DNA from: an uncultured Ruminococcus sp.
GTDB taxonomy: Bacteria; Bacillota; Clostridia; Oscillospirales; CAG-272
NCBI GenBank assembly: GCA_964507065.1
Contig: CAZDON010000001.1
Span: 1 to 47,517, forward strand
DNA: 47,517 nucleotides
Direction: 5' to 3'
Below, piece by piece: positions 1-47,517 of this stretch. The translations under genes and the position numbers were made by a program. Under the pieces are notes generated by a model that was given only the letters and a program-made list of their open reading frames with translations, was not told where the DNA came from and did no database searches. How positions within the stretch are numbered: position 1 is the first letter of the stretch; each line of letters starts with the position of its first letter.

Positions 1-563
1 AAATGGGCAAAAAGATTACGGTTGATTCGGCAACTCTTATGAAGAAGGGCTTTGAGATAATTGAAGCGGCGCATCTTTTCGGTGTCAGCGCCGATAAAAT
101 ACACGTCGTAATCCATCGCGAGAGCATACTTCATTCAGCGGTTGAATATATAGATAATAGTATAATTGGCGAGATGTCAGTGCCTGATATGCGAATGTGC
201 GTGCAGTATGCGGTAGACTATCCCGACCGATGTGTTTCACCAAGCGAACCTCTTTCGCTTGAGGATATTGGCTCGCTTACCTTTATGCGACCTGACCTTG
301 AGGCATTCGTGCTTCTGTCGCTTGCAAAGCGAGCTATGCTTTCAGGCGGTGCTTGTCCCGCCGTCGTAAATGCCGCGGACGAGGTGGCGGTTTCGGCATT
401 CCTTTCGGGTAAGCTGCGCTTCTTTGAAATACCCGAGGTCGTGTGCGAGGCTTATGGGAGAATGGGGCACGCCAAGGGTGAAAAAACGCTCGAGGGTATA
501 CTTGCTATGGACGGCGAGGCTCGCCGTATTGCCAGAGAGATAATTAAGGAGAAAATGAATTGA
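1..563 (+). CDS. dxr: 1-deoxy-D-xylulose 5-phosphate reductoisomerase, C-terminal part (5' end lies outside the window)
   Basis: The ORF is open to the window edge. The translation has Dxr C-terminal hallmarks (KITVDSATLMKKG, VIHRESILHS, PDMRM..YAVDYPDR). The dxr-rseP-ispG-polC gene order is typical. Confidence 0.9.
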   Translation, partial: MGKKITVDSATLMKKGFEIIEAAHLFGVSADKIHVVIHRESILHSAVEYIDNSIIGEMSVPDMRMCVQYAVDYPDRCVSPSEPLSLEDIGSLTFMRPDLEAFVLLSLAKRAMLSGGACPAVVNAADEVAVSAFLSGKLRFFEIPEVVCEAYGRMGHAKGEKTLEGILAMDGEARRIAREIIKEKMN

Positions 564-1615
564 ACGTCGCAATTACTGTAATCAGTGCGGTTCTTGTGTT
601 CGGCTTTTTGATATTCATTCACGAATTCGGACACTATATAACGGCAAGATTATTCAAGGTCACTATTGACGAGTTTTCAATAGGAATGGGACCGCGCCTT
701 ATGTGGTACGAATCAAAGCGGTCTAAAATCAGATATACTCTTGCGATGCTTCCTATCGGTGGCTTCGTTGCTATGCCCGGTGAGGACGGTGAGGATGAGG
801 AATATCGCGACGACCCGAATACCTTTGATAAAAAGCCTGCATTTTCAAGGCTTATAATCGTTGCGGCGGGTGCTATCGTCAATATAGTCGTAGGCTTCGT
901 TTTTATGCTTATTCTTACCTCAATGATAAAAATAGGCTCGACAACCGTTGCAGCATTTCCTGAAAACAACGAGTACGAAATATCCTCCTCGGAGTCTGGG
1001 CTTGCCGTGGGTGATGAGATAATAAGCATTGATGGGGTACGCGTTGATATTCTTGATGAGCTCTCGTACGAGATTATGCGTCGCGGTAACGAGCCTGTTG
1101 ACGTCGTGGTTATAAGAGGGGGAGAGGAAATAACCCTTTACGACGTAGAATTTCCAACCGCCGAGGAAAGCGGACAGACCTTTGGTGTAATGGATTTCAA
1201 GGTCTATGAGAAAGAGAAAGGCTTTGGTAACGTTCTTAGCTTTTCCTGGCAAAAGTCAACTCTTATTGTCAGAATGTGCTGGGAATCTCTGTTCGACCTG
1301 ATTCGCGGGCGTTACAGCTTTGCTGCTGTTTCGGGTCCCGTTGGTATATCCAGCGCGATAGGTGAGGCGGCAAGTATGGGCTTTGCGTCGCTGCTGTATA
1401 TGGTAGCGCTGATAAGTATAAATCTTGGCGTTATGAATCTTCTGCCGCTTCCCGCGCTTGATGGTGGAAGAATTATTATGCTGTTTATTGAGCTTATCAC
1501 GAGAAAAAAGCTTCCCGCTAAGGTTGAGGGAATAATAAACGCGGTAGGGCTCGTGCTTTTGCTCGGGCTTTCGGCTGTCGTAATGGTAAAGGATATCTTT
1601 ACTCTCGTAGGATAA
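560..1615 (+). CDS. rseP: RIP site-2 zinc metalloprotease RseP/RasP family
   Basis: TTG start overlaps the dxr stop, with an AAGGAG SD upstream. It has an N-terminal HEFGH motif in a TM helix, a central PDZ-like segment, and a C-terminal NLLPLPALDGG motif. Confidence 0.9.
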   Translation: MNVAITVISAVLVFGFLIFIHEFGHYITARLFKVTIDEFSIGMGPRLMWYESKRSKIRYTLAMLPIGGFVAMPGEDGEDEEYRDDPNTFDKKPAFSRLIIVAAGAIVNIVVGFVFMLILTSMIKIGSTTVAAFPENNEYEISSSESGLAVGDEIISIDGVRVDILDELSYEIMRRGNEPVDVVVIRGGEEITLYDVEFPTAEESGQTFGVMDFKVYEKEKGFGNVLSFSWQKSTLIVRMCWESLFDLIRGRYSFAAVSGPVGISSAIGEAASMGFASLLYMVALISINLGVMNLLPLPALDGGRIIMLFIELITRKKLPAKVEGIINAVGLVLLLGLSAVVMVKDIFTLVG

Positions 1616-1633
1616 AGGAATGGGAAGTCACAT

Positions 1634-2710
1634 ATGAATTATAATGAAATAAGAAGAAGGACGAGAACACTTGGGGTTGGCACAGCTACCGTTGGCGGCA
1701 ATTCACCGATATCCATACAGTCAATGACTAACACTGATACCTGTGATAAGTCGGCGACGCTGGAGCAGGTAATGCGTCTTGCTGAGGCTGGGTGCGATAT
1801 AGTAAGACTCACCGCTCCGACGCAGGAGTCGGTTAAAACCTTTGAATATCTCAAGACTCACGGGGTTAAGATACCGCTTGTTGCCGATATCCATTTTGAT
1901 TATAAAATTGCCGTCGCCTCAGCTATGGGCGGTGCCGATAAAATACGCATAAATCCCGGTAACATCGGTAGCGACGAGCGCGTTTTGGAGGTTGTGCGCG
2001 CCTGCACGGACAATAAAATTCCTATAAGAATAGGTGTAAATTCAGGCTCCCTTGAAAAGCATATTCTCAAAAAATACGGCACACCGTGCGCAGAGGCGCT
2101 GTATGAGAGCGCGATGTATCACATATCGCTTCTTGAAAAATACGGCTTTTACGATATTGCGGTGTCTGTAAAATCCTCGGATGCGTATACGATGATAAAG
2201 GCAAACCGTCTGCTTGCCGAGGCGACGGAGTATCCAATACATCTTGGTGTAACCGAGGCAGGCTTCGGTAATCGTGCGATAATCAAAAGCAGCATCGGAA
2301 TCGGCACGCTTCTTTCAGAGGGTATAGGTGATACCGTCAGAGTATCTCTTACGGACAAGCCCGAGGAGGAAATCCATGCCGCAAGAGAGATTCTTTCGTC
2401 ACTTGGAATAGGCGATGTCGGGGGCATGGACATAGTATCCTGCCCGACCTGCGGAAGAACGAAAATTGACCTCATTGCCATGACACGCGAGTTTGAAACG
2501 CGTGTCCGTGCTGAGGGACTTGATAAGAAGAATATTAAGGTTGCGCTTATGGGTTGCGTGGTTAACGGCCCGGGAGAAGCAAGAGAGGCGGATGTCGGAA
2601 TTGCAGGCGGCATCGGTGAGGGACTCCTCTTCAAGCGCGGTGAAATTATAAGGAAGTTAAGAGAGGACGAGCTAATCGAGGCGCTGCTTCAGGAAATCAG
2701 GCAGCTTTGA
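1634..2710 (+). CDS. ispG: 4-hydroxy-3-methylbut-2-en-1-yl diphosphate synthase (flavodoxin)
   Basis: 358 aa. Typical IspG/GcpE sequence (SIQSMTNT, RINPGNIG, cluster cysteines CPTCGRT and GCVVNGPGE). Confidence 0.92.
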   Translation: MNYNEIRRRTRTLGVGTATVGGNSPISIQSMTNTDTCDKSATLEQVMRLAEAGCDIVRLTAPTQESVKTFEYLKTHGVKIPLVADIHFDYKIAVASAMGGADKIRINPGNIGSDERVLEVVRACTDNKIPIRIGVNSGSLEKHILKKYGTPCAEALYESAMYHISLLEKYGFYDIAVSVKSSDAYTMIKANRLLAEATEYPIHLGVTEAGFGNRAIIKSSIGIGTLLSEGIGDTVRVSLTDKPEEEIHAAREILSSLGIGDVGGMDIVSCPTCGRTKIDLIAMTREFETRVRAEGLDKKNIKVALMGCVVNGPGEAREADVGIAGGIGEGLLFKRGEIIRKLREDELIEALLQEIRQL

Positions 2711-2729
2711 TTCAGCTTACTGAAACCTG

Positions 2730-5700
2730 ATGAGTAGCAAGAGCTTTTTTGATGTCTTTTTAAGATATAAGCCAAACGAGGAAAAAAGAAATATACTGAA
2801 TAGCGCCAAGGACGCATCCTTCAGATACAGCAAGGAGCCTATGCGAGTAGAGGTCGAGCTTAGCTTTGACGAGCACGTTGACCCTATGCTTATTTATGAA
2901 ATTGAGGACGAATGCTGTACTCTTTACAATGCGGCGAGCTTCAAGATAATTCCGCATTTTCCAAGTGAAATATTCGAGATGGAGTATTTTCACGAGATAT
3001 GTGCCGAGGCATCGTATATAGGTGCTGTTACCAACGGCTTTTTCTCAGGTGCAAAATACGAGGACGACGGCAGCACCATAACCGTTGCCCTTCCATACCG
3101 TGCCACTGGAATACGCTTCGTAAAGGATGCCAATACCGAGGCGATTATTTCAAATATACTGAAAAGCAGATACGGTGTTACGAGAAAAATAGTGATTACC
3201 GAGAGTGATGACGTCACCTCGCGCGAGGCAGAGATTGAAAAGCGCATCTCTATGCGTATCAAGGCGGCAGAGGAAGAGAGCAGAGAGGAATACGCCCGTC
3301 AGCTAAGCGAGCAGCGCGCAAGGGCAGAAGCGAGGGCGAGGGAAGAGGATCCCCACTATGATTTTGAAAGACGCGCAGGACTTTCCGACTGCACGGGAAA
3401 CAATCAGAATATATCCGACACACAGTTTTTGCGCGGTGAAAAGCTCTACGTTGCCGCCTCACCTGCGGCGATATGGGGAGATACCTTCGTTATAGAGGAG
3501 CCTGTTCCGCTTTCGGATATAACGGCGGCAAAGGGCAATGCGGTGTTTCTTGGCACTGTATTTTCTTGTGAGGGTAAGGAAAACAGAGATGGCGATAAAA
3601 TAAAAATCACCATAGGCATATCGGACGGTGCAGCTGGCATATATGCAAAGAAAACTTTACCGATAGAGGAAAAGGGACTTGCAAAGAAAATCAAGCCCGG
3701 AATGCACGTCGCGGTGTTTGGTAAGCTTGCAACCGATAGATTTGACAATGAGCTCTTTATCGCAATGCGGGGAATTTCTGAAATAGATGCTACCCCAAGA
3801 TACGATGAAGCTGAGGTAAAACGCGTTGAGCTTCACCTGCATACGAATATGTCGCAGATGGACGGTCTTATTACTCCTGCTGAGCTCGTCAGCACGGCAA
3901 TCCGCTGGGGACATTCCGCTATTGCGGTAACCGACCACGGTAACGTTCAGTCATTCCCCGAAATTATGCTTGAGGTAGATAAGGCAAGAAAGAACGGCAA
4001 GGACCTTAAGGTGCTTTACGGTATGGAGTCATACTTCGTAAACGATTCCGCAAGGTGTCTTTTTGGCGAGAAATATCCTGCCTTTGACGATGAAATGGTC
4101 GTGTTCGACCTTGAAACGACGGGACTTTCCTTCCGTACCTGTAAGATAATTGAGATAGGTGCCGTAAAAATCAAGGGTGGCGAAATCATTGATACCTTTG
4201 ATATATTCGTTGACCCTGAGGAGCATATCAGCGAAAAGATAACCGAGCTTACCTCAATTACCGATGAAATGGTTGCCGGCGCTGATAAGGAGCCTGAGGC
4301 AATGAGGAAATTCCTCGATTTCATCGGGGATAGAATGCTTATCGCTCATAACGCTACCTTTGACGTAAGCTTTATAAAGGCGGCGGCAGACAGACTTGGA
4401 ATTAAGATTAAGAATACCTATCTTGATACACTCGGTCTTGCAAAATATTTGAATCCCACCCTCTCAAATCATAAGCTTGATACGCTCGTCAAGCATTATT
4501 CGATAGGCGAATTTCATCATCACAGAGCCTCTGATGACGCACTCGTTACGGCAAAGGTCTTTATGAAGATGATAGAGGGACTTAAAAGTGAGGGCGTCGC
4601 AACCTTCGAGGATATGGTTGCTGCTATGAGAGAGAAATCCGACCCTATCGCACTTCCGAGCTATCATATGATAATAATAGCGAAGGATCAGGTTGGACTT
4701 AAGAATTTATATAAGCTCGTTTCCTTCAGCTACCTTAATTACTTTGGCGGTACGGGCAGACAGAAGAAGGTGCCCAGAATACCCAAATCCGTGCTTGAGG
4801 AGCATAGAGAGGGTCTTATAATAGGCTCCGCCTGCGAGTCAGGTGAGCTTTTCCGCGCACTGCTTGACGGACGAGATGATTCAGAGCTTGAGGAAATCGC
4901 GGAGTTTTACGACTATCTTGAAATTCAGCCGATATCAAACAACCGCTTCCTCATTGCAGAGGGTAAGGCGCGCGACGACGAGGCGCTTCGTGATTTCAAC
5001 CGTAAAATATATGCGCTCGGAAAGAAGCTTGGCAAGCCTGTCGTGGCTACCTGTGACGCTCACTTCCTTAATAAATCCGACGAGCTTTACAGGCGTATAC
5101 TTCTTGCGGGTATGAAGTTTAAGGACGCGGACAAGCCGCTTCCTATATATCTTCGTACAACGGAGGAAATGCTTCCTGAGTTTGACTATCTCGGTAAGGA
5201 GGAGGCGTACGAGGTCGTCGTAGAGAATACCAGACTTATTGCCGATATGTGCGGTGACGTACGCCCTATTCCCAAGGGAAGATACGAGCCTAATATCGAG
5301 GGCGCTGCCGAGGAGCTTACCGAATCCTGCTGGCACAGGGCTCACGAATGGTACGGAGAGGAGCTTCCCGAAATCGTCGAAAAGAGGCTTAAAAGAGAGC
5401 TGGATTCGATTATAGGCAACGGCTTTGCCGTGCTTTATATGATTGCCGTAAAGCTCGTCGCGTATTCCGAATCTCTTGGCTATCTCGTCGGCTCGCGAGG
5501 CTCGGTTGGCTCGTCCTTCGTTGCGACGATGTCGGGTATATCCGAGGTTAATCCGCTTGCTCCGCATTACAGATGCCCGAAGTGTAAGTACAGCGAGTTC
5601 TTCACGGACGGCAGCGTAGGCTCAGGCTTCGACCTTGACGATAAGAACTGTCCTGTGTGCGGTGAGCCGCTTATTATGGACGGACACGATATTCCCTTTG

Positions 5701-7157
5701 AAACCTTCCTTGGCTTCTTCGGTGAAAAATCCCCCGATATTGACCTTAACTTCTCCGGTGACGTTCAGGGTAAGGTGCATAAGTATACCGAGGAGCTTTT
5801 CGGTCAGGGGCACGTTTTCAGAGCGGGAACGATAGGCACTCTCGCTGATAAGACAGCCTGGGGCTACGTCAATAAGTACCTTGAGGAAAAGAAAATAGCT
5901 ATTCCAAAGGCTCAGGTCGACTATATGGTGACAAAGATGGTTGGAATTAAGCGTACGACGAGCCAGCACCCCGGCGGAATTATCGTTGTTCCTACCGAGT
6001 ACGAGATATACGATTTCTCGCCGATACAGCACCCCGCTGACGACCCTAATTCGGACATCATTACCACGCACTATCAGTTCTCTTATCTTCACGATACTAT
6101 TCTTAAGCTTGACGAGCTCGGACACGATATGCCGACCAAGTATAAAATGCTTGAAAAGTACACGGGCACCAGCGTCCTTGACGTCAAGATGAACGATAAG
6201 AGCGTGTACGAGCTTTTCCATTCAACAAAGCCACTCGGCATAACGCCCGACGACATCGGTGGCTGCCAGCTTGGAACCTTTGGTATTCCTGAAATGGGTA
6301 CTCGTTTTATACAGCAGGTGCTTATCGACGCACAGCCAAAAACCTTCGCTGACCTTTTGCAGATATCGGGACTTACCCACGGTACCGACGTATGGCTTGG
6401 AAACGGGCAGGACCTGATAAAGCGGGGAATTTGTACGATTTCCGAGGTTATAGGAACACGCGACGGTATTATGCTTTATCTTCAGCGTCATAATATTGAT
6501 AACTCGGTATCCTTCAACATAATGGAAGCGGTAAGAAAGGGTAAGGGGCTTACCCCTGAGTGGGAACAGATTATGCGTGAGCACGACGTGCCCGACTGGT
6601 ACATAGCGTCGTGTAAGAAGATTAAGTATATGTTCCCGAAGGCTCACGCGGCGGCGTACGTTATGTCTGCTATCCGTCTTTGCTGGTATAAAATCTATTA
6701 TCCTATGGAGTTTTACGCGGCATTCTTTACCGTAGCACCCGGCGGCTTCAATGCCGAAATCGTTATGAAGGGCTACGGCGCGGTAAGCGACGCAATAGAG
6801 GAAATCGAGGCAAGGGGACAGGAGGCAACCGCGAAGGACAACGAAATGCTTGCCACGATGCAGCTCGTAAGAGAGGCACTTGCAAGAGGCGTGCAGTTCC
6901 TGCCCGTCGACCTGTGGAAGTCCGACGCAAAGGCGTTCTTGCCAGAGGACGGAAAAATCAGAATGCCCTTCAACTCACTTCCCGGCGTTGGTGATACCGC
7001 GGGTGAGAAGCTTGCTTATACAAGAGATAATTATACGATACTCTCAATGCAGGAGCTTCGTGAGCTTTCGGGCGTATCGAAGTCCGTGATAGAGCTTCTT
7101 GCGTCCTGCGGCGCACTCGGAAATATGAGCAGGACAAACCAGATTTCATTCTTCTGA
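2730..7157 (+). CDS. polC: DNA polymerase III PolC-type (Gram-positive replicative polymerase)
   Basis: 1475 aa. It has a PHP motif (HLHTNMSQMDG), DEDD exonuclease motifs (VVFDLETTGL, HNATFDVSF, HHHRASDDA), a zinc module (CPKCKY..CPVCG) and a pol III alpha core. Confidence 0.97.
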   Translation: MSSKSFFDVFLRYKPNEEKRNILNSAKDASFRYSKEPMRVEVELSFDEHVDPMLIYEIEDECCTLYNAASFKIIPHFPSEIFEMEYFHEICAEASYIGAVTNGFFSGAKYEDDGSTITVALPYRATGIRFVKDANTEAIISNILKSRYGVTRKIVITESDDVTSREAEIEKRISMRIKAAEEESREEYARQLSEQRARAEARAREEDPHYDFERRAGLSDCTGNNQNISDTQFLRGEKLYVAASPAAIWGDTFVIEEPVPLSDITAAKGNAVFLGTVFSCEGKENRDGDKIKITIGISDGAAGIYAKKTLPIEEKGLAKKIKPGMHVAVFGKLATDRFDNELFIAMRGISEIDATPRYDEAEVKRVELHLHTNMSQMDGLITPAELVSTAIRWGHSAIAVTDHGNVQSFPEIMLEVDKARKNGKDLKVLYGMESYFVNDSARCLFGEKYPAFDDEMVVFDLETTGLSFRTCKIIEIGAVKIKGGEIIDTFDIFVDPEEHISEKITELTSITDEMVAGADKEPEAMRKFLDFIGDRMLIAHNATFDVSFIKAAADRLGIKIKNTYLDTLGLAKYLNPTLSNHKLDTLVKHYSIGEFHHHRASDDALVTAKVFMKMIEGLKSEGVATFEDMVAAMREKSDPIALPSYHMIIIAKDQVGLKNLYKLVSFSYLNYFGGTGRQKKVPRIPKSVLEEHREGLIIGSACESGELFRALLDGRDDSELEEIAEFYDYLEIQPISNNRFLIAEGKARDDEALRDFNRKIYALGKKLGKPVVATCDAHFLNKSDELYRRILLAGMKFKDADKPLPIYLRTTEEMLPEFDYLGKEEAYEVVVENTRLIADMCGDVRPIPKGRYEPNIEGAAEELTESCWHRAHEWYGEELPEIVEKRLKRELDSIIGNGFAVLYMIAVKLVAYSESLGYLVGSRGSVGSSFVATMSGISEVNPLAPHYRCPKCKYSEFFTDGSVGSGFDLDDKNCPVCGEPLIMDGHDIPFETFLGFFGEKSPDIDLNFSGDVQGKVHKYTEELFGQGHVFRAGTIGTLADKTAWGYVNKYLEEKKIAIPKAQVDYMVTKMVGIKRTTSQHPGGIIVVPTEYEIYDFSPIQHPADDPNSDIITTHYQFSYLHDTILKLDELGHDMPTKYKMLEKYTGTSVLDVKMNDKSVYELFHSTKPLGITPDDIGGCQLGTFGIPEMGTRFIQQVLIDAQPKTFADLLQISGLTHGTDVWLGNGQDLIKRGICTISEVIGTRDGIMLYLQRHNIDNSVSFNIMEAVRKGKGLTPEWEQIMREHDVPDWYIASCKKIKYMFPKAHAAAYVMSAIRLCWYKIYYPMEFYAAFFTVAPGGFNAEIVMKGYGAVSDAIEEIEARGQEATAKDNEMLATMQLVREALARGVQFLPVDLWKSDAKAFLPEDGKIRMPFNSLPGVGDTAGEKLAYTRDNYTILSMQELRELSGVSKSVIELLASCGALGNMSRTNQISFF

Positions 7158-7183
7158 TATTATATCTGATTCAAACAAAATGA

Positions 7184-7224
7184 AATAAGCTGTCTTGCTC
7201 GCTTCGCAAAGACAGCTTATTTTG
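7184..7224. terminator. bidirectional intrinsic terminator between convergent polC and the small-gene operon
   Basis: Perfect 13-bp inverted repeat AATAAGCTGTCTT / AAGACAGCTTATT, flanked by A-rich sequence upstream and T-rich sequence downstream. Confidence 0.7.
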
Positions 7225-7237
7225 TAAAGAATTATTG

Positions 7238-7633
7238 TCAACCTGAGATAAAAATCAGGACGGCAAGCATTATTGCAAATTCCTTGTCGCCTGATTTTGT
7301 GAAGAATAAATACGCGGCAAGCCCTAGTATCAATAGCTCCTCTATGCCGAATTTATCGGGGATAAATTTAACAGGGAGAATGTTATCAAGCCACCCTCGT
7401 ATACCGCCGAGAAATCCTGTATCCCTACCGCCGCACTCACTGCACTCCTGCGTGTCCTCGCAGGACTCATTCTCACATGGAGAGCATTTCGTTATCTCAC
7501 GCGGTATAGCTCCCTCGTCGCGTATTCTGGGGTTATGTACGGGTGGCGGCTCGTCACGCAGGGCGGTACCGTCATAGCTACCGCTTAAGGTGTAGGCAAC
7601 CCCATCGTTGTCGTAATAGCTTCTCGTGTACAT
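7238..7633 (-). CDS. hypothetical protein, Cys/acidic-rich middle region and C-terminal TM helix
   Basis: 131-aa ORF. Its ATG lies 1 nt after the upstream stop. It contains CSPCENESCEDTQECSECGG and a C-terminal hydrophobic helix (LLILGLAAYLFF..AIMLAVLIFISG). No family recognised. Confidence 0.6.
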   Translation of the reverse strand: MYTRSYYDNDGVAYTLSGSYDGTALRDEPPPVHNPRIRDEGAIPREITKCSPCENESCEDTQECSECGGRDTGFLGGIRGWLDNILPVKFIPDKFGIEELLILGLAAYLFFTKSGDKEFAIMLAVLIFISG

Positions 7634-7634
7634 T

Positions 7635-7961
7635 TTAGTCCCCCTTTACGGCATCGAGCATATCTGCAATAGTCATCATCGTGTCTATTGCACGGGCGCG
7701 GCTCTTTGATACGTAGGGCTTAAGCGCCAAAAGGAGCGTATTTCTTCGCTTTCTTCTACCGTCCCTGTCGTCCGTAGGGCTGCGCCCACCGTCAAGCTTT
7801 ATAACCTCAGATGCGTCCTCGTGCACAGGCGCAGATTCATCTGTCGCGGGCTCACTATCTTTTTTATCCGCGTCACTCATCATTCCCTTGATGCTTTCCA
7901 GTAGCTCAGGGTTTTGCATAATCAGGCTGACCACCTTAGCAATATCGGGTGTTCCTTCCAT
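7635..7961 (-). CDS. hypothetical protein
   Basis: 108-aa ORF translationally coupled to its neighbours, with a GGGG SD inside the upstream gene end. Acidic middle region and basic patch RRKRRN. No family recognised. Confidence 0.6.
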   Translation of the reverse strand: MEGTPDIAKVVSLIMQNPELLESIKGMMSDADKKDSEPATDESAPVHEDASEVIKLDGGRSPTDDRDGRRKRRNTLLLALKPYVSKSRARAIDTMMTIADMLDAVKGD

Positions 7962-7964
7962 ATC

Positions 7965-8183
7965 TTACCCCTTTCTGTGCTTGTTAATTATTTTCAAGGC
8001 GCTTGCTATGCTCAGTCTGTCAGGGTCACTCATCGCCTCTCTGATTTTCGCCATATCGTCGGGGGAGGGCGGCTTCAGCGGTACGGTTATTCCGTGCCCC
8101 TTTGCAACCTCGCAAATCGTTGCCCAAAGCTCAACGTCGGAGAGCAGGGAAAGCGCCTTAAGCTTATCTTTATCAATCTTCAT
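7965..8183 (-). CDS. hypothetical small protein
   Basis: I prefer the ATG at 8183 (GTGAGG SD 7 nt upstream) over the GTG at 8195 used by the ORF track. 72 aa. First gene of a tightly packed three-gene minus-strand operon. Confidence 0.55.
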   Translation of the reverse strand: MKIDKDKLKALSLLSDVELWATICEVAKGHGITVPLKPPSPDDMAKIREAMSDPDRLSIASALKIINKHRKG

Positions 8184-8255
8184 AAAAAACCTCACTTATT
8201 TATTCTACTGCATTATATTCTTAATTTAAAAAACAGTTACAAGAGGCAAGACGAA

Positions 8256-8825
8256 ATGAAATATCTGGTCTTTTCAGATTCACACGGCGACGCCGCGTTT
8301 ATGAGGCGCGCAATACTTAAAAATAAGGACGCTGAGGCGGTGTTCTTCCTCGGTGACGGGCTTCGTGACGTAGCCTATTCCATCGAGGGCGTCTATCAGA
8401 TGCCCGTATTTAAAGTAAAGGGAAATTGTGACTTCGGTGTATCAAGCTACTATCCCGACGTAAAAAAGACCGACGAGATAATCCTTGAGGGCAAGAAAAT
8501 CGTATTTACGCACGGTGACCTCTATAACGTAAAAAGCACGACGCAGGACTTGAGTATGCTCGCAATAACGCGAGGTGCTGATATAGTCCTCTTCGGGCAT
8601 ACTCACACACCCTGCGAGATTTACGTACCGACGGACAGTATGGAATACAGAATAGCACACCACGACCTTAAGGATAGCGGAATACTTACGGATGACTTTT
8701 GCGAAAAGCCGTTCTATCTCTTTAACCCCGGCAGTATATGCTACCGCGACGGTGCACCCAGCTTCGGTATAATTACCTTAAGTGAGGGCAGCGCTCCGCT
8801 TTTCTCACACGGTACTCTTTCCTAA
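8256..8825 (+). CDS. YfcE/MJ0936-family metallophosphoesterase
   Basis: Internal ATG at codon 115 of ORF 7914..8825 (MKYLVFSDSHGD). Calcineurin-like motifs DSHG, GDG, GNCD, THGD and GHTH are present. The upstream extension overlaps convergent genes and is rejected. Confidence 0.85.
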   Translation: MKYLVFSDSHGDAAFMRRAILKNKDAEAVFFLGDGLRDVAYSIEGVYQMPVFKVKGNCDFGVSSYYPDVKKTDEIILEGKKIVFTHGDLYNVKSTTQDLSMLAITRGADIVLFGHTHTPCEIYVPTDSMEYRIAHHDLKDSGILTDDFCEKPFYLFNPGSICYRDGAPSFGIITLSEGSAPLFSHGTLS

Positions 8826-8848
8826 GTGTAAACAAACTGTGTATTCTG

Positions 8849-8877
8849 TTGACAAGGTCACTGCGCTATGCTAAAAT
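8849..8877 (+). promoter_or_regulatory. sigma-A type promoter for the 8901 gene
   Basis: TTGACA (8849-8854), 17-nt spacer, TGcTAAAAT extended -10 (TAAAAT at 8872-8877). A GGGGGA SD and the ATG at 8901 follow. Confidence 0.6.
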
Positions 8878-8900
8878 GAAAGCGTAAGGGGGATAGAGTT

Positions 8901-9278
8901 ATGAAGGATTCGACAAAAAGAATTATAAGCGTTATTGCCTCGTGCATAGAGGTAGTAGTTAACATTTGCCTCTATCCCTTGTTTTACCTTGATATATTCC
9001 ACGAGGTATCCGTGCGTGAGGGCATAAACGATGCAGGTGAAATAGTAATTAAGCGCACCGACCACTACTATTCAATCGTCGATAACCTGAAATACGGCAG
9101 TATGAATCTCGTCTATTTCTCTTGGGCGCTTATAGGCGCATCGGCAGTAGCCTCTCTCGCCGCTATCGTCTATAAGGGAAAGCGCGCGCAAAAAATCGGT
9201 CATATCACCTTCGCCGTATCCCTCGCAGTATTTCTCTTTACACTATTTCTTGCCTCCACCGTCCATAGGGACTACTAG
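8901..9278 (+). CDS. hypothetical integral membrane protein
   Basis: 125 aa with three to four hydrophobic helices. Good promoter and SD upstream, terminator downstream. Confidence 0.65.
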   Translation: MKDSTKRIISVIASCIEVVVNICLYPLFYLDIFHEVSVREGINDAGEIVIKRTDHYYSIVDNLKYGSMNLVYFSWALIGASAVASLAAIVYKGKRAQKIGHITFAVSLAVFLFTLFLASTVHRDY

Positions 9279-9350
9279 ACAAAAAGCTGACGTTCTAAAG
9301 CCTGCCCGTCTTAACGTGGGGAATAACAGACAACTTCATAGGACGATAAA

Positions 9351-9390
9351 AAATCCACCATAGACATAAGTCTGTGATGGATTTTTTTTG
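9351..9390. terminator. bidirectional intrinsic terminator
   Basis: Imperfect 14-bp hairpin AATCCACCATAGAC / GTCTGTGATGGATT followed by T8 and preceded by an A-run. It sits between convergent genes. Confidence 0.65.
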
Positions 9391-9402
9391 TTTTCTTTAA
9401 GC

Positions 9403-9939
9403 TTAGTTTTCATTTGCGGAAATTTGTTTGGTCATATCGCGTTTGTACTCATAAAGCTGACTTGCAATTTTATATATTTTGTATCCTAACATAAAAGGCC
9501 CAAATATCATATAGAAAATCCAAGTAAAAATAAATGTGAAGAATCCGATTATGATAGCAAAAATGTCACCTTGATGCTCTTTATGATGGGTTGCACGATA
9601 TTGAGTATCGCTTACCTGTCGAATTTCAACATACTCTGTTGTAGTAGCAGTTTTTCCTGCTGAATAGCTAGCTTTTCCTATATGGAATGTCTTGCTTATT
9701 ATTTTCGGCAAAAACGGCAAAGAGCATCCGATAAGGAAATAAGGCAGAAATAATATTGGCTCATCCTTTGGAATTACTATTCCTATAACCAAACCTCCCA
9801 AAATACAAAGCGCGGCAAAACAAAGGAACATAATCCTTAATATGAAATCGCGTTTATTGTTGATCGGAGAAGGTATAAGCGGTGCAATAAAATGATTTTT
9901 GATGTACTGTACGATACAATGTTTGATTTTTGCGAACAT
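9403..9939 (-). CDS. hypothetical membrane protein (AT-rich islet)
   Basis: 178-aa ORF with hydrophobic helices near residues 35-85 and 125-155. Visibly AT-rich codon usage. Divergent from the XRE gene. Confidence 0.6.
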   Translation of the reverse strand: MFAKIKHCIVQYIKNHFIAPLIPSPINNKRDFILRIMFLCFAALCILGGLVIGIVIPKDEPILFLPYFLIGCSLPFLPKIISKTFHIGKASYSAGKTATTTEYVEIRQVSDTQYRATHHKEHQGDIFAIIIGFFTFIFTWIFYMIFGPFMLGYKIYKIASQLYEYKRDMTKQISANEN

Positions 9940-10090
9940 AATTTTCCGTCCTTTTTATAAAATTAACTACATAGGCATATAATAGCCTATATGGTTTATT
10001 TTATTATAGCAAACTTTGCGGTATAATTCAAGTAAAAATTAACTAAAAGGGCATTTTTGTCAATATTATATAATTGGAGAGAAATTTTTT

Positions 10091-10420
10091 ATGAATTATT
10101 GTAAAATTGGACAGAAAATCAGAAAATACCGTAAGGCCAAAGGACTTTCGCAAGAAGCTCTGGCGGAAAAAATTGGAATCTCAGTAACTCATATGAGCCA
10201 TATAGAAACCGGAAATACAAAGCTAAGTCTACCCGTGTTTGTGGATATTGCAAATGCTTTGGACGTACAAACCGACGATTTAATTTTAGATGTGTGCTCG
10301 GGACGAAATTTTGCGGAAAAAGAATTGATGCAAATATTAGACTCTTGTGACACCAATCAAATTCGTATTATTCTAGATATTATAAAGGCTACGAAAATTT
10401 CTCTTGACAAACATTTATAG
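10091..10420 (+). CDS. XRE-family helix-turn-helix transcriptional regulator
   Basis: 109 aa. Classic HTH_3 N-terminus (IGQKIRKYRKAKGLSQEALAEKIGISVTHMSHIETGNTKLSL). Confidence 0.85.
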   Translation: MNYCKIGQKIRKYRKAKGLSQEALAEKIGISVTHMSHIETGNTKLSLPVFVDIANALDVQTDDLILDVCSGRNFAEKELMQILDSCDTNQIRIILDIIKATKISLDKHL

Positions 10421-10477
10421 TATTGCATTTTTTAATCGTATCTCGCAATTGTGGTGCTGTTCTATCTATTCTAAAAT

Positions 10478-10531
10478 AATTATCGCATCTACCCCTGCTC
10501 CGTAGCGGAGGTAGATGCGATAATTGTTTTT
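10478..10531 (+). terminator. intrinsic terminator after the XRE gene
   Basis: 16-bp perfect stem AATTATCGCATCTACC / GGTAGATGCGATAATT followed by GTTTTT. Confidence 0.7.
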
Positions 10532-10876
10532 AGTCTGTCTGCTTGATAGAGTACAAATTAAAATCTTGTGTGTGTGCTATTTTTCTTATGAATTATACCG
10601 TTTGTGGTGTTATTCTATTCACAAGGATAAAAAGCTCAGTCAATTAATTCGGTAAAATTTTGGTAAATTATCAATTTATACGCTTTCAGGTAGCGAAGCG
10701 GCAGTTTTTGGAGTAAAAAGCAATACTTCGTATTGGTAAAGTTAAAACTAGACCGAGCCCGCAGGCGAGAAAAAATGGCTCCTTAAAGTTAAGGCGCCAC
10801 TTTTTAAATTTAATTAATATGCTTTCGGAGCACGAGGGGCTTTGGCTTCAAAGCCTCTCGTAATATTCATCGCAAC

Positions 10877-12232
10877 TCAATAATTCGCGAGCTTCTCTGC
10901 GATTCTTGCGGCGGTGTCCTTGCAGAGCGCTACCGTTTCGTCGAGGTCCTCGCTCTCTATCATAATTCTGACGACGGGCTCAGTACCAGAGGGACGGACG
11001 ACGATTCTGCCGTTGCCCGCAAGCTTTGCCTCTGCTTCCTTGACGATAGCCTTGATTTCCTCGTCGGTAAACATTGCAATCTTGCCCTCAGGCGTTGCCG
11101 TGATATTCTCGGTATGCTGCGGATATCTCTTCATAACCTGGCAAAGCTCGGAAAGCTTTTTGCCCGATTCCTTAAGACAGGAAAGAAGAGCAAGCGCGGT
11201 AAGCTGACCGTCGCCCGTAGTGGCAAACTCACGGAGTATGATATGTCCTGACTGCTCGCCTCCGAAGCAATATCCCTCGCGGTTGATGGTTTCAAGCACG
11301 TAACGGTCACCGACGTTAGTTGCAACGAAGCGAAGTCCGTTCGCCTCGCAGAACTTGGGGAAGCCGTAGTTCGTCATAATCGTTCCTACAACCGTATCGC
11401 GCTTAAGCTTGCCCTGACCCTTAAGATGCAGAGCAAGTATCGCCATAATAAAGTCGCCGTCTACCTCGTTACCCTTTTCGTCAACGGCAAGACACCTGTC
11501 GGCGTCACCGTCAAACGCAATACCTGCCACGCAGTCGTTCGTCTTGACGTATTCCTTAAGCGCCTCAAGGTGAGTCGACCCGCACTTTTCATTGATATTA
11601 ACACCGTCGGGCGACATTGAGAGCATATGGCACTCCGCACCCATAGACGAGAACAGCTTGCGCGCGGTAACGCTCGACGAGCCGTTTGCACAGTCGATGG
11701 CAATTCTCATTCCGTCGAAGCGGACGGCGGTGGTTGTCTTGAGAAACTCAATGTAGTCGTTTATAGCGTCAGGCGCGTCGCGTCTTACGCCAATTTTTTC
11801 TGCCGATGCAGGCTTTGGCGGGGGAGTGTTGTCGAGAACTATCGACTCAATCTGCTCCTCAAGCTCGTCTGAGAGCTTGTAGCCCTCTGAGCCGAAAATC
11901 TTAATACCGTTGTAGGGGTAGGGGTTGTGCGAGGCGGAAATCATAACGCCTGCCTTAGCGCCGTACTTCTGCACGAGATATGCTACCGCAGGGGTGGGAA
12001 CTACTCCAAGGGTGACACAGTCCGCACCGACCGAGCAAAGACCCGCGCACAGAGCGGAGCAAAGCATTTCCGACGAAATACGGGTGTCCATACCAATAAG
12101 CACCTTAGGTCTGTACTTGTGGTTAGAGGATAAAACCGTACCGAGTGCGCGTCCTATCTGCACCGCACGCTCACAGCTTAAATATTCGTTGGCAATACCG
12201 CGTACGCCGTCAGTTCCAAATAATCTTCTCAT
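10877..12232 (-). CDS. glmM: phosphoglucosamine mutase
   Basis: Starts MRRLFGTDGVRG (ATG at 12232 with AGGAA SD; the ORF track extends to TTG at 12238). Active-site loop SASHNPYPYNGIK. Full-length similarity to GlmM. Confidence 0.95.
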   Translation of the reverse strand: MRRLFGTDGVRGIANEYLSCERAVQIGRALGTVLSSNHKYRPKVLIGMDTRISSEMLCSALCAGLCSVGADCVTLGVVPTPAVAYLVQKYGAKAGVMISASHNPYPYNGIKIFGSEGYKLSDELEEQIESIVLDNTPPPKPASAEKIGVRRDAPDAINDYIEFLKTTTAVRFDGMRIAIDCANGSSSVTARKLFSSMGAECHMLSMSPDGVNINEKCGSTHLEALKEYVKTNDCVAGIAFDGDADRCLAVDEKGNEVDGDFIMAILALHLKGQGKLKRDTVVGTIMTNYGFPKFCEANGLRFVATNVGDRYVLETINREGYCFGGEQSGHIILREFATTGDGQLTALALLSCLKESGKKLSELCQVMKRYPQHTENITATPEGKIAMFTDEEIKAIVKEAEAKLAGNGRIVVRPSGTEPVVRIMIESEDLDETVALCKDTAARIAEKLANY

Positions 12233-12278
12233 AATCAATTCCTTTCAGGAAAATTTATATTTTCATTAAAGCCTTGCG

Positions 12279-12944
12279 TTATCTTCTGGGGACTATTTCA
12301 CCCGTGCCAGACATTATATGTCTTTCGGGAATGATACCGCGAACGCGGGATAGGGGATATACGAGACTCTCGCGGCCTATAATGCTGCCGGGGCAGAGAA
12401 CGCTGTTGCAGCCAACCTCTGCAAAATCACCGAGCATTACGCCGAACTTGCGAAGTCCCGTGTCTACGACCTCTCCGCCGTCGCGGATTGATATGTTGCT
12501 GTGGTCAAGCTTGAAATTCGATGCAACCGCACCTGCTCCCATATGTGAGCGATAGCCGAGAATAGAATCGCCTACGTAATTGTAGTGAGGTATTTGTACG
12601 TTATCAAATATAATCGCGTTTTTTATTTCCGTGCTGTTCCCGACCACGACTCCCTCGCCGATAAGCGCTGAGCCGCGAATGAAAGCGCCCGGGCGTATTT
12701 CAGTGCCCTTACCGATAATTGTAGGAGCTTCAATCGTTGCCGTTGGAGCAATCCTGACACCTTTAGCTACGTAAACACCCTCTGCAATACAGTCGTATTC
12801 AGTGGGCGAGAGCTCCTTTTGCAGCTTCAGTATATATTCCTTTATTTTTGGAAGCGCCTCGTAGGGATATTTGCACTCTGAAAGAAGCTCTCTTGCAAGA
12901 GTATGTGACAAATCAAAGAGCGCGGTAGTCTTTGGAATACTCAT
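12279..12944 (-). CDS. left-handed beta-helix (hexapeptide-repeat) protein, GlmU C-terminal/acyltransferase-like
   Basis: 221 aa with repeated [LIV]-G-x4 hexapeptide periodicity (IGKGTEI, IGEGVVVGNSTEI, VGDSILG, VGCNSVL). Located immediately upstream of glmM on the same strand. Confidence 0.6.
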   Translation of the reverse strand: MSIPKTTALFDLSHTLARELLSECKYPYEALPKIKEYILKLQKELSPTEYDCIAEGVYVAKGVRIAPTATIEAPTIIGKGTEIRPGAFIRGSALIGEGVVVGNSTEIKNAIIFDNVQIPHYNYVGDSILGYRSHMGAGAVASNFKLDHSNISIRDGGEVVDTGLRKFGVMLGDFAEVGCNSVLCPGSIIGRESLVYPLSRVRGIIPERHIMSGTGEIVPRR

Positions 12945-13319
12945 GATAATCTCCTATCTGCCAAGCTTTGTCAAAGATTTGGCAATAAAATATTATATGA
13001 AGAAAACGGATTCCTTGCAATTCCGCATTGCTTCATTATATATTTTATCATATAGCAACTTATTATTCAAGGAGTATTCTAAACAAATTTACACTATCTT
13101 TGAGAAAATATAAGTGCAATATGCACAATGCCATTTTGCGAATGTGGCTCTATATATGCGAAATGCCAAAAAACTGAACAAAACACCGTTCTAAATTACA
13201 AACCTCGCGAACTAAAATACAAATCCAAGCGGTCGAACCTAGGCATTGTTGGTTATAGTTGCTATAAACGCAAAGAAATATGCACCTGTAACTGTGCACA
13301 CTAAAACCATAAGCTGAAA

Positions 13320-13354
13320 AATTAAAAGGTGCAGGCGAAAAACACCTGCACCTT
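13320..13354 (-). terminator. intrinsic terminator after the ybaK-like gene
   Basis: Stem AAGGTGCAGG / CCTGCACCTT. On the minus strand it is followed by TTTTAATTTTT. Confidence 0.65.
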
Positions 13355-13376
13355 AGAGCTTTTATCAGACTTTTAT

Positions 13377-13859
13377 TTATGCCAGAATAACCTCGCGGGG
13401 CTTGCACACGTCAACGTAATCAATATAATTTGAATACCTTTCAAGCTCAGGTATGGTGAGCCTGATTGCGCTGCTTGAGTTTCCTGCGGCGGGGTATACT
13501 ATCTCAAAGCGCCTGAGTGAAACGTCGAGATAAATGCGGCAGCCCTCGTTTGTGGCAAAAGGACACACTCCGCCGACGTCATGACCGATAAGCTCATGTG
13601 TCTCCTCGTGGGTAAGCATTTTAGCTTTCGTGTGAAAAGTAGCCTTGTATTTTGCGTTGTCAATTTTCATATCGCCCGCCGTAACGATTAGTACGGGTGC
13701 ACCGTCGACCATAAAGGATAGTGTCTTAGCAATAAGAGCGCCGTCTACTCCGAGTGCCTGGCTCGCAAGCTCTACCGTAGCGCTCGATACGTCGAAGGTA
13801 ATAATTTTATCCTCAGCGCCGAGTGATTTGAAATATTGACGTACTCTCTCAATTGACAT
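13377..13859 (-). CDS. YbaK/EbsC/ProX-family aminoacyl-tRNA deacylase (trans-editing) protein
   Basis: 160 aa with the YbaK-like pattern (KTLSFMVDGAPVLIVTAGDMKID, GHDVGGVCPF). Confidence 0.75.
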   Translation of the reverse strand: MSIERVRQYFKSLGAEDKIITFDVSSATVELASQALGVDGALIAKTLSFMVDGAPVLIVTAGDMKIDNAKYKATFHTKAKMLTHEETHELIGHDVGGVCPFATNEGCRIYLDVSLRRFEIVYPAAGNSSSAIRLTIPELERYSNYIDYVDVCKPREVILA

Positions 13860-14211
13860 AATATTACTCCCCGCAAATCATTATAATCAATTATAAACAA
13901 AAACCACTGAAAATGCAATAATAAAAAGCACAAAAATTTATCCAACAAAAAAGAAAAAAGTAAAGCACCCTGCGCTCTGGTGTGGTGGGTAGAGCGTGGG
14001 GTGCTTTGACAAGCATTAATACTGGTACTGTGTATATGTTCTGCTTGATGATTTTATTATAATATTCATCATTTGAATTGTCACCCTACACCTATAAAAA
14101 ACGTCACTACACTTTTTGAGTCTGACTCTACGGGCGCACTCTACCTCTCGCTCTAGAGTAGAATGAAAGCAAAATGCGCTCTACTGTGAGTAGAAAAGTG
14201 CCTCAAAAGAC

Positions 14212-14240
14212 TTGATTTTAGTATTTTTTTGTGTTACACT
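14212..14240 (+). promoter_or_regulatory. sigma-A type promoter of the XRE-membrane/ABC operon
   Basis: TTGATT (14212-14217), 17-nt spacer, TGtTACACT extended -10 (14232-14240). Followed by a G-rich SD and a TTG start at 14264. Confidence 0.55.
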
Positions 14241-14263
14241 AATTAAAAAAGGGGGGGATATCC

Positions 14264-14878
14264 TTGAGAGAGCTTAAAGAAATTATAGCAGGCAATATCT
14301 GTGAGCTAAGGAGTAAGGCTGGCATTACGCAAATAAAGCTTGCCCAGGCGCTGAACTATTCGGATAAGGCAGTCTCGAAATGGGAGCGTGCCGAATCTAT
14401 ACCAGATATAGCCGTGCTTAAGCAGATTGCCGATTATTTTCACGTGTCGGTCGATTATCTTATATCAGAGGATCATAGTGAGTATATTGAAAAGCGTCGT
14501 GCGATATCGCGTGCCGTGAAGCGAAATAACGTTATTATCACAGGGCTTTCGATACTTTTGGTGTGGTTTGTTGCTACGTTTATCTTCGTCGAGCTGAATA
14601 TTACTCTCGCTGCCCCGAAAATTCCGTCGTGGATGGCATTTATTTATGCTATACCGACAAGCCTCACGGTGCTGCTTGTTCTTAATTCGGTCTGGGGAAA
14701 AAGACGGCTTAACTACGTTATTATTTCAGGTATGATATGGACGGCACTGCTTTCAGTCTACCTGACGCTCCTCTTTGCTATCGGGCAGAGCCTTTGGCTA
14801 ATTTTTATCCTGGGTGTTCCCGCGCAGCTTATAGTATTTCTCTGGTCAGGCTTTAAGGTCCTGAGGACGGGGGTGTAA
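14264..14878 (+). CDS. XRE-family HTH regulator fused to a four-helix membrane domain
   Basis: TTG start with a GGGGGGA SD. N-terminal HTH (ITQIKLAQALNYSDKAVSKWERAESIPD) and a C-terminal half with about 4 hydrophobic helices. Confidence 0.8.
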   Translation: MRELKEIIAGNICELRSKAGITQIKLAQALNYSDKAVSKWERAESIPDIAVLKQIADYFHVSVDYLISEDHSEYIEKRRAISRAVKRNNVIITGLSILLVWFVATFIFVELNITLAAPKIPSWMAFIYAIPTSLTVLLVLNSVWGKRRLNYVIISGMIWTALLSVYLTLLFAIGQSLWLIFILGVPAQLIVFLWSGFKVLRTGV

Positions 14879-14881
14879 AGT

Positions 14882-16789
14882 ATGAATATGCCACCTATCA
14901 AAAAAAGAATGTCGGATGGTATAAACAAGCCGAAGCGACTCCGTGACGTGCCGAGATATATCTTTCTGCGTGCAAAGGGCTTTCTCTCAAGACTGTTTTA
15001 CATAATCTCGCTCGTATGGAAGGCGTCGCCCGCCGTGCTTATCTCACTGTGCGCTTTCTGTCTGTTTGACGGTATTCTGCCCGTTGTCGGTGCCTATATA
15101 TCGAGCGAGCTTTTGAACGGAATTGCCTCCCTTATTGGCACCAACAGCACGGGTGAGGTATTCCGCGACCTGTTTGAGCTTCTTTCGCCCGTTCTCTTTC
15201 TGTTTCTTCTTCAGCTGATACACCATTTCTTAAAGCGCCTTCTTACAAAGCTTAACTCAATGGTTACCTCAATTGCAGGCGAGCTTGTCGTCAATTACAT
15301 AAAGCTTATGATAATAGGTAAGGCACGCTTAGTCGATATGAAATCGTTTGACAGCCCACAGTTTTACGAAAAGCTTGAAAACGCCAATCGAGAGGCTGGA
15401 ATGCGCCCTATCGGAATCCTTACCGCGAGCTTTAACGTAATAAGTGCTGTTATAAGTGTAATTTCATTTATTGTAGTATTGGCAACTCTTAGTCCGATAG
15501 CTCCCGTCATTATAATAATTTGTTCAATTCCAGGCGCTGTTGTAAACTATTATTTCAAAAATAAGAGCTTTTTGTATCTGAGGCGTCACTCAAAAGAAAG
15601 ACGGCAAATGAACTACTATTCATCAATTTTGACGAATAAGGACTACGCCAAGGAAGTAAAGCTCCAGGGACTTGCCGACACCTTGACGGATAAATATAAG
15701 GGAGCCTTTTCAAAATATTATTCGGGACTTAAGCGAATAATCACAAAAGAGGGAATTGCACAGGCTCTCGTTTCTCTGATCCACGTTCTTGCAAGCACGG
15801 GACTCTTCGTATTCGTCGCATACACTGTAGTTTTCGGCGACGGTAGAATAGGTGACTACTCGCTTTATACGGGTGCGCTTACCTCAATATCGACCTATGT
15901 CACGACGATTGTAGGTGCTACCGCGACGGTCTACGAGGGTACGCTGTTTATTGAGAATATGATTGATTTTATGAAGGAGCCCGTAACCGTCGTTCCAAGC
16001 GTCGAAAATCCGAGACTTCCTCAAAAATCTTCGTCGCATACTCTTGAGCTTCGTGGCGTTTCCTTCAGATACCCGGGAGCATCGCACGACGTTATCAAAA
16101 ACGTAAGCCTTACACTGAAAACGAATGAAAGCACCGTGCTGGTCGGTCTTAACGGTGCAGGTAAATCAACTCTGATAAAGCTGATAACGAGACTCTATGA
16201 CCCGACTGAGGGTGTAATTCTTCTTGACGGCATTGATATCCGTGAGTATGACGTGGACGAGCTTTATTCGCTCTACGGAATAATCTTCCAGGATTTCGGC
16301 AAGTATGCCGATACCGTTGCGGAAAACGTACGCTTCGGCGACGTAAGAGGCGAGCCTACGAGCGCTGATATCGAGCGTGCCGCATCGCAATCGGGAAGCG
16401 AGTCCTTTATAGAAGAGCTTCCGTCAAAATACCAAACGCCCCTGACCCGTCTTTTTGAGGAAAACGGTATAGAGCTTTCGGGCGGACAGTGGCAAAAGCT
16501 ATCAGTTGCCAGAGCCTTTCTGAAGGATTCGGACATACTCATAATGGACGAGCCTACGGCATCACTTGATCCGCTTGCCGAAAATGAAATATTCCGCGCC
16601 TTCGAGGAGCTTTCACGCGGTAAGCTTTCGGTATTCGTGTCGCATAGACTTTCGGGCGCGGTTAATGCGGGTAAGATTGTCGTGCTTGAGGGTGGAGAGG
16701 TTGCCGAGGTAGGAACGCACGATGAGCTCATGGCACAAAGAGGAAGATATTATCTTCTTTTCTCCACACAGGCGAAAAGATATACCTAG
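14882..16789 (+). CDS. ABC transporter permease/ATP-binding fusion (type I exporter)
   Basis: 635 aa. N-terminal six-helix TMD, Walker A GLNGAGKST, signature LSGGQWQK, Walker B ILIMDEPT. The start lies 4 nt after the regulator's stop. Confidence 0.92.
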   Translation: MNMPPIKKRMSDGINKPKRLRDVPRYIFLRAKGFLSRLFYIISLVWKASPAVLISLCAFCLFDGILPVVGAYISSELLNGIASLIGTNSTGEVFRDLFELLSPVLFLFLLQLIHHFLKRLLTKLNSMVTSIAGELVVNYIKLMIIGKARLVDMKSFDSPQFYEKLENANREAGMRPIGILTASFNVISAVISVISFIVVLATLSPIAPVIIIICSIPGAVVNYYFKNKSFLYLRRHSKERRQMNYYSSILTNKDYAKEVKLQGLADTLTDKYKGAFSKYYSGLKRIITKEGIAQALVSLIHVLASTGLFVFVAYTVVFGDGRIGDYSLYTGALTSISTYVTTIVGATATVYEGTLFIENMIDFMKEPVTVVPSVENPRLPQKSSSHTLELRGVSFRYPGASHDVIKNVSLTLKTNESTVLVGLNGAGKSTLIKLITRLYDPTEGVILLDGIDIREYDVDELYSLYGIIFQDFGKYADTVAENVRFGDVRGEPTSADIERAASQSGSESFIEELPSKYQTPLTRLFEENGIELSGGQWQKLSVARAFLKDSDILIMDEPTASLDPLAENEIFRAFEELSRGKLSVFVSHRLSGAVNAGKIVVLEGGEVAEVGTHDELMAQRGRYYLLFSTQAKRYT

Positions 16790-16823
16790 TCTTTTGAAAA
16801 GTACTATTTACAAAACAGATAGA

Positions 16824-16858
16824 AACAGGACGAAGAATAACAAATTCTTCGTCCTGTT
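16824..16858. terminator. bidirectional terminator between convergent ABC and peptidase genes
   Basis: 15-bp perfect stem AACAGGACGAAGAAT / ATTCTTCGTCCTGTT with a short loop. Confidence 0.7.
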
Positions 16859-16881
16859 ATCTTTAAAAATCATATGAAGCG

Positions 16882-18747
16882 CTACGCAGCAGGCTGCATA
16901 GGCGAGGATTGCTGATAATAATGTGAGCCAAGCACGTCGTAGTGAATCTTATCCGCAATATCCCGAAGATGCCCCTTCTCAAACGGAGAGGTGAGCTCTG
17001 CTCTTTCAAGAAGCTCAAGAAAACCGATTTCCTCACCCTCGCGGACCAGGATCTTTTCATAAGCCTCAAAGCCTGAGCCGATATTTTCCTTTTCCATAAA
17101 GTAAATTTCAAGCGCGGGAATCACTGAGGTGCAGTAAGAATGCACGTATACGGGACTCGTGAAGAAATGAGGTATAAGAATATGCTCGATTTTGTATACG
17201 GCGCTGGTGTTAATCATAAATTCTTCGGCAGCATTTACGATTATAGAGTTTATAGAGTCCTCGTTAATCTGATTAAATGCAAGACGGTACATTCCTTCTT
17301 CGATTCTCGCATAGAAGCCCTGATACACAAGCGTTTCCAAGGCGTCCTTCAGCGCGGAGTAGGTAAGATAGGTCTTGTATTCATATCCTATAATATCACT
17401 CATGGAATCGAGAGCTAAAAGCTCAAGTGCCTGAGAGAAAATCTCGGCAATGTCAATATCGCTAAGCTCTCCGTCGTTGGTATACATATCTATAAAGTGA
17501 CCGAACTCGTGAACGAGAGTAGAATAATCCCCGATGTCCTCGCTGCCCGTCATAAATATAAACGGTGCATCGTATTTGTTAAGATATACCGTGAACGCAC
17601 CTGACTGACGGTTCTCAGACTCCGTATTAATATCAAAAAGCCTGTGCTGAAGCATAAAGGAATATATATCGTAATAATCCTCATCCATATCCTTTATGGC
17701 AGTGCCGACGTTGTTGATTACGGTATCAAAGGTAACCTCAGGTGCTTCATTTTCGAGAAAATAGTAATAAAAGACGTAGGAATACAGCTGAATATACACG
17801 GGAAGCACGTAAGCAGAAATATCCGATATAAATCCTGAAATTTCGCTTGGCGTATAATCGACGCCTCTGTTTTCATAGCTGTATTCGATATAATTTGAAT
17901 ATCCGCCCGCCTCTGCAATCAGTCGTCTTACCTTGATAAGCTCAATAAGAATTTCCTTGGATTTTGTATTATAGCTTTCCTGATAAAGGTTCAGAACTAC
18001 CGTTGATATAGAGGTGTATTCGGAAGAGTTTACCCCGTACTTGCTTTCATAGTATTCGAGTATATTTTGGACGGTATCCTCAGCACCGTTATAATTAATT
18101 ACGATTTTGTCGGTTGAAAGCGCGTTGTATTGCGATACAAGCTCTGCCTCATCTGCTTGAAGCGCTATCAATTCTTCGGTAAGCTTCGTCCCGTCCTTGT
18201 ACTTTTCGATAAAGCCGTCACCGAAGAAATCACTCTCAAAGCTAGTCGCGTGTGCAGATCTTGCGCAGGCAACGAGAAGCTTTTCAAGCTCAAGAGAAAA
18301 TGAGCTTATGTTCGTTGTGATATAATTGCTTTCCTCATTCCAGAATTCGACGGATGAATCCCTGGCAACGTAAATAGAGGTAAGGGCGCGCATCGTAAGA
18401 AGATTTGCTGCCGTATTGTCAAGCTCGGTAACCTTTGCAAGCTGCTCTTGGTAGGGCGCAGTGTTTTCCTCAACGATAGAGGTAATTTCCTTCGTGCTCG
18501 CGATTATCGCAGTTATGTCAGGCCTTGCATACGTGACGTCGGAAAAATTAACCGCACCCCGTCCGTAGTCCTTGTATTCCGGGAAAATAATCTTTTCAAG
18601 ATAAGATGAGCTTTCCTCGCCCTCAGACGTGGAATCGTCCGAATCGTCATCGGGAGCCTGACACGCACATAATGATGCTAAGCATAATAGCAGCATTGAT
18701 ATGGTCAAGATTAACGCCGTCGTGCGCGTAAGTCTTTTGAAAATCAT
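16882..18747 (-). CDS. lipoprotein, M3-like (oligoendopeptidase F-like) zinc metallopeptidase
   Basis: 621 aa. Signal peptide with a lipobox-like LASLCAC. HEFGH zinc motif (LVHEFGHFIDMY). Size and helical composition resemble M3B peptidases. Confidence 0.6.
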   Translation of the reverse strand: MIFKRLTRTTALILTISMLLLCLASLCACQAPDDDSDDSTSEGEESSSYLEKIIFPEYKDYGRGAVNFSDVTYARPDITAIIASTKEITSIVEENTAPYQEQLAKVTELDNTAANLLTMRALTSIYVARDSSVEFWNEESNYITTNISSFSLELEKLLVACARSAHATSFESDFFGDGFIEKYKDGTKLTEELIALQADEAELVSQYNALSTDKIVINYNGAEDTVQNILEYYESKYGVNSSEYTSISTVVLNLYQESYNTKSKEILIELIKVRRLIAEAGGYSNYIEYSYENRGVDYTPSEISGFISDISAYVLPVYIQLYSYVFYYYFLENEAPEVTFDTVINNVGTAIKDMDEDYYDIYSFMLQHRLFDINTESENRQSGAFTVYLNKYDAPFIFMTGSEDIGDYSTLVHEFGHFIDMYTNDGELSDIDIAEIFSQALELLALDSMSDIIGYEYKTYLTYSALKDALETLVYQGFYARIEEGMYRLAFNQINEDSINSIIVNAAEEFMINTSAVYKIEHILIPHFFTSPVYVHSYCTSVIPALEIYFMEKENIGSGFEAYEKILVREGEEIGFLELLERAELTSPFEKGHLRDIADKIHYDVLGSHYYQQSSPMQPAA

Positions 18748-18989
18748 ATAACCACCAATATATATTTATTTTTAATAATTATATAGTATTTTGCCTGTAT
18801 GTTTGGTAATAAATAATAAAATAATTTTAAAATTATTATGAATTTTAAAACTGATACGCTGTATGAAGCATTTTTTATGCTGAGTCATCGCTTTCGGGGC
18901 TAACTTCCTTTGTCTACCAAGAAATGGCTGTTAAAACGATTCTTTTTCTTTGATAAATCACATTTTCTGACATTTCTCTTGAAATGATG

Positions 18990-19025
18990 AAAAGAAAAAC
19001 GGGACTAAAAATATTTAGTCCCGTT
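18990..19025 (-). terminator. intrinsic terminator after glk
   Basis: Stem AACGGGACTAAA / TTTAGTCCCGTT. On the minus strand it is followed by TTTTTCTTTTC. Confidence 0.7.
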
Positions 19026-19063
19026 ATGATAAAAATCTTTGATTTATTATATTTTTCGGCAAT

Positions 19064-20026
19064 TTACTTGCCAAGACCTGCGGCACCGATAATTCCCGCG
19101 TCGTTACCGAGAGTTGCTCTTACAATTTTTGTTTTGTTTTTAGAGCCTCTCGTATATTGGTCACGCTCTACAAGCGCAGTGAGCGGAATAATCAGGGTGT
19201 CTCCCTCATTGCATACTCCGCCGCCGATGGAAAGAATTTCAGGCTGGAAGATATTAACCATATTAGTTATACCCTCTGCAAGATAGAAAATATAGTCGTC
19301 AACGACCTCTTTTGCATATTTATCACCGAGCTTCATTGCGTCAAAGGCAGTTCTTGCGCTGACCTTGCCCGATTTTCTTGCTTCTTCGATAAGAAGCGAG
19401 GGAACTCCCTTAAGCTCAAGCTCTCTTATCATATCCTTCGTCATATTTGTAAGACCTGTTGCTGACGAATATGCTTCCCAGCAGCCGCGTCTGCCGCAGG
19501 AGCACTGCTTTCCCTTGGCAACGATAACGGTATGACCGAGCTCAGCTCCGGCGGGATTTACACCGCCGTCGTAAATTTTGCCGTCAATTACAACTCCTCC
19601 GCCAACTCCCGTGCCAAGCGTTATCATAACGGAGGTTTTAGTGCCCTTTGCAGCCCCCTTAAGTGATTCTGCAAGTGCCGCTGCATTAGCATCGTTTGCA
19701 ATAAAGACCTGCTTTATCGGGAAATAATCCTTTAAAACATCGGCAATGGGAAAATCGTGGAAGGGAATGTTGTTTGAATATTCCACAATGCCGGTTTTTG
19801 TATTTACCGTACCGGGAGATGCAATTCCCACGTAGTCAATATCGTCAGTCTTAAGACCTGCTGCCAGGGTTACAGCGTCGCAAAGTGCCGCCATATCCTT
19901 GACGATTTCTCGCGGATCTCTTTCGGGGAGAGTAGGAGTCGATTTTTTTTCGATAATATTAAGCTCACTGTCGCAAAGTCCTACGGCAATATTTGTACCG
20001 CCGAGGTCAATACCTATTGTATACAT
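19064..20026 (-). CDS. glk: ROK-family glucokinase
   Basis: 320 aa. N-terminal DLGGTNIAVG ATP motif and ROK zinc motif GHTVIVAKGKQCSCGRRGCWEAY. Confidence 0.85.
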   Translation of the reverse strand: MYTIGIDLGGTNIAVGLCDSELNIIEKKSTPTLPERDPREIVKDMAALCDAVTLAAGLKTDDIDYVGIASPGTVNTKTGIVEYSNNIPFHDFPIADVLKDYFPIKQVFIANDANAAALAESLKGAAKGTKTSVMITLGTGVGGGVVIDGKIYDGGVNPAGAELGHTVIVAKGKQCSCGRRGCWEAYSSATGLTNMTKDMIRELELKGVPSLLIEEARKSGKVSARTAFDAMKLGDKYAKEVVDDYIFYLAEGITNMVNIFQPEILSIGGGVCNEGDTLIIPLTALVERDQYTRGSKNKTKIVRATLGNDAGIIGAAGLGK

Positions 20027-20162
20027 AGATAAATCCTATCCCTTCTGGCTTTTTATATCATTATAGTTTATTTTCTGCATAAAGTCAATATTTATTATTT
20101 TTATATAACAATAACGGGCGATTTTGTTCACAGAAAATTAACATATTATGTTAGCATATCTA

Positions 20163-20191
20163 TTGCAATCTACACAAAATTAGTATACAAT
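20163..20191 (+). promoter_or_regulatory. candidate sigma-A promoter of the nifS-nifU(-mnmA) operon
   Basis: TTGCAA (20163-20168), 17-nt spacer, TACAAT (20186-20191), about 60 nt upstream of nifS. Confidence 0.45.
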
Positions 20192-20251
20192 ATACACGAA
20201 CTAAAATTCAGCTTTAAATTTAAGCTTTAAAATAGATGAAGGAAGAATAAA

Positions 20252-21433
20252 ATGGCAAGATTCGTTTACGCGGATAACGCCGCTACGACCTCGGTTTCAA
20301 AAGAGGTTCTTGCGGCTATGATGCCCGCCTTTGAGGCATCGTATGGCAACCCCTCCAGCCTTCACGAAAAGGGAAGAGAGGCAAAGACACTTCTTGACGG
20401 TGCAAGGGCAAGCATAGCAGAAAGCTTAGGCTGCCTTCCCAGGGAAATATATTTCACCTCGTGCGGAACTGAAAGTGACAACTGGGCGATAAAGGGCGCT
20501 GTAAAAAGACTGGCTGCGCGCGGCAGAAATCATATTGTTACCACCAAAATTGAGCATCACGCAGTGCTCCATACCTGTGAGGCTCTTGAAAAAGAGGGAT
20601 ATCCCGTGACCTACGTTGGAGTTGACTCTGACGGTGTTGTAAAGCTTGACGAGCTGGAGGCGGCGATTACCGACAAGACCGCAATCGTCGCGGTAATGTA
20701 TGCAAACAACGAGGTTGGTACTATACAGCCTATAAAGGAAATCGTTGAGCTTGCTCACGCAAAGGGCGCGCTTATGTTTACTGATGCGGTACAGGCTATC
20801 GGCAATGTCGATATCAATATTCACGAGCTTGGTGTAGATATGCTTGCGCTCTCAGGACATAAGATTCACGCACCGAAGGGAATCGGACTTCTTTTCGTAA
20901 AAAAGGGCGTCGTGATTGATAATCTTATCGAAGGCGGCGGACAGGAAAGCCGTAAGCGCGGTGGAACTGAAAACCTTGCGTATATCCTCGGTCTTGCCGA
21001 GGCACTCAGGGTTGCGAAGGCCAGGCTTCCCGAGCTTTCAAGAATTGAGAAAATGCGCGACAGACTCATCGAGGGACTTCTTAAGATACCCTATTCGACT
21101 CTGAACGGTCACAGGACGCAAAGACTTCCTGGTAACGTAAATATCGGCTTTGAATTTATTGAGGGCGAGAGCATGCTTCTCTGGCTTGATATCGAGGGTG
21201 TTTGTGCATCGACGGGCTCTGCATGCTCCTCGGCATCTCTTGATCCGTCGCACGTTCTTCTTTCGATGGGTATACCTCACGAAAAGGCACACGGCTCAGT
21301 ACGCCTCTCGCTTTCACACGACAATACCGACGAGGATATTGATTATATCCTTGAGGTGCTTCCCCCTATTATCGAAAGGCTTCGTAATATGAGCCCTCTT
21401 TGGGAAGAGGTCGTAAAGCGCGAAAAGAAATAA
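20252..21433 (+). CDS. nifS: cysteine desulfurase (NifS/IscS type)
   Basis: 393 aa. PLP-lysine motif SGHKIHAPKG and catalytic cysteine loop ASTGSACSS. Confidence 0.92.
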   Translation: MARFVYADNAATTSVSKEVLAAMMPAFEASYGNPSSLHEKGREAKTLLDGARASIAESLGCLPREIYFTSCGTESDNWAIKGAVKRLAARGRNHIVTTKIEHHAVLHTCEALEKEGYPVTYVGVDSDGVVKLDELEAAITDKTAIVAVMYANNEVGTIQPIKEIVELAHAKGALMFTDAVQAIGNVDINIHELGVDMLALSGHKIHAPKGIGLLFVKKGVVIDNLIEGGGQESRKRGGTENLAYILGLAEALRVAKARLPELSRIEKMRDRLIEGLLKIPYSTLNGHRTQRLPGNVNIGFEFIEGESMLLWLDIEGVCASTGSACSSASLDPSHVLLSMGIPHEKAHGSVRLSLSHDNTDEDIDYILEVLPPIIERLRNMSPLWEEVVKREKK

Positions 21434-21451
21434 AGGAAAGGAATTTAAAAA

Positions 21452-21865
21452 ATGCAATACAGTGATAAGGTAATGGATCATTTTAAGAATCCAAGAAATA
21501 TGGGTGAAATTGAGAATGCCGACGGTGTCGGTACCGTAGGAAATGCAAAATGCGGAGATATAATGAAAATATATCTTAAAATCGAGAACGACGTAGTTGT
21601 CGACTGCAAGTTCAAGACCTTCGGCTGCGGCGCGGCAATCGCAACCTCGTCTATGGCAACCGAGCTTATTAAGGGACATACCGTTGAAGAGGCGCTTAAG
21701 CTTACCAACAGTGCAGTCGTTGAGGCACTTGAGGGACTTCCGCCGGTCAAGGTGCATTGCTCCGTTCTTGCCGAGGAGGCAGTAAAGACCGCTGTTGCGG
21801 ACTACTACGGCAAGATTGGCAGACCTGTTGATTTCGTGATAGAAAAGTCGCACGACGATGAATAA
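21452..21865 (+). CDS. nifU: Fe-S cluster assembly scaffold protein NifU/IscU
   Basis: 137 aa with the three conserved cysteines (GNAKCGD, FGCGAAIA, VHCSVLA). Confidence 0.92.
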   Translation: MQYSDKVMDHFKNPRNMGEIENADGVGTVGNAKCGDIMKIYLKIENDVVVDCKFKTFGCGAAIATSSMATELIKGHTVEEALKLTNSAVVEALEGLPPVKVHCSVLAEEAVKTAVADYYGKIGRPVDFVIEKSHDDE

Positions 21866-21969
21866 TTTTTTTCGAGGCTATTTCAATTCATTTTTGAGAT
21901 AGCCTCGTCGCAAATATATAGATATGTAAATAATTCTTCGCAAAAAACAAAAGAAAGGGGCTTAGTACT

Positions 21970-23049
21970 GTGAAAATTCTCATAGGTCTTTCGGGCGGAG
22001 TGGATTCGGCATATGCCGCACGCCGTCTTATTGAGGACGGTCACGAGGTAGAGGGCTGTGCCTTGCTTATGCACCAATATACCGATACCGAAATGGCAAG
22101 AAAATGTGCAAAGGCGCTCGGTATAAAATTCCGTATTATCGAATGTACCGATCCCTTTGAAAAGATAATTAAGTCGAGCTTCATCAGCGAATACTTAAAG
22201 GCAAGAACACCAAATCCCTGCGTTATATGTAACGGGGAAATTAAGTTCAGATTTCTCTATGATATTGCAATGAGAGAGGGCTTTGATGCAATAGCGACGG
22301 GGCATTACGCAAGTGTAGTAAGGACTGATGACGAAGGCACCTATTCACGCCCCTATTTTGTTGGCGACACTCTGTCACCAACGGAGCATGTGACGCTTAA
22401 GGTCGGATTTGATGAAAAGAAGGACCAGACCTATATGCTCTATCGCGTAGACGAGGAAGTGTTAAAGCACCTCGTGCTTCCTTTGTCAAATATGACAAAA
22501 GGACAGGTAAGGGCCGCGGCAGAGGCGTGTGGTATACCGTCGGCCAACGCCCGTGACAGTCAGGAAATTTGCTTTCTTCAGGGTGAGCACTACGCCGATT
22601 ATATCGAGCGTGTGTCAGGCAAATGCGAGCGTGGCAATTTCATATCCGAGGATGGCAGAGTCCTCGGCACTCACGAGGGAATTATACGTTATACGGTAGG
22701 GCAGCGCAAGGGACTCGGCATTTCATCAACGGGGCGAATTTTCGTTACTGATATAAATCCTATTACCAACGAAATAACGTTGAGCCACGTGGATAAGCTA
22801 TCTCACACCGTGTATGTCAGTGACCTCAGGCTTCTTGGAATATCACGAAAGGACGAGCCTGCCGAATATAGATTTACGGTAAAGCTTCGCTATGCGAAGG
22901 CGTCAGCTCCAGCTCTTGTTGAAATAGCGGGGGATAGGGCGGTCATACGTCTTGATACACCGCAAAGGGCAGTAACACCCGGGCAGTCAGCCGTTTTTTA
23001 CAAAGATGGCGTGCTTATCGGTGGCGGCATAATAGATAGAAGCGAATAA
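21970..23049 (+). CDS. mnmA: tRNA-specific 2-thiouridylase
   Basis: GTG start. PP-loop GLSGGVDSA, NPCVICN motif, full-length MnmA-like sequence. Confidence 0.92.
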   Translation: MKILIGLSGGVDSAYAARRLIEDGHEVEGCALLMHQYTDTEMARKCAKALGIKFRIIECTDPFEKIIKSSFISEYLKARTPNPCVICNGEIKFRFLYDIAMREGFDAIATGHYASVVRTDDEGTYSRPYFVGDTLSPTEHVTLKVGFDEKKDQTYMLYRVDEEVLKHLVLPLSNMTKGQVRAAAEACGIPSANARDSQEICFLQGEHYADYIERVSGKCERGNFISEDGRVLGTHEGIIRYTVGQRKGLGISSTGRIFVTDINPITNEITLSHVDKLSHTVYVSDLRLLGISRKDEPAEYRFTVKLRYAKASAPALVEIAGDRAVIRLDTPQRAVTPGQSAVFYKDGVLIGGGIIDRSE

Positions 23050-23050
23050 A

Positions 23051-23102
23051 AAGCAAAGCGAGCCGTGAGGTCAAAAGACCTAACGGCTCGCTTTGCTTTT
23101 AT
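23051..23102. terminator. long hairpin terminator after mnmA (bidirectional)
   Basis: 16-bp stem AAGCAAAGCGAGCCGT / ACGGCTCGCTTTGCTT with an inner GAGGTC/GACCT extension, followed by TTTT. Confidence 0.75.
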
Positions 23103-23251
23103 AAATCGTCTACGTCCTGCACGGGCTTTTCATTTTTGTTTTCCGGAACACCCGTATACGAGCCGTTGGGGTCGGTGCAAATGCTCTCGTCATACCCCTC
23201 TGTTAGCTTCTTAACCTCATCCGTGCTTTTCTTTTTCGATTTATCCTTCAT
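23099..23251 (-). CDS. unannotated small ORF, 50 aa (MKDKSKKKSTDEVKKLTEGYDESICTDPNGSYTGVPENKNEKPVQDVDDL)
   Basis: Below the ORF-track cutoff. ATG at 23251 is preceded by a GAGGAAGAG SD at good spacing. The ORF ends inside the mnmA terminator. No family recognised. Confidence 0.4.
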   Translation of the reverse strand: MKDKSKKKSTDEVKKLTEGYDESICTDPNGSYTGVPENKNEKPVQDVDDL

Positions 23252-23328
23252 AACTCTTCCTCATAATTCGTTTTTATAATTTTGTGAGGATTAAATCGTT
23301 TTTATGCAAAAAAACATAGTATTTCATG

Positions 23329-23360
23329 AAAAAACACAGCAAAGGCTTGCCTTTGCTGTG
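23329..23360 (-). terminator. intrinsic terminator immediately 3' of the tRNA remnant
   Basis: Stem CACAGCAAAGG / CCTTTGCTGTG with a 4-nt loop. On the minus strand it is followed by TTTTTT. Confidence 0.7.
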
Positions 23361-23364
23361 CTCT

Positions 23365-23393
23365 TGGCGCAGAGGGAGGGATTCGAACACTCG
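23365..23393 (-). other. tRNA 3'-end remnant (T-loop, T-stem 3' half, acceptor 3' strand, CCA); putative prophage attR core
   Basis: The minus strand reads GTTCGAATCCCTCCCTCTGCGCCA. This parses exactly as T-loop TTCGAAT + CCCTC + CCTCTGC + G + CCA. Upstream sequence cannot form D or anticodon arms or the 5' acceptor strand (GCAGAGG is absent), so it is a fragment. Confidence 0.7.
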
Positions 23394-23463
23394 CGAAAAG
23401 CCTTGTATAAGCCTTTTTTGAGATTTTTGACCCTCGTGCAATAAAACAGCAAATTTTGGAAAT

Positions 23464-23514
23464 AAAAAACAGCCCGACGAATCCAAGTGCGGAAACATCG
23501 GGCTGTGTGTTTTT
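23464..23514. terminator. hairpin terminator after the last prophage gene
   Basis: Stem CAGCCCGA / TCGGGCTG (20-nt loop), flanked by an A-run on one side and a T-run on the other. On the minus strand it is followed by TTTTTTATT. Confidence 0.5.
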
Positions 23515-23758
23515 AATTATTGTTAGATTTACGGGCTAAGCGAAGTTTTAAAGCAAATACATTCACTTCCGATGAAGTGACATTTTCTCTTCCTCGTATA
23601 AATTCAAGAGTACGCTTTATCTCTTCTGGTTTTAAAAAAAGAACATTTCCAGAAATAAACTCAAAATCGTCGAATATGTTTTTTAATTCGTCTGCAAATT
23701 CTTTTTCTAAATCAGTCAGATTTTGCATTCTTGCTTTCAATTTTTCCAATTTACTCAT
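23513..23758 (-). CDS. hypothetical small protein (AT-rich terminal moron gene)
   Basis: 81 aa from the ATG at 23758, which overlaps the upstream stop by 8 nt. The ORF track uses TTG at 23779. Markedly AT-rich. No family recognised. Confidence 0.55.
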   Translation of the reverse strand: MSKLEKLKARMQNLTDLEKEFADELKNIFDDFEFISGNVLFLKPEEIKRTLEFIRGRENVTSSEVNVFALKLRLARKSNNN

Positions 23759-24092
23759 CGTCGAGCGGTTCCTTTTCAATTATTCTATAATTTCCAAAGC
23801 CGTGATTCTCAAAGATGTACTTATAATCACCTATATGCTTTGTTATAACAAACTGCTTTCTTTGCTGCGGTGTCATGTGAGTTGCTATTTCACTCATAAC
23901 GCGAGCGTATTCAGCCTTAGCAAGTCGGACCGTGGGTATTCTGCTTGTGTCAAGCTCTTCCACTGGTGCTTGATTAAATTCCACGCCGCGCCCGGACAGA
24001 AGCGAGCCGTAGCCCGCGCCGGCGCACCGAGGACACTCAAGCTCGCGAGTTTCAAAGCCGCCGCAATCGTCACAGTGATTTTTGTTCCCCAT
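23751..24092 (-). CDS. hypothetical protein with an N-terminal DnaJ-type CxxCxGxG zinc finger
   Basis: 113 aa. CDDCGGFE and CPRCAGAG repeats are at the N-terminus. A strong GAGGTGA SD precedes it. The C-terminal domain is unassigned. Confidence 0.65.
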   Translation of the reverse strand: MGNKNHCDDCGGFETRELECPRCAGAGYGSLLSGRGVEFNQAPVEELDTSRIPTVRLAKAEYARVMSEIATHMTPQQRKQFVITKHIGDYKYIFENHGFGNYRIIEKEPLDDE

Positions 24093-24094
24093 AA

Positions 24095-25126
24095 TTATAT
24101 CACCTCGCTGTCAGCTTTGTCAAGAGGTGGTGCGCTATCCGAATCGCGCAATAGCATCACGTCGGGGATAATGGTGTCCGCGGGGGCGTTGCTTATGAGC
24201 GCCGAGAGGTCGCCGTAGGTGTCACCGAGCTTGAGATACGTCTTATCGTTCACGAATTTAACGTACTCGCGGAGCATAGCCGTCTTGACCTGGTATTGCT
24301 TGACCTCGACAGTGTTGTAGGCCTGTGCGCCTCTTGCGTATCCGTTAGCCATTCGGAAGAAGAGAACGACGAGCTTGAGGGCGGTGTATATTACTCGTGC
24401 AAAGGTGATGTCCTCGGTAAAGGTAATTGCAAATGAGATAGTCACCAGACAAGTAAATATTGTGCTTATAATCATTTGTACGGTGTGCGATTTACTCTTC
24501 AGATATTCCTCGGCGCTTATCGGTACACCGCCGCGAGATGACGTTGCAGCACCGTCGTATAAGAGGACGGATTCGTTAAGCTCAATAGGCTCAATCTCGT
24601 TAATCGACTTGATTATCCTGGCGCGTCTTACACCATAGGTGTTTTTCAATTCCTTGAACGGTTTAGAGCGTATCTTAAGATACTCATCCTTAGTCAAGCG
24701 CGCTGCCTTAAGTCTGTTATTGATAGCCTCTTCAAATTCAATGTCGACCTGCCAATCACAATAGGGACGCAAGAGCATCGTACCGACGTCGTTTACCTTT
24801 TCGATGATGCTCTTGTATTCCTTTCGCGCGTTTATGTAATCGGAATCGAGCTTCCCGCCATCCGCGCCGACCTTCGTCATCATTACCTCGCCGATAATGA
24901 ACAGCGTGACGGTCACCGCGCCGTCTGAGATAAGACCGACGGTAAATTCGGGGGCGCCAATGTCGGTCCAGATGAAGCCGATGAGAAGTATGGGGATAAG
25001 TATGCAGATGTAGAGGGCAATATTTGCCCCGAACATCCCCATAATATTTTTTGAGATAGTGTTGTATTTTTTCTGCCGCTCACTCCACTTATTTGACGGA
25101 GTAATTAACTCAAGGTCGTTATTCAT
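24095..25126 (-). CDS. phage membrane protein, 2+2 TM helices around a ~130-aa soluble domain
   Basis: 343 aa. Hydrophobic helices at roughly residues 30-55, 62-85, 215-238 and 243-262. The start overlaps the upstream stop (ATGAATAA). Confidence 0.7.
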   Translation of the reverse strand: MNNDLELITPSNKWSERQKKYNTISKNIMGMFGANIALYICILIPILLIGFIWTDIGAPEFTVGLISDGAVTVTLFIIGEVMMTKVGADGGKLDSDYINARKEYKSIIEKVNDVGTMLLRPYCDWQVDIEFEEAINNRLKAARLTKDEYLKIRSKPFKELKNTYGVRRARIIKSINEIEPIELNESVLLYDGAATSSRGGVPISAEEYLKSKSHTVQMIISTIFTCLVTISFAITFTEDITFARVIYTALKLVVLFFRMANGYARGAQAYNTVEVKQYQVKTAMLREYVKFVNDKTYLKLGDTYGDLSALISNAPADTIIPDVMLLRDSDSAPPLDKADSEVI

Positions 25127-25529
25127 CAGTAGTCACCTCTGAAAATTTATGCTCTGCTATGTAGGTAAGAAGAGAGCCGATAGCCGAGCCGAGAAAACCC
25201 ATCCAGAACACTGTGTTAAGAGCTTGTATTGCGTCTGCAATGTAAATAAGACTGTACGATATTATTAAAAATACAATCCAAATTGTAATAGGAGGCGCAT
25301 ACTTTAAATTGAGCTTGTCCTTCGCATATTTAAAGACCGAGCGTCTGAATACGATTAAAAGCACTATTGCAATAAGCACGATACCGGCGCCCACCGTTAC
25401 GCCCGCGCCCGATTTCTCGGTCCATAGGGGGAAGCGCTCACAGATTGCCCATATGGGAAGGGCGCAAGAAATAAGTATTCCTGCGACCTTGAATATCCAA
25501 TACCAGAGTTTACGCTTTGATTCCGTCAT
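25119..25529 (-). CDS. phage four-TM membrane protein (holin-like by size and position only)
   Basis: 136 aa with four hydrophobic helices and a charged C-terminus. GAGGGGGA SD. Overlaps the upstream gene. Confidence 0.6.
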   Translation of the reverse strand: MTESKRKLWYWIFKVAGILISCALPIWAICERFPLWTEKSGAGVTVGAGIVLIAIVLLIVFRRSVFKYAKDKLNLKYAPPITIWIVFLIISYSLIYIADAIQALNTVFWMGFLGSAIGSLLTYIAEHKFSEVTTDE

Positions 25530-26181
25530 CTTCGCCGTCCCCCTCTGCCGCGCTTATAGCCTGCACTGCTGCGTTGTGACGCGACAGGATTTCATCCTTA
25601 AGCGCGTTGGGAATGTTGGCAAGCACGAGAAGCTCTGCGACCTCGTTTGACATTTCTATCGTGGCAAGCTTGGACGCGTTGAGGAATTTTGATACGCTTG
25701 TAAGTGCGTCGGCGAGCTGCTTCTTTTCTTCCTCAATCTTTCGCTTTTCTTCCTCGCTCACCTCATACTTTTTAAGCAGCGACTCTATCGCTCCCTTAAA
25801 CGACGTCACGTCGCTAATATTATCTTTGCTTGACTGCGCTATTGCTACGGCGTTGTTATTGAATTTGGTTATCGAGCCGTTAAGACGCTTACCGCTCTTA
25901 ATAGCATAAAATATGTAAGTAACAACCGATATCGCAAGCGCGATAAGTGACGAGCCTGTATAGTTCTCAGTTATAAAGTCGACAATTGCCTGGGTGAATG
26001 GGGTATCGCTCTCGCCCGAAATTTCGCCCTCTGCCGCGTTTTCTGTTTCGGGGGTGTATTCGGCTGTCGGTGCAGCAGAACTTTCAGCAGAAATGTCAGA
26101 GCGAGTTTCTGCGAAGCAAGGAACGGCAAGAAGTGATGCGAGAAGAGCAAACGCGAGGATAAATACGATAATTCTTTTCAT
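25510..26181 (-). CDS. phage secreted/anchored protein: signal peptide, acidic ectodomain, one TM helix, coiled-coil tail
   Basis: 223 aa. MKRIIVFILAFALLASLLAVPCFA signal, TM helix LIALAISVVTYIFYAI, and a C-terminal EEEKRKIEEEKKQL coiled coil. Confidence 0.65.
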   Translation of the reverse strand: MKRIIVFILAFALLASLLAVPCFAETRSDISAESSAAPTAEYTPETENAAEGEISGESDTPFTQAIVDFITENYTGSSLIALAISVVTYIFYAIKSGKRLNGSITKFNNNAVAIAQSSKDNISDVTSFKGAIESLLKKYEVSEEEKRKIEEEKKQLADALTSVSKFLNASKLATIEMSNEVAELLVLANIPNALKDEILSRHNAAVQAISAAEGDGEDDGIKA

Positions 26182-26183
26182 TT

Positions 26184-26570
26184 TTAGTTATCTCCTGTAA
26201 TGATGTAATTAAGTGAATTTGTGTCAAAGCGTTCGACGAGGTGGTTTACCTGCGCCGTAAGAGTAGAAACCGTCCGCTCAAGCGCTTCTACTCGAAGCAA
26301 AAGCGCAAGCTCGGTTTCGGTATGTTTTTTTGACGTCGAGAGATAGCCGTTTCGGGCGGTGTGCGTACCGATTTTATACAGTCCGTCTGAGCATTCAAAC
26401 GTCACGTTGTAGAGTCCGTCCGACAGCTTGGGAAGCGCGCAATTTTTGTTATTCGATACAATGACATCAACCACGCCGATATGTAAGGTCCCGTCAGTAT
26501 CACACTGAACGCACCGCGTGTCTGCGCCGAATAATACGGCGGTTTTATCGTTAAGCAAGTGAATTTTCAT
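26184..26570 (-). CDS. hypothetical phage protein downstream of the fibre gene (possible fibre accessory)
   Basis: 128-aa ORF with a GAGGT SD. The C-terminal half is a predicted helix (ELALLLRVEALERTVSTLTAQVNHLVERF). Confidence 0.55.
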   Translation of the reverse strand: MKIHLLNDKTAVLFGADTRCVQCDTDGTLHIGVVDVIVSNNKNCALPKLSDGLYNVTFECSDGLYKIGTHTARNGYLSTSKKHTETELALLLRVEALERTVSTLTAQVNHLVERFDTNSLNYIITGDN

Positions 26571-26580
26571 TTTTTATACC

Positions 26581-28935
26581 TCAATTGAAGTTATAGTCCG
26601 AAAGCGGCGATACAGAGTCCGTCAATTCGCTGACCGTTACGTCTTCGTATGTTTCGTCCAGGTTTTGACATCGCACCGCAAAGGTGGAACCGCTAACGGT
26701 GTACGAGGATATAAATACTAACTTACGACGTACGCCGTTATCGGTCGAGTATAAGCGTTTGACGTCCGAATATCTAAACATTTTTATAATGTTTTCGATG
26801 TCGCTATTAGCAAACGGTGTTGATCGAGTATTGAAAATCCTTATCGTCAGATTATCTTCGCTTGTACCGAGCACCACCTCGTGACGATATACGACCTTTG
26901 AATACTCGTCGAGCACATCGGAAAGAGAGGTCACGTCATCGTATGTGTAACTTACATTCTTTGCAAGAAGCTCGGCAGACGACTGAAACGTGCCTTTAAT
27001 ACTTTCATATTGACCCGTGGTATCATTGTACTCCTGGCCAATATAGTCAACCGGGAAGGCTATGAGATTAATAGTGTCCTCAACGTTATCGTAAGCCATA
27101 GACGCGCTTGCCTGGTTGTAGACCGTTATAATATAAAAGGTGTCAGAGTCGGAATGGAAGGAAAGCTCGTGCCTATACACTTCCGTTGTAAATTTAGAAT
27201 ATGATGCATCACCATATGCCTTGGATATAGCAAACGTATCCTGGTTAGGCGGTGCAGCGATTTGGTCAGGAAGGTAAATGTTTCCACTGACTGTTCTTTG
27301 CACAATACCTAGATTAAGCACTGTAGAGGAATAACCAATAACTGTGTTAGCTCCACTGTTATTGATACTGTAAAGCTGATTGACATTGCCCTCTGTGTAT
27401 ATAGGGACATAGTGCGTATCACCGTATGCCTTATTAACTGCATCCAAATCATTGGCAGGGGTATTCGTCTTAACGTTTCCATTCACATCTCTTTGAGGCA
27501 CACTCCATGCCACCGCATCCGATGTCAACAGCTGGCTATTATTCACACCCGCTCTAGACTGCGTGTAAACTCTCTGCGTGCCATTTGGAGTGCGACTCGG
27601 AACATAATTATCCTCAAGGAATTTCTTGTTCACCGCGTGATATGCTCTTGTCGGGTCTGCGGTCCAGAGGTGGAGCGGTTGATTTTCGTCGCGGTCAACG
27701 CGAGGGAAATTGTCAGCGGTATTGTCCGCTGCTCCAAGATATGCAGGGAGAGGCTGAGAATTTGTGAATGCCTCTTGGAAATTGCCGATAGGAATGAGAA
27801 CTATGTTTCCAAGATAATCCTTACCGTAAGCATACCGCGGGAGAAAAGATTTATCAGCTACGACAGGAACAAAGTCGGATGCAGTTTTACCCGATGGCAC
27901 AAACGCATTTTTCACACTATCCCACATAGGAATGATGTTTGATGCAGCTTCCTCAAATCCGTCTCTCGTCGCGACCGTCTGAGCCTCGCCCTCGTCAAAG
28001 GTGAACTCCGAAAGCTCGTCGTCCGTCCTGGTTATAGTGCCAAGACCGAGCTTGACTGTTCCGTCGGAAATGTCAGGAGTGGGGTTGTCCTCGGTGGCGA
28101 TGGGCGGGACGAATACAATGCCATATCCCTTGTAGCTCACGCCGTCGCTTGCAAGCTCGCCCGTATTGATGACGAGTCCGCTTAGTGCGCTTATAGGTGT
28201 ATTCGTATCTCCCGCATTCGTTACGATAATATTGTCGTTAACAGTCAGCGTCTCGTGATTAACTGTGGTCGTCGTACCGTTCACGTTGAGGTCGCCCGTT
28301 ATAGTTATCGAGGAGTTAATTGTCTGCAAAAGAGACGACGAGCCTTCCGTATTCTTTTTTACAGTATCGGAAAGAGTCGCGTTCGCCTCATCTCTTGCCG
28401 CTTCGGCTGCTTCCTTTGCGTCGATTGCATCTCTTGCGGCGTCTTCTGCCTCCGTCTTAGCATTGATAGCCCCCGATATGTAAGTAATTATATCCTCGTA
28501 AAATTCGTCAGCGTCCTGCGGCACGTCGGGGACAGATGGGATGTTTGGGATACCGTTCGACACCTCAACGTTTATCAGGTCGAGAGGAATAATATCGCCG
28601 TCAATGGTCCCTACGTTGACGCGGAAGGCAAGCGTGCCAGCCGCGTCCGTCAATACGGAACGGACGTCATACGTCCAAAGATTCAAAATCGAGCCGTCGG
28701 GAGCGTGGTAATCAAGAGCTACCTCTGATGCTGCAAGGTCGTATTCGGTTGACTCCGAATCGACGAACGAGTGACCGAGCGTCTTGCCATTCGGCAGCCA
28801 GAAATCAATCGTAAGCACGGAGCTTGAGGCAAAAGGCGCGACGATAGCGATTTCGTTCGCCCGCGCGGAGCCTTGTTTCAGTGAGCCAGGCGTCCTGTAT
28901 ACCAGGGCGCCGTTGGCATCGAAAAAGAAAATCAT
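26581..28935 (-). CDS. tail fibre / receptor-binding protein
   Basis: 784 aa. Has an Ala/Glu coiled-coil collar (AKTEAEDAARDAIDAKEAAEAARDEA), then a beta-rich N/T/S/G-rich shaft (ITITGDLNVNGTTTTVNHETLTVNDNIIVTNAG). Positioned after the large tail protein. Confidence 0.7.
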   Translation of the reverse strand: MIFFFDANGALVYRTPGSLKQGSARANEIAIVAPFASSSVLTIDFWLPNGKTLGHSFVDSESTEYDLAASEVALDYHAPDGSILNLWTYDVRSVLTDAAGTLAFRVNVGTIDGDIIPLDLINVEVSNGIPNIPSVPDVPQDADEFYEDIITYISGAINAKTEAEDAARDAIDAKEAAEAARDEANATLSDTVKKNTEGSSSLLQTINSSITITGDLNVNGTTTTVNHETLTVNDNIIVTNAGDTNTPISALSGLVINTGELASDGVSYKGYGIVFVPPIATEDNPTPDISDGTVKLGLGTITRTDDELSEFTFDEGEAQTVATRDGFEEAASNIIPMWDSVKNAFVPSGKTASDFVPVVADKSFLPRYAYGKDYLGNIVLIPIGNFQEAFTNSQPLPAYLGAADNTADNFPRVDRDENQPLHLWTADPTRAYHAVNKKFLEDNYVPSRTPNGTQRVYTQSRAGVNNSQLLTSDAVAWSVPQRDVNGNVKTNTPANDLDAVNKAYGDTHYVPIYTEGNVNQLYSINNSGANTVIGYSSTVLNLGIVQRTVSGNIYLPDQIAAPPNQDTFAISKAYGDASYSKFTTEVYRHELSFHSDSDTFYIITVYNQASASMAYDNVEDTINLIAFPVDYIGQEYNDTTGQYESIKGTFQSSAELLAKNVSYTYDDVTSLSDVLDEYSKVVYRHEVVLGTSEDNLTIRIFNTRSTPFANSDIENIIKMFRYSDVKRLYSTDNGVRRKLVFISSYTVSGSTFAVRCQNLDETYEDVTVSELTDSVSPLSDYNFN

Positions 28936-28953
28936 AGTATTTACCTTCCTTGT

Positions 28954-31900
28954 TTATTTTTGAATTGTGAAATAAAACGTCGTGCCGCTAAAGTTAGCCG
29001 ATGGGAAATCTGGCGAGAAGTTGCCGCCGAACAATATGTTGCCTCCGTTTGTTATCGTTATCACCTTTTGCTCTCCTCCGTCTTCAAACGCTTTTGTCTC
29101 TGACTTTCTAGGCAATGCAAAACACCAACCAGCCGCATTTGCAATAGGGTGATTGGTGTCAAGATGAATTGTAACGCTGACATTATTATCATTAATAACA
29201 TCGTAGGTAAAATCAAATATATCTCCCGCCTGCGTTTCCCATATAATAGAACTTTCGTCTACGGTAGTATCAAATTTGTTAAGCTTTTTGCCAAGAGCGC
29301 ACAGTCTTGCGCTGCCAAATGCGCCGGCGTCCCTCATAACAAGGTCGCAGGAGTACGGAAATCCCGACCCTATAATTATGTTAGGGTTATCTGTTACATA
29401 TTCCATTTGAAGCGTAACATTGTTGATTGCTTCTCGGCTATCTTTACGCATCAAATACACTCCCGAAATTGTACTTGAATCTGGCGGCGTATCAGCTTCG
29501 GGGAAAGAGTACGGAAGGTCTCCGATATTAGATATATCTTCATAACCGTACAAGCCATTTTCGCCTGCATATCCTAAAAGATTAAAGAGCGAAAATAAGT
29601 ATTTGTAATTTCTACCGAAAGAATCCGAATACGGTACATCTTCAGACCAGTAGCCGCTCACCTCATTATTAGATGTTGTAGTTTCAGAGTGATAGCTCGA
29701 ACGCAGACCAGCAGAATAATTGTCTTTGTATTTCCATGAAAACGACAAACTATTTCCAAAAGCAGAGCTGACAACAGGTAGAATCTTGTAATTTCCTATA
29801 GGTTCTCCGATTTTGTCATAGGATTTTGCTATGACACCTGTTATAAAATGGGCAGGTGTGCTTTTGTCTTCGTTTGCCTGTGCGAGTGCTCGGCAGAAGT
29901 TTACTGTTTTAGCAAAGGCATTGCTGTCTGACTTTGTGGTTTGGGTCGAAACTAGTATTTTTTGCTTTAATAGAATATTTCTCTTAAACGCCTCACGCTC
30001 TGATATTTCATACACGCGCTTGTGCGACGAGATTCCGACATATTCATTAATGCGTTGATAATCTTTGCTTAATGCAAGCGTATATTTTACGAAGTTAGGA
30101 TATATAAGCGAATTTACAGCTGCAATAGAATGCCCCTTATACATACTTCCGGCGCGCGGTAGTTCATTGAAACTCTCTACTACGCTTATGAATGTAGCTT
30201 CCTGTTGAACGTTGCCCATTCGTGCGGCCGCGCCTTTGATGTTTTCGCCAAAATAGCGCGATTCTATAACATTCTCAGTCTGGTTGTAAAACTGTTCATA
30301 CGGAATCTCGTGCGGGTCGTAGAATTGCTTACCGTGGGACAGTATCGCAGAATATACGGGAACATAAGATACCTGAAACACTAATCGGCTGTAAATATCG
30401 GATGCAGACAATAATGTGTAAAAAGAAGAGCCTAGTTTTTGTTTTAATATCTTTATAATTGCATAATCATCAGCAACCGAGCTGATTTCAGTTTGCGCCC
30501 GTTTAAAGAATAGACCGTCAATATTAGGCTCCCCTTGCGTGTAATAAATGAACATGCACTTGCCCGTTGAATCAAATGCGCTTTTTAGTTCGTATTCGGC
30601 ACGCTCAAGCACTCTGTCTGTAATATCTGCGCGCGCTTCAACACCGCCGCTTTTTTCCCATGCGTAATTATCGCCGTCGTCTACAATTACACCAGCAATA
30701 ACCTTGGATATTTTATATATCGCTTCTTGCGTTGTAATCAAACCGTTTCCGTCTTCTATTCGGACATTAGTATTATCTGTTCTTAGAGTTTTAAAACCTG
30801 CACCCGATGAGAACGGGTCACTTATAGATGAGTCACCATATCTGAAAACGTTTACAATATTTGACGCGTTAGAGCGTAGTGCCGTGCAGTATTCATTTAT
30901 TGAATGACTGACGCTGCGATAAAAAACATTCGATGTCTTGTCGGGAAAAACCGCTTCCGTCGTGCTGCCGTATTCGTCGTACCTGACGACGAGACTTGGC
31001 TCGCCGCGTATACCGAACGACTCATTTTTGCTTATCCACGCGTTAACCTTGTAGTATGCGCGGATTTGCGAATGTATTAAATGACCTATTGTATTTAACT
31101 GCTCGCGCAAGCTCGCTTGAGTAAGCGTCAGCTCGTCCGCTATCACATTGTTATATTTTTCTGCTTGAGAGTCAGCTTCAAGTGATACGCCCTCGTCAAC
31201 CAATTCGAAATTATAGGCCGCGCCCTCAAACTCAATACGAGGAATACCCAGAGAGCCACCACTGCCTGCTGTAATGGGCTCAGCAAGCTCAAGACAACGC
31301 ATCGTCATTGAGGTAACGGTATATGGAAGCGTCGGGCTTTTCTCGCTCGATTTGATAACTGTAAAAGAAAATTGTGCTACGTATCTTGCTGAATTTGGCT
31401 CGATGTTAGTGACAAAAGCAAAAGGTATGGTATACTCTATTGTGGTGGTTTCTTTCGACAAAGGAATATATTTTAATGATAGCGAGTTTTCATAACCGTT
31501 CACCGTTACTTTCTTATAATATATTTCTGCAAGCCCGTTGTCCTGGTCGTACAAAGAAGAATCGTAATAATTAAATACCCTTATTCCGTTAGAGGAATTT
31601 GTTTTAATGTATGGATATAGCTTCATCGCCATTTCTTCGGGAGATAGCAAACGAATATACTGCGATGCGTTAGGTGAGTATTGACCAGATGTAAAATTGT
31701 TTTCAATTGCTTTTACAACAGGGTCAAATCCCCATACAGTATCAAACGCATTAGTATACTCCGATAGCGTTATCGGTGATTCCAACGGCGTTGATGACAT
31801 TGTGCCGTTTTCATTTGTAAACGTTATCGTCTGGCACGGTATTCCTTCAAGCAGCTTAGTCGGCTCAAGAAGCGTTATTTCGTGACGGTAAAGACCGCTT

Positions 31901-32184
31901 CCGATAGGCGTTTCTACGGCATTGTCGATGCCCAGCGTGAAAGTACGATATACTGCATTAACGTCATCACCGAGCAGGCTTCCCATAAACACGACAAACG
32001 GTGTCGTTGGCTTGAAGCTCTTTTGGGGGCTTCCGATAATAACAAGTCGAAGCTCGTCAAGGCGCTCGTCAAGCATATTTCCATAGGTCAGAGGAAAAGC
32101 AAGCCTGCCGTTCTGACCGTTTATTTCTATCCATTCGCTTGTCGCATAGTCGTAATAAAATACTGTTATCGTATTGTCACTCAT
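28954..32184 (-). CDS. large tail/baseplate-associated structural protein
   Basis: 1076 aa with a beta-rich Y/N/S/T/G composition and an ATGA overlap with the upstream gene. Largest gene of the tail block. It lacks the helical repeat character of a tape measure. Confidence 0.55.
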   Translation of the reverse strand: MSDNTITVFYYDYATSEWIEINGQNGRLAFPLTYGNMLDERLDELRLVIIGSPQKSFKPTTPFVVFMGSLLGDDVNAVYRTFTLGIDNAVETPIGSGLYRHEITLLEPTKLLEGIPCQTITFTNENGTMSSTPLESPITLSEYTNAFDTVWGFDPVVKAIENNFTSGQYSPNASQYIRLLSPEEMAMKLYPYIKTNSSNGIRVFNYYDSSLYDQDNGLAEIYYKKVTVNGYENSLSLKYIPLSKETTTIEYTIPFAFVTNIEPNSARYVAQFSFTVIKSSEKSPTLPYTVTSMTMRCLELAEPITAGSGGSLGIPRIEFEGAAYNFELVDEGVSLEADSQAEKYNNVIADELTLTQASLREQLNTIGHLIHSQIRAYYKVNAWISKNESFGIRGEPSLVVRYDEYGSTTEAVFPDKTSNVFYRSVSHSINEYCTALRSNASNIVNVFRYGDSSISDPFSSGAGFKTLRTDNTNVRIEDGNGLITTQEAIYKISKVIAGVIVDDGDNYAWEKSGGVEARADITDRVLERAEYELKSAFDSTGKCMFIYYTQGEPNIDGLFFKRAQTEISSVADDYAIIKILKQKLGSSFYTLLSASDIYSRLVFQVSYVPVYSAILSHGKQFYDPHEIPYEQFYNQTENVIESRYFGENIKGAAARMGNVQQEATFISVVESFNELPRAGSMYKGHSIAAVNSLIYPNFVKYTLALSKDYQRINEYVGISSHKRVYEISEREAFKRNILLKQKILVSTQTTKSDSNAFAKTVNFCRALAQANEDKSTPAHFITGVIAKSYDKIGEPIGNYKILPVVSSAFGNSLSFSWKYKDNYSAGLRSSYHSETTTSNNEVSGYWSEDVPYSDSFGRNYKYLFSLFNLLGYAGENGLYGYEDISNIGDLPYSFPEADTPPDSSTISGVYLMRKDSREAINNVTLQMEYVTDNPNIIIGSGFPYSCDLVMRDAGAFGSARLCALGKKLNKFDTTVDESSIIWETQAGDIFDFTYDVINDNNVSVTIHLDTNHPIANAAGWCFALPRKSETKAFEDGGEQKVITITNGGNILFGGNFSPDFPSANFSGTTFYFTIQK

Positions 32185-32693
32185 ATATTATTCCTTCCCT
32201 TGCGGTCGCCGCCCGTTCCCGCGCGAATTTGCGCCTGCGCAAGACCGATATTATCGACGGTGCGATTAAGCTCCACCTGCTCAAGCTCAAAACCGTACTC
32301 AATAAGCTTGAAGGTAGTAGATAATGCCGCTCCAACGACAGCTCCTGCCAAACCTCCAACCGCCGCACCGACGATTAAGCTCTCCGCAATACTTACAACG
32401 TCATTCGTAACGCGCTGAGCCAACTGCAAACGCTGTTGATGCTCGCTGTTGCCCGTCCTGAGCGATACCGTGTTTATTCGGTTTGAAACGACGGTGTTCA
32501 CCGCGCGCTTTGCGTATCCATATGCGGCGGTCTGGAGTATGAGCTTTTTCTTAGGCGACTCTTTGTCCGTCAAGGCATCGCCGCTTGCCGTTGGCGCCGC
32601 TTCAGGCGCTTTCTGGTTTTCGGTGATATTGGTGCTGCCTTGCGCGGTATCGTCAGCTGTAATCTTAATTATGTATTCAATCTCTCTCGCCAT
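32181..32693 (-). CDS. small tail-module protein with a Gly-zipper hydrophobic segment (possible very short tape-measure or ejection protein)
   Basis: 170 aa. AAGGAG SD. Contains the segment SLIVGAAVGGLAGAVVGAALS. It occupies the position normally held by the tape-measure gene. Confidence 0.35.
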   Translation of the reverse strand: MAREIEYIIKITADDTAQGSTNITENQKAPEAAPTASGDALTDKESPKKKLILQTAAYGYAKRAVNTVVSNRINTVSLRTGNSEHQQRLQLAQRVTNDVVSIAESLIVGAAVGGLAGAVVGAALSTTFKLIEYGFELEQVELNRTVDNIGLAQAQIRAGTGGDRKGRNNI

Positions 32694-32709
32694 ATCGTGA
32701 TACTCCTTG

Positions 32710-33624
32710 TCATAACGTCAGCGCGGTGACGAGCGTCACGGAGCTTGATGCGATAGCGCCGACTGCGCCGTTTAAAGCGCCAGTATCAATGTACATAGTA
32801 TACTTGTGGGATTTGTTGTCGTTAAGCCTTGTAACCCTGATTGTTATGGGCGACAGCACACATTCAAAAAGATATGCGTCGATAGCCTCGTCAAAGTCAG
32901 ATATACGCTTATAAAGGTCGAAATTTATCGTTAATACCGTGGACGTTGGAGTATTTACGGCGTTAAGGCTGTTGTCGGTGTTAGTGTCAAACGTACACTT
33001 GCGAGCCATACCGTATTTCTGGTAAGGAATAAGATGCTCCCCGTCGTTATTAACGATGCGGAACTCGTATTCGCTTGACGCGACGCCCATTGTTACAAAC
33101 GAATGATTTATAAACACCGAAAGCGTAAAGGCATCGCCAGCCTCGTTCATTTGCGCCCTGCTGCCGCTATTCGCAAGCGCGTAATTTATGACGTAAAGAT
33201 ATGAAATTCCATCGGAATCATCTACGCTCTCGGTATTGGTATACTGAAGAGCGGCGGTAATTACCTGGCGCACAGCCGAAAGAATAGTATTACGGTCATT
33301 TTCGTCCGCACCCTCCGCAAAGGGTATAAGAAAATCCACCTTCGTTTGAACTACGGCGGTATAATTGTTCGCGCTCGTTCCCTCAACGTCGTTGCCTATG
33401 ACGCTCATTATACCGTTTATAAATCGCTTGACAGTGTTTCTGTCTCTTTCGGCGCGCTGATATACACCCGTATCTGTGAATATTTTGAACTCATATCTTT
33501 CGTTAGGGACTAAGGCCTCGGACGGGTTGGAGATTCCGTCAAGATTGTGACTTTTTATGTTTGCATAGTCTACTCCGTTCAAGCGGACCTCTAAAAGACG
33601 CGCAATTTCGTCGAATGTAATCAT
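32710..33624 (-). CDS. candidate major tail / tail tube-like structural protein
   Basis: 304 aa. First gene after the head-tail joining genes, with an ATGA overlap. Assigned by position only. Confidence 0.35.
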   Translation of the reverse strand: MITFDEIARLLEVRLNGVDYANIKSHNLDGISNPSEALVPNERYEFKIFTDTGVYQRAERDRNTVKRFINGIMSVIGNDVEGTSANNYTAVVQTKVDFLIPFAEGADENDRNTILSAVRQVITAALQYTNTESVDDSDGISYLYVINYALANSGSRAQMNEAGDAFTLSVFINHSFVTMGVASSEYEFRIVNNDGEHLIPYQKYGMARKCTFDTNTDNSLNAVNTPTSTVLTINFDLYKRISDFDEAIDAYLFECVLSPITIRVTRLNDNKSHKYTMYIDTGALNGAVGAIASSSVTLVTALTL

Positions 33625-33986
33625 TGTAAGTTTCCTTTCAGCCGTGCTGCAACTCGTTCGGCGATTTCACGAACTGCCCTGTCTATCCATCCCTCGTTTG
33701 GGTTATCTTTTGCGAGGTCAGGAGTATTGTACAGGCTTGACAGTCTTACACCGTTAAGCTGTGGGTATTTCGTTGAATTCACCCAGTAAGGTGAGGTTTC
33801 AGCCCAGTTAATATTCGTATATACGGAATACGGTGCTATTTCTACGCGTATTCGTATTTCGCCCTCGAATTGCTCTATTTTTAGCACAGAAGCGTTGTAT
33901 TTCATATTGCCGGTATCAACAGGGCAATGCTCTTTGAATATATCAAACGCCTCTCTGCAAATATCCTCAAATTCAATTTGTGTCAT
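33621..33986 (-). CDS. HK97 gp10-like head-tail/tail-completion protein
   Basis: 121 aa. Has a CPVDTGNMKYNA motif resembling the P-x-DTGNL signature of the HK97 gp10 family. Confidence 0.45.
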   Translation of the reverse strand: MTQIEFEDICREAFDIFKEHCPVDTGNMKYNASVLKIEQFEGEIRIRVEIAPYSVYTNINWAETSPYWVNSTKYPQLNGVRLSSLYNTPDLAKDNPNEGWIDRAVREIAERVAARLKGNLQ

Positions 33987-34386
33987 ATAATCCGCCTATC
34001 CCCCACGGGTCGTCGACCTTCTTCAAGAATAGAATCTGCGCAACACCAATGGGAATAATGCTCACCCTTGCCGCTTCTTTCGATACGCTCTTCATATCGT
34101 CAAGCGCGGCGGTGATAAGGTAAAGGCAGCCGTCCTGAAGTGCGACGTGCTTATCGGGCATAAAGCGAATAGGCGATTTTGTTTTGACGGCTATATCCGT
34201 ACCGTCAAGGCTTATAAGGTTTCCGACGATATTCTGATACCGTCGTTCCGCGGGATTAATTATTTCGTAATCATACACCATCGGAGCGGGAGTTGTTTTT
34301 CCCTGTGAATAGTTGGGAAGCTTTTCATAATAGCGTCCTGAATAAAGAGCGTCCGCGTTGCCCTCTGCAATGTCAAGAAAATCCAT
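33973..34386 (-). CDS. head-tail joining module protein (hypothetical)
   Basis: 137 aa, overlapping both neighbours by 14 nt. Position is between the capsid and tail genes. Confidence 0.4.
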   Translation of the reverse strand: MDFLDIAEGNADALYSGRYYEKLPNYSQGKTTPAPMVYDYEIINPAERRYQNIVGNLISLDGTDIAVKTKSPIRFMPDKHVALQDGCLYLITAALDDMKSVSKEAARVSIIPIGVAQILFLKKVDDPWGIGGLYDTN

Positions 34387-34834
34387 TTATATACCTCCCG
34401 GCGTACGTTATCGGGATTCCAAGCTCGGTAATCTCGCGGTTAAGCTCGTCCTTTGCCGACTCGTCCACTCCGAGCTTGCGCGTTTCGGGATTAAGTGAGC
34501 GGGTGAGGATACCGCGCTGTGCAATATACTCAGCCTGAAACAAAAGAGCGTTAAAAATTATCTCGCGCATCGACGGGATACGAGCTATGATGTTATCCTG
34601 TGCCGCATTGTTTGTGTTAAAGCTGTGAATATACCCGTAAATCATAACGGTTGCCTGATTCAGCACACGGTTTATTATTGCATTCGCATCTGCCGCGCGA
34701 TTTGCGGCAAGCTTCGCGCGGAGGTTAGTGCCGTTAGCTATAAGTGCGTCCTCTGTGATATAGTATCTTTTTGACCCCGCATCCCACCGCAAAAGCGTGT
34801 CGGAGTAAGGCTCGATAAGTCTGATGTCGTTCAT
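34373..34834 (-). CDS. head-tail connector/adaptor-like protein (hypothetical)
   Basis: I prefer the ATG at 34834 (MNDIRLIEPY..) because the longer ORF would run through the post-capsid hairpin and into the capsid gene. 153 aa. Confidence 0.4.
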   Translation of the reverse strand: MNDIRLIEPYSDTLLRWDAGSKRYYITEDALIANGTNLRAKLAANRAADANAIINRVLNQATVMIYGYIHSFNTNNAAQDNIIARIPSMREIIFNALLFQAEYIAQRGILTRSLNPETRKLGVDESAKDELNREITELGIPITYAGRYINGFS

Positions 34835-34853
34835 ATACACCTCGTAATAATAA

Positions 34854-34885
34854 GGACGAAGAGCGCCCGAAAGCCCTCTTCGTCC
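34854..34885 (-). terminator. stem-loop directly after the major capsid gene (partial terminator/attenuator)
   Basis: 10-bp stem GGACGAAGAG / CTCTTCGTCC. On the minus strand it is followed by TTATTATT. Confidence 0.45.
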
Positions 34886-34904
34886 CGTGATTAAAATATT
34901 CGCC

Positions 34905-35996
34905 TTATGCAGTAGGCTGCTGCGACTCAGGCGCAAGGATAGAAATAACCTGCGTAGTCTCAGTACCAGCTACGGGGTTAGTGAATCCGTTCTTAACGAT
35001 AAGTCTTACCGACTTACCAGAAATGCAAACGCATCCGCCGTGAACGAGAGGCTGAAGCACCCAGCCCTGGCCCTGCTGTGCGGGTACGACCTCAATTTCG
35101 GCCATAGAGGTAAAGCCGCGAAGAGTACCAACAGCTGAGCAAACAAGAGCGTCAACGTCGTTGAATGCGGTATCAGCAAGAGTAGCGCCGTTTATCTGGC
35201 AATAATGGGCCGCAAGCTTAAAGAGGATGGGCGATACAGTGTATACGGGAACACCGTCAATCTCGCCTGCGTAGCCGTTTCTCATCTCAACCTTTGAGCC
35301 CTCGTCGCTCTTGAAGGGGTTGAGTACACCGGTCGCAAGCATCTGCTGGCCGAGGTTGGAGTCGAGGATAACGGACTTGTCCTTCTTCATCTGACCGAGC
35401 GCTGCAGGACGGAAGAATGCCTGACGCATCTCGACGGGGAAGTAGTCCGCGCCGATAGCCTCGTCGCCCTCGCCCAGAAGCGCGTTAGCGTCGATGTAGT
35501 TATCGTACATAGTAGCGCCGCCACCCTCTTCTACGTAAAGAGGAGCGTCAGCTGCTGCTGAATCGTTGAGCGCGCGTGCAATCTGCACGGCAAATGTAAG
35601 GGCGTTGATACCTCTCGTAATCTTTCTGCGAATGTTTTCGGTCTTCGCATTGAGAAGGTCGTAGCCCGCCTTATCGTTCATGACCCTCGCAAGAGTCTCG
35701 GTGCGGTCGTAGACGTAAAGGAGCGGCACGTAAATGTAGTCGGAGGTTGAAATAACGGTGTCGTTACCGTTGAACTGGCCGCCGTTTACGGTAGCGCCAA
35801 GCTCACGGAAGTCGCCAGCGCCGAGAGCAACCTTAGGGATTGCAATGCTCTGCGCGCCGAGTCCAGAGCCGAGAATATAGCGCTCGTCAACGCCTTTGCC
35901 GTTTACGTGGAGAATGTCCTGAACGAACTTCTCAAAAACCATAGGTGACGCGATATTTTTAAGCGCCACGCTGTCAAGAATAGAATAACCTGCCAT
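34905..35996 (-). CDS. major capsid protein
   Basis: 363 aa. Lies directly after an acidic scaffold-like gene and is followed by a stem-loop. Size and composition fit a major capsid protein. The family could not be confirmed by eye. Confidence 0.7.
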   Translation of the reverse strand: MAGYSILDSVALKNIASPMVFEKFVQDILHVNGKGVDERYILGSGLGAQSIAIPKVALGAGDFRELGATVNGGQFNGNDTVISTSDYIYVPLLYVYDRTETLARVMNDKAGYDLLNAKTENIRRKITRGINALTFAVQIARALNDSAAADAPLYVEEGGGATMYDNYIDANALLGEGDEAIGADYFPVEMRQAFFRPAALGQMKKDKSVILDSNLGQQMLATGVLNPFKSDEGSKVEMRNGYAGEIDGVPVYTVSPILFKLAAHYCQINGATLADTAFNDVDALVCSAVGTLRGFTSMAEIEVVPAQQGQGWVLQPLVHGGCVCISGKSVRLIVKNGFTNPVAGTETTQVISILAPESQQPTA

Positions 35997-36017
35997 TGTT
36001 TGAATTTCCTTTCGTTA

Positions 36018-36533
36018 TTAAAAATTAAAGTATTTTGCGCGTGCTTTCTCAAGCTCGCTCTGTCCCTTGTCTGAGCCTGACTCGTTTCTTGACGAGATTC
36101 CGAACGACTTATCCTCGTCATCTTCATCCTCGCCATCCTTGTCATCGTCGGACTTGTTCTCTGCGTACGCATCGAATCTTGCCTGGAGTGCCTCGTGCTT
36201 TTTACGAAGCTCGGCAAGCTCGCCGCGGAGCGCATCGTATTTGTCGGAATCGGCTTCCTCGGCTTTTTCGTCGCCGTCCTCTGCCGCTTCCTCTTCGATT
36301 TCGTCAACGTCCTTGCCGATTTCCTCGGACTCCTCGTTGACTTCCTCTTTCTTCTCGTCCTTCTCGGACGAAGCGTCTGCCTTTTCTTCCTCGATTTTAT
36401 CAATCTCACGCTCGTCCTCGGCTTTGTCGAGGTCGGCAAGCTTGGCGCGAAGGCTCTTCTGCTCTTCGTCGGTAAGGCTGCCGATTGACTTCATAATCTC
36501 GTCAAGAGTAGGCTTTTTTGAAAAAAGTGCCAT
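36018..36533 (-). CDS. scaffolding protein (highly acidic coiled coil)
   Basis: ATG at 36533 (MALFSKKPTLDEI..) with an AAGGAA SD. The ORF track extends to 36647. E/D/K-rich helical sequence between the MuF and capsid genes. Confidence 0.65.
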   Translation of the reverse strand: MALFSKKPTLDEIMKSIGSLTDEEQKSLRAKLADLDKAEDEREIDKIEEEKADASSEKDEKKEEVNEESEEIGKDVDEIEEEAAEDGDEKAEEADSDKYDALRGELAELRKKHEALQARFDAYAENKSDDDKDGEDEDDEDKSFGISSRNESGSDKGQSELEKARAKYFNF

Positions 36534-36745
36534 TGATTTTGTTTTCCTTTCGTAATTTTGTTTTTTTGGGGGGTTGTATCGTACGATTTGTTTTTCCAAG
36601 CGTAACGAGTCGCTTTTTCTCGCGCTTTCCGCTTGTGCGATAGCCACGAAGTCGATACGTCTTACTTGTTACGCGTTAAGGTGCGTAAGTCCTATATATC
36701 CTGAGCCTCTTGTGAGGCGGTTTATATCTGATTTTGGGTATAAGA

Positions 36746-36773
36746 AAAGCACACTGCCGAAGCGGTGTGCTTT
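36746..36773 (-). terminator. intrinsic terminator closing cassette 2 (repeat copy 1)
   Basis: The minus strand reads AAAGCACACCGC-TTCG-GCAGTGTGCTTT followed by TCTTATACCCAAAAT. 12-bp stem with a UUCG loop. Confidence 0.7.
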
Positions 36774-36781
36774 GTAATTAT

Positions 36782-36964
36782 TCATTTTTCTAAAACATTG
36801 AATAAAGAAGGTGGATATAGAAAATCCTCTCCACTTTCGTCAATGATAGAATACCATTTTAACTTTTTGCTAACACTTATGACCTCATATACTTTCCCTT
36901 CGATGAGATCTACCGTGCTTAAATTCGTCTTTTTCCTTGCAACTTCATTGACTACGACCTTCAT
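36782..36964 (-). CDS. small ORF B2, immunity-like partner of A2 (60 aa)
   Basis: ATG at 36964 is 1 nt after the A2 stop, with a GGAGA SD 8 nt upstream. MKVVVNEVARKK...WYSIIDESGEDFLYPPSLFNVLEK. AT-rich. No family recognised. Confidence 0.6.
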   Translation of the reverse strand: MKVVVNEVARKKTNLSTVDLIEGKVYEVISVSKKLKWYSIIDESGEDFLYPPSLFNVLEK

Positions 36965-36965
36965 A

Positions 36966-37427
36966 CTATATCTCCGATTTGAATTTAAACTCAACTTTTC
37001 CGACGTGTGATTCTTCGTACCAATGGATTTCTGCTTTCAAATACTCGCCGTATTTCGTAACAATTTCCGCAACTGCTTTAACTTTCATCCATTCGCTTTC
37101 TATTGTACCGGGATAATCATGCAGCAAACGGTTAATATCATCAATTTTTCGGACGCATCCTTTACCTGCAAATATTTCTTTGTTTTGAAGTTTAGATCCT
37201 TCGACAAAACTGGCGATTCCACCGTCGGGCATTTTTATATCATGATTCGCCCATTTCGCACCGACAGAACGAGGAATATCCTCATCTGGAAGTTTTACCG
37301 TATCATTAAACGTATGGCTAATAGGCTCGCCGCTGCCGGGGAGTATCGAACCTATCTTTCCGCCCGCATTTCCGTCCGTAAACCTGCCTAAATCATCTCT
37401 CGGATGGTCTTTTTCATTCCATATCAT
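36966..37427 (-). CDS. HPR-GRFT leader protein A2, candidate capsid-delivered effector/toxin
   Basis: 153 aa. N-terminus MIWNEKDHPRDDLGRFT..GSILPGSGE is paralogous to that of ORF 42781..43269. C-terminal domain ..KGCVRKIDDINRLL..KAEIHWYEESHVGKVEFKFK. Lies immediately after the MuF-like gene. Confidence 0.6.
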   Translation of the reverse strand: MIWNEKDHPRDDLGRFTDGNAGGKIGSILPGSGEPISHTFNDTVKLPDEDIPRSVGAKWANHDIKMPDGGIASFVEGSKLQNKEIFAGKGCVRKIDDINRLLHDYPGTIESEWMKVKAVAEIVTKYGEYLKAEIHWYEESHVGKVEFKFKSEI

Positions 37428-37456
37428 AGTATATCATTATTCCTCTCGGTTGTCAA
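37428..37456 (-). promoter_or_regulatory. near-consensus sigma-A promoter abutting the A2 start codon
   Basis: The minus strand has TTGACA (37456-37451, containing the MuF TGA stop), a 17-nt spacer, and TATACT (37433-37428), directly followed by the ATG at 37427. Confidence 0.5.
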
Positions 37457-38682
37457 GTTTTATTGTCGAGCTTTCGCTTGTCCTGTCTGCGAAGCGAGAA
37501 AGTGCGCTCGTCATCAAGAATACGAGTGCGCTCTCGGTAGAACGCCGCGTTATTCTTTAAAGAGAAGCGCTCATACGCTGCGTTGAGCGTCCTGGCGCGT
37601 TTCCTTGCGCGTTTGGCAAGGGCGTTATTAATTCCGTCCGCCTGAACGGCAAGACGCTTCTGGTAGCGAATTTCACGCTCGTACGCGCGCTGCTTTTCCT
37701 CGACCTCGCGACGTTTTTGGATGACGGCGGTAGGAATCGGCTTCGGTCTCTCGCCCGGGCGGTATGCCTGTAACGTGTGCCGACAGTTAAATCCCGTAAT
37801 GCAACCGTTCTGATATACGCGGCCCTCGCGGGTGACGTACTCGTCCTCGGGGTTGTCCGTCGCATATTCAAGCGGACGGTAGAAGATGCCTTCCGCGGTC
37901 TTACCCGTCGAGCCGTCAAGTGAGTATAGTCCCGATGGATGCTTTGAGCCGCCGACCTGGTATTTTGCACACCGCTTTGAGCAATTCGCGTGCGGTATGA
38001 TGTAGACGAGCTTTACGCCACGCTCACGAAGTCCGTTTACCATATCGACCTGATGCTCGTAACGAACGGTCATTTCTGCGATATTTCTCAGATTAACGTT
38101 GACGCCGTATTCCTCGCGTGCATCACCGCCTACGATTTCGCCCAGGACTTCTTTCACGCTCTCGGTGTATCGTTTATGGTACAAGTCAAGCGGGAGCCCC
38201 TGGCGGTAGTTATCCGCGCGCGTTGCCCACGCCGCGCTGTCGAAAGGCGACGGTGACGATTTGAAGCTTTCAAGCATTAACTTGAAGCCCTGAGAGGTTA
38301 CAAGCTCGCGGCTGTAATCTTTGTCGAGAATTGCGCTCTTGTATAGCCTTGCCGTCGCAAGCTCGCTCTTGCCGTCAAGCGCCGACGTGACTGCCGAATA
38401 AAAAAGCGCACTCTCGTAAATAAGCCGCCTCTCGCGTGTGAGTGTATCAATGGAATATTTTCGCAACGGCAAAACGATACGCTCGCGAAGCGTAGCGCTT
38501 GATATGTCGCGCTGAGCGTCGGAAATAATCCTCGTTACCTCTTCCGCGTAGCGCTTCAATGGATAGTTATGCAATACGGCGCGCTTTGCCAGCTCGATAA
38601 TCCTTACCTCCGCATCCTCTACGACGAGAGGTGCTGCGGACTGAATCTCTGGAGCTTCATCACGCGTCTTGTTTATCGTCAT
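37453..38682 (-). CDS. MuF/SPP1 gp7-like minor head (head morphogenesis) protein
   Basis: 409 aa immediately after the portal gene (23-nt overlap). C-terminal Cys/His-rich region (HANCSKRC.., GFNCRHT) resembles the MuF-type H-x-NCRC motif. Basic helical tail. Confidence 0.55.
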   Translation of the reverse strand: MTINKTRDEAPEIQSAAPLVVEDAEVRIIELAKRAVLHNYPLKRYAEEVTRIISDAQRDISSATLRERIVLPLRKYSIDTLTRERRLIYESALFYSAVTSALDGKSELATARLYKSAILDKDYSRELVTSQGFKLMLESFKSSPSPFDSAAWATRADNYRQGLPLDLYHKRYTESVKEVLGEIVGGDAREEYGVNVNLRNIAEMTVRYEHQVDMVNGLRERGVKLVYIIPHANCSKRCAKYQVGGSKHPSGLYSLDGSTGKTAEGIFYRPLEYATDNPEDEYVTREGRVYQNGCITGFNCRHTLQAYRPGERPKPIPTAVIQKRREVEEKQRAYEREIRYQKRLAVQADGINNALAKRARKRARTLNAAYERFSLKNNAAFYRERTRILDDERTFSLRRQDKRKLDNKT

Positions 38683-40324
38683 ATGACTTTATCTCCGTAT
38701 CTGCATCCATTGAGTCGAATATTGACATTTGAGACTTTTGCTTTTCCGCTTGTTCACTGCGTATCTTCTTAATCTCTGCCGTAATCATAGCCTCGTTCCA
38801 GTCGGGATGGACGGTACGCACAAATTCTTCGAGCGAGGAGCCGCCTGCCGTATAGATTCTTAGAGCATTCTCGACGAGGAGCGTGTAATTCGTCTGGCCA
38901 GCTTTCGAAAACGACGCCTGAATCTTACCGTCCCAGCCGTAATACAGACGCACGTCCTCAACAATTCGGTTGATGGTATAGAGCAGACCGACGCGCTTGT
39001 TTTCCACGAGAAGCGTCGTCGAGCTTTCCTCAGCGGATATCTCACGTGCCGTACGGTTGGACGTGTCGTTGAGGTATGAGGCAAACGACGAGGGCGCTAT
39101 GCCTATTGCCGTCGCAATGTTCTCAAGGAGCATATTGCGGACAGCCTTCATCTGCTCGGCACGTAGCTCAGGCTGAATGAACGTCAGCGGTCGGCTCTCT
39201 TGGCCCATTTCCTCATAGTAGGTCATAAGAAAGTTGTCAAGTCCGCTGTTGTAGTTAGCCTTCTGCGGATTCTGATACGCCTTTTTTGCAAGCACGCGGG
39301 CGCGAGATACGTACATTTCGGTGTCTATAATGGACGACAGTATGTCGTAGTCGCAAAGATATTTGATAATACCCTCAAGCACCGAGTCACCGTATGCAAG
39401 CTGCGGCATTGACGTGAGGCGCGGAGTGTTCTTGTATAGGTAAACGCCTATATGAGAAAACGGGATTCTGATAGGCTTGTCCAGCCGTATATCGCTGTAT
39501 GCTTCCTTCAGCTGCTTTCTCGCCCACGCGGGAATCTCTTCCCACGCAAGGTAGGTACTTGGCATCTGACTCTGATTGCACTGCGTGGAAATCCTGTACA
39601 CCTTGTAAATGCAATAAGGAACGCCGTCAATGTACGTGCGCTCCTCAAACAGTCCAAGCGTTTCGCTGTCAGGCTTGGTTGGGTGTGCAAAGGTCTGTAT
39701 GTAAAACTGCGCGGTTATCGGGTTGCCCTTTGCGTCAAGCGTGTATTTGGTGCGTGAGAGGGGTGCTGCCTCCACCCATATCTTCCGACACGAGTCGATA
39801 TTGAGCTTAAACGCCGCCGTTCCGAGCCCCGTTGCGTACCGTATTACCGTCTGCACGACCGACGAGAAGCTCGTTTCAGCCGCCCATTCGTCGAGGTTGT
39901 CAAGCGTCTCGTTGCGACCGTTGTCGTTTTTCTCGTTATCGGTTGCCGCGTAGTTTATACCGCCGCCAAAGATTAACGCCGTGACCTTGTCAACGATAGC
40001 TTTTGCGAGATGCGTCGGGATTACGCCCTTAGAGAGGTCGTGAAAGTCGGGAACGAGTCCGTTTATCCAGTATTCCCAGTTCATAACCTTGCGATAGAAC
40101 GGCTTAAGGTTGGGGGATATTGAATTATAGAAGGTGGTATTGTTTACCCAGGAATAATACTCCTGTATCGCCATACCGATATACTCGCTTGTCGGCGCGA
40201 AATTGATAGCGCCCTTTCCACCAAGTCCGGGAATAAGAGCGCCGATTCCGTTATTCATATTTGCGGACTGTCCGCCCGTTGCGTTCGCCGCCGCGGCGCT
40301 CTTGGCGCTCTTCGTAGTAGTCAT
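38660..40324 (-). CDS. portal protein
   Basis: 554 aa. Position is between terL (plus one small ORF) and the MuF-like gene. Size is typical. The family was not confirmed by eye. Confidence 0.65.
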   Translation of the reverse strand: MTTTKSAKSAAAANATGGQSANMNNGIGALIPGLGGKGAINFAPTSEYIGMAIQEYYSWVNNTTFYNSISPNLKPFYRKVMNWEYWINGLVPDFHDLSKGVIPTHLAKAIVDKVTALIFGGGINYAATDNEKNDNGRNETLDNLDEWAAETSFSSVVQTVIRYATGLGTAAFKLNIDSCRKIWVEAAPLSRTKYTLDAKGNPITAQFYIQTFAHPTKPDSETLGLFEERTYIDGVPYCIYKVYRISTQCNQSQMPSTYLAWEEIPAWARKQLKEAYSDIRLDKPIRIPFSHIGVYLYKNTPRLTSMPQLAYGDSVLEGIIKYLCDYDILSSIIDTEMYVSRARVLAKKAYQNPQKANYNSGLDNFLMTYYEEMGQESRPLTFIQPELRAEQMKAVRNMLLENIATAIGIAPSSFASYLNDTSNRTAREISAEESSTTLLVENKRVGLLYTINRIVEDVRLYYGWDGKIQASFSKAGQTNYTLLVENALRIYTAGGSSLEEFVRTVHPDWNEAMITAEIKKIRSEQAEKQKSQMSIFDSMDADTEIKSYDDKQDA

Positions 40325-40327
40325 ATC

Positions 40328-40729
40328 TTACGTTACTCCGTCTTTTTTATCTCTTTTGAAGTCGTTAGCGTGACGCTCAATATATGCGTCAATATCAAGC
40401 TCATGCACAACGCGAAAAAGGTCCTCGATACGCTCAAGCGAGCTTTTAAGCCCCTCAAGGTAGCAGAGTGTCGTTCCCGCGATATTTGCGCTTATGCGAA
40501 GATTCGTCATCCATTCGGGGACGTAGCTCGTCGGTATCTCCCTGCGAGCAATTTCCTCCGCCTCTTCACGCGTCATCTCGACGCCGTTGTCTTTTGCGCG
40601 GGCAAGCAGCTTCGTCGCGTAGTCGTTAATTATGATGTTGTACGAAGGCTCGCGAATTGCCGCGTATTCCTCAAACGTCAGAAGCGTGTTGTTGTTAATC
40701 GTTTCGTTAAGCTCTTTCAAATTCTTCAT
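40328..40729 (-). CDS. hypothetical phage protein between terL and portal
   Basis: 133-aa helical, acidic ORF that overlaps the terL end by 23 nt. Confidence 0.55.
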   Translation of the reverse strand: MKNLKELNETINNNTLLTFEEYAAIREPSYNIIINDYATKLLARAKDNGVEMTREEAEEIARREIPTSYVPEWMTNLRISANIAGTTLCYLEGLKSSLERIEDLFRVVHELDIDAYIERHANDFKRDKKDGVT

Positions 40730-42089
40730 AATAGTCAGCCCTTTCAGGTAAGTTTAGATTTTCAGGATTTTCAAAGTACGCGCAAGCACCGTACACGAAT
40801 GAGTCCGAGCAGTCGTTCGGTATCGCGGGGTCAAGGCGTGAGTTCTTCCAGGCTACGTTCTCAAGCTGCTCGACAAGAAGCGGCACGTCCGTATCTACCC
40901 AGCGGCTCGACGCATAATCGTAATATCCGCCGTAGTCCACTATATACGCCATATTGCGCGCAAACACGTTGTTTGCGGTGGAGGTGTTGCGGATGACGTT
41001 CTTCCTCGTGAACGGAATAACGTTGTAATAGCCGTCAAGCTCGTACTGCAACTGCGTGATAAGGTCCTCGGATGCACAGTCGACGAAGAAGTACACGGGA
41101 ATGTAATTTGATTGCAGACCGTACTTTCGTTCCATATCCCGCATATAAAGCGCGATAAGCTCGGCAAGCTGCGACGGTGCCAACGGTCTACCGTACGTCA
41201 GCGGATTAAATATAAACGGCTCAAGCACCGCCATTCGTCCGCTCGTCATAATCGCCTGGAAGTTGAGGCACGTCATATCGTGCGTTATAGCACCGTCACC
41301 TCCAATAAATACGGTGTGAATGCGTTCGCCCGCAAAAACCCGTGATGCTTCGTCGGGCGTTATTACGTGACGCTCGCGGCTGAACGAGGGATACGCGCCG
41401 CCGTTGATGTCCGAGAGGTCACCGAGATACATAAATTTGTAGAGTGCAGGGGATATTATTTTTTCAAGCTCGATATTCTTACGGTCCGCCTCGTTCAGAA
41501 GCTCGTAAATATCCAGATAGTTTGAAGATATGTGCGTATAATCGTCAAGTCCCTTGTGCTTTGCCGCGTAGACGTTCCACCAGTGGCCCTTGATTTCGTG
41601 CGGGTTGCCGCACAGCATAAGTCGGTAGTCAATGCTCGTGTCAATGTATCGGCGGAAGGATGCCAGGGCGTGCTTCAGGTTTTCCTCGTCGCTTATCTGC
41701 TGGCACTCGTCGCCGATGATGAACGCAAGAGGATTTTTCGGGTGGAATCCGCGGACGCGAGATTTGTCGTGTCCGCTTACGCCCAGGAAATATATATTGC
41801 TTTTGCCGCCGTCAAGCTCAAGGCGTAGCGGCTGCTGCCTTATCTTCACCCTCGCGCCGTAGCCGAGGTTTACGAATTTCTCAAGCGTGTCGTTGACGAC
41901 CGAAGAGAGGAGCGAGTTCGCGTTCGCGCGGAATACGATACCGTCGTGATTCGGGTACGTTATCTTTGAGTACGCGCCGTATTGCGACACCTCGTACGAC
42001 TTGCCCGAAATACGTGGGCAGTTAAGTATTATATTGTGGTCGCCCGTCTGGTACATCGGACGATACGGCTCCGATACGTACATCCTCAT
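40707..42089 (-). CDS. terL: terminase large subunit
   Basis: 460 aa. ATGA overlap with terS. N-terminal P-loop-like NCPRISGKSY, followed by acidic Walker-B-like and C-terminal nuclease-like regions. Synteny is terS-terL-portal. Confidence 0.8.
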   Translation of the reverse strand: MRMYVSEPYRPMYQTGDHNIILNCPRISGKSYEVSQYGAYSKITYPNHDGIVFRANANSLLSSVVNDTLEKFVNLGYGARVKIRQQPLRLELDGGKSNIYFLGVSGHDKSRVRGFHPKNPLAFIIGDECQQISDEENLKHALASFRRYIDTSIDYRLMLCGNPHEIKGHWWNVYAAKHKGLDDYTHISSNYLDIYELLNEADRKNIELEKIISPALYKFMYLGDLSDINGGAYPSFSRERHVITPDEASRVFAGERIHTVFIGGDGAITHDMTCLNFQAIMTSGRMAVLEPFIFNPLTYGRPLAPSQLAELIALYMRDMERKYGLQSNYIPVYFFVDCASEDLITQLQYELDGYYNVIPFTRKNVIRNTSTANNVFARNMAYIVDYGGYYDYASSRWVDTDVPLLVEQLENVAWKNSRLDPAIPNDCSDSFVYGACAYFENPENLNLPERADYYEEFERA

Positions 42090-42472
42090 TTATCGCCGTC
42101 ACCGTCCTTTTTGGAATTATCCACGAATACGATTTCAAGCTTGCCGTCCTGTTCGGCGGCCGCTCCTTCCTGCGACTCACCGAGGATGAGAGAGAGCTGC
42201 GTGAGGTCGTTGAGCGATACGTCCTTGAGCTTGTTTACAAGAGCGAGGATGGTCATAAGCTCCTTGACCTTGACGTTATCCCCGAGCCCCAGCTCCTTTG
42301 CGTACGCCTGAACGACGGCACGGTTTTTGACGGGCTCGTTAAGCAGCGCGCCGACAAGCTCTCGGAAGGTCCTTTGCGCTCTCCGCGCCTTGCCGCTTGC
42401 GATTCCGCCCGCGCGACCTTTTTCTCGTGCTTCACTCGCGGTTGGTCTTTTTAAGTTTTTCTCATTTGCCAT
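42086..42472 (-). CDS. terS: terminase small subunit
   Basis: 128 aa. Basic N-terminal DNA-binding-like segment (EKGRAGGIASGKARRAQR). Located immediately upstream of and overlapping terL. Confidence 0.6.
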   Translation of the reverse strand: MANEKNLKRPTASEAREKGRAGGIASGKARRAQRTFRELVGALLNEPVKNRAVVQAYAKELGLGDNVKVKELMTILALVNKLKDVSLNDLTQLSLILGESQEGAAAEQDGKLEIVFVDNSKKDGDGDK

Positions 42473-42494
42473 TCATCTCACTTCGCTTTATGTA

Positions 42495-42524
42495 ATGAAA
42501 AAGCACCTTGCCGAAGCAAAGTGC
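42495..42524 (-). terminator. intrinsic terminator just upstream of terS
   Basis: The minus strand reads GCACTTTGC-TTCG-GCAAGGTGC followed by TTTTTCATT. 9-bp stem with one mismatch and a UUCG loop. Confidence 0.6.
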
Positions 42525-42544
42525 CGTGTTTTAAGTTTTGGGTA

Positions 42545-42577
42545 TATGAAAAGCACACCGCGGGGAACGGTGTGCTT
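42545..42577 (-). terminator. intrinsic terminator closing cassette 1 (repeat copy 2)
   Basis: The minus strand reads AAGCACACCG-TTCCCCG-CGGTGTGCTT followed by TTCATATACCCAAAAC. The flank matches the 36731-36754 copy at 22 of 24 positions. Confidence 0.65.
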
Positions 42578-42581
42578 GGGG

Positions 42582-42791
42582 TTATTGTTTTTTTATCGGG
42601 TCGCCAAATATAGTCAAGCCCTTTGCGTAATTCTTCCTGGCTTCTCTTATGGTTGTGTAGTTGATTCGTACACGCTCATTTTCGTCGATTTCATGTTCGT
42701 TTCCGACTGGAATCCATTGACATGTGGGGCACGGGTCTTCAAACATCCCCCCCATAAATACCGTTCCACAAATAGCGCATTTATACTCCAT
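42582..42791 (-). CDS. small ORF B1, CPCC-like cysteine-rich zinc-ribbon protein (69 aa), partner of A1
   Basis: ATG at 42791 overlaps the A1 end by 11 nt. MEYKCAICG..CPTCQW.. then ..TIREARKNYAKG resembles the Cys-rich CPCC family pattern. This is from memory and not verified. Confidence 0.55.
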   Translation of the reverse strand: MEYKCAICGTVFMGGMFEDPCPTCQWIPVGNEHEIDENERVRINYTTIREARKNYAKGLTIFGDPIKKQ

Positions 42792-43269
42792 ACAATTTAT
42801 CCCTGTATACCTTTCTCTCAAAATCTTTTTGAGACATAAAATAGTAAGTTTTCACCGTACCATCGGTGCCAACGCTCATAAATTCGTCGGTTAAATGATT
42901 GTATTTATAAAAATTATTGGTTGCTTTAGAATAGTACACATTTCCTTCGCCACTGTTCCAAAAGTCAATGGCAGCCTTTTCATATTCCTTGGAATCCTTA
43001 AATCCCATTTCGGAAACATGCCTTTGATGATGAGCAGTATACAGCCTGTGATTTTCAAAACCGTACGCCTCTTGGGGCAGAAGAGGGATTTCAGTTTTTT
43101 GTCGGTTGTCAGATTCTTTTTTAGGTTGATTTTTACCAAAGTAATCAAGTTCCAGCTTAAATCTTTCGTCAACCTCACCCTTGCCGGGAACGATACTTCC
43201 GACACCGTCGCGGCTTGTAAATCTGCCGATTTTATTACGAGGATGCTCTTCCTCTTTCCACTGCTTCAT
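42781..43269 (-). CDS. HPR-GRFT leader protein A1, candidate effector/toxin (possible BECR-like nuclease fold)
   Basis: I prefer the ATG at 43269 (MKQWKEEEHPRNKIGRFT..GSIVPGKGE, AAAGGA SD), by analogy with A2. The ORF-track extension to 43362 runs through a terminator-like hairpin. His-rich C-terminal domain (NHRLYTAHHQRHVSEMGF...TVKTYYF). Confidence 0.6.
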   Translation of the reverse strand: MKQWKEEEHPRNKIGRFTSRDGVGSIVPGKGEVDERFKLELDYFGKNQPKKESDNRQKTEIPLLPQEAYGFENHRLYTAHHQRHVSEMGFKDSKEYEKAAIDFWNSGEGNVYYSKATNNFYKYNHLTDEFMSVGTDGTVKTYYFMSQKDFERKVYRDKLYGV

Positions 43270-43296
43270 TATACCACATCCTTTGGAATTTGTCAA
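43268..43296 (-). promoter_or_regulatory. perfect consensus sigma-A promoter overlapping the A1 start codon
   Basis: The minus strand has TTGACA (43296-43291), a 17-nt spacer ending in TGG, and TATAAT (43273-43268). The last AT of the -10 plus the next G form the ATG at 43269. Confidence 0.55.
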
Positions 43297-43300
43297 TGCT

Positions 43301-43336
43301 CGTGAAAACAGGGCGCACGTTTCACCGTACACCCTG
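43301..43336 (-). terminator. terminator-like hairpin 5 nt upstream of the cassette 1 promoter
   Basis: The minus strand reads CAGGGTGTACG-GTGAAA-CGTGCGCCCTG followed by TTTTCACG. 11-bp stem including two G-U pairs. Confidence 0.5.
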
Positions 43337-43493
43337 TCTGCCGTCCTCAGCCCCGTCACCACACGGGGAGCGCGATACGGCTGCCACGTGGTCGCGCTTG
43401 CTTCTTAGAAAGGAGGTGCAAATGTAATATGACATCTGCAAGAAAGCCGCCTGAAAAAGCGCCATCATATCCTGAGCACGATATGATATTGTA

Positions 43494-43524
43494 ATTATAC
43501 CACAGGTGTGGGGGTGAAAATCAA
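43494..43524 (-). promoter_or_regulatory. extended -10 promoter downstream of the late-regulator gene
   Basis: The minus strand has TGGTATAAT (43502-43494). The only -35-like hexamer is TTGATT at a 19-nt spacing. Confidence 0.4.
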
Positions 43525-43556
43525 GTGACAAAAGGGTGACATCAGGGGACAATTTT

Positions 43557-43949
43557 TCAAAATTTCGAGAATTTTTCGCGGAGCGCGCTCAATGTACGCT
43601 TGACCGTCCGCTCACACATATGCAGCTCCGTCGCAATCTTCCTCACGCTCCAGCCGCGCCTGTACTTCAGTATAAGCACGTCGTACTCGTTCTCGTCAAG
43701 CGTCTTTCCGAATCGTTCAAGTGTACAATACGCGTCGTGGACTGCTCGTCTTGCGTCCTCTCGTGCGCTAAGCAGCTCCTCGTGCTTCTGACAAATGGGC
43801 GCGAGCTTGTCGTGACTCGCGGGCGTTGCGTTGAAGCCCTCGCCCGACGGCGCGGGCGGGGCGTAGATAACAGACTCGTATTCCGTGAGATTATCTCTTG
43901 CGCGGTTTAACGATTTTACAGCGTTTATGTATATTTTTAAGCTATCCAT
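43557..43949 (-). CDS. phage late-gene transcriptional regulator, sigma-70 region-4 / RinA-ArpU-like HTH
   Basis: 130 aa. C-terminal HTH ILKYRRGWSVRKIATELHMCERTVKRTLSALREKF. Lies just upstream of the packaging module, as late activators do in Bacillota phages. Confidence 0.5.
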   Translation of the reverse strand: MDSLKIYINAVKSLNRARDNLTEYESVIYAPPAPSGEGFNATPASHDKLAPICQKHEELLSAREDARRAVHDAYCTLERFGKTLDENEYDVLILKYRRGWSVRKIATELHMCERTVKRTLSALREKFSKF

Positions 43950-43951
43950 TA

Positions 43952-44347
43952 TTATACCTCTCTTATCCTGATATTTTTGAGATAGAGCATAAGCTTGCGC
44001 TTGATGATATAATCCTTAGTCCGCGCGCCCTTCGCATCCTCGACGACGAGAACGCCATTCAGCATATACGTGAAATCGGCAATATACTTGACCGCACTCT
44101 CAACGACGCATCCTGGCTTCGGCTCACCCTTTCGCGGCCCACGCTTAAAGACGGACGTCGACGGCGCTCGCTGCGCTGGGATAAGCTCGAATACAACCTG
44201 GCGCTTGAGGTCGGATATTCTGCCGAGCCGCTCGTAGAGCTTTAATTCGCAATATCTATTGTATTCGCGCTTTGAGTCAAAGACCTCACCGCCGACGCTG
44301 ATTTTCTTATTGTGATATTTCACGCAAATCCCTCCGTCCTGCCGCAC
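43952..44347 (-). CDS. DUF1064-family (PD-(D/E)XK-like) phage protein
   Basis: KYHNKK..FDSKREYNRY..L...G.I..L..Q..F.L..., YIADFTY....VVEDAKG matches the DUF1064 pattern as I remember it. The start is ambiguous: GTG at 44347, or GTG at 44323 in a GTGA overlap with the upstream stop. Confidence 0.65.
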   Translation of the reverse strand: MRQDGGICVKYHNKKISVGGEVFDSKREYNRYCELKLYERLGRISDLKRQVVFELIPAQRAPSTSVFKRGPRKGEPKPGCVVESAVKYIADFTYMLNGVLVVEDAKGARTKDYIIKRKLMLYLKNIRIREV

Positions 44348-44592
44348 TCATACCACGCGTTATCACCGTAGTTGTTGTAGCGGTAAACCTTGCCTTTGGT
44401 GTAGTCCTCGATAACTACAAGAGCCGAGCCGTTGCCACTATAACCGATTTCCTTGAGGCAGTCGTTAAGGCACACAAATCGGTCAGTTTCGTCGCCCGTA
44501 GCCGTTACGCACATTCTCTTTCCCTTGTCGTTACAGATAATGTGAATAATTCCGTCCCAAGTGCCTGTTTTGTTTCCGTCTACTTTGCTCAT
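44320..44592 (-). CDS. hypothetical phage early protein
   Basis: 90 aa from the ATG at 44592 (ATGA overlap with the upstream stop). MSKVDGNKTGTWDG... No family recognised. Confidence 0.5.
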   Translation of the reverse strand: MSKVDGNKTGTWDGIIHIICNDKGKRMCVTATGDETDRFVCLNDCLKEIGYSGNGSALVVIEDYTKGKVYRYNNYGDNAWYECGRTEGFA

Positions 44593-44891
44593 TCGTTGCT
44601 CCTTTCGCCGTCCATTTTTGCACCGCATTCGGGACAATAACTTGACGGATAGCGACAAATTTCAAAATCGCCAAATTCGTTTTCACCCGCAATGAACAGT
44701 GCGGGCATATTGCATTTGCTACACCTTATCGGGTTAATTCCATCGGGTGACGGAAGCCACCTTCCGTGCCTAATCTCAACCACATCGGCGGTGGGGATTT
44801 TTGCGAAAACGTCTACAAGGTCCCCAATATGAATACCAAGCTCTGAGCTTATAACCTCTGCCGCATCGACTGCTTTAATAAATCTGCTCAT
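44589..44891 (-). CDS. hypothetical phage zinc-ribbon protein
   Basis: 100 aa from the ATG at 44891 (ATGA overlap). Contains ADVVEIRHGRW then CSKC...CPEC. Confidence 0.5.
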   Translation of the reverse strand: MSRFIKAVDAAEVISSELGIHIGDLVDVFAKIPTADVVEIRHGRWLPSPDGINPIRCSKCNMPALFIAGENEFGDFEICRYPSSYCPECGAKMDGERSNE

Positions 44892-45532
44892 TTCACGCAC
44901 CTCACACCTCGGCTGCAATAATCGTCAGGCTGCACGTCCTCATAGAAGCCTCGACGGTCGCAACGGTAAGAGGCAGAGGACTCGTCGTACACACAGTTCT
45001 CGCAACGCTCACACCGCACCACCTCGGCGAAATCATCGGCTGGGCGCTCTGAAATTTTATATATATCCATTCTGTTTTTCAGCCTTTCGATTTTCTCGGT
45101 AATTTTGGTATTAATATCGCGGTCGGAAATTTGAAATATAATCTCAAGCTGACGAAGCATTATATAGCAGTCCGCCATTTCCTCGGTTATGTTGCCGATA
45201 TTCTCGCTCCCGCGCTTATTCTTGCAAATTTCTTTGATAAGCTCGGACAATTCCTCGACAGCGACGTTAAGCTGCATATCCTTGCCGTATGTCTGAATGG
45301 CGCGCTCAAGCGTTCCTGGCTTGGATTTGCCCTCGGTCAATATCTCGACGAGAATATCGTTGTCTACCGCCATTATGAAAAGCACCCTTGCGCTGTTTAT
45401 GGGGTTATCCTCGCCAATACCCTGAACTTCGCCCTTGTAGACGTACTTGCTTGTAATCGGAAGGTCGGGCGCCTCCTTAATCATAATCCTGTCGCTCCCA
45501 TCCATAAGAGCCGTTAACTGTGATAATTTCAT
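44888..45532 (-). CDS. MazG-like all-alpha NTP pyrophosphohydrolase fused to N-terminal and Cys-rich C-terminal domains
   Basis: 214 aa. The central segment VAVEELSELIKEICK...EEMADCYIMLRQLE resembles the MazG/NTP-PPase EExxE..EExxD pattern. The C-terminus is VVRCERCENC...C...C..G.RC. Confidence 0.6.
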   Translation of the reverse strand: MKLSQLTALMDGSDRIMIKEAPDLPITSKYVYKGEVQGIGEDNPINSARVLFIMAVDNDILVEILTEGKSKPGTLERAIQTYGKDMQLNVAVEELSELIKEICKNKRGSENIGNITEEMADCYIMLRQLEIIFQISDRDINTKITEKIERLKNRMDIYKISERPADDFAEVVRCERCENCVYDESSASYRCDRRGFYEDVQPDDYCSRGVRCVK

Positions 45533-45535
45533 CGT

Positions 45536-46903
45536 TTACCTCCCTTCGATGCCAAACACGTAATGCGTACCGTCCCTGAGTGCCTTCTCATCATCCGACA
45601 TCTCATAGCCGAGGCTGATGAGCCAGTCGTAAAGCGCGTTGAGCCAGGTACAATCGTTATGCTGCACACCGTTATAATGGCAAAGACAATAATTATGCGA
45701 TTTGTCATTCTCGAAAGTGAGATATATCAAAGCAGGGATAACTCTTTCAGGCTGCTCGCGGTATGCCTTTGAAAAGATTTCGTCATTCTTCATATACTCG
45801 TTGCTTGTTTCAATTCCAAGAAATTCAAGGATTTCTTTAGGATATACCGAGTACATATAATTGAGTGCGTGAGTCGCAAGAACGTCGGTCGCGCCCTTTA
45901 GAATAAGCTCACGGTTTCTGCTATTCATTACAAGTCCCTTTGCGAAATTACGCCTGAGGACCTCTGCACTTGCGGACAGCTCTTCCGCAAGCTTCTTACG
46001 CTCGGCAATATCTCGCTCTCGTTGGATTTCCTCGTCTGATTTCTTCTGAACGGGTGGCTTGGGTTTCTTCTTGTAAACGGTGACCTCACCGAACATTTCC
46101 CACACGGAATAGAAAAGCTTTTCTCTCTTGTCCTTGTCCTTAAGCTTAATCTCGCGGTCCTCGTCCGTCGCTCTCACGGTATAAAGCGTTTCGTACTTAC
46201 CCGAATACGTTTCGCCTCTCTCGATTTTCTTCGCACCCAGGGCCTCTGCCGCCTTAATCATATCGGGAAGATGCTTTGAGATAAGCTCGTCTTTAATCGC
46301 TTTGTTAACGTAGCCGTCGAAATTGTTAGTGCCTATGTACTGAAGCACCTCGTTGCGCTTCTTAATGCTCTTAATCCCGGAAAGCTTATCGAAATCATCA
46401 AGAGATATCTGTCTTGCCGACACCTCCTTAAGCGTCTTATCGTCAAGCTCCGCCATCTTTACGCGGCGCCTAACGGTTGCCTGCGAAAATCCCGTCTTTT
46501 CGGCTATATCCGCAACACTCTCGCCCAGGTCTATCATAAGCTGAAAGCCCTTAGCCTGCTCGTAAACGGTGAGGTCACTACGCTGAATATTCTCAAGCAG
46601 CATAGTCGCAAGCTGCTCCTTCTCGCTCATCTCGGTAATTACGCAAGGCACCTCGGTGAGCCCTGCAAGCTGTGCCGCTGCCAAGCGTCTGTGACCGATA
46701 ATAACGGTGTATCTGCCCTTACCGTTGAATTTAGGATTAGTACGCGATTTAAAAGGCACTACGGTCAGATTCTGCATAATGCCGCGCGCCTTAATGCTCT
46801 CTGCAAGCTCCGTAAGGTCGCCAAGCTCTTTTCTGGGGTTGTCGGGATGAGGGAATATAGCCTCCACGGGTATCATTGTAAGATTTGAATTATTGTTGCT
46901 CAT
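45536..46903 (-). CDS. ParB/Srx-fold N-terminal domain protein with a central HTH
   Basis: 455 aa. N-terminus IPVEAIFPHPDNPRK, LAESIKARGIMQNLTVVP, IIGHRRLAAAQLAG. HTH ADIAEKTGFSQATVRRRVKMAEL. Confidence 0.8.
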   Translation of the reverse strand: MSNNNSNLTMIPVEAIFPHPDNPRKELGDLTELAESIKARGIMQNLTVVPFKSRTNPKFNGKGRYTVIIGHRRLAAAQLAGLTEVPCVITEMSEKEQLATMLLENIQRSDLTVYEQAKGFQLMIDLGESVADIAEKTGFSQATVRRRVKMAELDDKTLKEVSARQISLDDFDKLSGIKSIKKRNEVLQYIGTNNFDGYVNKAIKDELISKHLPDMIKAAEALGAKKIERGETYSGKYETLYTVRATDEDREIKLKDKDKREKLFYSVWEMFGEVTVYKKKPKPPVQKKSDEEIQRERDIAERKKLAEELSASAEVLRRNFAKGLVMNSRNRELILKGATDVLATHALNYMYSVYPKEILEFLGIETSNEYMKNDEIFSKAYREQPERVIPALIYLTFENDKSHNYCLCHYNGVQHNDCTWLNALYDWLISLGYEMSDDEKALRDGTHYVFGIEGR

Positions 46904-47001
46904 TTTTTCTTTTTCCTTTCTCTTTTAAGTTTTTCCTTACAGGCAACACACACCCACCCATACCCTTCGGCCAGGTATGCGCCGCAAAATATACAGCTCA
47001 T
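46900..47001 (-). CDS. 33-aa zinc-ribbon micro-ORF (MSCIFCGAYLAEGYGWVCVACKEKLKRERKKKK)
   Basis: Hand-translated and below the ORF-track cutoff. Its ATG overlaps the ssb TGA (ATGA at 47001-46998) and its TGA overlaps the parB-like ATG (ATGA at 46903-46900). It has two CxxC pairs and a basic tail. Confidence 0.5.
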   Translation of the reverse strand: MSCIFCGAYLAEGYGWVCVACKEKLKRERKKKK

Positions 47002-47468
47002 CAGAAGGGCAAATCGCTATCGTTCGGGATTTCCTCGAACTTGGCGCTGTTACCCATAGGCGAGGGCGGCAGTCCGTACGCCTCAGGCGAATAGCTCTGC
47101 TGGGTGGGTGCCTTCTGTGTCGGCGCGCTCTGCTCCTGAGCAGCGGGTGCTACGAACGACACCTCGTCCGCAACGACCTCAGTCGCGTATCTCTTCTGAC
47201 CCTGGTTGTCAGTCCAGTTTCTGACCTGAAGCTGACCGCATATGAGTATAGGATTGCCTTTCTTGAAATAACGGCAGACGAACTCTGCCTGCTGCCGCCA
47301 CGCGACGACGGTTATAAAATCGACCTGCTGATTTCCGTTCTCGTCCTTTCCGAATCTACGGTTGACCGCGATAGAGAAGCTGCAAACGGAAAGACCGCCT
47401 GCCGTCTGCTTAAGCTCAGGGTCTGCTGTTACGTTGCCAATGAGAAGGACCTTATTAAATGATGCCAT
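47001..47468 (-). CDS. ssb: single-stranded DNA-binding protein
   Basis: 155 aa. OB-fold N-terminus (NKVLLIGNVTADPELKQT..), Gln/Pro-rich linker, canonical acidic tip DSDLPF. GGAGG SD upstream. Confidence 0.93.
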   Translation of the reverse strand: MASFNKVLLIGNVTADPELKQTAGGLSVCSFSIAVNRRFGKDENGNQQVDFITVVAWRQQAEFVCRYFKKGNPILICGQLQVRNWTDNQGQKRYATEVVADEVSFVAPAAQEQSAPTQKAPTQQSYSPEAYGLPPSPMGNSAKFEEIPNDSDLPF

Positions 47469-47517
47469 AATTATTAAGCCTCCAGTCTGTAAATGTTGTA
47501 ATGAATTTTGCCGAAGC

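Follow-up and report, generated by a model that had tools for sequence, protein, structure and literature searches.

Organization of the locus

The window analyzed here is a 47,517-nucleotide stretch of DNA, whose first 23 kb hold bacterial genes, including that for PolC; TerL, portal and MuF were also identified in it. The setting is a prophage of a gut-type Firmicute with PolC, and the cassette formed by two small genes, A2 and B2, lies in its packaging/head module. All features of the cassette are on the minus strand (Table 1). Directly 5' of A2 is the MuF-like gene, which encodes 409 residues and matches Pfam Phage_min_cap2 (E = 1.2e-11, residues 218–373) and phrog_581, "minor head protein" (6.8e-17).

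Both open reading frames of the initial annotation are real. A2 runs from the ATG at 37427 to a TAG at 36968–36966, and one nucleotide separates this stop from the ATG of B2 (36964), whose ribosome-binding site is found as described, 6 nt 5' of the ATG and within the end of A2. Because both have large families of homologues (43 clusters of 112–200 residues for full-length A2 and 2205 clusters of 52–69 residues for B2), neither is a chance reading frame. The GC content is 0.36–0.41 over positions 36700–37300 versus 0.52–0.58 in MuF and 0.53–0.57 in a 363-residue frame at the major-capsid position, which confirms the AT-rich island. The gene 3' of the cassette is an acidic frame of up to 209 residues (36647–36018) with no family match, and the name "scaffold" that it was given rests on position and composition only.

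Table 1. Coordinates of the A2–B2 cassette, its MuF neighbor and the paralogous cassette in the window
Feature	Positions	Strand	Basis or remark
MuF-type minor head protein, short form without C-terminal cargo	37453–38682	-	Pfam and PHROGs
Promoter-like site, sigma-70-type, TTGACA-17 nt-TGnTATACT	37428–37456	-	11/12 matches, extended -10
Likely A2 ribosome-binding site GAGAGGA	37441–37447	-	inside promoter spacer, 13 nt before ATG
A2, 153 aa: junction motif, disordered linker and C-terminal effector-like domain	36966–37427	-	homologues, AlphaFold2
A2 N-terminal motif W3-N-E-K-D-H-P-R-D-D-L-G-R-F16 (pattern W.E..HPRD..G.F)	37380–37421	-	conserved in A2-type homologues
A2 Gly/Ser/Pro-rich linker, residues 17–42	37302–37379	-	residues 21–38 with pLDDT below 50
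A2 effector-like domain, residues 43–153	36969–37301	-	strand-strand-helix-strand-strand-strand (AlphaFold2)
B2 ribosome-binding site GGAGA	36971–36975	-	sequence reading
B2, 60 aa, SH3-like small barrel, candidate immunity/inhibitor	36782–36964	-	AlphaFold2, Foldseek, synteny
UUCG-loop hairpin, U-tract and conserved 23-mer GTGTGCTTTTCTTATACCCAAAA	36732–36773	-	sequence reading
Paralogous cassette 1	42502–43296	-	promoter-like site, HPR-motif protein, zinc-ribbon-like frame, two hairpins

A putative transcription unit between late genes

The -35 box of the promoter-like site overlaps the MuF stop codon, and its -10 box ends one base before the ATG of A2. The pattern TTGACA-N17-TATAMT-R occurs twice in the whole window and never in shuffled sequence. 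At the other end of the unit, the UUCG-loop terminator had been described as a stem of 12 perfect pairs. The hairpin itself is present (36773–36746; AAAGCACACCGC-UUCG-GCAGUGUGCUUU, then UCUUAU), and its stem has 11 Watson–Crick pairs and one C·A mismatch on the sense strand. Apart from this copy, the 23-mer occurs once more, at the end of cassette 1, and it is absent from shuffles.

Phage morons are extra transcription units between late genes that have a sigma-70-type promoter, an intrinsic terminator and a deviant base composition; they are reportedly associated with Hendrix and colleagues. By its sequence features the A2–B2 unit has all of these properties, in agreement with the earlier suggestion of an inserted cassette, and the prophage holds two such units. 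Both are moron-like, since each has a consensus sigma-70 promoter-like site with a -10 box that abuts the ATG and the two terminators are homologous. What sets the A2 cassette apart from morons is that the -10 box abuts the start codon, with the ribosome-binding site inside the promoter spacer, so that the promoter's own transcript should lack the A2 start. The same geometry is seen at loci L001, L002 and L007/L156. As a general trait of HPRD-headed small genes it was rejected, being found in 1 of 19 in viral contigs; that one case, L156, shares upstream sequence and N-terminus with the A2-type locus L007.

The A2 protein

In the AlphaFold2 model of A2 the mean pLDDT is 82, and the C-terminal domain has block means of 88–96 but one dip to 66. 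Residues N61, E76, G77, G88, G90, W113, K117, H135 and W136 are invariant in this domain, and its family comprises 1975 representative clusters (E ≤ 1e-3). A2 matches nothing in Pfam, PHROGs, NCBIfam or PADLOC, nor any PDB chain by sequence, and tblastn searches of 50,697 GenBank phage records, with either A2 or a fused-type domain as query, gave no match. The blastn matches of the region to GenBank phages were rejected, as they were only to low-complexity acidic sequence within mycobacteriophage protease genes.

The proposed comparison of the A2 domain with solved toxin folds came back empty, as Foldseek gave nothing in the PDB at E ≤ 0.001. PBECR/BECR, Ntox and other toxin families were likewise rejected (no Pfam match at E ≤ 1 and none by Foldseek); BECR proteins have an N-terminal helix with a His and then 4–5 strands, whereas A2 begins its fold with two strands and its conserved His sits in a strand. 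In BFVD, the only structural matches of the domain are the C-termini of "minor capsid" proteins (E = 6e-11). The activity of A2 is a guess, because neither a solved toxin fold nor a Pfam toxin family matches it. Still, the family relationships described below suggest that the C-terminal domain is probably an effector or toxin domain.

An origin of A2 and/or B2 as ordinary head accessory proteins, with a role in decoration, assembly or related to a protease, is suggested by their place between MuF and the scaffold-like gene. It is very improbable. The unit has a low GC content and its own promoter-like site and terminator, and the pair is found far from head genes and outside phages. Moreover, the earlier view that A2 is not head-like holds, as no head-protein family or fold was matched in Pfam, PHROGs, Foldseek PDB or BFVD.

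The B2 partner

B2 models as an SH3-like barrel, with a pLDDT of 92. Its top Foldseek matches in the PDB are all SH3 domains (probability 0.99, TM 0.55–0.64; E 0.03–0.08 for the best four), plus B. subtilis YorP, and the B2 profile gives only weak matches to PDB sequences (E 0.06 and above), SH3 domains among them. B2 matches phrog_34144 (5.9e-08). B2 has no match in PADLOC or NCBIfam, nor to an HTH or RHH family in Pfam, and neither the A2 nor the B2 family matches a family of known function in Pfam, PHROGs, NCBIfam or PADLOC.

All 53 loci examined have a B2-like frame directly downstream of the A domain, and 40 of them were retrieved via the A domain alone. Among 47 distinct junctions, 31 show a 4-nt overlap between the stop of A and the start of B, and pairwise distances of the two are correlated (Spearman 0.61, a value that 0 of 2000 permutations reach). 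These loci show B2 to be, in sequence terms, an obligate, usually translationally coupled and co-diverging partner of the A domain. There is no charge complementarity between the two, since both are slightly acidic (pI 6.1 for the A2 domain and 6.2 for B2). P0041 was considered as a natural A2–B2 fusion and rejected as evidence. It lies on a 1-kb, single-run contig, has another frameshift upstream and shows altered invariant residues; the stop was probably lost by a one-base indel.

Strict synteny and co-divergence would suit any obligate partner, and the A2 domain resembles no known toxin. A2 might then be a non-toxic injected effector, for example in counter-defense, with B2 as its chaperone, packaging adaptor or regulator; polyvalent and MuF-fused domains have been proposed to include counter-defense effectors (PMC5512222). 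Yet B2-like genes without A also occur and resemble orphan immunity genes, the A–B module is present in non-phage defense islands, and the layout matches that of experimentally tested MuF toxins (PMC11699363). A non-toxic role is accordingly improbable.

The A2 domain on carrier proteins

The survey of related phages that the initial annotation called for places the C-terminal domain of A2 at the extreme C-terminus of longer phage proteins, mostly MuF and some portal. Among the best 150 of the 1975 clusters, 74 are proteins of 240–1073 residues with the A2 domain at the very C-terminus. In these, 46 matches to recognized carriers were obtained at E ≤ 1e-3 (21 Phage_Mu_F, 17 Phage_min_cap2, 5 VG15 and 3 portal). 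One further protein each has a Hint/intein, a NUDIX and, somewhere along its length, a PBECR3 domain. In many prophages of gut and rumen Clostridia, the domain is thus a C-terminal extension of MuF or portal, and the 40 genome loci retrieved with the A domain all come from bacteria of the gut, rumen or faeces, most of them Clostridia. With the domain on MuF in other phages and a B2 homologue in every locus examined, the toxin/immunity-like layout originally proposed is supported.

A2 follows MuF in the +1 frame, its ATG about 25–28 nt from the MuF stop, which is the exact place where fused forms bear the domain. One earlier suggestion was that A2 belongs to MuF as its C-terminus, either through a programmed frameshift or because a recent mutation separated the two. 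However, a TGA at 37436–37434 shuts the A2 frame three codons before the ATG and so excludes a frameshift fusion, and the spacer is filled by the consensus promoter-like site. A recent split is unsupported: over its length, the window MuF shares no more than 24% identity with the MuF portion of the fusions that were sampled, and free-standing A2-type genes form their own clade, lie at other positions in other phages and, as independent genes, share the same M-x-W-x-E start position. Of the explanations considered, an A2 derived from this MuF is the least credible.

The A–B pair is found with MuF, with portal, free-standing and in DUF4417-A-B triads, the last in islands with Thoeris, restriction-modification or SNF2/DUF4391 genes; such a triad is present in Collinsella. 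At L001, HPR-type cassettes sit in the chromosome and no phage head gene lies within 5 kb of them, and in other phages an HPR-type cassette lies just upstream of terminase, away from MuF; adjacency to MuF is therefore not obligatory. These settings, together with the cassette's own sigma-70-type promoter-like site and terminator, would fit a moron that encodes an intracellular toxin-antitoxin or abortive-infection module, active in the lysogen only, where it might for instance exclude other phages or stabilize the prophage, and never packaged. We consider this unlikely, though it is the alternative to be taken most seriously. Most members with a recognizable carrier are C-terminal fusions to virion proteins (MuF, portal), and A2 bears the junction motif that characterizes cargo arms in portal, MuF and polyvalent proteins. 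In addition, neither protein has a PADLOC match, and the partner differs from the typical type II antitoxin, which binds DNA and is usually encoded upstream: B2 is downstream, SH3-like and without a DNA-binding domain.

The HPRD motif

At least 120 viral stretches contain the motif W.E..HPRD..G.F. Most of them lie within portal, MuF or polyvalent proteins, and the proteins that have the motif carry portal, MuF, ART-PolyVal, LPD3, LPD13, PBECR1, PBECR3, InPase, NUDIX, zeta toxin and RelA_SpoT domains. Often one protein has it more than once. It mostly lies within the chain, not at the N-terminus, and a Gly-rich linker follows it in every case. It is a junction motif in these other portal, MuF and polyvalent proteins. 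As the junction between MuF and cargo in the A2 family it was rejected, for it occurs in 0 of the 74 fused proteins, one of which has a loose variant, YHDEKGRF. All 74 copies of the domain that are fused to MuF or portal do without the motif, so delivery as a fusion does not require it.

In phage T4, the internal proteins and Alt are unrelated small proteins that share a short N-terminal capsid targeting peptide and are injected from the head. The HPRD arm is possibly analogous, but has no sequence similarity to the T4 peptide; the T4 peptide is N-terminal whereas the HPRD motif is usually internal, and targeting by HPRD is putative.

A probable free-standing cargo cassette

The explanation we prefer, with a probability of roughly 0.6, is that A2–B2 is a free-standing effector/immunity-type cassette of a kind that phages usually attach to their head proteins. 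MuF polymorphic toxins whose immunity genes lie next to them have been described (Zhang 2012, PMC3482391; Jamet 2017, PMC5576092), the setting being prophages of Firmicutes (Jamet 2017, PMC5576092). Experimental characterization has so far covered just two kinds of MuF cargo, Apk2 and Bxa, and small immunity genes are adjacent to both (PMC11699363). A2–B2 shares with these systems the temperate Firmicute phage, the site right after MuF in the packaging/head module, the small frame directly downstream and a variable domain of the C-terminal type, which many other phages have fused to MuF. Unlike them, in which MuF and the variable domain form one polypeptide, A2 stands as a gene by itself that has a start codon, a promoter-like site and an N-terminal HPRD arm of its own; its domain and its partner are not in Pfam, NCBIfam or PADLOC, and its activity is putative. 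With polyvalent proteins (Iyer 2017, PMC5512222), A2 has in common the W.E..HPRD..G.F motif and the Gly-rich linker. Those proteins have two or more effector domains, whereas A2, with one folded domain in 153 residues, is like a single arm that is encoded alone with a partner gene.

In the cassette so understood, the A2 domain would harm a bacterial cell. In the model, K115, K117, E133, H135, K148 and K150 form a face of the sheet whose lining of conserved Glu, His and Lys residues suggests an enzyme that acts on a phosphorylated substrate, for example RNA. In the cell that produces A2, B2 would bind and block it, perhaps by covering this face with its acidic loop at D42–D46 (DESGED). During lytic growth, read-through transcripts of the late operon, which include the ribosome-binding site and ATG of A2, could serve for its translation. 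The HPRD-motif arm may then bring A2 into the capsid, doing in trans what fusion to MuF or portal does in cis, and A2 would enter the next host together with the DNA. Transcription from the cassette's own promoter would, in the lysogen, begin just inside A2, at about 37422–37420, and yield a transcript that makes B2 but not A2, so that lysogens would be immune. For cassette 1 the corresponding predicted start is at 43262–43260.

Two elements of this scheme, that the HPRD motif and Gly linker are a portable tag for head loading or processing, and that the promoter at the ATG gives an immunity-only message in the lysogen while the effector comes from late read-through, are doubtful and offered tentatively. 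The idea of an immunity-only transcript is weakened by loci L008, L010 and L013 (one lineage), which have an ordinary leader between promoter and ATG, and by L001, where a terminator lies just upstream of the promoter. If the tag were real, a small effector of any kind that has it at its N-terminus could travel in the capsid with no need for fusion to MuF or portal.

The A2 domain is a very common cargo without a library match, with an SH3-like partner family that is also large. The A2–B2 pair is evidence that cargo can be uncoupled from its carrier and bears on how such proteins enter capsids. In portal, MuF and polyvalent proteins alike, the HPRD motif marks cargo arms and could be used to mine injected effectors, and the promoter geometry supplies a hypothesis for how a prophage could keep an immunity gene on and a toxin off.

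The paralogous cassette

In cassette 1, the promoter-like site (43296–43268) is a perfect TTGACA-17-TGnTATAAT that overlaps the ATG of the HPR-motif protein (43269–42781, 162 residues). The second frame (42791–42582) is of the CPCC zinc-ribbon-like type. A single homologue of the cassette was found by database search, and one more comes from L001. The Arg of the motif is encoded by CGT here versus AGA in the A2 cassette, which shows selection at the protein level.

Setting of the A2-B2 pair

Cassette 2 consists of a 153-aa ORF (A2) and its downstream partner (B2). On comparative grounds, the pair is most aptly classed as a free-standing version of the cargo-plus-immunity theme of MuF and polyvalent proteins, and it brings to that theme a new cargo domain family, a new family of SH3-like partners and a regulatory layout that is unusual. 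The initial annotation's main, effector/immunity-like reading stands on this comparative evidence. Coordinates and sequence also bear out a pair behind the MuF gene, with a GGAGA 6 nt 5' of the B2 start, in a segment AT-richer than its flanks (GC 0.36-0.41 within the cassette vs 0.52-0.58 either side). The unit ends, as described, in a UUCG-loop hairpin with a U-rich tail, but on the sense strand one of the 12 stem positions is a C.A mismatch, leaving 11 Watson-Crick pairs. The order on the minus strand is TerL, portal, MuF-type protein, A2, B2, scaffold-like ORF and 363-aa ORF.

Features of the head module and the two cassettes
Feature	Coordinates	Strand	Remarks
130-aa sigma-like protein	43557-43949	minus	sigma-70 region 4/ECF and weak antiterminator-Q matches
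Cassette 1	42502-43296	minus	promoter-like site over ATG, HPR-motif protein, CPCC-like ORF, two hairpins
Promoter-like site, cassette 1	43296-43268	minus	TTGACA-17-TGnTATAAT, 12/12
HPR-motif protein, cassette 1	43269-42781	minus	162 aa; C-terminal part unrelated to that of A2
CPCC-like ORF, cassette 1	42791-42582		69 aa; partner gene of cassette 1; Cys_rich_CPCC, zinc-ribbon-like, E 2.2e-5; overlaps the 162-aa gene
TerL	42089-40707	minus	phrog_3717, E 3e-12
Portal	40324-38660	minus	phrog_533, 5e-26
Short MuF-type protein	38682-37453	minus	Pfam Phage_min_cap2 1.2e-11; phrog_581
Promoter-like site, cassette 2	37456-37428	minus	TTGACA-17-TGnTATACT, 11/12
A2	ATG 37427 to TAG 36968-36966	minus	153 aa
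Weaker promoter-like site	36965-36994	minus	TTGAGT-18-TATAGT, 9/12
B2	ATG 36964 to 36782	minus	60 aa; starts 1 base past A2 end
Hairpin, cassette 2	36773-36746		UUCG loop
Acidic scaffold-like ORF	36647-36018	minus	after B2
363-aa ORF		minus	after scaffold-like ORF; major-capsid position

The window opens with 23 kb that encode IspG, PolC, GlmM, IscS-like (cysteine desulfurase) and MnmA proteins, and therefore the phage genes are those of a prophage of a PolC-bearing Firmicute. This bacterial chromosome (1-23100) also carries ABC transporter, M3 peptidase and ROK kinase genes. The prophage boundary should lie shortly past mnmA (21970-23049); none of the window ORFs tested was recognisable as an integrase. 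The scaffold-like ORF is of low complexity and rich in Glu, Asp and Lys. It alone matched GenBank phages by blastn, in mycobacteriophage protease genes, and homology was rejected since the matches are compositional.

The A domain as cargo of head proteins

A2 has no match in Pfam, PHROGs, NCBIfam or PADLOC, or by sequence among PDB chains. A word-indexed search gave 43 clusters of homologues, all of 112-200 aa and sharing the start M-x-W-x-E. Their alignment comprises an N-terminal W.E..HPRD..GKF, a variable Gly/Ser-rich stretch and a conserved region (the A domain) that begins near residue 43 and takes up the rest of the protein, with N61, E76, G77, G88, G90, W113, K117, H135 and W136 invariant. 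In the AlphaFold2 model this domain is strand-strand-helix-strand-strand-strand, with block means of 88-96 pLDDT and one dip to 66; the linker is below 50. No PDB structure reached significance in Foldseek (best E 0.11), and the BFVD matches were confined to metagenomic 'minor capsid' proteins, at their C-termini (E 6e-11, 40% identity). Along strands 3, 4 and 5, conserved residues alternate (K115/K117, E133/H135 and K148/K150) and therefore should line one face of the sheet, by the FAGKG loop. On this reading, the Lys/Glu/His face would be the likely place where a phosphorylated substrate is bound or acted on.

An exhaustive profile search returned 1975 representative A-domain proteins at E<=1e-3 (708 at E<=1e-10). 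Among the best 150 of the 1975, 74 are long (240-1073 aa) and end in the domain. Scanned against Pfam, these 74 showed Phage_Mu_F in 21, Phage_min_cap2 in 17, VG15 in five, portal families in three, and NUDIX, PBECR3 and Hint/intein in one each, the last between MuF and the A domain. MuF proteins with an A2-like C-terminus, which the initial annotation had proposed to look for in related phages, are thus present. The architecture is that of MuF polymorphic toxins (PMC3482391, PMC5576092) and of simple polyvalent proteins (PMC5512222).

It had also been suggested that A2 was recently split from MuF or is joined to it by a frameshift. Relative to MuF (stop 37455-37453), A2 is indeed shifted to the +1 frame, but a TGA at 37436-37434, between that stop and the A2 ATG, closes the A2 frame, and therefore no single shift joins the two. 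The window MuF is complete, because its Pfam match extends to position 364 of the 366-position model, and its identity to the MuF portions of sampled fusions, measured over its length, does not exceed 24%. From the closed frame, the common start of the homologues and this complete, divergent MuF, we conclude that a ready-made cassette probably sits where the fusions carry cargo, and that recent fission is unsupported.

The B2 partner

HMMs of both families, run against translated ORFs, placed a B2-like ORF directly 3' of the A-domain ORF in 53/53 loci, of which 13 were found via A2-type proteins and 40 are genome contigs retrieved with the fused-type domain alignment alone. This holds both for free-standing A domains and for those ending ORFs of up to 1045 aa. 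B start and A stop overlap by 4 nt in 31 of 47 distinct junctions and by 11 nt in seven; the window gap is +1. For 49 distinct pairs, A and B pairwise distances correlate (Spearman 0.61; 0/2000 permutations as high). These loci indicate that B2 is an obligate partner of the A domain. The B2 family (2205 clusters, 52-69 aa) is without Pfam annotation, and B2 matches phrog_34144. Its model is an SH3-like barrel (pLDDT 92) whose top PDB matches are all SH3 domains (probability 0.99, TM 0.55-0.64), B. subtilis SPbeta YorP among them; weak SH3 sequence matches agree with the model.

Other homes of the pair

Free-standing pairs with the N-terminal motif occur in a bacterial chromosome (L001; 0 head genes within 5 kb), on a phage-like contig (L002) and just upstream of terminase genes in IMG/VR phages (L007, L010, L011). 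On Coriobacteriia-type contigs (L004:4421-5598, L047:2170-3551, L058:2923-4177), three genes stand together as a conserved triad: DUF4417, an A gene lacking the motif, and a B2-like gene. The triad adjoins Thoeris ThsA/ThsB, or restriction-modification and SNF2/DUF4391 genes, and so may be a defence system; its proteins have no match in PADLOC. A B2-like gene on 110 contigs (L055-L057:4001-4165), found beyond the holin and endolysin genes of a prophage and beside a tRNA fragment, has no A-domain remnant upstream and resembles an orphan immunity gene. By analogy, the switching of carriers, the kept partner, orphan partners and defence islands would have the look of toxin/immunity pairs.

An apparent A2-B2 fusion (P0041, L054:98-595) was rejected; its contig is 1 kb long, comes from a single run and carries another frameshift upstream, invariant residues are changed, and it is probably an assembly error or pseudogene. 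In 50,697 GenBank phage records, tblastn with A2 and with the fused-type domain gave 0 matches, which fits the absence of both from family libraries.

The HPRD motif

The cassette 1 protein starts with the same motif (MKQWKEEEHPRNKIGRF), as do extra neighbours of A2-like genes in L001 and L002, whose C-terminal parts are unrelated. Since the motif Arg has different codons in the two cassettes (CGT in cassette 1, AGA in A2), it is the amino-acid sequence that is conserved. W.E..HPRD..G.F is very common in phage proteins; searched as a degenerate DNA pattern, it matched at least 120 viral stretches (IMG/VR contigs L061-L180). Among the matches listed, most copies sit inside long ORFs, often recurring every 150-250 aa, nearly every copy is followed by a Gly/Ser-rich run, and about 15% head small ORFs. 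Three copies each occur in L132 (5911-7411) and L125 (3694-4615), and two each in L070, L115, L116, L172 and L180.

From the matches listed, 62 ORFs with the motif and a length of 300-1300 aa had the Pfam assignments Phage_portal_3 (9), ADPrib_exo_Tox (5), LPD3 (4), Phage_Mu_F, ART-PolyVal, Zeta_toxin and NUDIX (3 each), InPase, PBECR1, PBECR3, RelA_SpoT and DUF2213 (2 each), prohead proteases (2 in all, Peptidase_S78 and Peptidase_S78_2 taken together), and Portal_Mu and LPD13 (1 each). The motif is thus a recurrent punctuation of multi-domain effector proteins associated with the head, and from its sequence A2 looks like one arm of such a protein, encoded alone. The motif is in none of the 74 fused A-domain copies, and no description of it was found in the text of PMC5512222. 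With its Gly-rich linker it looks like a domain-junction signal, which may be undescribed so far; its role could be in loading, in tethering or in proteolytic processing.

Twin moron-like cassettes and their promoter-like sites

Both window cassettes are low-GC, and each is closed by a hairpin (the first of two in cassette 1) and then the 23-mer GTGTGCTTTTCWTATACCCAAAA, of which the window has only these two copies and the shuffles none. L001 carries tandem homologues of both. Their promoter-like sites are the best two in 9.5 kb and the only TTGACA-N17-TATAMT-R matches in the window (0 in shuffles). The -10 box ends one base ahead of the A2 ATG and, in cassette 1, runs two bases into the ATG; both spacers contain the ribosome-binding site. 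The same arrangement is found in L001, L002 and L007/L156 (-10 box to ATG, 1-4 nt), whereas L008, L010 and L013 have a normal 29-nt leader; it is not general among HPRD-headed genes elsewhere. Transcription starting about 7 nt past the -10 box would fall in A2 codons 2-3, and a transcript made from this site would then be missing the effector start but would retain that of B2. It is tentatively proposed that lysogens make immunity only, and the effector comes from late read-through transcripts.

The -10 box of the weaker site ends right before the B2 start codon; the site may be merely an AT-rich spacer behind a ribosome-binding site. The 130-aa sigma-like protein, whose gene closely precedes cassette 1 and the packaging genes, could by its matches be a late-gene regulator controlling read-through of the cassette terminators.

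What the first reader, a model, noticed from the sequence alone, without database searches (positions are those of the whole stretch)
36746..43336. Shared HPR-GRFT leader plus divergent C-termini, different partners and a repeated terminator: a polymorphic two-locus system
A1 and A2 align over their first ~35 residues (MKQWKEEEHPRNKIGRFTSRDG--VGSIVPGKGE versus M-IWNEKDHPRDDLGRFTDGNAGGKIGSILPGSGE). After that they are unrelated, and each is followed by a different small ORF. The DNA after each cassette is also paralogous. ATTTTGGGTATAAGAAAAGCACAC (36731-36754) and GTTTTGGGTATATGAAAAGCACAC (42535-42558) are 22/24 identical, and each leads into a GTGTGCTT-type hairpin. A conserved N-terminal module, variable C-terminal domains and cassette-specific downstream genes together are the hallmark of polymorphic toxin systems. 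I recall HPRxxG(K/R)F-type motifs near the C-terminal ends of MuF-like and polyvalent phage proteins, but I cannot verify this without a search. The leader could be a capsid-targeting, MuF-docking or prohead-protease cleavage signal that loads interchangeable effectors into the head for co-injection. Two separately encoded, leader-tagged cargo genes in one phage would be an undescribed arrangement as far as I know.
Basis: partly seen in the sequence, partly recalled or inferred. Interest (0 to 1): 0.8.

Follow-up and report, generated by a model that had tools for sequence, protein, structure and literature searches.

The report
Leader-tagged prophage toxin–immunity cassettes
A prophage carries two small toxin–antidote gene cassettes whose toxins begin with the same short peptide tag, a tag that turns out to precede injected "weapon" domains in thousands of phage proteins and may be the address label that loads them into the virus head.

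Summary
A1 (43269-42781, minus strand) and A2 (37427-36966) share a 32-34-residue N-terminal leader, M-x-W-x-E-x-x-HPR-x-x-x-GRF, plus a Gly/Ser linker, and are otherwise unrelated. Each has its own small downstream partner gene and a paralogous terminator.

A1's C-terminus models as a colicin D / CdiA-CT-like RNase fold. A2's C-terminal domain occurs elsewhere as the C-terminal end of MuF and portal proteins and is almost always followed by the same small partner. These are therefore stand-alone versions of the known MuF/portal polymorphic toxins, sitting in the late operon of a Clostridia-type prophage.

The leader is widespread. At least 2289 protein clusters carry it, often several times per giant "polyvalent" protein, always ahead of a module. 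I found it described in no paper searched. A role in capsid loading is plausible but untested.

It overlaps the toxin's ribosome-binding site and start codon here, and lies inside the MuF/portal-toxin reading frame in fused relatives. It should therefore give antidote-only transcripts, ended by the cassette terminator.

Verdict: new variant of a known kind; moderately high interest.

The parts
43557..43949 (-). Late regulator gene (130 aa), immediately upstream of the A1 cassette; context
   Evidence: NCBIfam sigma-70 region-4-like hits. PHROG phrog_79 'anti-termination protein Q-like', E=1.5e-7, and sigma/activator families.
43297..43556 (-). Structured intergenic region upstream of A1, ending in a terminator-like hairpin (43337-43308 followed by TTTTC)
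   Evidence: The RNA fold of 43255-43500 has z=-3.5. The last ~70 nt (43366-43297) are conserved as DNA in both L001 copies, and most of the 43400-43297 stretch in the first L001 copy. It gives a weak, sub-threshold Hammerhead_II hit.
43268..43296 (-). Sigma-70 consensus promoter TTGACA-17-TATAAT (12/12, with TG); its -10 overlaps the A1 ATG and the Shine-Dalgarno lies in the spacer
   Evidence: Best site in 34.5-45 kb. TTGACA is invariant in four homologous copies.
42781..43269 (-). A1 toxin gene (162 aa): leader aa 1-32 (43269-43174), then a low-confidence spacer (no confident structure; largely conserved in P0002), then a colicin D-like BECR domain from about aa 62
   Evidence: AF2 gives domain pLDDT of about 80-89. 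Foldseek's top six hits are CdiA-CT 8ey4_A and colicin D. H80H81xxH84xxE87 has the spacing of colicin D K607K608xxH611xxD614. PHROG hit to the C-terminal end of a 'portal protein' family.
42582..42791 (-). A1 partner: 69-aa CPCC zinc-ribbon protein (candidate immunity), overlapping the A1 stop by 11 nt
   Evidence: PF14206, E=2.3e-5, and phrog_6332. The same pairing follows P0002 in L001/L002.
42536..42577 (-). Intrinsic terminator 1 of the A1 cassette: hairpin AAGCACACCG..CGGTGTGCTT plus conserved tail TTTTCATATACCCAAAA
   Evidence: (D12).
42495..42525 (-). Second terminator-like hairpin, just before terS
   Evidence: conserved in L001 and L206.
37453..42472 (-). Head-packaging block between the cassettes: terS 42472-42086, terL 42089-40707, 133-aa ORF 40729-40328, portal 40324-38660, short MuF (Phage_min_cap2) 38682-37453
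   Evidence: Pfam and PHROG hits.
37428..37456 (-). Sigma-70-like promoter TTGACA-17-TATACT (11/12, with TG). The -35 overlaps the MuF stop codon, the Shine-Dalgarno lies in the spacer, and the -10 abuts the A2 ATG
36966..37427 (-). A2 toxin gene (153 aa): leader aa 1-34 (37427-37326), then an uncharacterised alpha+beta domain (aa ~40-153) that elsewhere is C-terminal on MuF and portal proteins
   Evidence: 43 homologues and their alignment. AF2 pLDDT 84.7. BFVD hit 'Minor capsid protein', E=7e-11. Fusions to PF04233, PF06152, PF04860 and PF06381.
36782..36964 (-). A2 partner: 60-aa protein (candidate immunity)
   Evidence: phrog_34144. A homologue lies directly downstream of the A2-type domain in 76 of 80 viral loci. 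It reads as one ORF with the toxin in P0043.
36732..36773 (-). Intrinsic terminator of the A2 cassette: hairpin AAAGCACACCGC..GCAGTGTGCTTT plus tail TTTTCTTATACCCAAAA
   Evidence: A terminator with the tail TTTT.TATAC follows the partner gene in at least 18 of 24 representatives.

Best explanation
The region holds two paralogous, moron-like toxin-immunity cassettes inserted in the late (virion) operon of a Clostridia-type prophage.

**What each cassette contains**
- A sigma-70 promoter.
- A leader of 32-34 aa (W-x-E-x-x-HPR-x-x-x-G-R-F plus a Gly/Ser linker).
- A toxin domain.
- A small cognate partner gene.
- An intrinsic terminator.

**Shown**
- The cassette anatomy.
- The modularity of the leader.
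- Toxin-type homology or fold: A1 looks like a colicin D/CdiA-CT RNase, and the A2 domain is a passenger of MuF and portal proteins.
- The conserved toxin-partner pairing.
- Conserved promoter and terminator boundaries.

**Inferred, step 1: loading**
Late in the lytic cycle, read-through transcripts driven by the adjacent Q-like/sigma-like regulator let the toxins be translated from their own start codons. The leader is the same module-leading motif that links portal proteins and giant polyvalent proteins to their effector domains. It would replace covalent fusion by docking the free toxin to the portal/MuF complex or the procapsid interior. The toxin would then be packaged and injected with the DNA.

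**Inferred, step 2: protection**
In the lysogen, host RNA polymerase starts at the cassette promoter. Its -10 element sits on the start codon and the Shine-Dalgarno lies in its spacer. The transcript therefore begins inside codons 2-4 and lacks the toxin's translation start. Only the downstream immunity gene is translated. The cassette terminator stops this transcript before the next late gene.

**Outcome**
Lysogens would be immune to the toxins their own phage particles deliver, as in other polymorphic toxin systems.
For: **Leader shared and module-leading**
- BLASTP E=6e-9 between the two leaders; the motif occurs only twice in the window.
- The profile search finds 2289 clusters at E<=1e-3.
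- A logo from 465 instances gives [WF][DN]E..HPR[DA]..G[KR]F followed by a Gly-rich linker. Median spacing between copies is 262 aa. A copy lies within the first 30 aa in 26 of 150 proteins, and within the last 60 aa in only 2 of 150.

**Virion association of the motif and the domains**
- Architecture Phage_portal_3, then motif, then a variable effector.
- Stand-alone proteins with an N-terminal motif carry PBECR3 or ART domains.
- Three of ten immediately upstream neighbours of such stand-alone genes are portals.
- The A2 domain occurs on MuF1, MuF2 and portal proteins.
- MuF-fused representatives lack the motif. Stand-alone and most portal-fused representatives have it or a degenerate form.
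- A1 matches the C-terminal end of a portal PHROG.

**Toxin identity and immunity**
- Foldseek hits to CdiA-CT and colicin D, with the catalytic-motif spacing.
- Partner adjacent in 76 of 80 loci.
- Orphan CPCC genes in L203 and L204.

**Polymorphism**
The same promoter and leader DNA is joined to three different C-termini.

**Nested promoter**
- The two best sigma-70 sites in 10.5 kb are these two.
- Nine of twelve leader-bearing stand-alone copies checked have the ATG 0-4 nt after the -10 or overlapping it: window A1 and A2, two in L001, L003, L203, L204, L206 and probably L009.
- In 14 of 18 clusters of the A2 family a TTGACA-16/17-TGnTATAAT site lies at or just upstream of the toxin domain start. 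In the fused clusters it is inside the MuF/portal reading frame. Across lineages the hexamers are kept while the encoded residues vary. Background is 0.07-0.17 sites per kb.

**Terminators and regulator**
- Terminators follow the partner gene in at least 18 of 24 representatives.
- The late regulator is upstream.
- The window is a prophage beside the host gene mnmA.
Against: - There are no virion data, so packaging of A1 or A2 is not shown.
- A2-type cassettes occupy varied late-operon sites and are not tied to MuF.
- The motif also sits between domains of giant proteins that are already one polypeptide, which fits a processing site at least as well as a docking tag.
- The A1 model rests on two sequences, with mean pLDDT 62. 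The best Foldseek E-value is only 4e-3.
- The A2 domain has no solved structural relative, so its activity is unknown.
- The partners are called immunity proteins by position only.
- One stand-alone cluster (L004, L005, L006, L031) has the promoter 29 nt upstream of the ATG, so there the toxin could be translated from it.
- The promoter-motif association is not general: 3 of 136 motifs in the broad, mostly high-GC sample.
- No transcription start site was measured.
Confidence: 0.55

Rival explanations
1. The leader is a proteolytic processing or demarcation site. In portal fusions and polyvalent proteins it marks where modules are cut apart, by a phage or host protease, or after injection. Stand-alone genes keep it only because they arose by splitting at that junction. 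It would then have no docking role.
For: - 2-17 copies per protein, spaced about one per domain (median 262 aa), each followed by a flexible Gly/Ser linker.
- A portal-fused effector must be released to be injected (architecture).
- Some motif-bearing proteins contain an XkdF-type prohead protease domain.
- Iyer et al. propose processing of polyvalent proteins (PMC5512222).
Against: - Stand-alone genes keep the motif under clear constraint. W/F sits at residue 3-4 and E, H, P, R, G, F are invariant in 17 leaders drawn from two toxin families (A1/P0002 and 15 A2-type). A vestige would decay.
- No protease gene was recognised in this phage's head module: the Pfam scans covered terS through scaffold and the PHROG scans terS through the putative capsid gene.
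- MuF-fused A2-type toxins need no such site.
Confidence: 0.25
2. The shared 5' module (promoter plus leader) and 3' module (terminator plus tail) are mainly recombination handles. They let cassettes be swapped between phages, like the conserved pre-toxin junctions of CDI and Rhs systems. The peptide they encode would be incidental.
For: - DNA-level homology of both flanks, with an abrupt switch of the interior.
- A hybrid in L001: an A1-type leader on an A2-type domain.
- A third C-terminus in L206.
- Cassette arrays separated by duplicated terS 5' fragments.
Against: - The motif is conserved as protein across high-GC and low-GC phages whose DNA is unrelated.
- Window A1 and A2 leaders are only about 65% identical as DNA, yet keep every invariant residue.
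- This reading is compatible with, not exclusive of, a peptide function.
Confidence: 0.1
3. The cassettes are ordinary prophage morons: toxin-antitoxin, abortive-infection or lysogenic-conversion modules. They would act inside the lysogen or after lysis, and would never be packaged.
For: - The layout of own promoter, own terminator and two small overlapping genes is the classic moron layout.
- An A1-like cassette persists in a non-phage chromosomal context in L001 and L002.
- One cluster has a normally placed promoter.
Against: - No match to any PADLOC defence model.
- The toxin comes first and the antidote second, as in polymorphic toxins.
- The toxin domains are the same ones carried on portal and MuF virion proteins.
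- The cassettes are always in the late structural operon.
- The L001 copy is a phage remnant with a terS fragment and a pseudogene.
Confidence: 0.1

Closest known systems
MuF polymorphic toxins of temperate phages (Jamet et al. 2017, PMC5576092; Apk2 and Bxa, PMC11699363)
   Same: - Prophage head-morphogenesis context.
- Variable C-terminal toxin domain followed by a small immunity ORF.
- Firmicutes-type hosts.
- The A2 domain is literally found at the C-terminus of MuF1 and MuF2 proteins.
   Different: - A1 and A2 have no MuF domain. MuF is a separate 'short' gene.
- A 32-34-aa leader replaces the carrier.
- A1 lies upstream of terS, not after the portal.
- Promoter and terminator boundaries are not mentioned in that paper.
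Polyvalent proteins and portal/MuF-PBECR fusions (Iyer et al. 2017, PMC5512222)
   Same: - The same motif occurs between modules of these proteins and ahead of their PBECR, ART and LPD domains.
- The paper notes 'solo versions' of PBECR domains in phages.
   Different: - A1 and A2 are single-domain proteins.
- I found no description of the W-x-E-x-x-HPR-D-x-x-G-[KR]-F motif in the text.
- No Pfam model covers it.
Phage T4 capsid targeting sequence of internal proteins IPI-III (PMC9026906)
   Same: It is a short N-terminal peptide shared by otherwise unrelated, injected proteins. It is sufficient to load foreign cargo into the head. This is the functional analogy proposed for the leader.
   Different: - There is no sequence similarity.
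- The T4 sequence is about 10 aa, acts through the scaffolding core, and is removed by the gp21 prohead protease.
- This phage has an SPP1-like head module with no recognised protease.
- Function is untested here.
CDI/Rhs polymorphic toxins with conserved pre-toxin junctions and orphan cassettes (Zhang et al. 2012, PMC3482391); colicin D
   Same: - A conserved junction demarcates swappable toxin-immunity modules.
- Orphan immunity genes occur.
- The A1 fold and the HHxxHxxE motif resemble colicin D and CdiA-CT tRNases.
   Different: - The junction here is an N-terminal start of an independent gene.
- Delivery is presumably by phage capsid rather than by a secretion system.
- The partner is a CPCC zinc ribbon, not ImmD.
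Colicin operons with a separate constitutive immunity promoter; phage morons (own knowledge, not checked in a paper here)
   Same: - Immunity is expressed independently of the toxin.
- A promoter-gene-terminator unit is nested in a late operon.
   Different: - The promoter is superimposed on the toxin's own ribosome-binding site and start codon. In fused relatives it is embedded in the carrier-toxin reading frame at the module boundary.

Membership tests
MuF polymorphic toxins (Jamet 2017) | An N-terminal MuF domain (PF04233, PF06152, MuF3/4) in the same polypeptide as the toxin | tested here: not met
   A1 and A2 have no Pfam hit. MuF (PF06152) is the separate gene 38682-37453.
MuF polymorphic toxins (Jamet 2017) | Encoded in a temperate phage or prophage head module next to portal and MuF | tested here: met
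   The window is a prophage beside the host gene mnmA. A2 lies directly after MuF. A1 lies before terS.
MuF polymorphic toxins (Jamet 2017) | Variable C-terminal toxin domain followed by a small (<150 aa) immunity ORF | tested here: met
   Partners of 69 and 60 aa. Partner conserved in 76 of 80 loci. The A2 domain is found on MuF proteins. Toxicity itself was not tested.
Polyvalent proteins (Iyer 2017) | 2-15 effector domains in one polypeptide | tested here: not met
   A1 and A2 each have one domain. They share only the inter-module motif.
Tox-ColicinD / BECR-fold RNases | BECR alpha+beta fold | tested here: inconclusive
   The top six Foldseek PDB hits are CdiA-CT 8ey4_A (prob 1.00, target-normalised TM-score 0.67, E=4e-3) and colicin D. 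The model comes from a two-sequence alignment, with domain pLDDT of about 80-89. No sequence hit in the PDB.
Tox-ColicinD / BECR-fold RNases | Catalytic signature [KH]K, Hxx[ED] (colicin D K607, K608, H611, D614) | tested here: inconclusive
   A1 has H80 H81 x x H84 x x E87 with the same spacing. It is conserved in P0002 and the L009 homologue. The second position is H, not K. No structural superposition of the residues was possible.
Tox-ColicinD / BECR-fold RNases | ImmD or Imm64 immunity partner | tested here: not met
   The partner is a Cys_rich_CPCC zinc ribbon.
T4-type capsid targeting sequence | N-terminal peptide sufficient for head incorporation and removed by a prohead protease | not testable with these tools
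   This needs virion proteomics or reporter fusions. No protease gene was recognised in the head module.
Phage moron | Own promoter and own terminator flanking a non-essential gene inside a late operon | tested here: met
   Sites scoring 12/12 and 11/12 against the sigma-70 consensus, plus intrinsic terminators, at both cassettes. This is at sequence level only; no transcript data.
Anti-phage defence / toxin-antitoxin systems (PADLOC) | Match to a known defence-system protein model | tested here: not met
   No PADLOC hit for A1, A2 or either partner.

The most novel reading that the evidence does not exclude
The W-x-E-x-x-HPR-D-x-x-G-[KR]-F peptide is a general, portable capsid-loading tag of tailed phages. 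It would dock free or linker-tethered effector modules to the portal/MuF complex so that they are injected with the DNA. That would explain its presence ahead of effector domains in more than 2000 protein clusters, and at the N-terminus of stand-alone toxins such as A1 and A2. Coupled to it, in the low-GC cassettes examined (the A2-type family and the A1/L206-type leader cassettes), the cassettes carry a promoter nested in the toxin's translation start (or reading frame), so that lysogens make antidote without toxin.
Probability: 0.3. Interest if true: 0.85.

Novelty: new variant of a known kind. Interest (0 to 1): 0.62.

Why it matters
**An open question.** How MuF/portal-associated toxins reach the capsid, and what they do, is still open. 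[quoted passage not shown]

**A minimal test case.** Stand-alone toxins have exchanged the whole carrier domain for a peptide of about 20 residues. This gives a portable test: fuse the tag to a reporter and ask whether it is packaged and injected. If it works, the tag would be a tool for loading cargo into siphophage capsids.

**The nested promoter.** It suggests how a prophage keeps its host immune without ever making toxin. It also shows that selection on DNA signals shapes the junction residues of these toxins.

**Annotation.** The motif could help delimit effector modules in giant phage proteins.

Tried and rejected
**Searches that found nothing or little**
- Megablast and tblastn of the region, A1 and A2 against 50,697 GenBank phages: no match.
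- tblastn with a 25-aa consensus leader: 14 records at E=2-7, above the significance level. Five of them (all at E=4-5) overlap genes annotated as portal or HI1409-family.
- The word-index protein search found only one A1 homologue. With the leader profile it returned only 30-74-aa fragments, one carrying Ntox50, so it could not give architectures.
- Pfam, NCBIfam and PADLOC gave nothing for A1 or A2.
- The A2 model has no significant PDB fold match.
- PDB sequence search with A1: nothing.
- Literature searches for the motif spelled several ways, and for capsid-targeting tags: no relevant paper.

**Ideas considered and rejected**
- Start of A1 at the GTG at 43362. The upstream region is conserved as DNA, not as protein.
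- 'A2 is a piece split off the adjacent MuF', as a general rule. Cassette positions vary.
- Leaderless mRNA from the nested promoters. The -10 abuts or overlaps the ATG, so a start 5-9 nt downstream misses it, and there is no in-frame start nearby.
- A functional hammerhead ribozyme upstream of A1. The score is 22.7 bits against a threshold of 37, a core G is missing, and CUGANGA is mutated to CCGAGGA in L001.
- A general link between promoter and motif in all phages: 3 of 136.

Full report
**1. What is in the sequence**

All genes of interest are on the minus strand. In transcription order:

| Coordinates | Feature |
|---|---|
| 43949-43557 | 130-aa Q-like / sigma-70 region-4-like regulator |
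| 43556-43270 | 290-nt structured intergenic region |
| 43269-42781 | A1 |
| 42791-42582 | 69-aa CPCC zinc-ribbon gene, overlapping A1's stop |
| 42577-42536 and 42525-42495 | two hairpin terminators |
| 42472-42086 | terS |
| 42089-40707 | terL |
| 40729-40328 | 133-aa ORF |
| 40324-38660 | portal |
| 38682-37453 | short MuF (Phage_min_cap2) |
| 37427-36966 | A2 |
| 36964-36782 | 60-aa gene |
| 36773-36732 | terminator |
| 36647-36018 | putative scaffold |
| 35996-34905 | putative capsid gene |

Host genes (mnmA, a cysteine desulfurase, a ROK kinase) fill 19-23 kb, so this is a prophage. It has no close relative among GenBank phages.

**2.

- The two proteins align only at the N-terminus: 16/32 identical, E=6e-9.
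- The motif occurs nowhere else in the six-frame translation.
- The 3' DNA repeat is 24/26 identical and adjoins a GCACAC/GTGTGC hairpin in both places.
- The homology also covers about 110 nt at the 5' end, from TTGACA through the leader codons.

**3. What the two proteins are**

*A2*
- It has 43 homologues, all 112-200 aa. They share a conserved domain of about 110 aa, a variable linker and, in most, the N-terminal W-x-E-x-x-HPR-D-x-x-G-K-F motif.
- Its AlphaFold model is confident (pLDDT 84.7). It has no solved structural relative. It matches a viral 'minor capsid protein' of 451 aa at E=7e-11.
- In 80 IMG/VR loci the domain is usually the C-terminal end of a long protein. These carriers are Phage_Mu_F, Phage_min_cap2, Phage_portal or Phage_portal_3 proteins.
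- In 76 of 80 loci a homologue of the 60-aa partner lies immediately downstream.
- A2 is therefore a stand-alone copy of a toxin-type passenger domain of MuF and portal proteins, together with its cognate partner.

*A1*
- It is rare, with one homologue in the large protein database.
- It matches the C-terminal end of a portal PHROG family.
- Its model has two helices, four strands and a helix, with domain pLDDT of about 80-89.
- The top six PDB matches are a CdiA-CT toxin (8ey4_A, prob 1.00, E=4e-3) and colicin D tRNase structures.
- H80-H81-x-x-H84-x-x-E87 reproduces the spacing of the colicin D catalytic residues listed by Zhang et al.. It is conserved in both homologues.
- The partner pairing A1-type plus CPCC recurs in L001 and L002.
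- I call A1 a probable BECR-fold RNase toxin, with moderate confidence.

**4. The leader is a widespread, module-leading motif**

- A 29-position profile of 17 leaders, run exhaustively against 1.84 billion representatives, found 2289 proteins at E<=1e-3 and 212 at E<=1e-10.
- The best 150 are 293-7334 aa long, with 2-17 copies each.
- Sampled members carry Zeta_toxin, GNAT, Portal_Mu, ART-PolyVal and XkdF-type protease domains, the repertoire of polyvalent proteins.
- From 465 instances the logo is [A/E/D]-[W/F]-[D/N]-E-[S/E]-x-H-P-R-[D/A]-x-[D]-G-[K/R]-F-[T/A/G], followed by a Gly-rich stretch. Copies are a median 262 aa apart. 26 of 150 proteins have a copy in the first 30 residues, but only 2 have one in the last 60. 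The motif therefore leads modules rather than trailing them.
It yielded 126 motif ORFs.
  - In the nine sampled ORFs (647-774 aa) that have a Phage_portal_3 domain, the motif lies 50-120 residues after the domain's end. It is followed by LPD13/PBECR2, LPD3, PBECR3, PBECR1, ADP-ribosyltransferase or an unknown domain.
  - In 19 ORFs the motif is at the predicted N-terminus of a stand-alone protein, with PBECR3, ART or an unknown domain.
  - Three of the ten sampled genes immediately upstream of such stand-alone genes encode portals.
- In the A2 family the sampled MuF-fused forms have no motif. Portal-fused and stand-alone forms mostly carry it or a degenerate version (QPREPNGRF, RGDHGRF, QPRDSHGRY, KPQEYNKENGRY) plus a Gly/Ser linker.
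- I found no description of the motif in Jamet 2017, Iyer 2017, Zhang 2012 or full-text searches. Absence from the library is not proof that it is undescribed.

**5. Polymorphism is real**

- In the Logan contigs L001 and L002, a phage remnant in a chromosomal context, an A1-like cassette is followed by a terS 5' fragment. Next comes a second copy of the same upstream region, promoter and A1-type leader, now carrying a TAG stop. That leader is joined to a decayed A2-type domain, its partner and the same terminator.
- In a Clostridia MAG (L206) the same promoter and leader are joined to a third, unrelated helical C-terminus with a different 117-aa partner.
- Homologous A2-type cassettes sit after MuF (the window), after the capsid gene (L203), in the tail module (L204), or upstream of terS (L003, L031, L009).
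- CPCC genes also occur without an A1-type toxin, as expected for orphan immunity genes.

**6. A nested promoter, not part of the original finding**

- The two best sigma-70 matches in 34.5-45 kb are TTGACA-17-TATAAT (12/12, with TG) at A1 and TTGACA-17-TATACT (11/12, with TG) at A2.
- In both, the Shine-Dalgarno lies inside the promoter spacer and the -10 hexamer abuts or overlaps the ATG.
- The same geometry, with the ATG 0-4 nt after the -10, recurs in both L001 copies, L003, L203, L204 and L206. These copies have diverged substantially in DNA.
- In 14 of 18 clusters (70% identity) of the A2 family, a TTGACA-16/17-TGnTATAAT site lies at or just upstream of the toxin domain start. The search window was -330 to +40 nt of that start. 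In the ten fused clusters among them the site lies inside the MuF/portal-toxin reading frame. In seven clusters the -10 ends exactly 10 nt past the domain start. The background rate is 0.07-0.17 sites per kb.
- The encoded residues differ between lineages (VDK, LDK, LDN, LEK, LNN and DII, GII, GIM, GTM) while the hexamers and the TG are kept. That points to selection on the DNA signal.
- At least 18 of 24 representatives have an intrinsic terminator right after the partner gene, with a recurring tail TTTT.TATAC.
- By textbook geometry, transcription starts 5-9 nt downstream of the -10. Such transcripts lack the toxin's ribosome-binding site and AUG but contain the partner gene with its own Shine-Dalgarno. 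I infer antidote-only mRNAs in the lysogen.
- Toxin translation would then require late read-through from upstream. This fits the Q-like/sigma-like regulator and the terminator-like hairpin just upstream of the A1 promoter.
- Exception: the cluster L004, L005, L006, L031 has the promoter 29 nt upstream of the ATG.
- The promoter-motif association is not seen in the broad, mostly high-GC motif sample (3 of 136).
- No transcript data exist; this step is inference.

**7. Mechanism and its rivals**

*Shown:* cassette anatomy, modular leader, toxin-type domains, conserved partner pairing, and conserved promoter and terminator boundaries.

*Inferred:* the leader replaces covalent fusion to the portal or MuF as the means of capsid incorporation.

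Points in favour of the inference:
- The motif associates with portal fusions and polyvalent proteins.
- It leads modules and is followed by a flexible linker.
- Its distribution is complementary to that of MuF fusions.
- It is under tight constraint at the extreme N-terminus of stand-alone proteins.
- The cassettes lie in the late operon.
- The T4 capsid targeting sequence is a precedent.

Points against:
- The multi-copy arrangement in single polypeptides fits a cleavage site equally well.
- There are no virion data.
- Cassette position is not tied to MuF.

The recombination-handle and plain-moron readings are compatible with parts of the data. They do not explain protein-level conservation across unrelated DNA, or the identity of the domains with portal/MuF passengers. 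No PADLOC defence model matches.

**8. Verdict**

- The interpretation as a polymorphic toxin system is supported.
- The capsid-loading role of the leader remains a good but untested hypothesis.
- The system is a variant of the known MuF/portal polymorphic toxins, in stand-alone, leader-tagged, self-transcribed form. Two features appear undescribed: the motif as a general module leader, and the promoter nested in the toxin's translation start or reading frame.

Noticed in passing
window 43297-43556 (minus strand); L001 4590-4700: The region between the late regulator and A1 folds better than shuffles (z=-3.5). Its last ~70 nt (window 43366-43297), including the terminator-like hairpin just upstream of the promoter, are conserved as DNA in both L001 copies; the two upstream hairpins (43396-43345) are conserved, with compensatory changes, only in the first copy (GCGCGA/UCGCGC against GCGUGA/UCACGC; CCCCG/CGGGG against CUCG/CGAG). 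It gives a sub-threshold Hammerhead_II hit (22.7 bits against a threshold of 37). The catalytic core is imperfect, and CUGANGA is CCGAGGA in L001. It could be a late-transcription or antitermination leader RNA.
   Followed up: partly
L001 4700-6200; L002; L206 1-600: These are phage-remnant arrays in bacterial chromosomes. Successive toxin-immunity cassettes are separated by a duplicated terS 5' fragment (GTGGCAAATGAGAAAAACTTAAAG...). One cassette is a pseudogene, with TAG in the leader and a deletion in the A2-type domain. This suggests cassettes are acquired by recombination through the terS start and the shared upstream region.
   Followed up: partly
IMG/VR loci L007, L017, L024, L036, L055 and others, at the toxin-domain start: The junction residues of MuF/portal-toxin fusions (..VDKSEK-x-DIIKL..) are encoded by a consensus extended -10 promoter. 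Protein alignments of this junction partly reflect a DNA signal.
   Followed up: yes
protein P0166 (535 aa): This is an HMG-box-like protein (its N-terminus resembles an HMG box by eye; no family scan was run on it). It has four tandem F-x-E-x-EHPRD-x-x-G-x-F repeats in a Lys/Arg/Ser-rich context. It looks eukaryotic or giant-virus-like rather than phage-like, and hints that the motif may have a use outside capsids, for example nucleic-acid or protein binding.
   Followed up: no
L009 3671-5153: An A2-type toxin (degenerate leader KPQEYNKENGRY), its partner, and then a 201-aa protein with an A1-like colicin D-type domain lie side by side upstream of terS. Both toxins share a second short element, (R)MTAHEGR(E)P, as if another junction had been duplicated.
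   Followed up: no
L203 1-356; L204 7680-7955; L205 986-1261: CPCC zinc-ribbon genes occur in tandem or after an A2-type cassette, without an A1-type toxin. They are likely orphan immunity genes.
   Followed up: no
window 40328-40729 (minus strand): A 133-aa ORF lies between terL and the portal and overlaps terL's end. It has no Pfam, PHROG, NCBIfam or PADLOC hit. L203 has a 95-aa ORF at the same position.
   Followed up: no
window 24095-36647 (minus strand): The putative scaffold had no PHROG match and only sub-threshold Pfam matches. The putative capsid, head-tail and tail genes (including the 1076-aa presumed tape measure) have no PHROG match at E<=1e-3 and were not scanned against Pfam. 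Only the 784-aa tail protein hits. This phage lineage is poorly represented in reference collections.
   Followed up: partly
window 42495-42525 and 36745-36775: The second hairpin before terS (GGCACTTTGCTTCGGCAAGGTGCT) is itself 77% identical to the A2 cassette terminator. The A1 cassette is therefore followed by two related terminators in tandem.
   Followed up: no

Follow-up and report, generated by a model that had tools for sequence, protein, structure and literature searches.

The window, that is, the whole stretch of DNA analysed here (47,517 nucleotides from an uncultured Ruminococcus sp. of the Clostridia), contains a prophage that adjoins chromosomal genes. Between the late regulator gene and the putative terS of this prophage lies a compact module, cassette 1 (43336..42545, minus strand), which embeds, in this order, a hairpin, a promoter, the ORFs A1 and B1, and a terminator hairpin. 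The upstream terminator-like hairpin (43301..43336, minus strand; CAGGGUGUACGGUGAAACGUGCGCCCUG, then UUUUCA) is part of a conserved 5' module, and folding of the region within 43345..43295 gave a dG of -25.8 kcal/mol and a z of -4.1. The promoter (43268..43296, minus strand) is of the sigmaA/sigma-70 type, TTGACA-17-TATAAT with a TRTG/TG extension; it agrees with the consensus at 12/12 positions and is the sole perfect match within the window. ORF A1 (42781..43269, minus strand) codes for 162 residues, with the N-terminus MKQWKEEEHPRNKIGRFT, and comprises a leader with the HPR motif, a linker and a predicted RNase domain. ORF B1 (42582..42791, minus strand) codes for a Cys_rich_CPCC zinc-ribbon protein of 69 residues, the predicted A1 immunity protein; its start and the end of A1 overlap by 11 nt. 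The terminator hairpin (42545..42577, minus strand; AAGCACACCG...CGGTGTGCTT, then TTCATATACCCAAAA) folds with a dG of -17.7 and a z of -6.5. All these elements had been proposed in a first-pass annotation made from the letters alone, and each was recovered where it had been placed.

A second hairpin with a U-tract (42502..42525, minus strand; dG -15.3, z -5.5), absent from that annotation, lies directly upstream of the putative terS start; the 37 nt from its 3' part to the terS start are 100% identical to those of L001, one of the related loci retrieved in this work. A hammerhead type II ribozyme match at 43403..43332 was rejected: it scored 22.7 bits, below the gathering score of 37, GCAA stands in place of the GAAA core, and both L001 copies have CCGAGGA where the CUGANGA box would be.

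Concerning the flanking genes, the late regulator (43557..43949, minus strand; 130 aa) harbors a sigma-70 region-4 HTH; its top PHROG match is 'anti-termination protein Q-like', the Q-like matches being weak, and its sequence suggests that it may act by antitermination. The naming of this gene as a late regulator in the first-pass annotation was borne out, while that of terS (42472..42086, minus strand; 128 aa) holds by position only: the gene overlaps TerL by 4 nt, and its product has no family match except the unnamed phrog_2412. A megablast search of GenBank phages with the 8.5-kb region did not retrieve any match. The GC content is 38.5-39.5% over 42600-43200 versus 50-55% in the flanks, in agreement with the AT-richness noted at first pass, and both this cassette and a second one described below coincide with GC dips. 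The composition of cassette 1 is foreign.

A1 is a three-part protein: a leader (about 33 residues) is followed by a disordered linker (about 30 residues) and by a domain of 98 residues (codons 65-162; 42781..43077, minus strand), predicted to be a BECR (colicin-D-like) RNase. In the AlphaFold (AF2) model, which was built on a two-sequence alignment, residues 1-58 are disordered and residues 60-162 are folded (pLDDT about 80), with helices at 79-87 and 93-106, four strands over 110-144 and a further helix at 147-157; the BECR core, that is, an N-terminal helix followed by a four-stranded antiparallel sheet, is present in the model. Probing the PDB with this model by Foldseek retrieved 8ey4_A first (probability 1.0, TM 0.67 on the target) and next four colicin D tRNase chains, and the top six PDB matches were 8ey4_A and colicin D tRNase chains, with modest E-values (4e-3 at best). 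Word-indexed searches found one relative each for A1 and B1, and the family was recovered by an exhaustive HMMER search; the full-length alignment of 83 sequences was too divergent for locus finding, and a domain alignment of 15 sequences was used. The A-family profile matched 8ey4_A with an E-value of 7e-8 and an hhalign probability of 90.7%.

In the A family, His84 is conserved in 122/123 members and Thr/Ser141 in 123/123, and position 83, which precedes the histidine, is K in 43 sequences and R in 35. The H..HH..H / T.YF pattern pointed out in the first-pass annotation holds these residues, and the His84/Thr141 signature of A1 aligns to the K-H and T of 8ey4_A. A histidine on the N-terminal helix after K/R, together with a Ser/Thr on the last strand, represents the BECR configuration (PMC5512222; bioRxiv 10.64898/2026.08.28.747851). 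The domain is predicted, from alignment and model, to be a metal-independent endoribonuclease with an active site formed by Arg83-His84 (His codon 43020..43018, minus strand) and Thr141 (codon 42849..42847, minus strand).

Searches with A1 itself gave no Pfam match at E up to 1, nothing useful in NCBIfam and PADLOC, and no match of the single sequence to PDB sequences; among PHROGs, the C-terminus of a 'portal protein' family was matched weakly, and this match corresponds to a fusion of the FP_Brigit type (see below). None of the 83 family members scanned matched the PBECR models (PF18809-PF18814) at E up to 0.01. Distant members of the A family bear signal peptides or PASTA domains, which implies that the RNase domain is not confined to phage delivery.

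B1 matched the Pfam model Cys_rich_CPCC (PF14206) with 24.5 bits and an E-value of 2.3e-5, a borderline result, as the gathering score is also 24.5; this is the family that had been proposed for it at first pass. The protein carries two CxxC pairs, a Trp and then the C-terminal N..S/T..A-K/R segment of CPCC proteins, and all 13 partner sequences compared share C5, C8, C21, C24 and W26. The single B1 sequence had no significant match among PDB sequences (E 0.45 or worse); the B-family profile matched 8ey4_I and 8ey3_A (E 8e-6; hhalign 96.7%), both annotated as 'Cys_rich_CPCC domain-containing protein'. The profile and structure searches suggested at first pass lead from the A family to 8ey4_A and colicin D and from the B family to 8ey4_I/8ey3_A; the homology of A to the 8EY4 toxin comes from the family profile and the model, and that of B to the immunity chain from the family profile. 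The earlier suggestion that A1 is a BECR/CdiA-CT-like RNase is in this way backed by three independent lines, namely the structure match, the family profile and the partner match. The assignment of the 98 C-terminal residues to a BECR-fold RNase of the colicin-D/CdiA-CT type can be regarded as supported, within the limits of profile and model comparisons.

Moreover, a CPCC gene lies directly after the A gene in 11/11 loci (the window, L001/L002 and nine genome loci). In the isolated phage FP_Brigit, portal, NUDIX, HPRD motif and A domain are fused in this order, and a CPCC ORF follows (E 2e-11). By analogy with the homologous CdiI of 8EY4, B1, a four-cysteine zinc ribbon, is predicted to bind and block the A1 RNase. 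Literature searches on 8EY4 and on the CPCC family yielded nothing relevant.

The closest known system is CdiA-CT/CdiI of E. coli O32:H37 (PDB 8EY4; the immunity protein alone, 8EY3), in which both chains are homologous to A1/B1 and which shares with them the BECR fold, the K/R-His and Thr signature, the CPCC partner and the toxin-then-immunity order. However, the 8EY4 toxin is the VENN-demarcated tip of a large CdiA acting in contact-dependent inhibition in a proteobacterium, whereas A1 is a stand-alone Clostridia prophage protein of 162 aa with a HPRDxxGKF leader, and the identity is about 24%. The colicin D tRNase/ImmD pair (PDB 1V74, 1TFK, 1TFO, 5ZNM) shares the fold and a catalytic His after a basic residue on the N-terminal helix; its identity to A1 is 10-14%, its immunity protein is unrelated to CPCC and, unlike A1, colicin D has receptor-binding and translocation domains.

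As for expression, the promoter consensus with at most one mismatch occurs six times in the window versus 0.37 matches expected by chance. The -10 hexamer of cassette 1 (43273..43268) overlaps the A1 start codon (43269..43267), an aspect missed at first pass, and the Shine-Dalgarno-like AAGGA of A1 falls within the promoter spacer. The same layout is found elsewhere, as the -10 box lies on the ATG or at most 4 nt from it in 8/9 distinct leader ORFs from separate loci. Since the -10 box sits on the A1 ATG, the transcript of the cassette promoter cannot encode A1. Leaderless translation of A1 was considered and discarded: the ATG lies within or directly after the -10 hexamer and not 6-8 nt downstream, and reading from the earliest start codons of the predicted transcripts is in another frame and meets a stop after 2-8 codons.

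B1 and B2, the latter from the second cassette, have Shine-Dalgarno-like sequences of their own. Furthermore, there is no room for a promoter between the last hairpin and terS, and late transcription must therefore cross these hairpins. We tentatively propose a split expression, in which the cassette promoter would serve B1 only and A1 would be expressed by late read-through. The mRNA from the sigmaA promoter would be translated into B1 only, so that lysogens and newly infected cells would be immune; the late transcription governed by the Q-like regulator would read past the upstream hairpin and would thereby include the ribosome-binding site and the ATG of A1. In L001 the Shine-Dalgarno sequence of the B gene is weak, and the A stop and B start codons overlap (TAATG), which points to translational coupling and would undercut the expression of B alone.

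The first-pass annotation had described the module as a fully insulated moron. The moron reading is supported by its promoter-like and terminator-like elements, its foreign (low-GC) composition and a position and copy number that vary among related prophages; however, full insulation does not hold in one respect, as the promoter is unable to deliver an mRNA for the first gene, A1. In lambdoid phages, the stxAB moron lies downstream of the late antiterminator Q and ahead of the late genes. Similarly, the toxin gene of cassette 1 has its own promoter and follows a late regulator and a hairpin, ahead of the late structural genes, at a site where late read-through would express it; the toxin class, the host and the gene order are different.

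A sister module, cassette 2 (36740..37456, minus strand), lies directly after the MuF2 gene (38682..37453, minus strand), which ends at a stop codon of its own and is read in a different frame from A2. It consists of a promoter of the same layout as in cassette 1 (TTGACA-17-TATACT; 37456..37428, minus strand), A2 (37427..36966, minus strand; 153 aa), which has the same leader as A1 and a different effector domain, B2 (36964..36782, minus strand; 60 aa), which is not a CPCC protein, and a terminator (36773..36746, minus strand) common to cassette 1. The A2 domain also forms the C-terminus of a 'minor capsid protein' of 451 aa (BFVD), and the A2 model had no meaningful fold match in the PDB. The alignment of the 3' ends revealed that cassette 2 and both L001 cassettes carry the same terminator hairpin as cassette 1. 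The hairpin-plus-promoter block shares 97% identity over 67 nt with the copy preceding the A2-type cassette of L001 and 88% identity with that preceding its A1-type cassette. In related prophages, the cassettes are located before TerL, in the TerL-portal gap or in the portal-MuF gap, and their copy number varies. In P0118, as in the second L001 cassette, the leader variant of A1 precedes an A2-type domain, and an alternative leader set is common to the A1-type and A2-type families. These comparisons show the cassettes to be mobile and modular, with leaders and effectors being shuffled.

The A1 leader (codons 1-33, MKQWKEEEHPRNKIGRFT....GSIVPGKGE; 43171..43269, minus strand) contains the motif [WF]xExxHPRDxxG[KR]F. 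HPR, G and F are shared by 66/66 stand-alone proteins, in which the motif always lies 7-9 residues from Met1; in giant polyvalent proteins it occurs 4-7 times, between domains. In IMG/VR we found at least 140 occurrences of the motif in at least 120 contig stretches, most of them inside long ORFs. Of such ORFs, 29 were sampled, and they comprised portal domains in seven and Phage_Mu_F in four, together with ART-PolyVal, PBECR1, PBECR3, Acb1, SAM lyase, 2H phosphoesterase, GNAT and InPase effector domains. The leader motif is a widespread phage junction, with portal/MuF domains on one side and effectors on the other. The leader had been left unexplained at first pass, and it corresponds to the junction motif of portal/MuF-fused effectors. 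A role of the leader as a prohead-protease site is unlikely in this phage, in which the arrangement is SPP1-like, with no protease gene between the portal and the major capsid protein genes.

A1 stands alone, without a covalent link to the capsid. It may be, with chances that we place not far below even, that the leader brings A1 into or onto the virion, the next host thus receiving a few A1 molecules along with the DNA. A broader reading, which we consider rather doubtful when its parts are taken jointly, is that the 14-residue motif represents a portable virion-cargo tag, that expression works as a two-state switch, and that CPCC proteins in general are the immunity proteins of this RNase family. 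On this reading, each effector module of portal, MuF and polyvalent proteins would begin at the motif, and as an N-terminus, as in A1 and A2, it would suffice for non-covalent loading into the capsid and co-injection with the DNA; immunity alone would be made in the lysogen and in early infection, and toxin plus immunity during virion assembly.

The cassettes can be compared with the MuF polymorphic toxins (Jamet et al. 2017, PMC5576092), which likewise belong to the head/packaging module of temperate Firmicutes phages and carry a variable toxin domain common to other polymorphic families, followed by an ORF of less than 150 aa; B1 (69 aa) and B2 (60 aa) are such small ORFs, each placed after the toxin gene. 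The site of cassette 2 is exactly where the C-terminal extension of MuF would be. In contrast to the MuF toxins, A1 and A2 are encoded separately from MuF (Pfam detected no MuF domain in A1), by ORFs with promoter-like and terminator-like elements of their own, and cassette 1 precedes terS, at a distance from the MuF gene. In the polyvalent/PBECR proteins (Iyer et al. 2017, PMC5512222), BECR RNase domains also occur on portal/MuF proteins or solo, and the HPRD motif of A1 is found between the domains of giant MuF/Zeta/ART proteins, beside PBECR1, PBECR3 and ART-PolyVal; A1 differs in having a single domain and no Pfam PBECR1-5 match. The junction motif is not mentioned in the text of that paper. 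The packaging and injection of MuF-type phage toxins is itself an inferential proposal (PMC5576092, PMC5512222).

According to these data, cassette 1 is probably a mobile toxin-immunity moron of a Clostridia prophage, drawn from an effector pool that is fused elsewhere to portal/MuF proteins, and it represents a free-standing form of the MuF/portal polymorphic toxins already known. The main competing explanation, which we regard as unlikely, is that A1/B1 act inside the cell as a toxin-antitoxin or abortive-infection module, without ever being packaged, and serve prophage addiction or the killing of superinfected cells, the leader being a mere recombination scar from MuF/portal fusions. The A-B pair of L001/L002 is intact in a decayed prophage remnant between ordinary chromosomal genes, which fits addiction or host benefit, and the overlap of the A1 and B1 genes, like that in type II TA operons, the strong promoter of their own and the prophage setting are also compatible with it. 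However, the protein-level conservation of the leader (HPR, G and F) is not expected of a scar, the toxin-then-inhibitor order is in the style of polymorphic toxins and CDI, PADLOC gave no match, and the cassettes group in the packaging/head module and not in the lysogeny module.

The fusions between the two partners raise a further alternative. Natural A-CPCC and CPCC-A fusions exist (P0032, P0145; P0145 matches the CPCC model with E 1e-18); such fusions are uncommon between toxins and their inhibitors and may point to the zinc ribbon as a functional partner instead. Under this alternative, A1 would be a regulatory RNase serving the phage by cutting host, defence or phage RNAs in the lytic cycle, with B1 as a cofactor or specificity subunit. 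T4 RegB is a BECR-fold phage RNase, and mRNA or CRISPR-RNA targets have been proposed by Iyer et al. for phage BECR domains (PMC5512222); moreover, the A-CPCC, CPCC-A and zf_Tbcl-A fusions are as would be expected for a working partner. Nevertheless, the homologous CPCC protein of 8EY4 was deposited as a CDI immunity component, and locus L005, which has two A-CPCC pairs, harbors one A gene with two tandem CPCC genes behind it, resembling an immunity gene array; we consider this alternative improbable. Finally, a bacteriocin-like toxin freed by lysis and aimed at neighbours, with B1 protecting the producer, is very improbable. In its favour, the toxin domain is common to CdiA, an interbacterial weapon, and late expression would coincide with lysis; against it, A1 lacks a receptor-binding or translocation domain and a signal peptide, and a cytoplasmic RNase of 162 aa has no evident way into a Gram-positive neighbour.

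The interpretation of cassette 1 as a toxin-immunity moron bears on several points. The work delimits a family of RNase toxins that lies outside every Pfam model and amounts to about 290 clusters at 50% identity, and gives the CPCC family (PF14206) a predicted function, namely RNase immunity. According to the homologies described above, one toxin-immunity pair would be common to contact-dependent inhibition in E. coli and to prophages of gut Clostridia. The promoter-on-start-codon layout, if it works as proposed, would represent a compact way of uncoupling the expression of immunity from that of the toxin. The cassettes part the effector from the head protein yet keep a short conserved leader, which makes the question of delivery directly testable; if the leader is a cargo tag, it might be used for loading arbitrary proteins into phage capsids.

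On the minus strand, a terminator-like hairpin (within 43345..43295; dG -25.8 kcal/mol, z -4.1) followed by UUUUCA precedes a perfect TTGACA-17-TATAAT promoter with a TG extension (43296..43268), the 162-aa ORF A1 (43269..42781), the 69-aa ORF B1 (42791..42582), which overlaps A1 by 11 nt, and a second hairpin (42577..42545; dG -17.7, z -6.5). All the features of cassette 1 described in the first-pass annotation are thus present. An additional hairpin with a U-tract (42525..42502, minus strand) lies immediately ahead of the next ORF. The promoter is the sole perfect occurrence of its pattern in 47.5 kb, where six sites match with at most one mismatch versus 0.37 expected by chance. The AT-rich composition was likewise borne out, the GC content being 38.5-39.5% in the cassette versus 50-55% in both flanks.

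The upstream neighbour of the cassette is a 130-aa protein with a sigma-70 region-4 HTH, whose top PHROG match is "anti-termination protein Q-like"; the downstream one is a 128-aa ORF with its 3' end overlapping TerL, which by position only is taken as the small terminase subunit (terS). One member of the TerL cluster carries the name of a Clostridia bacterium MAG. The window is ordinary Firmicutes chromosome from 1 to ~23,100 (PolC, GlmM, PepF-like, ROK, NifS, MnmA) and prophage beyond; at the boundary (~23,100..23,300) mnmA (21970..23049, plus strand) gives way to minus-strand prophage genes from 23274. Since the contig stops inside the prophage at 47,517, the integrase and the lysogeny end lie outside the window.

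Two more hairpins stand before the terminator-like one, both in the window (43403..43337, minus strand) and in the related locus L001 (4590..4650), and their stems are kept despite sequence change (GCGCGA/TCGCGC in the window vs GCGTGA/TCACGC in L001; CCCCG/CGGGG vs CTCG/CGAG). Such retention of the stems suggests a structured 5' leader RNA with a possible tie to antitermination. Hammerhead_II (Rfam) was rejected for these hairpins, as the match was sub-threshold (22.7 bits vs 37) and lacks an intact catalytic core.

A1 gave zero matches in Pfam, NCBIfam and PADLOC. An exhaustive HMMER search with A1 and its one close relative as the query (E up to 1e-3) retrieved 293 cluster representatives, nearly all of 100-200 aa, which share a C-terminal domain of ~92 residues. 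The conserved positions of this domain are Phe71, His84 (122/123), Gly89, Tyr96 (123/123), Ala100, Gly137 and Thr/Ser141 (123/123), and most members have Lys or Arg at position 83. In the AlphaFold model of A1, residues 1-58 are disordered and residues 60-162 are confident, the folded part running from helices through four strands to a helix. In the PDB fold search its best match is the 8EY4 toxin chain, part of an E. coli O32:H37 CDI toxin-immunity complex, and the next five are all colicin D tRNase chains. Moreover, an 83-member profile of the family matches this toxin chain, 8ey4_A, from sequence alone (E 7e-8; hhalign probability 90.7%), with the toxin K-H aligned on K/R83-His84 and its RT on position 140 and Thr141. 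In colicin-D-like BECR RNases the N-terminal helix carries a histidine with a basic residue before it, and the last strand an alcoholic residue (PMC5512222; bioRxiv 10.64898/2026.08.28.747851). His84, K/R83 and Thr/Ser141 make up this configuration, and the domain is a predicted RNase; it matches no Pfam PBECR model. The structure search of A1 and the profile searches of its family reached the same chain by fold, profile and hhalign, in agreement with the initial guess of a BECR/CdiA-CT-like RNase toxin domain.

B1, whose likeness to the CPCC family had been proposed in the first-pass annotation, scores exactly the gathering score of Pfam Cys_rich_CPCC. C5, C8, C21, C24 and W26 are common to 13 partner proteins collected from related loci, and the top two PDB matches of the partner-family profile (E 8e-6; hhalign 96.7%), 8ey4_I and 8ey3_A, each bear the deposited name "Cys_rich_CPCC domain-containing protein". 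These are the immunity chain from the very complex whose toxin chain matches the A1 family. Since both family profiles match chains of 8EY4, A1 and B1 are jointly homologous to a toxin-immunity pair of known structure, and we assign them, from their sequences, to the toxin-immunity family that 8EY4 represents. A literature search found no paper on 8EY4 or the CPCC family.

A CPCC gene directly follows the A gene in the window, in L001/L002 and in all nine genome loci. The related locus L005 has two A-CPCC pairs. In one of them the A1-type gene is followed by two CPCC genes in tandem (88 and 86 aa; L005 5161..5707); the second pair lies 3 kb downstream of the tandem one, and a further 246-aa ORF without an assigned domain (L005 3557..4297) bears the N-terminal leader discussed below. 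In the isolated Faecalibacterium phage FP_Brigit, an 828-aa "portal protein" combines Phage_portal_3, NUDIX, ...MDFNEADHPRDENGQFAEG... and the A domain, and is followed by a 62-aa CPCC ORF (E 2e-11).

Distant members of the A-domain family (P0145, 204 aa; P0032, 266 aa; P0137/P0138; P0131; P0119-P0151) show alternative architectures: some are fused to CPCC in either order (CPCC-A, A-CPCC), while others carry a treble-clef zinc finger (zf_Tbcl) at the N-terminus, form the C-terminal end of a protein with three PASTA domains, or follow a signal-peptide or transmembrane segment. These imply that the predicted RNase domain is also in use outside phage cassettes. The fusions with CPCC, in both orders, are surprising for a toxin and its inhibitor.

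The first-pass annotation had considered the module fully insulated. Cassette 1 does possess its own promoter and terminator-like elements, but this promoter cannot express A1, because its -10 hexamer (43273..43268) overlaps the A1 ATG (43269..43267, minus strand), no in-frame start follows and homologs confirm this ATG as the true start; the Shine-Dalgarno-like AAGGA sits within the promoter spacer. A transcript initiated at the usual distance of 6-8 nt past the -10 would have its 5' end in the third or fourth codon of A1. The -10 overlaps the ATG, or lies at most 4 nt from it, in eight of nine distinct leader ORFs at separate loci; hence, the layout is conserved and not an accident. The exception, a 180-aa ORF with an HPRD leader (L010 15148..15690), has an ordinary ribosome-binding site, no overlapping promoter, and weakly matches LPD3 (large polyvalent protein-associated domain 3; E 9e-4).

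B1 and B2, the partner gene product of the sister cassette 2, have their own Shine-Dalgarno-like sequences. The interval from the last hairpin to terS leaves no room for a promoter, so late transcription has to pass through all these hairpins. A candidate late promoter (~43510..43480, minus strand), with the TGTGGTATAAT extended -10 of the cassette promoter and no good -35, comes shortly after the Q-like/sigma-like regulator, with ~170 nt separating this promoter from the downstream hairpin at 43336..43301, a layout resembling lambda PR'-tR'. The most economical reading is that expression is split: the cassette promoter would yield a transcript able to translate only B1, the predicted immunity protein, and A1 would come solely from late, antiterminated read-through. 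This reading would be weakened if B translation were coupled to that of A, as the TAATG overlap in L001 suggests.

Cassette 2 (37456..36740, minus strand) contains a second leader ORF, A2 (153 aa, 37427..36966), which begins 25 nt past the MuF2 (Phage_min_cap2) stop codon and carries the same N-terminal leader as A1, here in the form MIWNEKDHPRDDLGRFT....GSILPGSGE. Its promoter, TTGACA-17-TATACT, has the same promoter-on-ATG layout, its terminator is nearly identical to that of cassette 1 (AAGCACACCG...GTGTGCTTTTC[A/T]TATACCCAAAA), and its GC content falls to 36-39%. The A2 effector domain is unrelated to that of A1, and the 60-aa B2 that follows is not a CPCC protein and has no likeness to B1. 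A PDB fold search with the confident A2 model (pLDDT 84.7) gave no match; in BFVD the domain aligns with the C-terminal portion of a 451-aa "minor capsid protein" (E 1e-10, 38% identity). Its conserved residues include N61, E76, G77, W113, K117, H135 and W136.

In 66 stand-alone proteins the leader consensus is [WF]-[DKN]-E-[SE]-x-H-P-R-D-x-x-G-[KR]-F-T, and the His falls at residue 7-9. Three proteins, of 2302, 3010 and 1503 aa, contain the 14-residue motif, preceded by K-[DE], in 7, 5 and 4 copies, respectively, and in the first of these the copies flank MuF, Zeta-toxin and ADP-ribosyltransferase domains. A strict back-translated pattern occurs at least 140 times among at least 120 IMG/VR contig stretches, mostly inside long ORFs. 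A Pfam scan of 29 motif-bearing ORFs, sampled from the IMG/VR matches listed, revealed portal domains in seven (Phage_portal_3 in five, Portal_Mu and Phage_portal in one each), Phage_Mu_F in four, DUF2213, and the effector domains ART-PolyVal, ADPrib_exo_Tox, PBECR1, PBECR3, Acb1, SAM lyase, 2H phosphoesterase, GNAT and InPase. This content places the motif at the junction between virion-anchoring domains and the polyvalent-protein effector repertoire described by Iyer et al. (PMC5512222), whose text does not mention a junction motif. No prohead protease gene lies between the portal and capsid genes of the window phage; this, together with the strong conservation in stand-alone proteins, argues that the motif acts in the mature module, where its simplest role would be docking to a head component.

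A1-type and A2-type proteins draw on one common set of alternative leaders (HPRDxxGKF; MANNRIAYGLAK...; KKGAGGxPQxYD; DRNGxLHSExNGRF), and the A1 variant is joined to an A2-type domain in the homolog P0118 and in L001. Such leader-by-effector shuffling, as read from these sequences, is typical of polymorphic toxins. In P0025, P0037, P0055 and P0080 the same predicted RNase domain comes behind yet another recurrent peptide, W-x-T-[VI]-x-G-x-H-[IV]-[PF]-[IVL]-x-x-G-Q; with the other leaders, this peptide points to an interchangeable set of short N-terminal peptides.

In related Clostridia genomes the cassettes sit before TerL, in the TerL-portal interval or in the portal-MuF interval, and the locus L013 has three. 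L001/L002 is a decayed prophage remnant among chromosomal genes (L001 4719..6160, also L002), between a GH43 gene and degV/plsX/fakA. Here an intact A1-type pair is followed by the first ~36 codons of terS, a second hairpin-promoter block, 97% identical over 67 nt to that of cassette 1, and an A2-type gene. The latter is broken by stop codons and a deletion and its B2-type partner is intact, as one expects for an orphan immunity gene.

A1/B1 would act like the C-terminal module of the MuF/portal polymorphic toxins (PMC5576092); since A1 is not fused to MuF, it lacks the defining trait of a MuF toxin. The pair is best described as a stand-alone, mobile version of the known MuF/portal-type toxin module. 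To this it would add a leader possibly serving as a cargo tag, a candidate promoter-on-start-codon switch, the CPCC family as a predicted RNase immunity family, and a toxin domain family outside Pfam coverage.
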